NCBI GenBank assembly: GCA_964016885.1
Contig: OZ024742.1
Span: 275,838,001 to 275,902,000, forward strand
Origin: Eledone cirrhosa
Lineage: Eukaryota
Direction of reading: 5' to 3'
DNA length: 64,000 nt
Shown here: positions 1 to 64,000 of the stretch, in pieces
How the letters are laid out: every line of letters begins with the position of its first letter
Position numbering within the stretch: the first letter of the stretch is position 1
Notes under the pieces: model-generated
Told to the model about the DNA's origin: nothing
Database searches by the model: none
Seen by the model: only the letters and a program-made list of their open reading frames with translations
Program-made: the position numbers and the translations under genes

Positions 1-1892
1 ATTCGATAAGGTCGACCATCGATACTTGGAAGCGGTTCTCAAGGCGGCCGGTTTCGGTCCCGTGTTCAGAGGATGGGTCGAGGCGATGCACACCAGCATC
101 TGCTTGAGGGTCAAGGTGAACGGCTACCTATCAGAACCGTTCGCAATCACGCGTTCCATTCGACAGGGGTGCCCTCTCCTCCATTCTGTATGTATTGACT
201 CTAGAGCCACTACTGCGAAAATTGGAGCTGTTGCAGGGCATCCCTCTAGAACCGGGACTGCGCAAAGCGGTGTCGGCTTATGCCGACGACGTGACGGTAA
301 TGGTGTCGAGCACCTCGGAAATCGGGGTGATCGGCAACTTACTGAAATAATACGAAACGCTGACGGGAGTAAAACTAAACCCGGACAAGTCTGTCGGTTT
401 ACAACTCAGTACGTGGAGAGGCAAACCGATGACGTCCGACAGCGTCGTTGGACGCTGGACGGACGGACTGGTGAAATTGCTTGGGGTCTGGTTCGGTCCA
501 GATCTCTAGGTGGAGAAAAACTGGAACGAGGTCACGGCCAAGGTGTTTGCACTCACCCAGAAGTGGGCAGAGTGCAAACTGTCCTTGAAAGGTCGAGCGG
601 ATGTGGCGAACACTTTCATAGCGTCCATCATCTACTACCGCTTGACTGTCGTGCCTTGTCCCCGTGAACATCTCGCCAAGATGGAACGCATGCTCTTCCA
701 GTTTCTGTGGAAGAAGCAGGCTCCGCTGGTGAGGAGATCTGTCTGCTGTCAGCACCCTTCCAACGGAGGGCTGGGAATGCGGTGGCTGATGATGCGCAAA
801 CATGCGCTGAGGCTACGGAATCTCCAGGTATTCCTCACCGACCTCCAACCGGTGTGGGCACCGTTTGTCAGACAGGCTTTCCCACAGCTTGTCTCGCTGA
901 TAGAGCTGCAGTCCTGGGTGAAGAAAAGACCGAAAACGATGGGTGCCTGGCACATTGAATGCGCTCAGGCGCTAACAGTCCTCTGGCAAGTGGGCGCAGC
1001 AATCAGTGGAGACTCCACTTCGACATTCTATAGAGGGATTGTACGTTACAAGGGCGACGACGTGCTCAGAGAGACTCTGGGCATCGAAGACGATGAGCTC
1101 ACCAGTCTGTTTGGTAGGACTTTCCGCCCAGGACCTATGGACAACTTCCAGAGGTCCCTGGCCTGGCAGTGCTACCGAGGAGCTCTACCGGTTTCAACAA
1201 GATCTACAGGCACGCACGCCCCGGAAGGGATCCTTCCAAGAGGACGTGTCCAAGATGTGCGCAGGACATTGAAACAGTCCTGCACGCAATTGTACACTGC
1301 CCGGGCGTAACCAACCTGTGGAACTATGCAGAACAACTGCTGTCGCGTATAGGACAAATCCAGTTGACTGCCGAGTCCATAGTAAGGATCAAACCGCCAG
1401 CGTCTTTCAAAAACAAAAGAGAGGCGGTTTTCCTCTGTATGGTGGCTATGGTGAAAGAAGTTATATGGTGGACGAGGTTGAGAGGACTGAGGACAGATGC
1501 CTTTCTCTCTGGACAACAATTGATTCCTTTCTTTAAGTATCACTTTAGAAGGAGAATCAGGGTGGAGAGAGGCACTGCACCCCAGTAAATTTACTGAAAG
1601 GTGGGTGAATGAAGCGGAAATGGCCCGAGTGATTGGGCCTTCTCTGTTTATAAGCCTGTAGGTTGAGGAAGAGAGCAAAAGGAAGAAAGGATCACTTGCA
1701 CAACACGCTCCTGGAGTTGAGGGTTGTTCTATCGACGGAGTATAAAACAACCCATTTATGGCGCCTCCCCCCTATTGGGGATTTCGATTGTTGTAATTGT
1801 TTGTTTTTATATTTTTTACACGACTGTATGTAAAATCCCTGGCATGTCTTTGTATTGTCCCCTTTTCTTGAGCGCCCTTGTGGCTAATAAAG
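1..1892 (+). mobile_element. Tx1/L1-clade non-LTR retrotransposon, 3' half of ORF2 (RT and C-terminal cysteine motif), frameshifted, with 3' UTR
   Basis: RT motifs across frames (FDKVDH at the window start, SIRQGCPL, AYADDVTV, LLGVWFG, LSLKGRADVAN); C-terminal CPRC...ETVLHAIVHC; AATAAA at ~1886 followed by (ATC)n. Confidence 0.85.
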
Positions 1893-2519
1893 AAATATAT
1901 CTATCATCATCATCATTTTACGTCCGCTTCAATATATCAAAGGGGTTCTGAACTAAGTGGGTACTGGAACCACATATTGGTAGACTCAAACTGTTGGAAT
2001 GTTGAGCTTTGTATTGCTTTTGTGCTCCCTAGGGCGGCACAGAACGCAGTGTGCATCGGTTAATTGCTGCAAGCAGCCTGTTAAACTGTGCATCACAAGC
2101 TCCTGAATGGTAAAGTTCTAAATAGATAACGCATCGACAGGCTACCTCATAGGAAAGACATATGCACCAGTGAATGGTTTGTCTGCAAGTGCCCTTACGT
2201 ATTGCCTAGTCTCCTATTATGAGTACCCCCTCCCCCTCTCCTCTCATTAAAGCTACGCCCTCCCTCGCACAAAATAATATCTGGAATAATATCAGTGGGT
2301 GCTGTATGGCTGGAGCACCAGCTATGTTTCATGGCTGTCAAGAGGGAATGTAACTGATTGAATATTTGAGCTAAGAGATGAACTCAAATTATTTTTTGAT
2401 GTTCAGGGTAAGATGGAATGTTTTACCTGGCTGGATGACGAGAAATGGATCATGCACCTTGCCTGAACATTAATTTAAAAGTGTTGTAATTCAACTATTT
2501 CTTTGTCAATTTAACATTC

Positions 2520-3040
2520 TGGGCAAGTGTGTTATCTTGCTGAAAGATGAGATTCACTCAAGTTTGTGAACTGAACAGATTGTCAATGCTTAGCAACAAC
2601 CCACTCTCTAGAATATTGATGTATTCCTTAGCATTGATAGCCTTCTTTCATTGAGTAAGTTTGCTAATACCTGCAGATGAGAATGCTCCCCACATCATGA
2701 TTCCACTACTTCCATGCTTAACAGTTGTTTGTAGACAGTCAGGCCTGAATCTTTCACTTGATCTTTGAAAGCATTCAGGTGCATCACTACAGAGAGAAAA
2801 CCTTGACTCATCACACCATTGCAACATGTTCAAACTATTCTGAATCAATGATTCTGTATTCAGCTGTAAAGTGCAATCTGTCCTTGGCATTCTTCTTCGA
2901 CAGCCAAGCCTTCTTTGCATATTTTTTAAAAGATATTCCAGGTTTCTTCAACCTTCAGGTGACGGTTCTTTTTCATAGGGTTTTTCCATCACTTGTTTTA
3001 AATTGTGGCCATCTCTTTTTGTTGAAGCATTTGGATGACT
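2520..3040 (-). mobile_element. Tc1/mariner transposase remnant
   Basis: Minus-strand WCDESRF, TVKHGSSGIMMWGAFSSAG and IFQQDN motifs, with stops. Confidence 0.8.
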
Positions 3041-3056
3041 AGAATCCAATATTATT

Positions 3057-3165
3057 GCAACGCCGAGGTTAACTTTGCCTTTCATTCTTACGGGGTTGAT
3101 AAAATAAAGTACCAGTAATGTACTGGGTATTTGATGGCCTTGTGCCAAAAGTAGAAACAATTATT
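3057..3165 (+). mobile_element. SINE fragment (central domain and tail); related copies at ~4225-4296 (-) and ~15172-15280 (+)
   Basis: gccgaggttaactttgcctttcat...gataaaataaagtaccagtaatg...ggccttgtg..aaaagtagaaacaattatt occurs twice in full and once in part; resembles the MetaSINE central domain as recalled, not verified. Confidence 0.6.
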
Positions 3166-3389
3166 GCAACAGAGTCTGTTTGCTCCTAGCGCAGGCCAAT
3201 CTGTTTATAATCCATTCCAGCAATTTGGTTTTTCACCTTTTCATCATGGTGATAGCGTAATTTCTTTGGTGACATAAGACAATTGTAATTAAGATTTAGT
3301 TTATATTCACTCAAAGTTGAAAATAAAGAAAAGTCCATAAGAAAAGTGACAATTCAGGAAAAACAACATTTTCTAGAACACAGCATAGC

Positions 3390-4600
3390 CAAAGCCAAGG
3401 CTCTTTTTTTGCCTGGGTATGTGTGTGAAAAAGGCCTTTGACAGAGTACCACGATTTGTTATCTGAAACTGGATGTAGATGAGTAATGCAAGCCAGGTAC
3501 AAAGGAGCCGTCAGTAAAATTAGTGTATGTAATGAGTTTAATGGGGAATACAATGTGCAAGCAGGTGTTGATTAAAGATCAGTACTCAGCTCCCATCTGT
3601 TTTTCATGGTTCTCCCTGCTATAACAGAGAATTTTACGACTGGCTGTCCATGAGAACTTCTGTATGCTGATGACCTTGCTCTTATAGCTGAATCTTTGGG
3701 AGAGCTTCAGAAGAAATTCCAGTTGTGGAAACAGAACTTAGAATCAAACCTTGTCGAGACCAAAGTGTTAGTAAGTAGGAAAAAGGTCAAGATTGATTCC
3801 ATCAAGGAAGTGAGTGGCTGTGCACAATATGTAGAAACTCTATACAATGTACTGAATGTAAGGTATTGGTACACAAGATGTGTAGTAGGATTGCTAGCAA
3901 GCAGACAAAAAAGATAGACTTTGCATGTGGCAGATGTAAAAAATAGTGTGTAATAAGAGCAGCAGGGAAGAAAACATTTTCCAATCATAGATACCATAGA
4001 AGTAGTTGATAGTTTCTGTTACTTAGGTGACATAATTTGCAATGGAGGAGCTTGCTCAGAAAGCATGGTATTTAGAATAAGAACAGACTGGAAAATGTTT
4101 ATGGAGTTAAGATCGTATGATGTCTGCAGTGAGCTATGAACAGTAAATTTCTGAGGATATACAAAAGCAGGAGAGAAATGAAGTGAACATGTTTCGTTGA
4201 ATGTGGAATGTTAGTGTTCATAAATAATTGTTTCTACTATTGGCACAAGGCCAGCAATTATCCAGTACATTACTGGTACTTTATTTTATCGACCCCATTA
4301 GTGTTCATAAATAATGGGGCATGGAGGAACTGAGAGAAAAGCTGAGTATAAGAGAAATCAGATGTAGTCTGCAAAGGAGAAGGCTTTGCTGGTTTGGACA
4401 TATGATGCCTATAGATGATGAATGCTGGGTGAAGAATTGTCCTTCCCTGTGGGAGGGAGCTGCAGTAGAGTAAGGTCAAGGAAGACATAAGTCAATGTAG
4501 TGAAATTAGATCTCAAAAAGCTGACAGAGATGACAAAGGAACGCAGAAGGTTGAGGGAAACTGTGCTGGAAAAGATCTGTCCAATCCATACAAGCATTGA
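3390..4600 (+). mobile_element. Degraded RTE-clade LINE (RT 3' region), interrupted by a SINE fragment
   Basis: GCP*ELLYADDLALIAESLGELQKKFQLWK and IEVVDSFCYLGD, homologous to the RTE at 30065-31309. Confidence 0.8.
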
Positions 4601-4852
4601 AAAGTGGAAATCAATGAATTATGATATACTTGGTAAACACACTAGTGTGCAGAGTTATTGTCTCATCATGTGGTGTAGTAACTTTGTAAGTATTATTAAG
4701 TATGTGTGTGTGTATATATATATATATATACACACACAGATAGTTGTTTATATTCTTATGCTTTATATGATTCTACATTTTATAATACTTTACATTTTTC
4801 ACTTTAAAAAAAATATATTTCTTTATGGCGGTTGATATTTTTTTATATTTTT

Positions 4853-4885
4853 ACTAGCTGAAGTACCCAGCAATGCGGGGGTATT
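4853..4885 (-). mobile_element. Possible Helitron 3' end
   Basis: Minus strand shows an imperfect GC hairpin (cccgcattgctggg) ~10 nt before CTAG|T, like the Helitron end at 33318-33345. Confidence 0.4.
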
Positions 4886-5829
4886 TTATGAAAGTAACAA
4901 TATATTTTGCTGCATATTACAAAGTATCTGACCAATAAAATAGCAATGAACTATTATTCATTTCTGTAATTCTTCAGAAAGTGTATTTAGATTTTTACAC
5001 TGTAGCTTTCACCTACCTATGCCTCTAAGACAGTAGGATCTTGTTTGAGGGAGATTTGTTTTCTATTTCTGTCAGGTATATCAACAATTATAGTGGCTCC
5101 CATGGAATACATACATATATATGTGTGTGAGCAGTGGGAGACTGGGTCTAAAAATATTGGTTGCCTAGAATGCTATCATCTAATTTTATACCGAATAAAT
5201 AACATTTTCAAAAAATACATAAGTGGAAACAAAAAAAGTGCAATCAAATTTCTGCGGGAAAAATATGTATATTTTTTTTTTACTAATTATAGTATATATA
5301 TATAATGTACATATTACTGGCAGATTACAGTAATACCAAATGTAAATACAAAATGTTATAATTGAATTTTTAAATAAATACTGTTATTCTGAAAAGTTTT
5401 AACCAAACTGAAAATAAAGTTGTATAAATCAATTGCAATATTTTTAATGAAGACTTTTTACTGTCAAATAGATAACTATGTTTGCTTATGAAAATCACGG
5501 CATTGCAGTCAATACCACATCTTCATACATATACATCATTTGTTTGTTTGCTCTTTACAAAGGAGATTTCTTTCAAACAACTTTTTTTTTTTATTAAATG
5601 TACATATGCCAAGAATTCTATCACCACAAACTCGATTGCTCCAGCCCTCTATAAATAAAAGATAAATTTACATGGTTTTCATTTCTTCTACTTATAATAT
5701 TTTACATCCTTCTATTATTCGTTTTCCCCTGTTCTTGCCATTACTGTTTTTATAACATTTTCAAAATAACAGTATATTTAGAACCTGCAGTCTCAATTCA
5801 CCTGATTGTAGATAAGTATAACATGATTC

Positions 5830-6770
5830 TAATAGAAACAATCTACAATTTGTAAGAAATAATAAATAAATAAGGGGGGGGGGCAGAAGGAAAGAGAGAA
5901 TAGGGAAATATAAAAAAAAGAGACAGTAAGAAGAAAAAGAACAGGAAGGGGAGGGGATGACAAGATGGTGTCGCAGAAGAGAGAGGAGAGTGATTGGGCT
6001 TTGGGCATAGAGCAAGGGGCAGGAGTGCTGTGCCCCGCTGACAAGACGATAAAAGGATCACCCTGGACGATCGCCAGTGACACCAGCTGCAACAGACAAC
6101 CAACCTTGCGGGGCTCCCTCCTCAGACGGGCCGCCGACGCGCCGATCTTGCGGAGGAGCTTGGCAGTACGAGGTCCAAGTATATCTGAGGTCTTAACAGG
6201 GACCAGTGCGAAGAGGAAGCGGCCAGAGAAACCCTGGTATTTGTTTATTTTACGTTCTTCTGCGAGGCGGGCTGCAATGCTGGGGTTTGTGGCTGAAGCG
6301 ACTAAGCTGGAGGTGGAGAACGTGTCCCAGCAGGTGGTGTCCCAGATGAGGGATCTACCTCCTTCGAATGGGAAGAGGGTGATTCCGTCAGGGCGCTTGC
6401 CATCTCCGCGGTCTAGGCCTGCCGGCTCCAGTTGAGATGGAAAGCCAGCTGTGTCCAGGCTTCTTCTCAATATGTCATTGAGAGCGGTGTGTTGTGGGAA
6501 CCGGCCTGCACTCTGGCAGCAAGATAGGGTGCAAGCCAAACTTGTCAACAACTGCCCCACAGCAGCATTTATGTGGCTCTCACATGCTTTAGCCAAAGCT
6601 TTGGGCTACTCTGATGTGAGTGTACTCATCATCAAGAAGGGTACCGGTTGATGAGGAGGGCACCGAATTGAGCCACGCACTGCTGTTGGGCTGAGAAGCA
6701 AAGCAGAGACAAGCAAGGCGGTGTTTGTCCAAGCTAGACTCGATCCGCCTGACAGGGGACCTGCAGTTTA
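5830..6770 (-). mobile_element. 3' part of a CRE-like non-LTR retrotransposon with a restriction-like endonuclease
   Basis: AWLNSVPSSSTGTLLDD, then HTALNDILRRSL...LEPAGLDRGDGKRPDGITLFPF...LIWDTTCWDT...AEERKINKY; GC-rich body with a pyrimidine-rich 3' UTR. Confidence 0.75.
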
Positions 6771-6899
6771 TTACACATGTACCAATTTTTGAATTAATTG
6801 TCAATGTGTAAAGTGTGCAGTACTAGTAAACTATTTAAAAATATGCCCCAATTATTTAAAAATTAAAAAGTGTATTACGTGCAGGCCATTATATTAAGA

Positions 6900-7620
6900 G
6901 CAATCATTTGAGTTTAGTAGATGATTGTGCAAATCTACAAATAATTGCTTCTGCATACAATTCATCTAACAATTACTTTTCAATGGATAGCAACATGATT
7001 CGAAGTTCTCAGATAGCGAATTTCTTATCTTGTCTTTATGAACTTTAGCTTTGAAAATGTCCTCTCTCATTGGACTTGGATGACTGATAGTGTGCAGATG
7101 ACTTTATAAAGTTCATAAAGGTTATCATATGCCTTGTCATGAAGTCTGTTGGATGCCAGAATTTTTAGTACACATGATGGGCAAGTGATGCAAATTTTAC
7201 AGTTGTTGCAACTGGAACCCATATTCTCACCATCATTAAGCAATAGCTTTAATACATCAAAGCTTGAAGCAAAAGAACACAATTCTAATTTTACTTGATC
7301 TTTGCTGATTTGTGGAAATAACTAATTAATACCATCCAATGCTTCAACTTCAAAGCCCTCTCTGCAATAGTTTTAAACTTTGCTGGGTTCAAGCAGGATA
7401 AATCTTTATACAACTGTTTGTGTTGTACAAAGTGTGATTCTAGTGACTAGATAATGGATCCATTATTAGGTTAAACACATTTACTCGAAAATCAACTAGA
7501 GAATCTGAGGAATTTCCTTTATCATTAACAAGCTCATCTGCCATTCTTTTTTTCCTCTGTCTCTTAACTGGCAATGCTGTTTCCAAAATATCAATTTCCA
7601 AAATTTGATTTTCATCCAAA
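6900..7620 (-). mobile_element. hAT transposase C-terminal (dimerisation) remnant
   Basis: NLYELYKVICTLSVIQVQ*ERTFSKLK...MLLSIEK and upstream DFRVNVFNLIMD. Confidence 0.7.
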
Positions 7621-7624
7621 AATG

Positions 7625-8012
7625 GTGGGAGTAGGGAAGGATACACAGCCGCTAAGAGAGAAGCTAGACATCAGGTGTACTTAGCACGCAGGGAGGCTGA
7701 GAGTAGGAGGTTTTCCAATGTTCTGCGACGGGAAGATCAGGGACGTGCGGTGTTCCGCATTGCAAGGTAGTGTATCAGTGCAAATCAGGATGTTGTTGGA
7801 GATAAGTGTGTCCGGAATGATGCCGGTGTATTTAGTGTCACGAATGATAAAAAAAAGGAGGCCTGGAAATGTCACTATGAGAGATTGATGAATGTGGAGA
7901 ACGAATGGGAGAGAAATTACCCCCAGTAGTGGTCATGTAGGTAACACGGTAAAAAGCTCTCCGTCCATACTGTAAATGTGGTTGGTGTTAGGAAGGGTAT
8001 CCAACTGTAGAA
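7625..8012 (+). mobile_element. RTE LINE internal fragment plus a piece of RTE/SINE tail
   Basis: KREARHQVYLARREAE...QDVVGDKCVRND matches the 35650-37476 ORF; ggttggtgttaggaagggtatccaactgtagaaa tail motif. Confidence 0.75.
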
Positions 8013-8054
8013 ATATATATACTTATATATAAGTATATATATATATATATATAT

Positions 8055-8506
8055 CGTTTCTGAATTTGTTTAGCAAGATTCTTTATCTGAAAACGTGTGT
8101 TGAAACCGATATTGTTATACTTTGGGAGGGTCATGTTGCCAATAAGAAACACGCACCAGTTGCTTCACTTCAATTTATTATAATAAATTTATAAATTTAG
8201 GAATTTATAAATTTCCGGTTGGTTGGTTGGTTCCACAACCAGATGGTTGTTTATATATTGTCAAAGTTCTTTCGTCACACATTCTGTGACCTCTTCAGTG
8301 ACTGGGGATTCTTTTCTTTGTTTTTGTGCCTCTCCTTTGTTCTGTCCTACGTAAATATATAAACAACCATCTGGTTGTGGAACCAACCAACCAACCGGAA
8401 ATTTATAAATTCCTAAATTTATAAATTTATTATAATAAATTGAAGTGAAGCAACTGGTGCGTATGTTTCTTATTGGCAACATGACCCTCCCAAAGTATAA
8501 CAATAT
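8055..8506. mobile_element. Non-coding fold-back element, probably PLE pseudo-LTR derived; ~150 bp inverted arms with a hammerhead in the spacer
   Basis: 8109-8259 is nearly the exact reverse complement of 8354-8506; flanked by (TA)n; the end resembles 46300-46370 of the PLE. Confidence 0.75.
8260..8302 (-). ncRNA. Minimal type-I hammerhead ribozyme motif
   Basis: Minus strand: GUCA-CUGAAGA-G-GUCACA-gaaug-UGUGAC-GAA-AG-aa-CU-U-UGAC. Confidence 0.65.
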
Positions 8507-8520
8507 ATATATATATATAT

Positions 8521-8895
8521 ATCATCATTTTCATCATCATTTTACGTCCGCTTTTCCCTGCTTGCAAGGGTGGGACGGGTGATTCTGGCTTGATTTCTAC
8601 AGCTGGATGCCCTTCCTAACACCAACCTCATTTACAGTGAGTGCTGGGTGCTTTTTTTCCATGCTGCCTACACGTCCACTTTACAGTGTGGGCTGGGTGC
8701 TTTTTTCCAGTGGCACCTCCACGATCACTTTGCAGTGGAATGATAGGGACCCCAGTCCTATCATCTCATTTCTACAGCTGAGTAAACTGGAGCAATGTGA
8801 AATAAAGTGCCTTGCTCAAGGAAACAACACATCACCCGGTCTGAGAATTGAACTCACAACCTTTCGATTGCAAGCCCAATGCTCTAACCACTGGG
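8521..8895 (-). mobile_element. tRNA-derived SINE with RTE-derived tail
   Basis: Reverse complement of the SINE at 60539-60871; (ATC)n tail at 8521. Confidence 0.85.
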
Positions 8896-9049
8896 CTTGC
8901 AATCGAAAGGTTGTGAGTTCAATTCTCAGACTGGGTGATGTGTTGTTTCCTTATATATATCAGATAGCTAAAGATATCTGATCTTTAGCTCCTACTTTAG
9001 TAGTGGAGCACTCTTTGATCCATACCACACTTCCATCCCAGTATTAATA

Positions 9050-9825
9050 ACCAGCTTCCTGTTCCTCCATAGTCTTTTGCACCCACCATGCATAAACATA
9101 CAATCGACTCTACAACGAAGAACATTTCAATTCCACCAGGAAAACTCTACCTAAGGACTCTCACTCAGAAAATCGATACTTTCATGAAAGGATTCTGATG
9201 GAGAGCCTTCTTCTATGATAGACGCCATGATACACAGGACATCGACTTAAAGGATATGTATAGATTTAATACCTACAAATCTCCTCAACTGAACCCGTTG
9301 CTCTCGCCATTTGAGACCTTAAACTTACAGGTGGTTAATCCGATGTAGGCCTTGTTGGAAATTCCGTCCTCACATTGCACTGGTAGACCACGTTTTGTTC
9401 TCGGCATCTATTGTTGAGGGGACACGATGATCTATCCAGACAGTTACACCAACATTCATTTAGAAACCTGGTCAGGCAACACACTACAGCACTTTCTGGC
9501 CATATTTGGGACCTCCAAGACAACAAAATTATGTATCATATAAAATGGAGCCTACTTTCCAAGGCAAAATCTTACTCGGGAGGATGTCGTCCATGCAATT
9601 TATGCTCGGAGGAAATGATCCAGATGCTGTTTGCCAAGGACCAATTATTAAATAAAAAGGATGAACTCATTACCTTGTGTAAACACAGAATATATAGGAC
9701 ATATCTTACCTTCAAACCCCCTCACGACCCAAGTGGGTAGATCTTGGCTTTAATATCCCTCCCACTTACACACTAAGATAGAGGAAACCCTAAGTATCCT
9801 TAGGTAGAAATAGAATATTTTCATT
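9050..9825 (+). mobile_element. Internally deleted and partly inverted PLE (Naiad-like)
   Basis: + strand N-terminal FMKGF*WRAFFY and YRFNTYKSP...FE; minus-strand CNCLDRSSCPL...VVY...YIG; + strand TALSGHIWDL...CNLCSEE...LLNKKDELITLCKH. Confidence 0.75.
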
Positions 9826-9826
9826 A

Positions 9827-11639
9827 CACCGTGTAACAAAAAATTTTTTTTCTGTTCCTGGCTTGTAATCACTTTTTTTGTGTTGCTTAGGTCCCAAATA
9901 AATATTTAAAAAAGTGCTATTAAACAGTTAAAAGTTTGGGTTTGTAAAAATTCTCAGCTATTCACTAGAATTATTTGTATGCTGGATTTTACGTTGTATG
10001 TAAGTTTAATTTGCTTATGTTAAATGATTTTTTTTAGATATGTTTCAGGTTAAATTAAAATGATAAAATAAAGAGTAATACCTAAAGAAAATTATAAAAG
10101 TGCAATAAAGTATAAAATTGTTAAAAAGTGGATTAAAGAGATTTATTGATACTGGGGTACCAGAAAAAGTTCCTTGCTTCCCAAACCAAAAAGAAGTCAA
10201 TGACTTGGTCAGGGATATGGGTCTGACCAAGTTCAATGCAGAGCTATTCGTCTCCAGGATGAAGCAGTGGAACTTGGTCAAGGAGGAAGTGCAGGTGACA
10301 AGTCAGAGAAGTCGACACAAACCTTTCTCAAGCTTTTACACTCTTAGGGATGGCCTCGACTTCTGCCATGACGTGCCTGGACTGTTTGGCGTTATTGCGG
10401 TGCCATTTGTGCCCAAGGAGTGGCGGCTATTTATAGAGAGCTCTACCACAAGATTGAAGGCTGTCCTCCTCCACAATGGAAACAAGTTCCCAACACTACT
10501 CCTAGCTCATTCAGTCTGCTTAAAGGAAGATTACTACAGTGTGAAAGTCCTCTTGGAAGCTCTGCAATACAACCAGTACAATTGGAAAATCATTGGAGAC
10601 TTCAAGATGGTGGCTTTCCTGCTTGGACTCCAAGGAGGCTTTATCAAATTCTAATGTTTCCTCTGCCTTTGGGACAGCAGAGCTACCTCTGACCACTACA
10701 AAAGAAAGAACTGGGAGCAGCGAACAGAATTTGCAGTTGGGACGCGGAACATCATGTGGGAGACACAGGTTGATCCCAGGATTGTGCTCATGCCGCCACT
10801 GCACATTAAGTTGGGGTTGATGAAGTAGTTTGTGAAGTCTCTCAACCAAGAATCAGCCACTTTTAAGTACCTTCTTGAGTTCTTCCCCAAGTTATCTGAG
10901 GCCAAAATCAAAGGTGGAATTTTTGTTGGACCTCAGATAAAGAAGGTGTTTGAGTCTACCACGTTCTCCAATAAGCTCAATAGGATTGAGAGAACAGCAT
11001 GGAACTGTTTCAAGGCAGTTGTTAAGGGCTTCCTGGGCAACTACAGAGCTGAAAACTACCAGCAACTGGTGCAGGATCTGATAAAGGATTTTGGCGCCAT
11101 GGGTTTTGGCGCAGGATGTCGCTTAAACTCCATATGCTGGACGCTCACCTGGAAAAATTCAAGGACAATATGGGTGCCTACTCAGAAGAACAAGGCGAAT
11201 GATTCCACCAAGATGTGAAAGAGATAGAGAGGAGGTACCAGGGCCACTATAATGAAAAAATGATGGGGGACTATATCTGGGGGCTAGTACAGGAATGTGA
11301 CCTGGACTATAACTGCAAATCCAAGAAATCCAGTCATTTCTGACGTGTATAAGTTGCTTTATAAGTGTTTTTTGTTTTTACTTGTTTGCTTTTGATAAGC
11401 TTGTGTAATAAAATAAATATATACTCTGTTGATTTAATTATATGAACTGATAAATTTAAAATAAATGTGTTTTTTCTTGAAAAATATGATAATTTCGAAA
11501 TATCAAACAAAAATATGAAAATTTCGAAACCACAAACCCAAACTTCTGATTAAATAATAGTGTTTTTTTATAATAATGGGATATAACAAACCAGTAAATG
11601 ACACTTAGAACCGGGGAACAAAAAACATGTTACACAGTG
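9827..11639 (+). mobile_element. Chapaev3-type (CMC) DNA transposon with a pseudogenised transposase
   Basis: Termini CACCGTGTAACA / TGTTACACAGTG flanked by TTA on both sides; motifs WRLFI, LKAVLLHNGN, CFLCLWDSR, PPLHIKLGLMK, GIFVGPQI, SEEQGE*FHQD; stops at ~10652 and ~10826. Confidence 0.85.
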
Positions 11640-11774
11640 TTATTGTAAACACTTCCTAAACATCCTTAGGTAGAAATAGAATATTTTCATTTTTGAAAAA
11701 ATATACATATTGCCCTATGGGACCAGCTATGACACATTACTAGACCTACTCATAGTTTAAGCATAGTTTAAGGT

Positions 11775-11861
11775 TACTCACAGCCATTACTGGCTTTACT
11801 CACAGCCATTACTGGCTTTACTCACAGCCATTACTGGCTTTACTCACAGCCATTACTGGCT
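11775..11861 (+). repeat. 22-bp tandem repeat, ~4 copies
   Basis: (tactcacagccattactggctt)n. Confidence 0.9.
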
Positions 11862-12178
11862 AAGCATAAACGAATTGAGAGAGACACTAAGCATAAGGGG
11901 AATTAAATGCTGTGTGCAGGAGAGGAGATTGTGTTGGTATGGACATGCGATGCGTGTATGGACATGCGATGCGTATGAAGGATGACAGCTACATAAAAAG
12001 ATGCAGAGCACTAAAAGTCGATGGAAGCCTTGGAGTGGGGAGACCCAACAAGACCTGGGATAAGGTGATAAAAGCTGACCTTGCCCAATTGGACCTCTCA
12101 AAGGCGATGACACAGGACCGAGACCTCTGGTGTCACGCAGTAATACAGAAGACCCAATTTCCCTTGGGTACAAGCTGA
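11862..12178 (+). mobile_element. RTE LINE 3' fragment
   Basis: YGHAMRMKDDSYIKRCRALKVDG...GRPNKTW matches the RTE C-terminus. Confidence 0.8.
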
Positions 12179-12479
12179 AGCTGAATAAATCTAAACGCTT
12201 AGGTTTATAAGTATCTGTTCACAACCAACTTACTTATACTACTTTATATTGCAGCGGTACCCAGGGATATTCTTCCACAGTAACACAGATTGCTTGTAAA
12301 GCAAAACAACTGTTACTGTTACTTGTACTGTGATGTAGTAAATATATATATGTAATTTTGTGGTCATCCATTCAGTAATTTTTTAGTTTTAGGTGGACAC
12401 ACAGAATCAAGAACTTTTATTTATATCCAACCATCAGGGTATAGCAACCAACCCTGATGGAAAAGTGTTCTGGAAACAA

Positions 12480-14245
12480 GTACATTCAAAGCAGAGACCT
12501 CACTCTCCAGTTAGTCCTCTTCGCAATCCTGACACAAGCTAGATTACTGATGATCCCAAAGAATATGCAGAACTCATTGCTGAATGTTATGCAGGCATTT
12601 TTACTGTTGAAAACCAAAACATACCATCTCCACCACCTCTGACATCAAATTTTATAACAATTATGGAATTTACACTTACAATGCTGCGATGTCACCTTAA
12701 GAATAAGCGCAACTATGCCTCTCCTAGTCTTCATGGTGGGTACTTTCTTCTGCAGCTTTCACTCTTCTTTCAATTCTGTGTTAACAACAGTGTTACTCTA
12801 GAGCAGTGGAAAACATTCCTCTGTTCAAAAAAAGTGATCACACATAGCCTGTCAGTCTTACTAACTGCATCACCAAATCCTGTGTCAGAGAAACACTTTG
12901 GAATTTCTGGAATTCTCATAGCCTTATCCAGCCCTTGCAATTTGGATTTATCCCTAACTGCAACTGCTGAGATCAACTCAACAAGTTTCTTGAAGACATT
13001 ACCCAGATCGCTGATGGTGGCTCATGGGTGGATGTTGTTTACCTTGACTTTGCTAAAGCTTTTAATTCTGTACCGCACAAAAGACTTATGTCAAAATTCT
13101 CTGCAATTGGTGTGAGAGATGATCTTTATAACCGGTTGAAGTCCTTCATTCTTAGTTGAAAAGAGGTAATCACGGCTTTAGGACAGTATTCTTCACCCTA
13201 TGAGATGTCATCTGGTGTACCACAAGGATCTGTCCTTGGTCTCCTTTTGTTTGTTGCATATATTAATGACATAGATGACAACTTAAAGAATGCCACAGTG
13301 CTGAAATATGCAGATGACATGAAGCTATACCTTGAGATAAAAAGGACAGATCCTGAATACTATAGATCACAATACAACATAATACAACAATGGATCACAG
13401 ACTGGCAACTCAAGCTGGTTGTGGACATGTGTATCACCATGTATTTTGGGAGGAAAAACCCTGTGTTCACATACTCCCTCCACAACACTAATCTCAAGAA
13501 GTTTTCTTGTGAACGTGACCTAGGCATTACTGTCAGCAGTGATTTGAGTTGGACAAAGCACATCTCTAAAATTCTCAAGAAGATGAGGCCGAGGGTGTCT
13601 TGGCATCACTCAGTAAAATCTTTGTCAGCCGCTCTCCAGCTATCTACTTAAAGCTGTATATAGCTATGGTGCGGTCACACTTAGAATTTGCATCACCAGT
13701 CTGGAACCGTATCTTGCTAAGAATATTGACTTCCGGGAAACTGTTTGGAGACATGCAACCAAGCAGATACCCTCCATAAGGCAACTACCATATGCTGAAT
13801 GCCTTGTTTCCCTGGGCATGGATACATTAAAGATCCGACATCTGGCAACTGACTTGGTGAACACCCACAAAATTATTAACCCCTTGCAAACAACCCTGAT
13901 CACCTTTTTGAATTCCATGTGTCTAACACCCATGGACATGCCTACAATGTCAGAAAACAGCACAGCTCCTATGACTCATGCTCAGAGTTGCTGAAGTATG
14001 GAATAAACTATCAGCATCGGTAGTTAGCTATCGGAACACTGCATCCTTCAAAACTTCCATGCTTCCCAAAATTCGCCAACACTACACCTGATATTCCCCC
14101 TCAACACATGCATGCAGGTATCTGTGTGTATATCACGACTCATACACTGTTCACTTTCCTAACATTTGTACATTATTCTATGTACTCTACATGCACCTTT
14201 GATGAGTTGTAGTGCACCCGAGCATTGTACACAATAATTTTCATT
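12480..14245 (+). mobile_element. Degraded CR1-clade LINE (RT and 3' UTR)
   Basis: VDVVYLDFAKAFNSVPHKRL, SGVPQGSVLG, YADDMKLY, ERDLGI, MVRSHLEFASPVWNPYL. Confidence 0.85.
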
Positions 14246-15124
14246 ATTTTTTTTATACGATTAGCATTTGTTTATTTTTTTCTATTTTCCTAAGTTTGTT
14301 TACATATACCCAGCTCTGAAAGTCCCCCTCATCCTATTCCTGTCATTACTTTATTTTACTATATTGTATTTTTCTTTTCATTATGATCACCACTTCCACC
14401 TGGTCAGCTTCATCATTATATGAGCAACCTCACATACCAAATCCTGCTAATGGCATTACTTCACATTTGTTTGGCAAGTTGTCCACAGCTGAATGCTCTT
14501 CTTCCATGAACCACTTTACACAATATACTGGGTACATTTATCATGTACATCACCAACACTAGAGAAGTTTCCATGCCCTTATAACAACTGGAGAATCCAC
14601 TCTACTCTTGTGGCAGAGCTTCTACCATGGAATGCTCTTCTTATCACAAGCTGCCTTACAGGGTGTACTGGGTGAATTTCTTGTGGTATCAGTATTAGTG
14701 ATATGTTGGTCATTTGTCATCTACTCTGTCAGATGCATCATTTTACTGCCCAGGTCTCCCTCTACTGCAGCTTCCTTCCACTCAGATCTCTTCACACTTC
14801 TTCACCCAGTGATCACCATCTGTACACATAATGTATCCACAATTCTCTCTCTTACACACTGCATCTGAGTTCTTTTATACACACCCAATTAATCTATGCT
14901 TCTACAAATACATTAGATAGAAAACAAATATGTATAGTAAAAGATTAATTTTATTAAAAATATCACAATAGTAAATTATCTCACCAATGTAGATATATTT
15001 GTGGTTATATAAAAGATAGTTTTAGAAAGTTATCATCAAACATTGCGATATCTTCTTTTTTTATCGAATGACTTTTGACATTGATATGGTTATAATTCTG
15101 TATTAATATAAAAATGTGTATTAA

Positions 15125-16321
15125 CCCTTTAGCATTCGCATTCATTTTCAAATGTCATGCTTATCTGTTCGCATCGCCGAGGTTAACTTTGCCTTTCATC
15201 CTTATGGCGTCGATAAAATAAAGTACCAGTAATGCACTGGGTAATTGCTGGCCTTGTGACAAAAGTAGAAACAATTATTTTGAGTGAATCATACTCAAGA
15301 GGGTTATCAATTTTATTTGTTTGTAATTTTCTTAATTTTCTATGTGCAGGCTTGAAATTTTGTCAGTAGATGTTTAAATATCAATAATTTACAATTATAT
15401 AATTTTACCTGATTTTTTTGGTTAAATTTGACTTTTATGGGCAGGTGAAATTAATTAATAGGGGCATTTGAAGTATCAACTAGGTGCAAATACTGGTTTA
15501 ATTTTAAATACATTGTTTTTGGCATAATACTTGATATATAAGGATCACTAAACCTTATATCAGTGCTCCAGTAATTCCACAGTCTTGGAAATTGTTTTAT
15601 ACCAAACATAATATTTACGGTAAAAAATGTTTCCATTTCCGCAGCATCTGTCGGTCGCCAAACAGATCGGGTTTTCCTCGATTTGAAATCTGTTGCTGGG
15701 CATATCGATTAATCTCTTCTGCCACAACTTTGAAGAAAGTTAGTGGTAAAAACAAAAAGAAATAATCCAGTGCTTTAGCATCGGGGGCTAATGTGTGTTG
15801 TGGGACCAGTATTTTGAATAAAATCGGGAACATATATTGGTGTGGTATTTTTCAACCACATTGCTGTAATATTTTCAATGGCATCCTAGAGATCTCCTTC
15901 GTTTTCACTTTCAAGCCAACAGTCATCGTCGGATGAAATTTCAGAAATGTAAACATCTGATTCATTTGAAGATAAATCACTAATATTATCTTTTGTTTCT
16001 TGTTCATTCTGAATGTCGTTGTGTGTAAAACCTTCAAAGTCGGTATTGCTACTTTCACAAGCCATGTTGATACACAAAAAATCTGTTCTACTTTCAACGT
16101 TAAAAAAACACATGTTTTAAGTTGTTTCACTATATTAAGTGTTAATTTTCGTGGTAAGGGCCTAATCTCGCAGTAATCTCGAATTGACAAGATGTTGATG
16201 ATGGTTTGTTTATGTTTAGAACGATATTTTAGTGTGGGTGTTATCGGCCGGTTTCAGGAGGTTTGAACAAATGAAGGGGAAATAATTTCGGCCGGTTTCG
16301 GGCGGTTTTAACACTAAAGGG
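15125..16321 (-). mobile_element. piggyBac-derived element with an N-terminal transposase remnant and an internal SINE fragment
   Basis: TTAA|CCCTTTAG...CTAAAGGG|TTAA termini; acidic N-terminus, then LDYFFLFLP...EEINRYA and NYWSTD...ISSIMP...YLHLVD. Confidence 0.75.
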
Positions 16322-16471
16322 TTAAGAGACATTTTTACAGAATGATTTACCAGATATCAAGAGCCTTGGAAAGTAGATGTTAAACAATGATGATGATGAT
16401 GATGAAAGTGACATAGCTTCTCTCCAGAATGAACAGATATGTATTTAGTTAAACACAATTTCTAGAAAATA

Positions 16472-19286
16472 TCAGAGTGATATAGATTTTCGAAGTTTTC
16501 CCACAATATGCATATGCTTGTGTTTAGTTAGGGCTTTATTTTCAGAGAATGATTTACCACAGATATCACAGTGATATGGTTTTTCGCCTGTATGAATACG
16601 TTTATGTATAATTAAGGTACTATTTCGAGAAAATGATTTACCACAGATATCACAGAGATATGGCTTGTCTCCTGTATGAATATATTTGTGTGTAGTTAAA
16701 TCACTACTTTGAGAAAACGATTTACCACATATGTCACAGTGAAATGGTTTCTCTCCTGTATGAGTACGTATGTGATTTGTTAAAGGAGTTTTATCAGAGA
16801 ATGATTTACCACAAATGACACAGTGATATGGTTTCTCACCTGTGTGAATGCGTTTATGTCTAGTTAAGACATTTGTATGAGAGAATGACATACCACAGAT
16901 ATCACAAAGATACAATTTATCTCTTGTATGAACTAGTCTGTGTTTAATTAAGTCACCATTTCGAGAGAATGATTTACCACAGACATCATAGTGATATGGC
17001 TTTTCTCCTGTATGAATACGTTTGTGTCTAGTTAAAGCACAATTTTGAGGGAATGATTTCCCACAGATATCACAGCAATATGGTTTTATGCCTGTATGAA
17101 TGCTTTCGTGAGCTTTTAAATGAGCTCTTTGAGAGAAGGATTTACCACAGATGACGCAGTGATATGGCTTCTCTCCTGTATGAGTATGTCTGTGTATAGT
17201 TAAGTATCTATTAGTAGAGAATGATTTACTACAGACATCACAGCAATATGGCTTCTCTCCTGTATGAGTTCGTTTGTGTTTAGTTAACTGGGTACTTCTA
17301 GAGAATGATTTACCACACACATCACAGCGATTTGGTTTCTTTCCTGTATGAATGTGTTTGTGAAATATCATGTCAGTTCTCCTAGAGAATGATTTACCAC
17401 AGATATCACAGTGATAGGGCTTCTTTCCTGTATGTATGTGTTTGTGACAAGTTAAGGTACCACCTTCATAGAACAATTTACCACAGATATCACAGTGATA
17501 TGGCTTTTCTCCTGTATGAGTACGTTTGTGTATAGTAAATACTCCATTAGTAGAGAATGATTTACCACAGATGTCACAGCGATATGGCTTCTCTGTTGTA
17601 TGAGTACATTTGTGTATAGTTAAGTGGGTATTCCTAGAGAATGATTTACCACAGATATCACAGTGATGGGGCTTCTTTCCTGTATGAATGCGTTTGTGAA
17701 ATATCATGCGAGTTCTCCTAGAGAATGATTTACCACAGACATCACAGTGATGGGCCTTCTTTTCTGTATGTATATTTTCATGAGATAACAAGTTAGCTCT
17801 TTGGGAGAAAGATTTACCACAGATGTCACAGTGATATGGCTTTTCTCCTGTATGGATACGCTTATGTAATGTTAACACAGTATTTTGAGAGAATGATTTC
17901 ACACAAATATCACAGTGATATGGATTCTCTCCTGTATGAATACATTTGTATTTAGTTAATGTAATTCGTTCAGAGAATGATTTACCACAGGTGTCACAGA
18001 AATATTGTTTCTCCCCTGTATGAGTACGTTTGTGCTTGGTTAAGGTATTGCTTTCAGAGAATGATTTATCACAGATAGAACATTGATATAGCTTTTCTCC
18101 TATATGAATATGTTTGTGTATAACTAACTCACAACTTCTAGAGTATAATTGTATAATTTACCAGAGATGTAATATTGATATGGCTTCTCTCCTGTATGAA
18201 TGCATTTGTGATTAGTTAAGGCATCATCTTCAGAGAATGACTTACCACAGATATCACAGCGATAAGGATTTTCTCTTGAATGAAGGAGTTTATGCTTATA
18301 TAAGTAACGTCTTGCGGGGAAAGATTCACCACAGATATCACAGCGATATGGCTTCTCTCCTGTATGAGTACGTTTGTGTATAACTAACTCACAACTTCTA
18401 GAGTAAAATTTACCACAGGTATCACAGTGATATGGCTTCTCTCCCGTATGAGTACGTTTGTGTCTAGTTAAAACACTTCCTATAGAGTAGGATTTTCCAC
18501 AGATATCACAGCGATATGGCTTCTCACCAGTATGAATACGTTTGTGTTTGGTTAAGTCACCACTCTGAAAGACAGATATACCACAGATATCACATTGAAA
18601 TGGCTTTACACCTGTATGCCACTGTTTATGTTTCTTTAAGTCTGAATTTCGGGAGAATGATTTACTACAGATATCACAGCAATAAGGTTTTATTCCTGTA
18701 TGAATGCTTTTGTGAAATGTCAAGTGTTCTTTTTGGGAGAATGATTTATCACAGATATCAGAGTGATATGGATTCTCACCTGTATGAGTACGTATGTGTG
18801 TAGTTAAGGTTCTATTTGCAGAAAATGTTTTACCACAGATGTCACAGTGATATGGCTTTATTCCTGTATGGATGCTTTTGTGTTCAGTTAATATATTATT
18901 TTGAGAGAATGAATTACCACAGATATTACAGTGATATGGCTTCTCGCCTGAATGAATACGCATGTGTAGAATTAAGCTTCCATTTGTAGAGAATTTTTAC
19001 CACAGATATCACAGTGATATGGTTTCTCTCCTCCATGAGTATGTTTGTGTCTAGTGAAATGACCATCTTCAGAGAATGATTTACCACAGATATTACAATG
19101 GTATCGCTTTTCTCCTGTATTAGTATGTTCATGAGAATTCAATTTATATTCTTTGGACAATGATTTACCTTTGATATCACAATGGTATGATGTTTTTATT
19201 ATCTCATTCAGTACCTCACTAGGAAAATCATTTCTTTCAGACTCTGATTTAATCTTAACCTGTTTCTTCCATAATTCATTTTCCAT
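16472..19286 (-). pseudogene. Tandem C2H2 zinc-finger gene (~30 fingers, single coding exon) with two frameshifts; pseudogene or truncated allele
   Basis: Continuous [16 protein letters not shown] repeats over three ORFs; 1-bp loss in an A-run at ~18995; 8-bp duplication (aattatac) at ~18143-18158; splice acceptor tttcag just upstream of 19325. Confidence 0.85.
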
Positions 19287-19779
19287 ATTATATCCTTTCT
19301 GTCACTGTTAAATATTGGTGATATTCTGAAATAATAAAGAAATTTTATATAGGCTATTTGCAATGTAGAGATTCAACAATGGAAAGTTTACTACATTTCT
19401 ATATCAATAAACTAAAGATATAAACATTTACCTGAAGAATTGAAAATTAGCTTTATTGAAAGAAGCATCACTGGAGCTTCAAACTTTTCTTTAGGAAATA
19501 CAACATTCTTTTTTCTCTATTCATGAGATACTAACTTGAAGGAAGTTTTATTCAATTATAAAACCCCAACTATTTATCTTTTTCCATGTGTTTGTGAGGT
19601 GAACTACTTAACAAGACAGTCATACCTGCCACTATATGTCATTCATAATCAGCATAAGTAATGTTCAGTTTCTGTTTACATTTAAAACAATATCAGCCTG
19701 ACATGTGAAACAAAATTTGACAGTTTTATGAAAGAAGCTGAAAGCAAAATCACATGGGAAATTTTGAATCAGATATATG

Positions 19780-20500
19780 AATTACAAAAGTGATAGTGAC
19801 TCCAATTATGATAACAGCAGTGATTCAAATAAGGAAAGCAATATTTACTAAGAGGAATGGACAGAAAATTTGGAAGAGAACACACTTCAAGATTTTTCTG
19901 AAGTGTCAGGACTTCACCACAATCTTTCAAATGATAGGATGGCATGGTTTAGATAAGTCAGATAAATTTCAAACAATATATGTCAAACAAGCCCATTAAG
20001 TGGGAGTTCAAAGTCTAGAAAATTTGTGAATCATGTACTGAACATTGTTGCAGATTTATTTTTGATACAGGAATGAGAGATAGTGTTCCAAGTTAGTATG
20101 GCCTAGGGTTTAATGTAGTCTGGAAATTATCACTTCCATACCATAACCAAGACTAGATATTATATTTTAACCAGTGTTTTAGTTCAGTAGATTTGATATA
20201 CAACTGCTCTAATTACAAATAATGTGAGACAGGAAATTTACAAGAAACTGCATAAAAAGACAAAAGGTAAATAAATGTTCTATCTTCTTGTGCTTAAACC
20301 ACATGTGGATGTAAATGGTAAACCATTTGTAAACCAAGATTGTAACAGTTTTATGGGTGATGTAGATCTGATCAATCAGATAATGAGTTATTACTTGGTT
20401 GGCAGACCAGGTAATAAGTAGTGGCGATACCTAGTTTGGTATATAGTAATTATAAGTATTGTAAATGCTTTTTTTTACTAAACAGCAAATTGCAAGTTAC
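19780..20500 (+). mobile_element. Highly degraded piggyBac transposase remnant
   Basis: GLGFNVVWKLSLPY...YFNQCFSSVDL and NSFMGDVDLINQIMSYY...K*WRYLVWYIV...VNAF. Confidence 0.6.
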
Positions 20501-20779
20501 TCAAAAGAACTGCAACTGTCTGCAGTTTCTAGCAGATATAGTATTGTGGTTCAGGGTAGGGTATTCTTGAAAGAATTATCTGTTAGGGGGAAAGCAAAAG
20601 CCAGCAGACAAATGAATATTCCTCTCAATTCACCCAACCTAAAATAGTGTCTCATATAGGATCTCATGATGAACATAATAACATACATGTAGAGTACAAC
20701 CTGAAGTAGCTCATGGGTGTCCCCACTCCACTCTTCAAAACTCAAAGAGAGGAACATGATTGAAACAAGGAAGAAGTTC

Positions 20780-22325
20780 AGTCCATTTATGATGACCAAA
20801 TGTCTAATGTTCTTTGTGGAGACTAGTATATGAGGTTTGGAACATGGAGACAATAACAGGGAAATCAAAAGAAGTGGTGGAGGTAATGGCTAGAAGAAGG
20901 ATGGACCAATATTGAGTGCAGGAGATAAGATGAAAGGAAAGTGATACTAGAATAGTGAGAAGACACTGACAGAAATACATGTTTGTGTACCAAAAGGTTG
21001 TCTGGAAGATGTGCATGGTGTTGGTGAGTATCATGATTTCCACAGAGTTTACAGACAGTGTAGTGAGTATAGCTAGAGTAAGTGAACAGTTGATGGTGGT
21101 TAAACTGGTGATTGGAAAGTTCTTGGTGAACATCATATTAAGATATGCCCCACAGGCTGGTGAGAATGTTGAAGAAAAAGGGAAGTTTTGGTGTGCAATA
21201 GAGAAGATGATTGAAGATATGAAAGACAAGGAAGTTATTGTGATAGGGAGGAATTTGAATGGATGTGGGAAGGAGTATGGGTGGTTGTGAGTGAGTCCAT
21301 GGAGATTACAAGTATGGCGTGAAGAATGAAGAAGGAGAAAGGATTTATGAGTTTGCTGATAGAGCTGAGATGTCAATCTGTAATAACCAATTCCAGAAAA
21401 AAAGAAACACTTCATGTACACATCAGGTGGATCATTATAAACTGTGAACTACCTGATGGTATATGAGTGAAATAGGAAGAACCTTCATGATACAAAGGTA
21501 ATCCCAGGTGAGGAAGTTGGTACACAGAACCATCTAGTTGTCTGTGATCTAAGGATGGAAGGTGAGAGCTTAACAGGAAATATCAACAAAGGCTGAAGGT
21601 GTGGAGGTTAAAAGAAGCCACAATGAAGAAGGCTCTAAAAGAGAAACTGAGTATGTTAGAAGACATCAATGAACTTGAGTGTCTGGAAGTTTCAAAAGAT
21701 GGTTAGCTGAGAGCTGTTGATGATGTTCATGGATGGATAAAAGAACCAAGACGTCACTAAGAAACATGACTGATAGTGGGATGATGAAGTTAGAAAGAGA
21801 ATTGATGAGAAAAGCGAGTGATTCAGAGAATGACAAAGTGTGGCGTATGATAACAGAAGAGATTACAAGATAGTCAAGAGGGCTTGACAAGCAATCCTGT
21901 TCTCAGAGCTACAGAAGAGATAAAGGGGAAGAAGTTGAGGAAGTATTGAAAAAGACAAGTGGAAGAACTGGAAGACTGCCAGGTGTTATAAGAGATATGT
22001 TAAAGGCAGTGAGATGTTGAGGTGTGAAGAATATGACAGAGATCTGTAGGTTGGTGGTGAAAGAAGACCATATTTCAGTGGACTGTGAGATGAGTACTCT
22101 CATCAGTCTGTCCAAGGGCAAAGGCAATCCTTTAGATATTGGTTTGTATAGAGCAATTAACTTATTGGAACATGAAATAAAGGTACTGGAAAGAGTGTTA
22201 GAGAAGTGGATAAGGAAAACTGATGAGATGCAATTTGGATTCATGCAAGGAAAAGGAACAACTGATGCAATTTTTATCATGGGGCAGTTACAGAAGTACA
22301 TGAACAAGAGGAAGAATATATTTTT
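20780..22325 (+). mobile_element. Degraded RTE LINE (APE endonuclease to RT start)
   Basis: VQEIR, YAPQAG, GRNLNG, YRAINLLEH, MQFGFMQGKGTTDAIF. Confidence 0.8.
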
Positions 22326-22654
22326 TATTGTGTCTATTTATGTATTTGTAAATCTATTTCATTTTGTAGTTTATTATGTGTCATTTTCTAAGTATTCTTC
22401 AAACATAATCTTGACAAAGGGCAATAATCCAGAAACAATTATTGTCGATTGTTTCTCTCTGTCATTGCTAAAACAAAAGGATGGCGATGGTCATCTAATA
22501 AACATAGTGTAATGAGGCTGTTTTCTTGCAAACAAATCGTTTATTATTATTTAATATAAAACTCACGAATACACTTTATTACCATTGTAATGCACCTTGT
22601 AATTCAATGTGTACGATTCTTCAATATTATAATGTTGTTATATACCCAGCTGGA

Positions 22655-23193
22655 TATTGGCTAACGGAGTAGGCAGAACCAGAAAAACGTGAGACAATTT
22701 GATAAATTCTGACCTTACACACTTACACCTCTCCAAGACAATATCACTGGACTGAGATCTTTGGCGCTACGCAGTAATACAGAAGACCCGCCTTGCCTAA
22801 GTACAAAGCGAAATCTACAGTCAGTAGGCACCTCTTAACCAAAAATACACCCCATCCCACTACCCATACTGCCACCCCCAGCAACACCACCCCTTTCTCT
22901 GTAAAGTTATGTTGGTACCACAACATCCAGTCCTAAATAAATGAGGTCGTGTAGGTGTTACAACAAAAAAACACAGTCCACGCTGTAATGTGGCCGTGTA
23001 GGTAACACAGTAAAAACCTCCCAGTCCACACTGTAAACGTGGTTGGTGTTAGGAAGGGCATCCAGCCATAGAAAACCTGCCAGACAGTCCCATACGAGCA
23101 AGACGACCAATCTTGCCTCAAGTGGGACAATTCCCGTCTAAACCCATGCTAGCATGGAAGATAGAGGTTAAACGATGATGATGATGATGATGA
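22655..23193 (+). mobile_element. RTE LINE 3' end with (GAT)n tail
   Basis: Closely similar to 31240-31767 (GRTRKT, 3' UTR, aggaagggcatccagcc, gatgatgat). Confidence 0.85.
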
Positions 23194-23734
23194 TTTTGAA
23201 TTCATTTCGTAAGCTGATGTTCCAACAAATTTTAATAATTTTACAAAATTGACTTGCAATTTATTTAATGACCTTTTGTTAATTTAGATAAAACCTGTCA
23301 AATTTTTTGCTTATTTCAGAATACATATACAGTGTATTTTAGTTAGAAATATAGTAAGAAAAAGGTTAACAAAGCTATTTCTACAAAAGATCTCCTCATC
23401 TTCCACCCTACAGGCACCTAGTACACTCTGTAAAGTGGTATTAATGGTACATGGAAAAACTGATGTAAAATAAACATCAAATGATGATGATCATCATCAT
23501 TTATCTGTTTTGACTCTTAGCATGGGTTAGATGATTTGTCATCAGCCAAGACTACTTAATCTGTGCAACTGACCTTTCAGATAGATGGTGGGGCTAAGAG
23601 GGTTTCACTTACATACATTCCCATAATACAGTGTGTACATGGTGCATATTAGAAGGGAGGACTGGGGATGTGATGTGAGGTTTTTTTGACAGAATCTTAA
23701 TTTTATATTTTAAATAATATAATTAAATCATCCT

Positions 23735-24760
23735 GCTAATTATGGACCTGCTGTGGAAGATTGTGCAGCAGTATGGCAATGATGGTCAGCTTCTTGCTGC
23801 CCTGATGTCTCTATACAAATGCCCAAACATTTGTGTTAGGAGAAATAGTGCTAAATTGAAACCATTCAATGTGGGAGTCGGACTCCACCAAGGACGCATA
23901 CTGTCACCTCTCCTCTTCATTATTTGCATGAACAGGATTGACATGTGCAGCTGTTGGAAATTGTATTATGACTGGGAGGTGTAAAATCTGTTGGCTGCAA
24001 TTTGCAGATCACAAACTGTTACTTAACTCGACAGATGATGATCTTCGACTTGCACTTGATAGTTTTGATGCCGAGTGCTGCAAATCAGTGCTGCAAAAAC
24101 TGAGATACTCGTCCTCTCAAGGAAGCCTGCGCAGTGCACTCTACATGTGAATGGAGTTCCACTGAAGCAGGAAGAGAAGTTCATGTATTTTGGGGCCGTG
24201 GTCAAAATTAATGGAAGGTAGGAGAGTGAATTAAGTGCAAGGATTGCAGGAGCTGGTGCAGTAATGTGCCAGACTTAGTACTCAGTAATCAGAAGGGAGG
24301 TAGGCATAAAAATCAAACTTGTTATCTTCAATTCAATATTCATGCCAACCTTTACCTATAGTCATGAATGATGGGTAATGATTGCGAATACAAGCGGCAG
24401 AAATAGCATTCCTCCGAAAGGTCTTTTAAGTAATGTTGCTTGATAAAGTGTAAAGCTAGGAGATCAGAGAGTCACTCTAGGAAGAGCTGCTACTTCGAAT
24501 TGAGAGATCACAGCTCCGATACCATGGGCATGTGGTTAGAATGTCACAGGAAAGAATTGCTGGACAAACTTTATGGGCAAAACCAACAGATGGGAGACCT
24601 AGAGCAGGATGGTTGGATAACATCCATGAGCTTGGCTGGTCTTGCTTGCGGATCAAGCCAGATCAGTTGGAGAGTTATTTATGACAGGACCCGTTGGAAG
24701 TTGTGTTTGGGGACTCTGCCCCAACACCCCTCTCAGGAATAAGCGGGAGGAGGAGGAACT
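23735..24760 (+). mobile_element. Degraded RTE-clade (Expander/Rex3-like) LINE 3' part
   Basis: VGLHQGRILSPLLF, FAD, EKFMYFG, PTFTYSHE; gaataagcgg-type 3' end. Confidence 0.7.
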
Positions 24761-25377
24761 AACAAAGGGTCCCCTCATGGTCTTCCAACATACTACAAAT
24801 GACAGAGAAATCTCCCTCACATCACACTTCAGACTTTCCTTCTCCTATTTACCAATAAGTAAAAAGTCAACTTCCATATACTACGAATAACAGCCAAATC
24901 TCCCTCAAGTCCTTCCTTCTGCTACTTCCCATTAACAAACAAGGGAGCTTCTACAAAATCTCCCGACATACAAGAAATAACAGCCAAACAAGTAAAAGTT
25001 TCTGCTGAGAAAAAGGAGATTGAAAGTTTTTATTTTTCTCTTAAATCGTAAATAGTTAAAAACGAATAAATTCTCCCAAAATAATCGTAATTTTGGCACT
25101 ACAACGCTATTATCTGTCAGTCGAAGCAGCCGATGAAAGCAAAACATCGTTTATTTCCGTATTACTACCACGCGTAAGTGGAATTACTTAAATAAAAAAA
25201 AAAAATTTTTTTCACGCGTTTTTTTAAATTTTTTTTATTAAAGCATATAGATGTAAGTGGAGTTACTTAAATGAAAATATAGGTGGCCCTTAAAAGGGCC
25301 AAATTAGAATATACCGCTGCGTTTTTACAGTTTTACTAGTTACACATACACACACACACATATATATATATATACAC

Positions 25378-25454
25378 ACGGTGTCCCCTCCAAAATATAT
25401 ACACACTTTGATTACTTTGCTGTTGAAGTGTGTATACATTTTTTGGGACACTGT
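25378..25454. mobile_element. Tiny Tc1/mariner-like MITE (hairpin)
   Basis: cggtgtccc...tatacacactt and aagtgtgtataca...gggacactg inverted arms between TA-rich flanks. Confidence 0.5.
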
Positions 25455-25455
25455 T

Positions 25456-25500
<45 letters not shown>

Positions 25501-25849
25501 GGAAGGGAGAAATTTTTGGATGCTATACCTGACATAATAAAAAACCAAAATACACCCCTAACATTTGTCGGAATATCAATCACGAGAGTAGATAAATAAA
25601 TATATAAATACATAAATAAGAAATGATAGAAAAGGAAAAGAAAATCTGTACATTATGTAATATTCCCAGTCACCCCTAAATTTTCCCTAAATTTCAAAAC
25701 CAGGAGGGAAAAGTCTGAGGGTTAAAATCCCAAATGATGGTACCTCAAATAATAGTGTATCCCTTCGCATTACAGTTTAAAGCAATACATATGATCGCTT
25801 TGATGACTCTTATTCGTTTCAAAGGGTGTCGTTTTTTTCTCTTCTTTCT

Positions 25850-25897
<48 letters not shown>

Positions 25898-27159
25898 AAA
25901 ATCTTTCCCTCTCTGTCTATCTTTTGCCATAAAAACGATAATGATAATCAATTCAATTAAGAAATATATATATATATATATTATTAGTATTATTATTAAA
26001 ATTAAATACCATTTATTCTGCGGCAGGGAGCTTCATCTTCTCCATCATTCGCTCCTCCATAATCGTAGTACTAGTCGTTATTGTATGTGTGTTTCTGCGT
26101 ATATATTTATATGTGGTGTGTATGTGTTTGTGTGTATATGTATATATGTTTGCGATCGCCACTCTCGCCCTTCGTGAGGAGAATGCTGTGTACGTATGTA
26201 TATATATATATATATATGTGTGTATGTGTGTGCTTGGAATATTTACCAATGGTTGGTATATCGATGAACCTCTGATAGGCTTATACAGAATTAATGGATT
26301 TCGTATCGGTTCCTTTCGTTCGATCACCAAGAACTATCCACACATTTGAATTTATAATGTAAATGGTTAAATGTTTCACAAACACTTGTACTCCCTTACT
26401 TTAACATACCCCTCCCCCATATACACATACTATATGGGCACTCAGTTTGCTAAAAATAACAGCCAATTCTTTCCACCCACCTTAAAAAAAATATTAAGAA
26501 AGAACACGATGTCCGATAATGTTCGTATTAGATACACCTAAAACGACGGGATGGTCGTGGCTGGAATACCGTTGATCATAATGGAATTATGTGGTTTAGT
26601 CAAGGTTGACCTAGGGCTAAACAACAGCCTTTGCCCCTCAGGTGAAGGGGCCTTACTATCATGGAACGGGAATATTGTGATGGGACCCGACTTTTCCCCG
26701 CCCCCTCGGTCTAGCCCCGCAGGTACAGTCGAGTCCGCTTAAGAGTATACCCTCGGGAATGGAAAATATTAACCGAACTATACTCTTATCTGGACTAAGT
26801 AAAAATATTCCATAGTATTATTATTTTGAGTTTTTCAATGATTAATAATCGCTTTATTATCATTTAAAATGCAAGTCAACAAAACTCGCTTGCAACATTG
26901 TAGAGTGAATGTAAAATTTTATAAGCTTCAGCTTATAAAATTTTCCATCGATACTGGAAGTGTGAAAAGGATGCTTAATGCAATAGCATCATTTGAGTGA
27001 TATAAAAAATTTTCCCGATTTTAGAATTATTCCAGTTTATCATTTTTCCGAACATTCACATATTTACATGTAATATCACGTGAACACAACCACGTGACAA
27101 ATCACATTATTCTTTTAAAAGGAAAAGTTTGGCACCATTTTTCTTTCAAAAGGAATACA

Positions 27160-27933
27160 CGCTGAGAAACCGGGCTTATTCCATTTCTGTCAACAACTTA
27201 CTGGCGAAACAGATCTCTTTGGATTTGTACGTGTATTATATAGTTATAGAGGTATTTATTTACGCTTTAATTTATATTTTTAATTATCGTGTCTATAGTC
27301 TGCCTTTCATAGGTTATAGATTCCATACACTGGTGGTTTTTTCCCTTTTTTATTGTTAGCGCACTGTATATTTCTCTCTAGTGTGTTACCTTTTCAACAT
27401 ATTGCATTTTAAAGAGCTCAGGATTTCTTCTCCTTTGAGCATATTATTTACAGGGAATGGCGAGGGTCTATGGCTCCGTTAATTTATCGTGATATTTCGC
27501 TCCTTATAACAGTCTTTCCTATCCCTCTGTTTGGTTGAGCACACTTCTCTGAGTGGTTTTGGGCTGCCCTTTCTAGCAGCTCGTCCCTCAGAGGCCACTG
27601 GTTCACTGCCCTTAAACACGCTGTGACTTCTCTCTCCCACGTATAGCTGGACAGTCACTTTTAAAATTCTCTTAGTGTTGTCTAGCCTTATACACGGTGA
27701 GGAACCGGACTTATTCTATTTCTGTCAACAACTTACTGGCGAAACAGATCTCTTTGGATTTGTACGTGTGTTATATAGTTATAGAGGTATTTATTTACGC
27801 TTTAATTTATATTTTTAATTATTGTGTCTATAGTCTGCCTTTCATAGGTTATAGATTCCATACACTGGTGGTTTTTTCCGTTTTATTGATAGCGCACTGT
27901 ATATCTCTCTCTAGTGTGTTACCTTTTCAACAT
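27160..27933 (+). repeat. Direct repeat of ~240 bp (27160-27402 and 27697-27933)
   Basis: Near-identical copies starting aaccgg.cttatt..atttctgtcaacaacttactggcgaaac. Confidence 0.9.
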
Positions 27934-27943
27934 ATATATATAT

Positions 27944-28174
27944 GTAGGAGGTGAGTTTTATTGTAGTACAATAAAGCAATGCAGATATCGGATAAGAAGC
28001 ACTCTACAGTTTGTAGGACTGGAGTATACATAATATATAAGATCAAAAGATGGTTAAATGAGTTCCATATATTTTATTATGCGCATTTGAAAACACAAAT
28101 GTTATTGCATGATGATATTTGTTTTTGAAATGCGCATAATAAAATACATAGAACTCATTTAACCATCTTTTGAT

Positions 28175-28180
<6 letters not shown>
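27944..28180. mobile_element. Collapsed copy of the hammerhead fold-back element family
   Basis: Homologous to 38254-38661, with arms fused within stem II and the CUGANGA core lost. Confidence 0.75.
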
Positions 28181-28270
<90 letters not shown>

Positions 28271-28948
28271 ATAATAAAGAAGAAAGACGGTATCACTTGT
28301 TCATCCCTATTTATTATACTTATTTCGAAGACATGTCATTTGTATAATATCGGCCCTACGTGTTTTCTTCCGACAAAAATCCATGCAATATGTAAATATC
28401 CGTTGATATGAGATATTCGTTGATATCCGTTGATATAAGAACACGTAGGGCAGATGTTATACAAATGAAATACGCAAAAATAAAATAAATAGTGATGGGC
28501 AAATGATACCGTCTTTTGTTTATTATTATATAATATACATATACATATTAACAATTTCTTTTCATCGCACATATTATTAAACCCTTCAATATACAAACCT
28601 TAATTTAATATTATTCTTAATTTTTTCTCTTCATCAATTTTCAAATTCTTTTAAATTATATATTATCTTCCAACGGCTTTTTAACCTCTCTCTGTGAAAC
28701 AATATATATTTTTTCTCAGTTATAAAGGCTATCTCTCTCTTTCTATCACCCATCTCTCCTCCTATCTCATCCGTCCTTATTATACTCCTCCCCCACCATT
28801 CTTTACTCTCATCTCCTCCTCTTTTTCATCATTCCCCCCCCTCAGTTTTTTTCCCCAATATCACACATCAATCTTAAATTACTTTTCATATGTTGATTTA
28901 AAACTGCACTATTCACAAGTGTTTTTTAACCTTCATATCATGTATCCC

Positions 28949-29016
28949 TATTTTATCTGACGAAAACGCAAATGTCATCGCATGATATTTGTTTTTGAAA
29001 TGCGCATAATAAAATA
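28949..29016 (+). ncRNA. Type-I hammerhead ribozyme motif with a long AU-rich stem II, within a single-arm copy at ~28890-29053
   Basis: UAUUUUAU-CUGACGA-[aaacgcaaaugucau cgc augauauuuguuuuu]-GAA-AUGCGCAU-A-AUAAAAUA. Confidence 0.7.
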
Positions 29017-29053
29017 CATGGAACTCTTTTAACCATCTTTTGATCTTATATTA

Positions 29054-29224
29054 TATGTATATATATGTATGGTATATCTATATACATGTGTGTATGTATA
29101 TATATATATATGTGTATGTATATATATGTGTGTATGCATATATGTGTGTGTATGCATATATGTGTGTATGTATATATATATGTGTGTGTATGTATGTATA
29201 TATATATGTGTGTGTGTATGTATA

Positions 29225-29259
<35 letters not shown>

Positions 29260-29528
29260 GAAGATGAATTAACGGAGCCATAGAGTCGCGTTATTCCCTG
29301 TAAATTATGTGCTCAAAGGGAAAGGAATCCTGTACATATTGTATATGTATATATATATGCATGTATATATATGTATATGTGTATATATATATACATACAT
29401 ATACATATATATACATACATATACATATATATACATACATATATATATATACATATATATATATATACATACATATATATATATATACATACATATATAT
29501 ATATATATACATATATATATATGTATAC

Positions 29529-29562
<34 letters not shown>

Positions 29563-29606
29563 ATATACATATATATATATGTACATATACATACATATAT
29601 ATATAT

Positions 29607-29637
<31 letters not shown>

Positions 29638-29746
29638 CATATACACATACATATATATGTATATACACATATATATATACACATACATATATATATATAT
29701 ACACATACATATATATACACATACATATATATACACATACACATAC

Positions 29747-29779
<33 letters not shown>

Positions 29780-29851
29780 CACATACATATATATATATAT
29801 ATATACATACATACATATATACATATACATACATATATATATACATACATA

Positions 29852-29883
<32 letters not shown>

Positions 29884-29888
29884 CATAC

Positions 29889-29919
<31 letters not shown>

Positions 29920-30055
29920 CATATATATATATATACATACATAAAGATATATATATACATACATATATATATACATACATATATATATATATATACATAC
30001 ATAAAGATATATATACATACATATATATATACATACATATATATATATACATACA
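29054..30055. repeat. Compound (TA)n/(TATG)n/(TACA)n microsatellite
   Basis: Direct reading; the YI-repeat ORFs are artefacts. Confidence 0.95.
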
Positions 30056-31765
30056 TTCGGGTTTGTGTCAGGCAAAGGTACCACAGACGCTCTTTTCATT
30101 GTACGACAACTACAGGAGAAGTACCTAGCTAAAAGTAAACCCCTTTACTTAGCTTTTGTCGACTTGGAGAAAGCCTTCGACAGAGTCCCCCGTTCCATTA
30201 TCTGGTGGGCTCTTAGAAAACTAGGTGTCGACGAATGGCTTGTGAGAGCTATACAAGCCATGTATAAAGAAACAGTCAGCAAGGTTAGAATTAACAACGA
30301 ATATAGTGAAGAGTTTAGCGTAAAAGTTGGCGTCCATCAGGGCTCTGTTCTCAGCCCTCTACTATTTATTATTGCCCTTCAGGCTATAACAGAGGAGTTC
30401 AAGACCGGCTGCCCATGGGAACTCCTATACGCAGACGACCTAACACTCATAGCTGAATCAATGGCCGAGCTAGAGAAGAAATTCCAAACATGGAAGCACG
30501 GCCTAGAATCAAAAGGCCTTAAAATTAATCTGGCTAAGACCAAAGTTCTAGTTTGTAGGAAAGAAAATAAGGCGGCGGTCTCTTCCGGGAAGTGGCCATG
30601 CTCAGTGTGTAGGAAAGGCGTAGGTAGAAACTCCATTTTGTGTCAGAAATGCAAAGTATGGGTGCATAAAAGATGTAGTGGGATCACAGGTAAGCTAACT
30701 AAGAACATAGATTTCACATGTGGCCGGTGCTCTGGTGCAATAAGTAGCAGCAAGTGCCCACAAAATACTAGCTCTTTCAACTGCGCAGAGGGCTCTATAG
30801 AAATAGTGGACAGCTTCCGTTACCTGGGTGACAAAATCAGCAGTGGGGGAGGGTGCTCTGAAAGTACAGTAGCTAGAGTCAGAACTGGATGGAAAAAGTT
30901 CAGAGAGCTTATACCACTATTAGCCGCTAAAGGGTTCTCCCTAAAAATGAAAGGCAGGTTGTATGATGCCTGCATACGAACAGCAATGTTGCATGGCAGT
31001 GAGACCTGGGCATTGTGTGCAGAGGATATACGCAGACTAGAGAGGAACGAAGCTTGCATGCTCCGCTGGATGTGTAATAGTAATATACGTGAACAGCAAA
31101 GCATAAACGAACTAAGGAAAAAATTAGAAATAAGAGGGATCAGATGTTGTTTACTCGAGAGAAGGCTACGTTGGTATGGACACGTGATGCGCATGAAAGT
31201 CGATAGCTGTATAACAAAGTGCAGGGCAATAAAGATAGACGGTAGCCACGGAATAGGCAGACCTAGAAAAACCTGGGACGAGCTGCTAAACTCCGACCTC
31301 ACACACTGACACCTCTCCAAGACAATGTCACTGGACCGAGACCTTTGGCGGTACTCAGTAATAGAGAAGACCCGCCTTACCTAAATTACATAGTAAAACC
31401 TACTACAGTCAGTAGGCATCTCTAACAAAATACACCCCCGTCCCACCACCCCCACCCCATCCACACCGCCCCCTTCTATGTAAAGTTATGTTGGTGCCAC
31501 ACCATCCAGGCCGAAACAAATGAGATCGTGTAGGTGTCACGACAAAAAAACACACAGTCCACGCTGTAATGTGGCCGTGTAGGCAACATGGTAAAAACCT
31601 CCCAGACCCACACTGTAAATGTGGTTGGTGTTAGGAAGGGCATCCAACTGTAGAAAACCTGCCAGACAGTCCTATGCGAGCAAGACAATCACTCTTGCCT
31701 CAAGTGGGAAAACCCCCGTCCAAACCCATGCAAACGTGGAACACGGACGTTAAATGTTGATGATG

Positions 31766-31767
<2 letters not shown>
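30056..31767 (+). mobile_element. 5'-truncated young RTE LINE (RT with embedded PHD-like finger, 3' UTR, GAT tail)
   Basis: ORF 30065-31309: FVDLEKAFDRVP, GVHQGSVLSPLLF, LYADDL, FRYLG; premature TGA relative to the sister copy. Confidence 0.95.
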
Positions 31768-31802
<35 letters not shown>

Positions 31803-31899
31803 CATATATATATATATATATACATACATACATACATATATATATATACACACACATACATACATATACATATACATACATATATATATATATATACAC

Positions 31900-31980
<81 letters not shown>

Positions 31981-32270
31981 AAAATCAACTTTTTAAATGG
32001 AAGTTGCATTATTACAAGGTATGTCGCTAATTATTTATAAAACAGCTTATGTATTGTATTTTGTCTGAGGAAGGCATACCATATTTTTAATATGATATCC
32101 CAGAAATATATATAACGAAATAAATATGGTTTTATAAATATAGTTTCCATTTGTTTATTATCGTATATATATATATATATATAGTAATAATAATAAAATT
32201 GAAGACTAAAATCCAAAGAGGGGTCGATAAGGATAAATATATATCAAATATATAAGAACCGTAGAGCAAA

Positions 32271-33345
32271 TCTATATATATAAAACTGTGGTTGTCTGTC
32301 TGTCTATTGATTTTTGGCACACATCTCCTCTTAGAATCTCTGACGGAATTGCACCGAAATTGCTATACTTGTACATTGAGCCCTAGCGAAGACATCGGAA
32401 AAAAAATATTTCAAATTGACCCACCCTATGTGACGAAATCGAATATAATGTATCGATTTTTGAGCGTAAGTTATCAGTTATTTCCCTTTGTTCTGTTTAC
32501 ATTGAGCGTCTTACGTAAAAAATTACGCTGGCTTTCTCAGCGTTTAAAATGACATTAACACAATACACGAACAGTTGTCGAGCCAGCAAAATATTGACCT
32601 GCAAAATTCATCAGTTCGAACACTAAGCTTCCGTTTTGCTTCATTTCCATTTAAAAGCATTTTAAAACAATATTTTTACTTGAAAACAAGTCTATTTAAA
32701 GACTACGTAAAACAAGCAAATATTTCGTCGTTAGGCGTGCAGACAGACAGTCGTGCAGACAGACAGTCGTGCAGACAGACAGTCGTGCAGAGAGGTGATA
32801 TACGCGTGCAGACAGACAGTCGTGCAGAGAGGTGATATAGGCGTGCAGACAGACAGTCGTGCAGAGAGGTGATATAGGCGTGCAGACAGACAGTCGTGCA
32901 GAGAGGTGATATAGGCGTGCAGACAGACAGTCGTGCAGAGAGGTGATATAGGCGTGCAGACAGATAGTCGTCCAGAGAGGTGATATAGGCGTGCAGACAG
33001 ATAGTCGTGCAGAGAGGTGATATAGGCGTGCAGACAGACATAACTGATAATTTGGTTACGCTAATGTTTTTCTCTGCGTTGCAGTGTTTACATTTTCGAT
33101 CTTTGTTAATAAATAACCAGTGCAGTTTCTATCCCCAGCATCCTCTTTTGTTATAACATTCGGGTTATCGTTATGTTTTCTTAACTTCATAAGGCATATT
33201 GTTGGTTGAGGGAATATTAATCAAAAACACTACATGCAAGTCTGCACAGTAGACACTACAGTTTTTAAGCCAAGAAAGAAACTTAACATTGTAACTTTAA
33301 CACAGCTACTGAGCGACCCCGAGCAACGCCGGGCTTTACTGCTAG
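32271..33345 (+). mobile_element. Non-autonomous Helitron carrying a minisatellite
   Basis: A|TCTATATATATAAA 5' end; cccgagcaacgccggg hairpin then CTAG|T 3' end; inserted between A and T with no TSD. Confidence 0.8.
32733..33040 (+). repeat. 37-bp minisatellite, ~7 copies plus partial units
   Basis: (ggcgtgcagacagacagtcgtgcagagaggtgatata)n. Confidence 0.95.
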
Positions 33346-33346
33346 T

Positions 33347-33740
33347 ATTTATTAAAATAACAGATTAAAGTTTAAGCAAAGAATCGCTGCTTTCACACTT
33401 AACGGGATCTTCTGAAACTAACAAAGTCAATCTGTAAACGCAGAACTGGATATTTCAAAAAACGTTGCAACCGGAGGAAGACGTTCGCTGGCAAAGAACG
33501 GGAAAAAACGAATAATACGTCATTAATAGGAGCGGTGAAAAACAATTACGCGCAAAGACAGAACCACGTTTAAGGTATAAAAGAGATCGTAGACTAATGT
33601 TCTCTTAGGTGGTGCATAGAGACGTTCTCTGGCAATGAGCGAAAAAACGAAGAAATAAGTCATATGTGAAGCGTGGAGAGCAATAGCACGCAAAGACAAA
33701 ACCACTTGCTTAAACTTTAATCTGTTATTTTAATAAATAT
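33347..33740. mobile_element. Short element with ~33 bp terminal inverted repeats and a degenerate hammerhead-like core
   Basis: atttattaaaataacagattaaagtttaagcaa / ttgcttaaactttaatctgttattttaataaat; minus-strand CAGAAGA...GAAAG just inside the left arm. Confidence 0.55.
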
Positions 33741-33819
33741 ATATATATATATATATACACATACATATATATATACACATACATATATATATACACATAC
33801 ATATATATATATATACATA

Positions 33820-36800
33820 CATCATCATCATCATCATCATCATCAACGTTTAACGTCCGTATTCCACGCTTGCATCGGTTTGGACGGGGGTAGTCCCACT
33901 TGAGGCAAGAGTGATTGTCTTGCTCGCATAGGACTGTCTGGCAGGTTTTCTACAGTTGGATGCCCTTCCTAACACCAACCACATTTACAGTGTGGGTCTG
34001 GGAGGTTTTTACCGTGTTGCCTACACGGCCACATTACAGCGTGGACTGTGTGTTTTTTTGTCGTGACACCTACACGATCTCATTTGTTTCGGCCTGGATG
34101 GCGCGGCACCAACATAACTTTACATAGAACGGGGTGGTGTGGATGGGGTGGGGGTGGGACGGGGTGTATTTTATTAGAGATGCCTACTGGCTGGAGTAGG
34201 TTTTACTATATATTTAGGTAAGGCGGGTCTTCTCTGTTACTGAGTACCGCCAAAGGTCTCGGTCCAGTGACATTGTCTTGGAGAGGTGTAAGTGTGTGAT
34301 GTCGGAGTTTAGCAGCTCGTCCCAGGTTTTTCTAGGTCTGCCTATTCCGTGACTACCGTCTATCTTTATTGCCCTGCACTTTGTTATACAGCTATCGACT
34401 TTCATGCGCATCACGTGTCCATACCAACGTAGCCTTCTCTCGAGTAAACAACATCTGATCCCTCTTATCTCTAATTTTTTCCTTAGTTCGTTTATGCTTT
34501 GCCGTTCACGTATATTACTGTTACACATCCAGCGGAGCATGCAAGCTTCGTTCCTCTCTAGTCTGCGTATATCCTCTGCACACAATGCCCAGGTCTCACT
34601 GCCATGCAGCATTGCTGTTCGTATGCAGGCATCGTACAACCTGCCTTTCATTTTTAGGGAGAACCCTTTAGCAGCTAATAGTGGTATAAGCTCTCTGAAC
34701 TTTTTCCAACCAGTTCTGACTCTAGCTACAGTACTTTCAGAGCACCCTCCCCCACTGCTGATTTTATCGCCCAGGTAACGGAAGCTGTCCACTATTTCTA
34801 TAGAACCCTCTGCGCAATTGAAAGAGCTAGTATTTTGTGGGCACTTGCTGCTACTTATTGCACCAGAACACCGGCCACATGTAAAATCTATGTTCTTAGT
34901 TAGCTTACCTTTGATCCCACTACATATTTTATGCACCCATACTTTGCATTTAGGGCATAAAATGGAGTTTCTACCTACGCCTTTCCTACACACCGAGCAC
35001 GACCATTTCCCAGAAGGGACCGCCGCCTTGTTTTCTTTCCTACAAACTAGTACTTTGGTCTTAGCCAGGTTAATTTTAAGTCCTTTTGACTCTAGGCCGT
35101 GCTTCCATGTTTGAAATTTCTTCTCTAGCTCGGCCATTGATTCCGCTATGAGTGTCAGGTCGTCTGCGTATAGGAGTTCCCATGGGCAGCCTGTCTTGAA
35201 CTCCTCTGTTATAGCCTGAAGGGCAATAATAAATAGTAGGGGGCTGAGAACAGAGCCCTGATGGACGCCAACTTTTACGCTAAACTCTTCACTATATTCG
35301 TTGTTAATTCTAACCTTGCTGACTGTTTCTTTATACATGGCTTGTATAGCCCTCACAAGCCATTCGTCAACGCCTAGTTTTCTAAGAGCCCACCAGATAA
35401 TGGAGCGGGGGACTCTGTCGAAGGCTTTCTCCAAGTCGACAAAAGCTAAGTAGAGGGGTTTACCTTTAGCTAGGTACTTCTCCTGTAGTTGTTGTACTAT
35501 GAAAAGAGCGTCTGTGGTACTTTTGCCTGACACAAACCCGAACTGCATTTCATCTAGGTCAATTCTCTCTCTGATTAGTTGCGCTATTACTTTTTCCGTG
35601 ACCTTCATGACCTGGTCGATTAATTTAATGCCTCTATAGTTACTCCTATCTAGGGCGTCTCCTTTACCCTTATAACAGTTAACGATGATGCTGTATGCCA
35701 GTCCTTCGGAACAACCCCATTCTGTACGACTTGGTTAACTATGCGGGTGACCATGGTGTGTCCCACCGTGCCAGATGCCTTCAGCATCTCAGCAACTATT
35801 TCCGAAGGCCCAGCCGCCTTACCCGTCTTCATATCCTTGATTGCCTTACTTATTATACTCCCCTCGACTAACACTGCTGGTCCCTCTATTGGGTCGATAT
35901 GGGGGAGACTGTCTTTCTCCCATTTATTCTCCTCATTTAGTAGCCTTTCATAGTGACACTTCCAAGCTACCTTCTTATCAGCGTCGGTGATGGCAAGTGT
36001 GCCATCGTGGTTTAGTACACACTTCTCCCCGACAATATCACGGTTTTCCTTGACGCATTGCCTAGCAATCCTGAACACCTCACGTTTTTGGTCATCGCGT
36101 TGTAGAACATGCTTGAACTTTCTTTCCTCAGCTTCCCTTCTTGCTAAGTACACTTGTCTCCTAGCTTCCCTCCTGACCACTTGATAGTCTTCTCTACTTC
36201 CCCCATCCCGCCATACTTTCCAAGCCTGCTTTTTGGCCTTAATTGACCCCTCCACCTTACTGTTCCACCACCATGTTACTCTCCTCCTGCCTACAGGCCT
36301 GCTCCAGCCACAGACTTCGTCTGTCGCCAACAGCAGGTTTGCTTTCAGAAATTCCCACTCTCCCTCTATATTGTCCGACTCTAAATGTTCTTCCTTACTG
36401 TCGAAAGCATCAAGTAATATGCTTTGAAATTTATTCCTGGCTGTGGGGTCCTTTAGCTTCCATATTTTTCTCCTGAGGATAGTCCTCTTCTGCTGTCGAG
36501 TACGTTTCGTCCTGACTATGAGGTCGCTAATTATCAGTCTATGTTGGGAGGTGCATTCTTCATGGGGGAGGGATTTAGTGTTTACAACAGACACTCTGTC
36601 ACGTCTTCTGGTAAGGATATAATCTACCTGGCTTGTGTGTTCCCCGGATCTATAGGTGATCAGGTGATTGTCACGTTTTTTGAAGTTAGTGTTACAGATA
36701 GTTAGGTTATTTGCATCACAGAATTCCAGGATTCTGGAGCCTTCCTCATTTCTAGTACCAAACCCATAGCCTCCATGGATTTCGTCGTAGCCGTCACAAT

Positions 36801-38212
36801 GTTGTCCAACGTGACCATTTAGGTCGCCTGCGATAATTATATAGTCACTCTCGGATATTTGGGAGGTAGTTAGCATCAGTGTCTCATAGAATCTGTCTTT
36901 TATAGTGCCGGGCAGTCCGGATTGGGGTGCGTACGCAGATATTACTGTCACCGTAGTTCTATTGAGGACAAGTCGTATTTTAATTATTCTGTCGTTCACT
37001 TTATTTACGTCTATTATCTTATCTGCCCACTTTTCTGCTACCATGATTCCTACTCGACCCAGCCCATCGTCGTTTCCCACCCAGAAAAGCTTATAACATC
37101 GTTTTTTACCCTCAATGAACCTAGCAGACCCACCCCCCCACCTGGTCTCTTGAATACAACAAACATCGACCTCCTTACGTTCAAGCATTTCTACAACCTC
37201 GTTAGCGCGACCCTTTAGGGTGCCTACATTTATGGTACCAACTCTGAAATTTTGGATTGCGTTTGGGGGTTGGGGGCGGTGGGGGGCGGGGGGCGATGGG
37301 GTTATGTTAGCCGTCCGCGGTCGAAACAATGAGGAGTGCTCGCATTCTCGTCCAAGAGGTGAATTTGTCTTTATCTTTGGCATTGTCGCTGAGCGTCCAG
37401 ATTTTTCTCTCTCTCCTCCACTCTCCAGGATTCCGCAGTCCATCCATCCATCATATATCGAAAGGCAACCAGGCAAGCGATAGTATAGGCCTCTGGCTTC
37501 TGATTGGTCCGCGTAATAATACTGGTGATGCGTGGAGGCTCTGGCTTATGATTGGTCTACGTAATAGCAATGGTGGTGCGTGGGGGCGGGAGGGGTGTTG
37601 GGTAGCTAGATAGAAGGTAATGATTTGAATGGGGTCCTTGCACATTTAACAAGCGATTAACAAGCGATTAACAAAAATACAAAATTTGTTCTGTTCAATA
37701 CGACCAAAAACTTTCGTATTTAACAATTAATAAATACAAAAAATGTAGATTGTTTTAGCGATAGATTGGCTATTTGGACTTGATACGAAATATGGATTGT
37801 TTTGAAAATACGCTAGAATTAGGAAATGGGGAATTAGGATTTGTGGAGGTAGAGATGAAGGAAAATCATTACGTTACATGAATATCGTGGGTTGGACAGC
37901 AAAGCAATGAAATTTGGCGAAGTGAATTCCTATCATATATATATAGAGAGAGAGAGAGAGAGGGAGGGGGGCCGCATGATGGTTGTGTGTGTTAGGCGTT
38001 TGACCGCCTCATGCCTTCGAAGTAGCGGGTGGGGGGGGGGGGGGGTCGAGTGTAAGCGGGAGTTTCGAAAGAAGGAAGAAGGAAAGGATTTTGTTTTTTT
38101 TTTGTTTTGAAAATACGCTAGAATTAGGGATTGAGGTTTGAAAATACGCTAGATTAGATAGAAGGTAATGATTGAATGGGGTCCTTGCATTTAACAAGCG
38201 ATTAACAAAAAT

Positions 38213-38217
<5 letters not shown>
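33820..38217 (-). mobile_element. Near full-length RTE LINE (APE + RT with PHD-like finger); one frameshift at ~35692
   Basis: ORF 35650-37476 (GTINVGTL, CIQETRW, AYAPQ, GDLNGH, QVDY, SQHR) joins ORF 34214-35608; (GAT)n tail at 33820; 5' region has duplicated blocks, so the 5' boundary is uncertain. Confidence 0.93.
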
Positions 38218-38257
<40 letters not shown>

Positions 38258-38378
38258 GGAGGTGAGTTTTATTGTAGTACAATAAAGCAATGCAGATATC
38301 GGATAAGAAGCACTCTACAGTTTGTGGGACTGGAGTATGCATAATATAAGATCAAAAGATGGTTAAAGGAGTTCAATA

Positions 38379-38449
38379 TATTTTATTATGCGCATTTCAA
38401 AAACAAACATCATCAAACAATAATATTTGTGTTTTCATCAGATAAAACA
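38379..38449 (-). ncRNA. Type-I hammerhead ribozyme motif (left arm)
   Basis: Reverse complement of 38553-38623. Confidence 0.7.
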
Positions 38450-38552
38450 GGAGAACATGATATGAAGGCTAAAAAAACACTTGTTGATAGTGCAGTTGAT
38501 TTAAAACTGCACTATCAACAAGTGTTTTTTTAGCCTTCATATCATGTTCTCC

Positions 38553-38623
38553 TGTTTTATCTGATGAAAACACAAATATTATTGTTTGATGATGTTTGTT
38601 TTTGAAATGCGCATAATAAAATA
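38553..38623 (+). ncRNA. Type-I hammerhead ribozyme motif (right arm)
   Basis: UGUUUUAU-CUGAUGA-[aaacacaaauauuauu guuu gaugauguuuguuuuu]-GAA-AUGCGCAU-A-AUAAAAUA. Confidence 0.7.
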
Positions 38624-38661
38624 TATTGAACTCCTTTAACCATCTTTTGATCTTATATTAT

Positions 38662-38867
38662 ATATATATATATATATATACATACATACATATATATATA
38701 CATACATATATATATATATATACATATATATACATACATATATATATACATATATATACACGTACATACATATATATATATATATACACATACATATACA
38801 TACATATATATATATATACACATCCATTTTTATATATATACATACATATATATATATATACACATAC

Positions 38868-38898
<31 letters not shown>

Positions 38899-38978
38899 CA
38901 TACATATATATATATACACATACATATATATATATACATACACACATATATATATACATATATATATATACATACATA

Positions 38979-39019
<41 letters not shown>

Positions 39020-39029
39020 ATATACATAC

Positions 39030-39064
<35 letters not shown>

Positions 39065-39066
39065 CT

Positions 39067-39114
<48 letters not shown>

Positions 39115-39140
39115 CATATACATACATATATATATATATG

Positions 39141-39188
<48 letters not shown>

Positions 39189-39235
39189 TATATACATACA
39201 TATATATATATATACATACATATATATATATATAT

Positions 39236-39266
<31 letters not shown>

Positions 39267-39395
39267 CATACATCCATATATATATATATATATACATACA
39301 TATATATATATACATACATCCATATATATATATATATATATACATACATATATACATACATATATATATACATACATATATATATATACATACAT

Positions 39396-39432
<37 letters not shown>

Positions 39433-39912
39433 CATATATATATATACATACATATATATATATACATCCATATATATATATATACACATACATATATACA
39501 TACATATATATATATACACACACACATACATATATATATATATACATACATATATATATATATACATACATATATATATACATACATATATATATACATA
39601 CATATATATATATATACATATACATACATATATATATATATATACACGCATACATATATATATATATATATACATACATATATATATACATACATACATA
39701 TATACATATACATACATATATACATACATATATATATATATACATATATACATACATATATATATACATATATATACACATACATATATACATATATATA
39801 TACATATACATACATATATATATACATACATATATATATATATATACATACATATATATATATATATACACATACATATATATATATACATACATATATA
39901 TATATATACACA

Positions 39913-39944
<32 letters not shown>

Positions 39945-40192
39945 CATATATATATATATACACATACATATATATATATATATACATACACACATATATA
40001 TATATATATACATATACATACATATATATATATATACATATATATATACATACATATATACATATACATACATATACATATATCCACATATATACATATA
40101 TATATACATACATATATATATATACATATATACATACACATACATATATATATAAATATATACATACATATATATATACATATATATATATA
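38662..40192. repeat. ~1.5 kb (TA)n/(TACA)n microsatellite
   Basis: Direct reading. Confidence 0.95.
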
Positions 40193-41399
40193 AAAACTAC
40201 AATAACAACAGAACAAATCCGCTTCTTAAAACACTGTGTTTCCTCCAAAACATACACAACAAACATATCAAAACAAGTAAATAATTTATTATTGAACAAA
40301 ACACAAGCCGAACGACTAAAACACACAATAACAGTTAATATGAAAAGAACAACATACACAAAAGTCAACGCACTCTACAGACAGAAACGCATTAACGGTA
40401 AGGAAATCCGAAATCTCATCACAGCAAACGAGAGAGATAACTTCATGAGCGTCATCAGACGTGAAACGAAATACGCTCAAAACGAATGCAATAGGCATTT
40501 CAAGAAGAAATTAGAATGGATGAATAAGAAAAAACTACAAGAAAGGAAAACCGAATATTCTCAAAAATACCCAGATAACATCGACAATATCCGTATGACT
40601 GATGTAAAACTACCGGAAGAATTTACCAATGACCACACAGTAAATATCTATGGGAACACTTTAATCAGTGAACAAGAACAACAAATCCTACGGTTACCAC
40701 CAAAATTTGCCATCTACAAAAAGATTAACCCTATGGAGTGCAAAACGGAGCTGGAAAAGTGTTTCACAAAAATACGTTGGAATGCAAAGGTAAACAACAA
40801 CAACAATAATAACGGTAGTAGTAATATAAACAATAACTCTGGGTATAGAAATAACAGCCATAACCATAACAATGGCAGGAAAGTGAGAAATAGTGATAAT
40901 GGTAATAATACTAGCGATAGACAGAACAACAACCACAATAATAATAATAATAGAAACATTAACCACAGACACAGCAACAGCGACCACAGTAGTAATAACG
41001 GTAACAATACGAACAACAACAACAATAACCACAGTGGTAATAATGGAAATAGTACATGTAGCAACATCAACAAAAACAAGAAACATAATAATAGTAACAA
41101 CCACAATGGTAGAAATAACAGTAACAACAACAATAACGGTGAAGTAAACAACAATACATCTAGCAATCATAACAATAATAATAATGCTAATGATAGAAAC
41201 AACAACAACCACCCTGATAACAACAATAGCAACACACACAACTATGACGATAGATATAATGACAACCCCTTAGAGAAACTATTTTTCAACCCAGCTGACA
41301 AAACATATAAGATGGGTAATATCTATCCTACGAGGTTACCCTTTAATAAAAGAGTTTGCATACCACAGCAAATAGATGATGAGACAGAGGCACATTTAG

Positions 41400-43529
41400 G
41401 AAATAAATATCGGTGCACATGCAACATAATATAAAAGACAAAAAGTACTGGTGTGTGTGTGTGATAAAGTTTTACTTCATAGAAGTCAAAGGTGTATAAT
41501 GTAAAGGGTTGTTACCCGATGGCAATAATACCATTCTGAAGTTGGTAGAAATATCTTGGCGCTCTCATCTCAGGCTGGTGAGCTGCATTGTGCTGGTAAC
41601 GAAAGGGTCGTCCAGAAAGAATCACCAGCTATGGTCGAAGATGTTACCACTTCAGGAATCAGGAGGCGAGAGAGAGATTTCGCGGTAAATCGCTCCTTTT
41701 ATCTCTGTTGACCGGAAGTGACCACTAGGGAGTTTGGTCAATCCCAAAGGGAAGCAACTCCACCTACTTCCTGTCTAGAGAACAGCGATTCGATTGTTGT
41801 GGCAGGGGAGGCAACTCTTACTACAATATCTCCCGCCAGATTTTTAAAACATAAAAATCGAAAGAAGCATGCATGGAGTAAGATGGCGAGCATGTAAGAG
41901 GCATGAAAACTATGGTAGTACAGAGTAATTGAAGTAAGAGAAAAGGTCAAAAGTTCAAATGTACAAAATATAGTTCACAGGTGTGCAATCACATGACAGC
42001 AGGAAAGAAAGTGTGTTCCAGAGAATGAATGCAGGTGGTTTCTGTTCTGTGGTATATCGTGAAATTTCCAACCTCCGAATGGATTTTCTCACAGGAAGAG
42101 TGCTGCAAAAATAAATTCTCTGGCTTTGGTTGTTGGTGAAGCTGTGTTGATGTATTGCTGTTGCTGTTGCTGCTACTGTTGTCGCTGTATTGCTGTTGCT
42201 GTTATATTGCTGTTGCTGTTGCTGCTGCTGTTGCTGTTATATTGCTGTTGCTGTTGCTGCTGCTGTTGTCTCGCTGAGTGAGCGTATTTGGTGTTTAAAT
42301 TCACAGTAAAAAAAATTTTTTTCAGAAAAAATGAGTTGCGCAAAGTGCTAGAAATAGCAGCCGAAGTTGATGGTCGATGTCGAGAATGCGTTGACCTGGA
42401 AGGGTCAAGAGGCCAGCGACCAAAGAAATAAGCATTCTGAATAAATGCGCAGTTTTCAACGGCAAATTTACGTAGTAAATTTTTAAACCGGCAAATAGGA
42501 GAATATAGCTTAAGGCTGAAGAATCCTTGGCGAGAAACGTTATCTCTGGCGTGCGGCTATCTCTGTGAGTCGAGAATTTGTGCTGCCTACACGTGCCAAT
42601 ACAAGGTTGAAAAAATAATATTTCTAACGCGCGAGAAAATGATAGTGCAAGTGTGAAAGTGACAATGATGAAAAAGAAAGGCTTCACTCAGCATAATTAT
42701 TGGTGTGAACTTTGGAAAAAAAACTTGAACGATGAAGAAAACGATGAAAAAAAAAAGCCAATGGTTCATCGAAAATAAATGTTCCTGTTGAAATGTTTTT
42801 TAAAGAATATCAAATTTCTTTTTTTTTTTTTTTTGAAAGAGTTCGTTGTAAGAAACGAGAAACATATATATATATCGTGAAATGTTATTTATTTTTTTTG
42901 TTTTGAAAGTGTTCGTTGTAAGAAACGAGAATATATATCGTGAAATGCGACAGTTAGTTGATGCGTGAGAGAAAAAGTCTGTCTGAACGCGAATTCCACA
43001 TGTGCGTGTGTCCGTTTCTTTGAGTATTTTCATAGTTTGTCGATAAATTTGCTGTGTATTCGTAATGTTACCCACACAACTCCAGAATCTGCTATCTTTT
43101 TCTTTTTTCGGGGTGACCACTTATAGCGATGAACGGCTGCGTGTTCGTGTCACGTCGGGGTAGCCAATATAGCGAGAGTACTGGGTTGTATGAATGTAAC
43201 AAAATGAGACATGGTTTGTGTGTATAATATTTAATTAACAATGGTAGATAGTATAGTTGACATGTCAAAGAAATAGATGATAGAATGAAACAAAGTTAGT
43301 CGTTACCGTTTTGATTGCCAGGCAAACGCGGCTGGCAGAAGACGCCTGGCTAAGGCCCAGGCGCCGGAAGGCAAATGAGAGGCTCTTGGCCTGGTGCCGA
43401 AAGGGCAATGAGAGAATGAGAACTTAAAGTTGTTAGTTTTATAGGGTTCTGACCGGAAGTTACAGAAAGGGTTCTACTTCCCGTCTAGATGTTAATCCAA
43501 ACAAGGGAGACAACCGCTACACACAGTTC
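41400..43529 (-). mobile_element. Non-coding LTR-retrotransposon-like insert with tRNA-Trp-like PBS, PPT and diverged LTRs
   Basis: LTR-like 43168-43521 (tatagcg...cgctaca); adjacent PBS TGGCTACCCCGACGTGA at 43150-43166; PPT ggcgggagatat next to TGTAG at 41825; shared motifs ccggaagt, ctacttcc.gtctaga, gggag.caac. Confidence 0.6.
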
Positions 43530-46074
43530 ACCATAGCTAGAAATAAGATTAGACAAGTAGTAGACAGGTATACTAAGAGACAGAGCAGACCAGAGGCCCA
43601 ACAACTTGGGAGGAAACCTGTAGAAGGCTTGGTTAGCCTCAAGCACCGCACAAGGGATGGTGAGGTAGTGTGTCTACCCACAGATAAGTCTGGTAGGATG
43701 TCAATAGATAGCATGCCGAACTACATCGAGGCTATGCAACCCCACATCACCAACACGAGCGAAGTTGCACAACAAACACACGATGGGAGAGAAAAAATCC
43801 TCAACGCTCACATGATGATGTGGACTGACATCCTAAAGCCAAGCAGACGCACTGCCAACAACTTCCAGGCGTCTAACAATGGCATACCACCCTTGTATGG
43901 GCTCCGCAAAGACCACAAGACAGTCGACGACCCGACAACAGGACCACCAACAAGACCCGTATGCGGAGCTAATATAGCTAGCAACTACAGGATCTCCTAC
44001 TTCCTCTCAATGGTTATACGCCCCATAATCAAGATGTCCCCAGATGTATGTGAAAGTACAGAGGACCTCCTCAGCAGAATCAGTGAGTGCAACAAAAACA
44101 GGAGCCTATCCAACTGCATAATAGGCAGCATGGATGTGGTGTCACTGTACCCATCCATTAACATTGATTTTTCTGTGAAAAGATGTGTGGAGATGATCAT
44201 TGAGAGTGAGGTGGAGTTCTGCGACGTCGACACAGACGAACTGGGCCTCCTACTTAGACTTACCTACGACACTGACTACCTAGACAGCCATGACCTTAGA
44301 TGTTTCTGCCCTAGTAGACCTATAAGAGGTAGACCCCCCACCATAACCTCAATGGCAAAAAAGACTCCCATGGGAAGGTGGATTGGGTGGACCAAAGCTA
44401 TACGGACCCCCCAAAACAATGACCAGGTAAGAAAAATGGTCGCACATGCAATAGGGGCTAGTATCAAAACTACCCTAAAGGGCCACATATTTAAGTTCAA
44501 TGAGAAAATCTACACCCAAAATGAGGGAGCAGCCATCGGCGTCAGCATAGCTGGTGATGTTGCCAACCTTTTCATGGTATGGTGGGAAAGGAGACTTAAA
44601 GATCTCCTTAATGAAAGCTCCATAGACCTCATCATGTACTCTCGTTATGTAGACGATATCAATATAGTTATAAGAACACCCCCACTAGAGAGCACTAACA
44701 AGTTTGATTTAGAACGTAGCACGATGGAAAGCATCCAGAAGATAGCTAATTCCATACACCAGAGTATAACTGTAACTATCGACTTCCTTTCCAAACACCC
44801 TAACAATAGACTACCTGTATTAGACACAGAACTCTGGATTAACACTATAGACGAGAGAGCCCAAATTCTCCACTCACACTATGCTAAACCCATGGCCTCC
44901 AAATACCTGATACTCAAAAACTCAGCAATGTCCAGTAGTGCTAAGTTTAATATTCTGATCGCAGATTTGGTACGAGTGATGAAGAATGTGTCCAGCATGT
45001 GCGACCCAACAGAAATGGAAAGACACATCCAACACTTCATCAACCGCATGCGGTTCTCTGGCTACAACCAAAGAGACAGAGTCAGAGTATACGAAGGAGC
45101 CATGGAAAAGTATAAGACCCTCATAGAACTGGACATGAAAGGAATTTGCCCATTATACAGGAGTAAATCATGGAATAGCTTAGATAGGGCTAGACATAAG
45201 ATAGGGAAGGCCACATCATGGTACGACAACCAGAGATATCAGAGTGTCATGTTTGTGGACGCCACCCCTGGAGGGAAATTAGCTAACCAGTGTAGAAAGG
45301 CCCTGAGAAAGACCCACTTAAAAATAAAGGTGGTAGAAAAGCCAGGAACCACCATAAAATCCCTGATCAGCAAAACCTACCCTTTTAAGAAAACCCACTG
45401 TACCAATAGGAAATATATCATATGTAAGGTGAACCCCCGGATAAACTGTAAAACTAGAAACGTAGTCTAGAGCATAAGATGTACAGAGGGTACTTGCAGA
45501 AACATGACAACAACATACATAGGCGAAACAGCTCGTAGCATAGGTGAAAGGATAGACCAACACTGGGGGGAACTAAAAGGACGAAAAAACGGGTCAGTAC
45601 TATACGAACATGCTAGACAACAACATGACGGTAACATAGACAACATAGAAATTAGAATAATATCTAAACATAGGAATGACCCAGCAGAGAGGCAAATCAG
45701 AGAGGCCAGTGAAATAGAAATTAGAAGACCAAAGCTAAACAGAAAGAATGAGTGGAACAACAACAACACCCAAACAAACAACACTGACCTAAGAGAAGTA
45801 TAAATAAGTAAATAAAATAAAATAAAATAAGATAAATAAATACATACACAAGCACAATAACAACAAGCACATAAACACACACGAATCACCCAGCAGACAC
45901 AACACTATACACACTAGTCACACAGCAAACATAACGCTATACACACACGCAAACGCATGCGCAAAGAAGACAAAATAAAATAAACAAACAAGCAAATAAA
46001 TAAATAAATATATAGACAGCCTGAATATAAAAAAATGGCGTAGACATACAACACAACAGGAGGAAAAAATATAA

Positions 46075-46116
46075 CACCACTGACGATGTTGCAGATGTGC
46101 AACGAAAGATTTATGT
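46075..46116 (+). ncRNA. Hammerhead-like motif in the PLE 3' pseudo-LTR; stems I and III weak
   Basis: CUGACGA-U-GUUGCA-gaug-UGCAAC-GAAA-gauuua. Confidence 0.55.
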
Positions 46117-46590
46117 AAATTATGTAAACTATATATATGTGTTTGTCTCTATATTGTATCTGTATTATTTTTGACCGTCGGTCAGTCAATGGCAACATTG
46201 AGGACCGATTAAGTTAGATCGCAGATATAAAAGACAGCGAGAAGCGAAAACCAACCAAACAGTGAGTGTGTTCTGCTATTAATTCTGGCAATATTACAAA
46301 AATATGACCCTCCCCAAGTATAACAATATTTGTTTCGACACACGATTTCATATAAAAAACCTCGCTAAACTATATATATATATATATATATGTATGTATA
46401 TGGAACGAGAATTAGCCGTCGAAATGGCTTGAGCTCAGCCGTCGGGGTCCTACTCATTCCTATTACCCACTCTACTACCCTAAGTATTGAGTACTTTGGT
46501 GCGTTATGGTCCACCTGGTTCCTTACCACATTTCCTTTGTTATATGTATGTATATATATATGTGTGTATGTATGTATATATATATATATG

Positions 46591-46716
<126 letters not shown>

Positions 46717-46717
46717 T

Positions 46718-49700
46718 TAATTCTATAATTAAGGGTGTATCTAATAGGATTTCCACACTCTCTAAGGACGTAGGAATATTTAATGAACATGCGGAGTACT
46801 ATAATAATGCCCTAGCAAATTCAGGTTACTCTAGTAAAATACATTATAATAATAGTAACCTTAGAAAGTCTCCGCTTACTTATAATAATAATAACATAAT
46901 ATCACATAACATGGCCATGAATGGAAGTAGGAAGCATAATAACCGTAAAAATTACATAGGTGTATCTGAACCCATCCATAAGTTAACCCACGGGACTCGT
47001 AATAGGGAATATAATACCTCTAGGAAACAAGTCGAACCCTCTGAGCGCTCACTCATTGGTGATAATTTTGCTAGATCTAATTCTAATAATGTTGCTTCTA
47101 CTGATCCTATTATTGGCCCTAATCCTTTTGATGGGATTCCAGACGACAGCAGATCTACTGGAGGTAGAAACAGTAAGAGACTTAATGGAATTTTGGCTGA
47201 TTCTAATAATGCGGTTTTAACTAATCCTTGTAGTAACCCTAGTCTTGATAGTGGGATATTAGATAATGGTAGAGTCGGTAAGGATAAAAATAGGAGACTA
47301 AATACTTATTTTAACCCGCCATATAATCAGGAAGTATAAACTAATATCCCGAGGTCTTTCTTTTCTATCTTAGAGAAAAATTTCCCCCCTTCTCATAAAT
47401 ACCATAGTGTTTTTAATAAAAATGTTATTAAACTTTCATTCTCTACCACCCCTAATATTAGTTCTCATTTAGCTAGCACTAACAATAGGAAAATTAGGGA
47501 TGGATTCTCCTCTCTGCATACTACTAGTCTGAACAGATCTGGAAATGCCTTACCACCAGAACAGACCTTATCTAATAGCAATCCTACGTGTAATGCATCA
47601 CTACTTCAGCCAACCAATAGCACCCGGAAGTGTAACTGTAGAGTGAGTGCTAACTGCCCTTTAAACGGTAACTGCCTCTCTAAGAACATCGTCTATGCTT
47701 GCGTAGTTATAACAAATTCCTCTAATAGAACTTATATAGGCTCTACATCTAACACTTTTAAGACTAGGTTTAATTCTCATATCTCTAATTTCAAACATGT
47801 TAAGTTTAAGAATTCTACTTCTTTAGCGCACTATATCTGGGATCTTAAGGGGGCTAATATACCATATAGCCTTAATTGGCGTTTAGTAGCACGCTCTAAT
47901 AACCTTTCTACACATACTAAATTTTGTAATCTCTGTATCCTCGAGACACACTCTATAATTTTCTCTAGCGAATCCTTACTTAATAGAAAGTCTGAGATAT
48001 TCTCTTCTTGCCCCCACACTATTTCTAATTCTTACTTTTATTATAAACCTAAAGGTTCTAGTAGTAGAAATTGTATCCATTAGCTGATATATTCCATTAC
48101 TTATTTTTTAGTTTAGGTTCTTTTTGTTTACCACCATTATTATCATCATTATTATCATTGGTTTTTGACAACTCTTTATTCTAGCTCTCATAATCTTTTG
48201 GCTACTATACCATATCTATCTTCTTACGCATTAAATTTTCACTATTAACACCTTATGAGTATATATCTGATTATATATTTTACGTTATTTTATTTTATTT
48301 CATTTTATTTTATTTTATCTTATTTGGATTCTTCTTTGGATACCCCCCCCCCCCCCACCCCCATGCGCACATAAACTTATTGTCAACCCCTTCAAATAGA
48401 TTATGATTATATTTAACCCCCTCTCTTTTACGCTCCTTTCTATTATTTAATATAGTATATTGACTCTGATTTTATGCTCCTTTGTATCATTCATACATTT
48501 CTTTTTTTCTGTCCCTATTAGCCTACCATAATTCTGCTTAAGTCAGTTTTTTAGATATCGTTATGTAAATGATAGTAGAAAATTTCATTCCTTTATATAT
48601 ATATTTGTAGTGAATTATTAACGTTTATAAATTTTGATTACTTAAACCATAACTAATATTGTATTGCCTTATTAGATATTTTAAATATTTTAAATATTAA
48701 TTTATCAAATAGGGTTTTCGAGTCATTTACCGGGGTTGTTTCCTAAGTTTTTACTTAACTGCATGTGAGACCTAAGTATATACTTTTGTTTTTGTTTTTT
48801 AATTTCCGGTTGATTCTATTTATTTATTTATTTATTAATACTACTGTGCATTCTATTTACTGTCTGGCCCTTACTCACTCATCCACATATATGTCTGTTT
48901 ACCAACCTTGTAATTATAAGTAATTATATATTATATTATGTTAATTATTTTATATTGTATTTGTTATTGTACTATCGATCCTTATTACTTACCGTTGATT
49001 ATATGTACCATTATGATATGTTTAATTTTATATATCATGTAAGATGTTTATACTTTTGTACCATCATAATTTTGGGTATTGTACAATTTATATTTTTTTC
49101 TCACCTACTCTGTAACTCTATATGAATTGATTTGTTAACTTGCATGCCATTATATATTATATATTATATATGTTATTATATTATTATTATAGTATTATTG
49201 TGACATCTATATTGTTTGTGTAAATTAACCGGAGATTATCTATTATATTATATTATATTATATAGTTAATAATTGTATAGCTTATTATATATTATATGTG
49301 CTACTTATAATCATATCATATTATTACCTCATGTATATTAGATATACGTATTATTATTATTATTATTATTTTTATTCCTATCATGCTTATTTATATTTAA
49401 AGTCTAATAAGGTTTAATTTGTGCTGTTAAAAATGGATATGTGTATTGATGTATGTGTATATGTGCGTACGTGTGCGTACATATATACATATGTATATTG
49501 TACCTTTTAATTTTTATTGTAATTTTAATATTGTTACAAGTATATTATATTATATTATATAGTATTGTATATAATTCCCGCTCTATATAACCACCTTTGT
49601 TTAGCTCTAGTTTTTTTTTGCTTTGGACTATATTTGTAATATGGTTCTAAATGTTATACACCTCCTTAGTGATTTTTATTATATATTTTTACCCATAATC

Positions 49701-49972
49701 TTGCAATACTTTAGTGTATGTACACTCCATATTCTTCGGAGTTTTCGGCTTGTATTGGCCGATAATACTTCTTGTTGTTTTAATTGCCCTGATGAGTCCT
49801 TAATAGGACGAAACATTGTTGGCTAATAAAGACTTTTGATGTATTGAAGGCTTCTTTGTTTTACTTTCATCATTCTTCGGCTCTGTTTAATTACATTGAG
49901 CTATACCTTTTACTGTCATTTCTATAATACGAAGAGGGTGTTTAACTCCAACACGCTCCAGTATTTTAATCC
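46718..49972 (+). mobile_element. 5'-truncated PLE (Naiad-like): RT thumb, linker, GIY-YIG and long AT-rich 3' UTR
   Basis: RISTLS...[11 protein letters not shown]; [14 protein letters not shown]...FPPSHKYHSVFN; CNCRVSANCPLNGNC...IVY...YIGST...CNLCILE...LLNRKSE...CPH; bounded by microsatellites. Confidence 0.88.
49786..49823 (+). ncRNA. Minimal type-I hammerhead ribozyme
   Basis: GCC-CUGAUGA-GUCCU-uaau-AGGAC-GAA-AC-auu-GU-U-GGC, then AAUAAA. Confidence 0.85.
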
Positions 49973-49973
49973 T

Positions 49974-50229
49974 TATATATATATATGTGTATGTGTGTAT
50001 GTATATCAGTGTATGTATGTATATATATAAGTGTATGTATGTATATATATATGTATGTATGTATATATGTATGTATATGTATGTGTATGTATGTATGTAT
50101 ATGTATATGTATGTATATATATATATGTATGTATATATATATATATGTGTGTATGTATATATATATATGTATGTATGTATGTATGTGTGTATGTATGTGT
50201 GTATGTATATGTATGTGTATGTATGTATG

Positions 50230-50261
<32 letters not shown>

Positions 50262-50511
50262 TGTATGTATATGTATGTATGTATATGTATGTATGTATAT
50301 ATGTATGTATGTATGTGTGTATGTATGTATGTATGTATGTATGTATATATATATGTATGTATGTGTGTATGTATATGTATATATATGTATGTATATATAT
50401 ATATATGTATGTATGTATATATATACATGCATGCATGCATGCATGCATGCATACACACATACATACATACATACATACATACATACATACATACATACAT
50501 ACATACATACA

Positions 50512-50547
<36 letters not shown>
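49974..50547. repeat. (TATG)n-(ATGC)n-(CATA)n microsatellite with a strand switch
   Basis: Direct reading. Confidence 0.95.
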
Positions 50548-51329
50548 CTGGTAACATGTATCCCAGTACAACCTGTCTCATGGTCGGGACGTTGACGACT
50601 AAACTGGCAACCCCACCAAGATTTCTTGGTGAGGAGGGTGACTTTGGACATCCCGCAGGACTAAAAACAAAACCTGTCAAAGGGCAAAGAGCTCTTAAGA
50701 GTCAATGGCCATCCAAAATCACCGGGAGAGATGACCCCTTAGCCTTTGTCAAGGCAGAATTCTAGGAGAAGGAAAACTCTGACATAACACCTGCAACCCT
50801 GATGGTATCCAATGATGTTGACTTGTTCTTCTTTTTGGTAAATATCATCTTGGTTAAAAGAGTGGGACTGGCTTTGTGCAGTGTCTTTGCTCACTATAAA
50901 AGCTTCACAGCACAGGCATTGCTTTATATCTGGAGATCTCTCTGCACTTGTCGTCACATGGTACCATGGGCCTAGCACTATGTGTCAATAATTGTCACAG
51001 GTGTAGTGTTTGTACCAGAGTTTTCAAGTCGCTGGCTGGACTAAAAAGTCCCACTCGTTTAGCGCATCGGTAGGAGTTCTCCTACATGGATATAAAGTAG
51101 TGGCCGTACTCGAAAACGAGTTGGCAGCCACCATGTGTATATATATGCATATATGTGTATTTGTATAAATGTATATGTGTGTATGTATGTATATATATGA
51201 ATGTATACATATATATGTGTATTTGTATATATGTATGTGTGTGTATGTATGTATGTATATATATGAATGTATATATATATGTATGTGTATATATATATAG
51301 ATGTAATCTGAATTTTATAGATGTAATCT

Positions 51330-51745
51330 GAATAGTATGGTAGAATATTAAGTGTTAAATATTAATTGAACAAGTACTTTCATGCTTTCGCAATCTTCAG
51401 GTTCATATTCTGTGGTGACAGTCAAGTTTACAATTTTCAACTGTAACGAGATGGGTAAATTTTGGGCCTTATATACAGTGAAAAGCGGCTACAGAATGCT
51501 AAATGTTGCAAACTGTATTTCGACCAATTGGTGTGTAGTTTCACTGGATTACTGAAGCTGATTGGTTTAGGCGTCATAGTTGGTTGAGCATGTCTAACGA
51601 CTTCTATTTGGCTCTATCCAAAGTATCAATTGTTTTGTTATTTTTAGAAATGATGAAAATAGCATTTTCTAGGGTTTTTATACCCCTAAGAATTATTATT
51701 GTTCAATTAACACTTAACACTTAATATTCTACCATACTATTTCAT
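51330..51745. mobile_element. Short element with ~43 bp inverted ends and an internal hammerhead
   Basis: aatagtatggtagaatattaagtgttaa...ttaattgaacaa / ttgttcaattaa...ttaacacttaatattctaccatactatt. Confidence 0.65.
51367..51405 (-). ncRNA. Minimal type-I hammerhead ribozyme motif
   Basis: Minus strand: UGAAC-CUGAAGA-U-UGC-gaaa-GCA-U-GAA-AGUACU-U-GUUCA; palindromic stem III AAGUACUU. Confidence 0.7.
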
Positions 51746-51856
51746 TCTAATACCATTATAATTTTAAAGGATTGTAAATAAAACGAGTAAATCAGACAAA
51801 GTTGGAATTCCTTTTATTAATATAATCTTCTATACACAATCATACACACCCATGTA

Positions 51857-51931
<75 letters not shown>

Positions 51932-52222
51932 TTATATATATAGCTTTTAAGCTATTTTGTAGTATCTCTGTTCAGGAACTTATATTAAATTTATCTCCCT
52001 GGAGCTTTGTAAAAGTCTGAGAGATTGGCTACATATATGTTTTATATATATATTTTTTTTGTTTAGATGGAAGACAAAACAAAGAAGATGAATACAAAGA
52101 TGAAGAAGAGAAAGATAAAGATGAAGAACCTCACTGCACAACAACGCACTGCACAACACCACACTGCACCGCACCACAGTACTCCACACCACATAACACC
52201 CAAAGTTTTTTTCCTCATCTTT

Positions 52223-53244
52223 TTTTCATGTGTTATCAACTAATCCGAACTCCAAGATGTTTGTTATTGACTCTCTCTTCATGGAAAACTTAGGTGGATG
52301 CACTTCTCTCATTTAACCCCAGAGTTTTCTCTAAGATTTTTCGTATGTTATCAACGAATATGACCTCCAAACCAGTTGGAAATGATTAGTTGTTCTAGGA
52401 AAAAGGAGGGGTAAAGCAGGTGGAAAAACCATTGTCGTTTTTAGATATATACCCTAATGATTTTTCTTCGGTCTCCTTTTGAGTGCTATCAACTAATCTG
52501 ACCTTTTAGTTGCTCTGAATCATTTTTTTTTCTGGGATTTGGAAACTAAAACTAAATTAAACATAAAATTAAATCTAGCCCCAACCCTAAACTCTAAATC
52601 TAAACCAAACCAAGCTAAATCTAAATATAAACATTACCCCAACCCTTAAACTAAACCCTAAACTATACCCCAACCATAAAACTAAACCCTAAACATTACC
52701 CCAACCCTAAAACTAAACCCTAAACTTTACCCCAAACCTAAAACTAAATCCTAAACTTTACCCCAATCCTAAAACTAGATCCTAAACATTACCCCAACCC
52801 TAAAACTAAACCCTAAACTTAACCCCAACCCTAAAACTAAACCCTAAACCCTAAACCTAACCCAGGGAAATAAGTTGATTGGAAGCATCTAGGAGGTCAG
52901 ATTAATTAATAGCACAGGAAATAGCACAGGAAATAGCATAGGAAATAGCACAGGAAATTAATAGCACAGGAAATATACCGAAAATGATTAAGTCCCACAA
53001 CATGTGAGTGAGGTGTGGATCTGCAAAACTCTTTCCCTCTCCTCTTTCTCCAAAGCTAGTTGTTTTTTACTGGTTTGGAAGTCATATTCACTGATAACGC
53101 ATGAAAATAGAATCAAAGAGAAAATTCCGAGTAGGCAGGGGTTATCCGGGTGAAGGGGGAACCACCTCACCCCGCCGTTTTCCTGGGGGGGAAAAGTCAG
53201 TTTCAAGCATCTTGGAGATTGGATTAGTTGATAACACATGAAAA
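52223..53244. repeat. Fold-back element with three nested inverted motifs around a telomere-like array
   Basis: tatcaactaatc.gacctcc-like motif at ~52233, 52348, 52487 and inverted at ~52890, 53085, 53213; ~31-bp CCCTAA-rich repeat at 52570-52860. Confidence 0.7.
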
Positions 53245-53536
53245 ATAGGATGAAAAAATTTCACATCACATCAGACCACATCAAATCACTCCGCACGCCA
53301 TCACATCACACCACACTCCATCTCACCACATCACATCACACCACACCACATCAGACCACATCACATTTCATCACGCCTCGCCACATCACATCACATGCCA
53401 TCACACCACATGCTACCACTATACATCCCACCACACTCCACTACACCATATCCCCCACCCTACATTGAACCACACTCCACTCCACCACACTCCACTACAC
53501 TACACCAGTTACAGTAAGAGAAAGAAAGTTATTTCA

Positions 53537-54890
53537 AAGGATCTGAGTAAGTAAACACTTCATTAACCATCATTTTAAGCAGAATCTCAGTGTAGTTTTA
53601 AATTGACCTTTTCATATGATTACACCTCAGTCTTAACTTATTACCTGTAGATGGATGCTACATGTAACGTTAAAATTAGTTAAACACTGTTTCCACCTTC
53701 TCATCACATGTGGATGCTACATGTGTATTGTTAACATTAATCTAACGTTGTGTCGCCCCCCCCCCACCTCAACATATCATACCACACCACATCGCACAAT
53801 ATTGTACCACACCAGACCACATATATATATATATATATATATGAGCTCCCCACTCGTTATATTAACTGTATCTCCTCGGTGTTTCGTGAAAGTCTGAGAG
53901 ATCAGCTATATAATTGTTTACAATTTTTTTTTATATTTAGATGGAAAAGAAGAAAAAGACGACGAAGCAGACAACTAAAATGAAAATGACAACAAAGACA
54001 AAGAAGACACGGGAAACGAAGATGACGAAAAGAAGAAGAAAGTATGATCTCAGTTCAGTCTAAACCTAATGATTTATAGATATGATCTTAGTTCAGTCTT
54101 AACCTAATGACCTGTAGATACAATCTATTTAGGTTTAACTTAAACATTCAAAGATATTTGTATATACTTTTGTTGATGTTTGACATTGTTTTTTAGTTAT
54201 GAAATAGCTTATAAGCTACATTATAGGATCACAGTGCATGAGCACACTGCTCTTTAAATTAACTTTATCTCCTCAGCACTTTGTAAAGTCTGAGAGATAG
54301 GCAACATATATGTTTTACATTCTTTGTTTTTGGTATTTAGATGGCAGAGGAGAAGTCAAAGGCACAGAAGAAGACAAAGAAAATGAACAATTATTATTAC
54401 TATTACTATTATTATTGTTATTATTATTTGTATTATTATAATCAAACTAAGCCACACTACATCAACCTATACCATACCACACCACACTGACAAACATGAA
54501 ACCATACCACATTATCCAACACCACACTACGAAACACTGTACAACCTCACATCAGACGATGCTATGAAACAATATACCATACTACACTATACAACAATAG
54601 ACAACACCACACAAGACTATGAAACACTATACTTTACCACACTATATCACACCACTCAAGTTAGAGAGGATCAACTTTTTTCCTGGAAAGTAGAAAACCT
54701 AACTTTAAGCTAAAACCGAACTTTAAAAATAACACTTACCCTAACACTTGCACTCACACATGCTCTAACTCTTGCACTCACACATGCTCTAACTCTTGCA
54801 CTCACACATGCTCTAACAGTGAAATTAGCGCTAACATGAAAACTAACACAAACACAAAATCTGAAAACTAACACAAACACTAACCTGAAC
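53537..54890 (+). repeat. Segmental duplication, copy 1 (copy 2 from 62546 to the window end)
   Basis: Near identity starting at aaggatctgagtaagtaaacac; offset ~9.0 kb. Confidence 0.95.
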
Positions 54891-57800
54891 ACTAACACTA
54901 AAACTGACACTAACACTAACCTGAACACCAGCACTAAAACTGTCACTACCATAAACACTAACACTGACCTGAGCACTAACACTAAAAGTAACAGTAACAC
55001 AAACACTAATCTGAAAACTGATACTAAACAGAAAACTAAGCTAACATTAACTTCAACACTAAAACAAACACTAACACTAACAAAGATACTAACACAAATA
55101 TTAACACAAAAACAAACACTAACATGATCTCTAACACTAACCTCAACACTAACACTAAAACTAACATTAACTTGAACACAATCTCTAACCTGAAAACTAA
55201 GCTAACATTAACCTGAACACTAACATAAACACTAATGCTAACACTAACAGAAATACTAATGCTAACATTAACACAAAAACAAAAACTAACGCTAACACAA
55301 TCACTAACACTAATGGAAACATCAATCACTAATGCTAACAGAGATACTAACACAAATATTAACACAAAAACAAACACTAACACAATCTCTAACACTAACC
55401 TTAACACTAAAACTAACATTAACACTCACACTAACCTGAACACTTACACTAAAACTAACATTAACCTAAACACTAGCACTAAATCTAACACTACCATAAA
55501 CACTAACACTGACCTGAGCACTAACACTAAAAGTAACACTAACACAAACACTAATTTGAAAACTGATACTAACCAGAAAACTAAGCAAACATTAACTTCA
55601 ACACTAAAACAAACACTAACGCTAACAGAGATACTAACACAAATATTAACACAAAAACAAACACTAACCTCAACACTAACACTAAAACTAACATTAACTT
55701 GAACACTAACTCTAACCTGAAAACTAAGCTAACATTAACCTGAACAATAATGCTAACACTTACAGAAATACTAATGCTAACATTAACGCTAGCCTTAACA
55801 CAAAAACAATGACTAACGCTAACACAATCACTAACACTAATGGAAACATCAAACACTAATGCTAACAGAGATACTAACACAAATATTAACACAAAAACAA
55901 ATACTAACACTAACACAATCTCTAACACTAACCTTAACACTAAAACTAACACTAACATTAACTTGAACACTAACACTAACCTGAACACTTACACTAAAAC
56001 TAACACTAACAGAGATACTAACACAAATATTAACACAAAAACAAACACTAACCTCAACACTAACACTAAAACTAACATTAACTTGAACACTAACTCTAAC
56101 CTGAAAACTAAGCTAACATTAACCTGAACACTAACACAAACACTCATGCTAACACTAACAGAAATACTAATGCTAACATTAACACAAAAACAAAGACTAA
56201 CGCTAAGACAATCACTAACACTAATGGAAACATCAATCACTAATGCTAACAGAGATACTAACACAAATATTAACACAAAAACAAACACTAACACAATCTC
56301 TAACACTAACATTAACACTCACACTAACCTGAACACTTACACTAAAACTAACATTAACCTAAACACTAGCACTAAATCTAACACTACCATAAACACTAAC
56401 ACTGACCTGAGCACTAACACTAAAAGTAACACTAACACAAACACTAATCTGAAAACTGATACTAACCAGAAAACTAAGCTAACATTAACTTCAACACTAA
56501 AACAAAAACTAACGCTAACAGAAATACTAAAACAAATATTAACACAAAAACAAACACTAACCTCAACACTAACACTAAAATTAACATTAACTTGAACACT
56601 AACTCTAACCTGAAAACTAAGCTAACATTAACCTGAACACTAACACAAACACTCATGCTAACACTTACAGAAATACTAATGCTAACATTAACACAAAAAC
56701 AAAGACTAACGCTAACACAATCACTAACACTAATGGAAACATCAATCACTAATGCTAACAGAGATACTGACACAAATATTAACACAAAAACAAACACTAA
56801 CACAATCTCTAACACTAACCTTAACACTAAAACTAACATTAACACTAACATAACTTGAACACTAACACTAACCTGAACACTAACACTAAAACTGACACTA
56901 ACCTGAACACCAGCACTAAAACTAACACTACCATAAACACTAATACAAACACTAACACTAACATGAACACTTACACTAAAACTAACACTACCATAAACAC
57001 TAACACTGACCTGAACACTAACACTAAAAGTAACACTAACACAAACACTAATCTGAAAACTGATACTAACCAGAAAACTAAGCTAACATTAACTTCAACA
57101 CTAAAACAAACACTAACGCTAACAGAGATACTAACACAAATATTAACACAAAAACAAACACTAACACAATCTCTAACACTAAAACTAACATTAACTTGAA
57201 CACTAACTCTAACCTGAAAACTAAGCTAACATTAACCTGAACACTAACATAAACACTAATGCTAACACTAACAGAAATACTAATGCTAACATTAACGTTA
57301 ACCTTAACACAAAAACAAAGACTAACGCTAACACAATCACTAACACTAATGGAAACATCAAACACTAATGCTAACAGAGATACTAACACAAATATTAACA
57401 CAAAAACAAATACTAACACAACACAATCTCTAATGACTACTCTTAACACTAAAACTAACACTAGCATTAACTTGAACACTAACACTAACCTTAACACTTA
57501 CACTAAAACTAACACTAACACTAACCTGAACACTAACAGAGATACTAACACAAATATTAACAGAAAAACAAACACTAACACAATCTCTAACACTAAAACT
57601 AACATTAACTTGAACACTAACACTAACATGAAAACTAAGCTAACATTAACCTGAACACTAACACAAACACTCATGCTAACACTAACAGAAATACCAATGC
57701 TAACATTAACACAAAAACAAAGACTAACGCTAACACAATCACTAACACTAATGGAAACATCAATCACTAATGCTAACCGAGATACTAACACAAATATTAA

Positions 57801-60010
57801 CACAAAAACAAACACTAACACAATCTCTAACACTAACCTTAACACTAAAACTAACATTAACACTAACATAACTTGAACACTAACACTAATCTGAACACTT
57901 ACACTAAAACTAACATTAACCTAAACACTAGCACTAAAACTAACACTACCATAAACAGTAACACAAACACTAACACTGATCTGAGCACTAACAGTAACAC
58001 TAACACTACCATAAAAACTAACACTAAAAAAAACACTAACATTAACCTGAACACTAACACTAAAACTAACACGAAAACTGATACTAACCAGAAAACTATG
58101 CTAACATTAACCTCAACACTAAAACAAACACTAACATTAACACAAAAACAAAGACTAGCACTAACACTAATGGAAACACTAACACAAACATTAACACAAA
58201 ATAAAACACTAACACTAATGGAAAAAATAACACTAACACTACCGTAAACACTAACACTAACCTGAACACTAACACTAAAACTGACATTAACATGAACATT
58301 AACCTGAACACTAACACTACCACTAAAACTAACACTACCATAAACCACTAACCTGAGCACTAACACTAAAAGTAACACGAGCCCTAACCTGAAAACTAAC
58401 ACTAACCAGAAAACTAAGTCAACATTAACCTGAACACTAACCAGAAAACTAAGTCAACATTAACCTGAACACTAACCAGAAAACTAAGTCAACATTAACC
58501 TGAACACTAACACAAACACTAACACTAACAAAAATGCTAACACTAATACAAAATCAAACACTAACACGAACACTAATGGAAACACTAACACCAACGCTGA
58601 CACTGACGAAGATGGCTATGCTGGCACAAACGCTAGTGCAAATGTTGACACAATCGCTTACGCTGACACAAACACTAACGTGAATACTGATGCAGGTGCA
58701 AAGGCGAATGCTGACAAAGACTCTGACGCACACGCTGATGTAAATGCTACACAGACTCTAACGCTGACGTGGACACTGACACAAATGCTCACGCTGATGC
58801 AAACACTAAAGCAAATGCAGACACTAATGTAAACACAGACGCAAATGCAGATGTTAAAGCAAACGCAAATGCTGACGCAAACGATGACAGCGATGCTAAT
58901 GTGAACCTTAACGCAGACGTAAACATTGTCGTAGAAGCTAAAGGAAACACTGATGCAAACACTAATGAAAATGCTGACACAGACGATAACACACGTTAAC
59001 ACAGATGCTAACGTAAACACTGACGCAGATGCCAATATAAACACTGACGCAGACGCTAACATAAACGCTGACACAGATGCTAACACACGTTGACACAGAC
59101 GCTAACGTAAACGATGACGCAGATGCTAATGTAAACGATGACGTAGAAGCTAACATAAACGCTGACACAGATACAAATGTAAACGCTGATGCTGATGTAG
59201 ATGTAAATACAGACGCTGACGTAGAAGCTAACACAAACGCTGACACAGACACTAATGTAAGCGCTGACACAGACACTAATGTAGATGCTGATGTAGAAGC
59301 TAACGTAAATGATGACGTAGATATTAACGTAGACGCTGACGTAGAAGCTAACGTAGATGCTGACGTAGAAGCTAACGGAAACACTGACAAAGACGTTAAA
59401 GGAAACGCTGTCGCAAACGCTGATGCTAATGTGAATGCTGATGCAGATGCTGACGCAAATGCTAACACCTACACAAATGCAAACGCTGATGCTAACACTG
59501 ACTCAAACACTAATGCAAATGCTGACGTGCACGCTGATGCAAACGCTGACACTGGGAGAAATGCTGACACTGACACAAGTGCTGACGCAGACGCTAATAA
59601 TAATGCTGACTCAGAAGCTGACGTAGACACAGGCACTGAAACAAACACTAATGCTAACACTAATGTTGACTCAGACGCTAAGGGAAATGCTGACACAATC
59701 ACTATCACCAATGCAGACGCTGACGCAAATGCTGACATAGATGCTGACACTTATGCAAACACTAAGGCTAATCCAAACACTAACGCAGATGCTAACACCA
59801 GTCTACATAGACACTAACACAAAAGCTTACATAGACGCTTATGCAAATGCTAACGCTGATGCAGACAGTAACGCAAACAGTAACTGTAAGAGTAACAGTT
59901 ACAGTAACACTAACAGTGACAGTAATGCTAACAGTAACACAGTCACTAACAATAAACTTGCCATTAACAGTAAAACTTACCCTAACACTAACCCTAAATC
60001 TAACATTAAT
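54700..60010 (+). repeat. Hexamer-derived satellite (AACACT)n with higher-order units, grading into (GACGCT)n-like repeats
   Basis: Direct reading; recurrent blocks such as ctaatggaaacatcaa and ctgaaaactaagctaacatt. Confidence 0.9.
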
Positions 60011-60099
60011 CCAGAGAAAAAAGTCATTTGCAGTCACTCTTTAAGATATAGAAGATAGGCATTACATTTTAATGATTTTAATTTAAAGAGAATCACGCT

Positions 60100-62545
60100 A
60101 TACGATGCAACACAATAACACACCACACCACACTAACCTACACTACACCAAACCAGATTATACCATACCTTGGTAAATTTATGATAGGTTTCCATGTTAT
60201 AACTACACCAAACAAAACCATACCAAACTACACCAAACCAAACCACACCATAACAAACTACACCATACTACATCACACCATGCTATTGAACTCAGTGTGA
60301 AAAATTTTCTTGCTGCTTTTTTTGTCTTTTTTTGTGTGTGTGCTTACCACCCAATCTGACATTAAAAGTGTTCGCAATTAACTATTTTTAGCACATATTA
60401 TCAATGAAGACTTTGAAACCTGTTGAAAATGACTTGCTTTGTAGAAAAAAAGAGGGCGGAAAGTGGGTGGAAATACCATTCACAAAGCTTGTCATTTTTG
60501 ATTGCAGTGAAAGTCATATTTGTTGTTAATATGGTAATGGAGGTACATGGCTTAGTGGTTAGAGCATTGGCCTTGCAATCGAAAGGTTGTGAGTTCAATT
60601 CTCAGACCAGGTGGTGTGTTGTTTTCTTGAGCAAGACACTTTATTTCACATTGCTCCAGTTTACTCAGCTGTAGAAATGAGATGATAGGGACTGGTGTCC
60701 CTATCATTCCACTGCAAAGTGGTCGTGTAGGTGCTACGGCAAAAACCACCCAGCACTCATTGTAAATGAGGTTGGTGTTAGGAAGGGCATCCAGCTGTAG
60801 AAATCAAGCCAGAATCAGTTCCCGTCCCACCTTTGCAAGCAAGGAAAAGTGGACGTAAAATGATGATGATGGTAAAAGCATAGTCGGCTGTGAGCATGTT
60901 GGAGGTTGGAAAACCATACCACATTAAACTACATCAAACTACACCATACTAAACTACACCATACTACATCACACTATGCTATTAATCTTAGTGAGAACAT
61001 TTTTCTTCCTATTTTTTTTTTTTCTGTGTGTGTGTGTGCTTACCACCCAATCTGATATCAAAGGTGCTCACAAATGACTATTTTTTTACACATTATCAAT
61101 GTATATAACATGGAAACTTATCATTTGCAATAGGTTCCCATGTCATAACTACAACAATCCAAACCACACCATAACAAACTACACCATTCTACATCACACC
61201 ATGCTTTTGATCTCAGTGTGAAAAATGTTCTTCCTGTTTCTTTTTTTTGTGTGTGTGTGTTCTTACCACCCAATCTGACATCAAAGGTGCTGCAATTGAC
61301 TATATTTCGCACATATTATCAATAATTATGACATGGAAAACTGTCGAAAATGACTAGCTTTGTAGAAAAAAGAGGGAGGATGTGGGTGGAAATACCATTT
61401 ACAAAGCTAGTCATTTTTTATTGCAGCGGAAGTCATATTTTTTGTTAATATGCTAAAAGCATAGTCTACTGCGAGCTTCTTGGAAGTTGATAACACATAC
61501 AAACATGAAGGAAAAAATTTTTTATAACATAAATCAAAGTGGAAATTTAAATCCTCACTTATAATAAAGCACACCACAGCACATTAATCTACCTCAATCC
61601 ACACCATATACTTCACCATAACCATACTTCACTATTTAGTAAATTTATTACAGAACACCTACTCCTACCATTTACATCACATGGACATTAATGTGACAAA
61701 TTTGCTACCTGCTTTTTTTTTTTTGTGGTTACCACCTCAAACTAACATCAAAGGTGCTTGCAAATGACTATTTTCCCACACATTATCAATGAATATGACA
61801 TGGGAATCTATCGTTTACAATTGGTTTGCATTTCATAACTTCACCAAACCAAACCACACCATCACCATACTACATCAGACCAAGCTATTGATCTTGGTGT
61901 GAATGAATTTTTTTTTTTGTATGTGTGCTTACCACCCAATCTGACATTAAAGGTGCTCCCAATTGACTATTTTTTTTCCACTTATCAATAATTATGACAT
62001 GGAAACCTGTCGAAAATGACTATCTTTGTAGAAACTTCACCACACCACACCATACTACATCACACCAAGATATTGATTTTGGTGTGACAAATTTTCATCT
62101 GGCATTTTTTTTTTTGTTTTTTTTTTGTGCTTACCACCCAATTTGACATAAAAGGTGCTCGCAAATTACTATTTTATGCACATATTATCAATGGTTATGA
62201 CATGAAAACCTGATGAAAATGACTAGCTTTGTAGAAAAAAGAGGGAGGATGTGGGTGGAAATACCATTTACAAAGCTAGCCATTTTTTATTGCAGCGGAA
62301 GTCATATTTTTTGTTAATATGCTAAAAGCATAGTCCACTGAGAGCTTCTTGGAAGTTGATAGCATATGCAACAATGAATGAAAAATTTTTTTTATAACAT
62401 AAATCAAAGTGGAAATTTAAATCCTCACTTATAACAAAGCACACCACAGCACATTAATCTAACCCAATCCACAGCATATACTTCGCCATAACCATACTTC
62501 ACTATATGGTAAATTTATTACAGAACACCTACTCCTACCATTTAC
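60100..62545 (+). repeat. Complex tandem modules: (CACCA)-rich blocks and a motif repeated ~6 times, with ~870 bp-spaced duplicates
   Basis: cttaccacccaatctgacat..aaggtgct at ~60343, 61039, 61262, 61729, 61928, 62130; 61340-61670 resembles 62215-62545. Confidence 0.8.
60539..60871 (+). mobile_element. Full-length tRNA-derived SINE with RTE-derived tail
   Basis: A box TGGCTTAGTGG, B box GAGTTCAATTC, cttgagcaagacacttt central motif, aggaagggcatccagctgtagaaa...ggacgtaaaatgatgatgat tail. Confidence 0.9.
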
Positions 62546-64000
62546 AAGGATCTGAGTAAGTAAACACTTCATTGACCATCATTTTAAGCCGAATCTCAGT
62601 GTAGTTTTAAATTGACCTTTTCATATGATTACACCTCAGTCTTAACTTAATCACCTGTAGATGGATGCTACATGTAATGTTAAAATTAGTTAAACACTGT
62701 TTCCCCCTTCTCATCACATGTGGATGCTACATGTGTATTGTTAACATTAATCTAACGTTGTGTCCCCCCCCCCCCCCCACCTCAACATATCATACCACAC
62801 CACATCGCACAATATTGTACCACACCAGACCACACATATATATATATATATATATGAGCTCCCCACTCGTTATATTAACTGTATCTCCTCGGTGTTTCGT
62901 GAAAGTCTGAGTGATCAGCTATATAATTGTTTACAATTTTTTTTTATATTTAGATGGAAAAGAAGAAAAAGACGACGAAGCAGACAACTAAAATGAAAAT
63001 GACAACAAAGACAAAGAAGACACGGGAAACGAAGATGACGAAAAGAAGAAGAAAGTATGATCTCAGTTCAGTCTAAACCTAATGATTTATAGATATGATC
63101 TTAGTTCAGTCTTAACCTAATGACCTGTAGATACAATCTATTTAGGTTTAACTTAAACATTCAAAGATATTTGTATATACTTTTGTTGATGTTTGACATT
63201 GTTTTTTAGTTATGAAATAGCTTATAAGCTACATTATAGGATCACAGTGCATGAGCACACTGCTCTTTAAATTAATTTTATCTCCTCAGCACTTTGTAAA
63301 GTCTGAGAGATAGGCAACATATATGTTTTACATTCTTTGTTTCTGGTATTTAGATGGCAGAGGAGAAGATAAAGGCACAGAAGAAGTCAAAGGCACAGAA
63401 GAAGTCAAAGGCACAGAAGCAGTCAAAGGCACAGAAGCAGTCAAAGGCACAGAAGAAGACAAAGGCACAGAAGAAGACAAAGAAAATGAACAAGAAGAAC
63501 AATTATTATTACTATTGTTATTGTTATTATTATTTGTATTATTATAATCAAACTAAGCCACACTACATCAACCTATACCATACCACACCACACTGACGGA
63601 CATTATACCATACCTCATTATCCAACACCACACTACGAAACACTGTACGACCTCACATCAGCCCATGCTATGAAACAATATACCATACTACACTATACAA
63701 CAATAGACAACACCACACAAGACTATGAAACACTATACTTTACCACACTATATCACACCACTCAAGTTAGAGAGGATCAACTTTTTTCCTGGAAAGTAGA
63801 AAACCTAACTTTAAGCTAAAACCGAACTTTAAAAATAACACTTACCCTAACACTTGCACTCACACATGCTCTAACACTTGCACTCACACATGCTCTAACA
63901 GTGAACTTAGCGCTAACATGAAAACTAACACAAACACAAAATCTGAAAACTAACATTAAATAGAAAACTAACACAAACACTAACCTGAACACTAACACTA
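62546..64000 (+). repeat. Segmental duplication, copy 2, running off the window
   Basis: Matches 53537 onward; an 18-bp unit is expanded at 63365-63480. Confidence 0.95.

Follow-up and report, generated by a model that had tools for sequence, protein, structure and literature searches.

The 408-bp fold-back insertion described here was found in the window, that is the whole 64,000-nucleotide stretch of Eledone cirrhosa DNA analyzed (contig OZ024742.1, positions 275,838,001 to 275,902,000). We read it as two 5'-truncated pseudo-LTR (pLTR) copies of an abundant Hydra-clade Penelope-like element (PLE), placed head to head in (TA)n by priming from both target strands, and give this reading a probability of about 0.88. 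The kind of object is known: publications on the Hydra clade already describe insertion in (TA)n, an inverted copy, a tail on one side and hammerheads on both strands. In a typical PLE insertion the pLTR stands next to a 5'-truncated copy in inverted orientation, and one of the ends bears a tail (PMC8557442 Fig. 2; PMC3846280); the window hairpin has the identical architecture in its shortest form. Likewise, Penelope-13_HM shows an inverted 5'-truncated copy with a hammerhead on each strand (PMC8557442 supplement S1, S2), and in Schistosoma truncated PLEs were taken as the source of hammerhead pairs that lie on opposite strands at a distance of 100-700 bp (PMC4209133). As an object the hairpin is therefore ordinary, and its value is that of a data set; such fold-back copies can also be mistaken for MITEs.

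The two arms (38341-38497 and 38505-38661) are perfectly complementary, in 157 of 157 positions, and enclose a loop of 7 nt. This agrees with the preliminary description of the sequence, which had proposed perfect inverted arms of ~157 bp, each with a type I hammerhead, and both arms match the hammerhead descriptor. It had also placed the arms between (TA)n tracts, which is right for the insertion as a whole, flanked by (TA)n on both sides, but not for the left arm, from which the (TA)n is separated by an 87-nt non-palindromic tail. Because of this tail the insertion is 408 bp long and asymmetric, and the interval, previously given as a fold-back of ~320 bp only, includes 87 nt (38254-38340) outside the palindrome. 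The parts of the insertion and its two relatives in the window are:

38218..38253, no strand: (TA)n tract of the left target side; other copies likewise end in (TA)n
38254..38340, minus strand: one-sided 87-nt tail between two 3' end points, leading to the 5' UTR in full-length copies
38341..38497, minus strand (sense): left arm, a 5'-truncated pLTR contiguous with the tail; arm plus tail (244 nt) equal the 5' pLTR of locus L265
38379..38449, minus strand: type I hammerhead motif of the left arm, predicted cut after 38387
38495..38507, no strand: arm junction, with a 3-nt overlap (GTT/AAC) and the 7-nt loop; the same junction is found at 78 places
38495..38661, plus strand (sense): right arm, a 5'-truncated pLTR without tail, identical to the pLTR of L265 and L042
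38553..38623, plus strand: type I hammerhead motif of the right arm, with a 16-position stem II, a palindromic stem III and a predicted cut after 38615
38662..40193, no strand: (TA)n/(TACA)n tract of the right target side
27943..28192, no strand: second, shorter fold-back copy of the same family, a tail and two arms meeting inside stem II
28526..29061, plus strand: third copy, of an older subfamily, with 3' UTR and pLTR and the core CUGACGA

An assembly chimera, which the preliminary description had considered as a possible origin of the hairpin, is unlikely, because the identical 31-nt junction is present at 78 genomic places. Thirty of these 78 loci were fetched and all of them show the tail on exactly one side, 27 on the left and three on the right. 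A full read-through transcript is predicted to form the 157-bp duplex (-270 kcal/mol), so the long dsRNA foreseen for read-through RNA is upheld by the folding prediction.

A 25-mer of the arm has 22,318 exact matches in the genome, and its control has none; all copy counts were obtained by pattern matching of short words. The first 100 of the 22,318 matches contain 17 pairs (34 matches) inverted less than 300 bp apart, 15 pairs (30 matches) inverted at 1-8 kb, and four same-strand neighbors at 1-8 kb; no same-strand neighbors within 1 kb, i.e., head-to-tail repeats, were found among these 100. Scaling 34 of 100 matches to 22,318, on the basis of the first 25 Mb of one contig only, gives a rough 3,800 perfect short hairpins in the window's family, which would represent a large potential source of long dsRNA. 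In 20 regions around such matches, the same ends flank pieces of one ORF. The copy at L031 has an ORF of 810 codons, counted from the first Met and in the same orientation as the hammerhead, and shares with L033 an inverted pLTR arrangement, while L040 is a direct pLTR-ORF-pLTR unit of 3.7 kb. The 5' pLTR of L265 is identical to the window's left arm plus tail (244 nt) and to its right arm (167 nt), and this copy shows an open stretch of 751 residues that reaches the natural stop. In the window's family, the ATG is located 219 nt downstream of the predicted cut. The suggested link to a PLE is supported by arms 100% identical to the L265 pLTR and by longer copies carrying the 810-aa ORF.

The 810-aa protein has 18 homologues with 29-38% identity. 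Its sequence shows the motifs QFDI, ITMG, YRDD, FLDV, LIYEC..YFGST, and FKAR, as well as the Hydra-clade motifs DKT (133), CNCRIKNKC (669), CNLCLNE (769), INRR (787), and CLH (797); between the GIY and YIG positions there is one Cys only, and CCHH is absent. Neither an RT nor a GIY-YIG domain was found by Pfam in this ORF or in its seven aligned homologues, a PDB search with the ORF gave no match, and profile comparison with the window's other PLE RT was weak (probability 18%). The ORF is 38% identical to a second window ORF that has a GIY-YIG match with an E-value of 2.5e-4, below Pfam's cutoff. Since Pfam and PDB did not recognize the protein, the domains were called by motifs and by this identity to the weak GIY-YIG ORF, and they point to a single ORF with a putative RT and a putative C-terminal GIY-YIG, as in an EN+ PLE. 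The copies also show the pLTR features of EN+ PLEs (direct and inverted copies, 5' truncation, and one-sided tail), a type I hammerhead inside the pLTR and sense to the ORF, and insertion in (TA)n, which is the Hydra-clade preference.

The Hydra clade has been defined by DKT, CxCX5C, CxxC, and CxH without CCHH, a C-terminal GIY-YIG, a (TA)n target and hammerheads (PMC8557442). Hydra-clade EN+ PLEs such as Penelope-13_HM and Hydra-1_Obim (Craig et al. 2021, PMC8557442) show the same C-terminal GIY-YIG layout and target, and their hammerheads, like those described here, are sense, near the 3' end and with a 4-bp palindromic stem III. The element differs from the Hydra clade of PMC8557442 in its tail (87 nt vs. 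30-40), in its unit length (3.7 kb vs. mostly <3 kb), in the RWK motif, which is replaced by RWT or RWI in the window's family and kept in six of the seven aligned homologues, and in stem II, with 16 positions compared to 3-7 bp in the 25 Hydra families listed. An 11-mer of the window hammerhead had no match in the part of the PMC8557442 supplement text compared, and the part of PMC13282606 consulted makes no mention of Hydra, hairpin or ribozyme. By its motifs, the element appears to be a Hydra-clade PLE family without a match in the literature compared. Asn-rich insertions before the linker, absent from the homologues, are found at residues about 590-668 of the L031 ORF and in the ORFs of L191-L194, as in Adineta Penelopes. 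Two other assignments were discarded: Naiads have an N-terminal endonuclease, and a Kolobok/T2-MITE origin, suggested by a TTAA-AGGAG stretch, a motif of that group, was ruled out because the repeat runs past the stretch and the stretch is variable.

The 30 fetched loci show the same centre junction on at least seven haplotypes, therefore the hairpin was likely rebuilt at each insertion. The mean arm-to-arm distance was 1.0 within a locus and 4.4 between loci (29 scored), and 15 of the 29 had identical arms; at L058, the two arms have different haplotypes. The 17 short pairs, which were not chosen by their centre, show many different centres, and such variable centres carry either short overlaps or extra letters. 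The centre junction thus arises repeatedly, and as a rule a single source supplied both arms.

These observations bear on the preliminary proposal of a non-coding, retrozyme-like family, in which the hairpin would be transcribed, self-cleaved, circularised and copied as a unit by a PLE enzyme. In its favor are the exact centre at 78 loci, the window's haplotype shared by seven of the 30 sampled, and the proposal that animal retrozymes derive from PLE pLTRs (10.64898/2026.07.22.740005). Animal non-LTR retrozymes (Cervera and de la Pena 2020, PMC7229834) likewise have a type I hammerhead, are AT-rich, PLE-related and a few hundred bp long, but they are head-to-tail repeats that give rise to circular RNAs, whereas the window has a single head-to-head element identical to part of a coding one. 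The tandem 150-450-nt unit of retrozymes was not seen (no same-strand neighbors at <1 kb in the first 100 of 22,318 matches), and a non-coding family apart from the autonomous element is not supported either: the window haplotype is that of the ORF-bearing L265, and the same ends, in longer copies, enclose the coding sequence of the 810-aa protein. Moreover, one centre occurs on several haplotypes with the tail on either side, other pairs have other centres, and a 157-bp duplex would bury both ribozymes. The proposal is thus largely refuted already, and we consider it very improbable. A DNA transposon of the MITE or fold-back type, with a chance resemblance of its termini to a hammerhead, would explain why the terminal inverted repeats are long, why the interiors vary and why the insertions lie in (TA)n. 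We regard this as having next to no chance, because the interiors encode an RT-type ORF and no transposase, which we count as refuting, direct pLTR-ORF-pLTR copies exist, the tail makes the ends asymmetric, and the hammerhead covaries across families.

The two remaining alternatives keep the same parent. In one, the inversion arises by self-priming fold-back of a single cDNA or on an antisense template, as proposed for such palindromes (PMC3846280), and the common arm end described below is a pause or annealing hot spot at a 6-bp palindrome rather than the start of an RNA. It would fit the haplotype shared by both arms and the four of 18 double-ended junctions that are plain palindromes. However, arms stop at this site even where the partner ends elsewhere, a non-template G is enriched there, and the arms of L058 differ in haplotype; in addition, the loop polarity in 27 of the 30 loci would require the tail-less strand to fold back, and a folded-back tail-less strand cannot supply the tail. 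We hold this alternative to be unlikely, although it is the strongest of those considered. In the other, the stubs are a self-perpetuating, SINE-like satellite with an internal promoter, transcribed from the common start to the tail and re-inserted in trans, the hairpin being rebuilt each time. The internal pLTR promoter of Penelope (PMC2377424) is in agreement with it, as is the fact that nearly half of the arms start at one nucleotide and none of the scored body-linked pLTRs does. Nevertheless, the sampled stub haplotypes match coding copies, with no stub-only lineage in that sample, and priming at the 5' pLTR of a normal mRNA yields the same product, so this possibility seems to us still less probable than self-priming.

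Regarding the common start, 12 of 30 arms not chosen by their junction end 103-108 nt before the 25-mer, seven exactly at one C|A step. This step is located 71 nt before the hammerhead core and 260 nt before the tail end, and the window's right arm begins 4 nt inside it. Genome-wide, 4,853 arms start at that A, with a letter other than C before it, and 5,724 run further upstream, i.e., about 46% of the arms that reach the step stop there. A control C|A step 20 nt upstream has 69 starts, 70-fold fewer. None of the 22 scored body-linked pLTRs (eight of 30 were unscored) begins at the common start, which a simple single-promoter model does not predict. We take the context of the C|A step to fit the metazoan initiator consensus.

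Counted by eye, the first 100 arms have 44 G, 39 T and 17 A as the letter before the A; the control step has G in 18 of 69 (p=0.013, by eye). In 17 of 30 common-start arms the partner arm ends at the same place, and 16 cases of G in 30 loci were classified by eye as non-template (eight), ambiguous (four) or derived from the partner arm (four). The 18 distinct double-ended junctions comprise the four plain palindromes, three ambiguous cases and 11 others, seven of which show G before the A. As the C|A site is a 6-bp palindrome, annealing bias contributes at the start. In a sister family, the one equivalent site that could be guessed gave 171 matches, with G in 11 of 100, and no start signal. 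The common start is probably the 5' end of the RNA, and we lean slightly towards the excess G being a copied cap, an extra 5' G being an accepted sign of cap copying in LINE-1 and SVA (PMC4859970). For Penelope itself, a promoter inside the pLTR has been described (PMC2377424). The family stands apart from the PLE insertion units in the literature by the large proportion of its arms that end at one nucleotide with excess G; our search found no report of such arms, nor of twin priming or a cap G in PLEs.

According to the proposed mechanism, the GIY-YIG domain would nick both strands of (TA)n. One cDNA would begin at the end of the tail and a second one 87 nt inward, each start site being an AT-rich end able to pair with the target, and both would copy sense RNA toward its 5' end. 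In about 46% of the arms extending that far, copying would halt at the C|A step, where the capped transcript likely begins. The cDNA 3' ends would then anneal, here by GTT/AAC, before fill-in; on joining, the right arm of the window would have lost 4 nt and the left arm 14 nt of the common end. A transcript from the C|A step reaches the tail sites after 173 and 260 nt, therefore priming in the first pLTR gives only stubs. Full copies would need a longer read-through RNA, which fits their scattered 5' ends. This mechanism can do without the antisense self-priming suggested in PMC3846280. The hairpin would carry its hammerhead as a passenger and is itself likely a dead-on-arrival by-product.

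A biochemical precedent is Poseidon of Anolis (PAc), whose purified protein nicks and extends both target strands (Frangieh et al. 2024, PMC11167929). PAc has two RT start sites bounding the tail and an AT-rich target, its main template is uncut RNA, and its cleavage needs protein (PMC11167929). PAc belongs to another clade, and its tail and hammerhead overlap the ORF start (PMC11167929), in contrast to the downstream ATG found here. The LINE-1 element also offers a comparison, since it shows an extra cap-like 5' G (PMC4859970). By the general account of inversion through twin priming, LINE-1 is primed from both target strands, as proposed for the window hairpin, with each priming event copying a different part of the RNA. 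In the window, by comparison, both cDNAs copy the same segment, which gives a palindrome.

In the plus strand, the hammerhead motif shows a stem I of eight pairs, one of them G-U (38553-38560/38616-38623), the core CUGAUGA (38561-38567) and GAA (38604-38606), a stem II at 38568-38603 with 15 pairs, A-U closing and one C-U mismatch at position 4, the stem III palindrome AUGCGCAU (38607-38614), and A38615 as N17. When a stem I of >=7 and a stem II of >=4 were required, the descriptor had no matches on either strand of 100 window shuffles (block-wise dinucleotide), and a loose descriptor gave 0.01 matches per window. Rfam hammerhead families had no match in the window, either at gathering score or at E<=10, and the Rfam matches on the hairpin were only non-specific miRNA hairpin models below threshold. 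The preliminary description had called the long stem II with A-U closure atypical; the length is indeed without counterpart among the 25 listed families, but one published Hydra hammerhead has an A-U closing pair (PMC8557442). It had also linked the motif to PLE type I hammerheads that, with their palindromic stem III, can cleave as dimers, and folding prediction supports a dimer form, with a probability of about 3e-5 for the active monomer fold in the predicted ensemble and -10.5 kcal/mol for the 8-bp stem III duplex. A rare active monomer combined with a stable stem III duplex resembles dimer-type hammerheads, and the predicted ribozyme would need a dimer or protein help.

Further hammerhead relatives were obtained by scanning 722 kb of sequence for the motif. 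A second family (B), found from window position 32065, has 11,572 matches (24-mer, up to one mismatch), the same inverted layout and an ORF 57% identical to that of the window's family; ORF linkage among the hammerhead families was established only for the window's family (A) and B. A pLTR stub of family B lies in the window at 31978-32165 (plus strand), with a long-stem-II hammerhead at 32057-32122. Eighteen motifs, selected on stem I >=5 and on the first three pairs of stem II, were aligned: 97% of the cells are paired and 11 of the 16 pairs show double changes, a level well above shuffled and slid controls (one of 500 shuffles as high). The core is constant except N7 in all 18 rows, and it is also, across families, better conserved than the flanks, a point on which the earlier reading of the motif depended. 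At stem II positions 5-9, which were not selected on, 52 of 55 cells are paired in 11 representatives (shuffle mean 39; 0 of 20,000 as high), with seven G-U to one A-C overall in this test, although related rows make such tests look stronger. All 11 leave position 4 of stem II unpaired (C-C in eight, C-U in two, and A-C in one).

Across the hammerhead families studied here stem II has 11-16 positions, and the stem III palindrome is kept across a GCGC to ATAT change. Read by eye, the subfamily changes in stems I and II swap Watson-Crick and G-U pairs on the sense strand. The covariation across several families supports the predicted hammerhead fold, which Rfam misses, and argues for structural selection on it in the parent element. 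Long-stem-II hammerheads in PLEs were not found in the literature text searched, and the figure supplements of PMC4209133 may contain some; in PMC6155905 and PMC13725137 a 'long' stem II means 6 bp. Hammerhead matches with stem II regions of 49-53 nt and a palindromic stem III were also observed (L068:45-128 and 526-609; L037:3725-3814; L154:2146-2233; L054:1112-1197; L194:552). Similar 'half-core' cases of 35-50 nt have been reported in Naiads, and these may be complete ribozymes whose stem II is long.

No pile-up of 5' junctions was found at the cut site, which showed 219 matches over about four positions compared to 158 over about two at a control 16 nt downstream, the pattern demanding foreign sequence just before the site. 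About 22 of the first 100 cut-site matches are small indels rather than junctions, and the retained letters spread over four positions (by eye). Among 30 pLTRs continuing into the body, 23 read through the cut site and one begins there; furthermore, every stub was copied through it. The RNAs copied were mostly uncut, and the lack of a pile-up is in line with the preference of PAc for uncut RNA as its template. An absent genomic cleavage footprint does not show that the ribozyme is inactive, and self-cleavage is here a prediction.

How PLEs form inverted pLTRs, which RNA strand is copied and what the hammerhead does have been stated as open questions (PMC3846280, PMC8557442). They become directly testable in this young family, which offers more than 20,000 arms, a start point defined to one nucleotide, matched controls and coding copies that are nearly intact. 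In a wider reading, to which we give even odds, the stubs are a fossil record of how PLEs replicate. They would show that the enzyme takes sense RNA, capped and uncut, as its template, begins at two sites, uses both target strands and copies until the template ends at its 5' side; this reading also includes an undescribed hammerhead subtype missed by Rfam, with a 3-bp stem IIa, a conserved unpaired C-pyrimidine and a long stem IIb, possibly a protein- or dimer-gated switch. If true, it would settle whether head-to-head PLE palindromes are copied from a sense or an antisense template and would locate the promoter with single-base precision. Both the cap-site footprint and the hammerhead subtype add modestly to what is known, and both can be tested.

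The window contains other elements of these kinds. At 8055-8506, a further fold-back and tail insertion lies between (TA)n tracts, with 153-bp arms at 98.7% and a compact type I hammerhead only in its longer arm (8298, minus strand); another compact type I match is found at 51364-51408 (minus strand) and in L068 too. A third Hydra-type element (46491-48083, plus strand) has a GIY-YIG match (E 2.5e-4) and at least 150 close matches in the genome; its ORF is followed, at a distance of 1.7 kb, by a canonical hammerhead with short stems (49789, plus strand). Fragments of PLE ORFs at 43437-45470 and 40194-41434 (both plus strand) have a CX4CxxC linker and, judged by motif, resemble Neptune. In addition, an inverted RTE-like LINE pair (30056-31848 and 33742-35542, ORFs to 37545) is 94.5% identical over 1.8 kb and 1.9 kb apart, and a 135-bp fold-back (93%) at 8818-8952 lies within tRNA-derived SINE-like sequence related to 60542-60869. 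A histone 3' stem-loop reaches the Rfam gathering score at 25261-25305 (minus strand), with no histone ORF of at least 120 codons listed nearby, and a long C2H2 zinc-finger array extends over two reading frames at 16472-18996 (minus strand).
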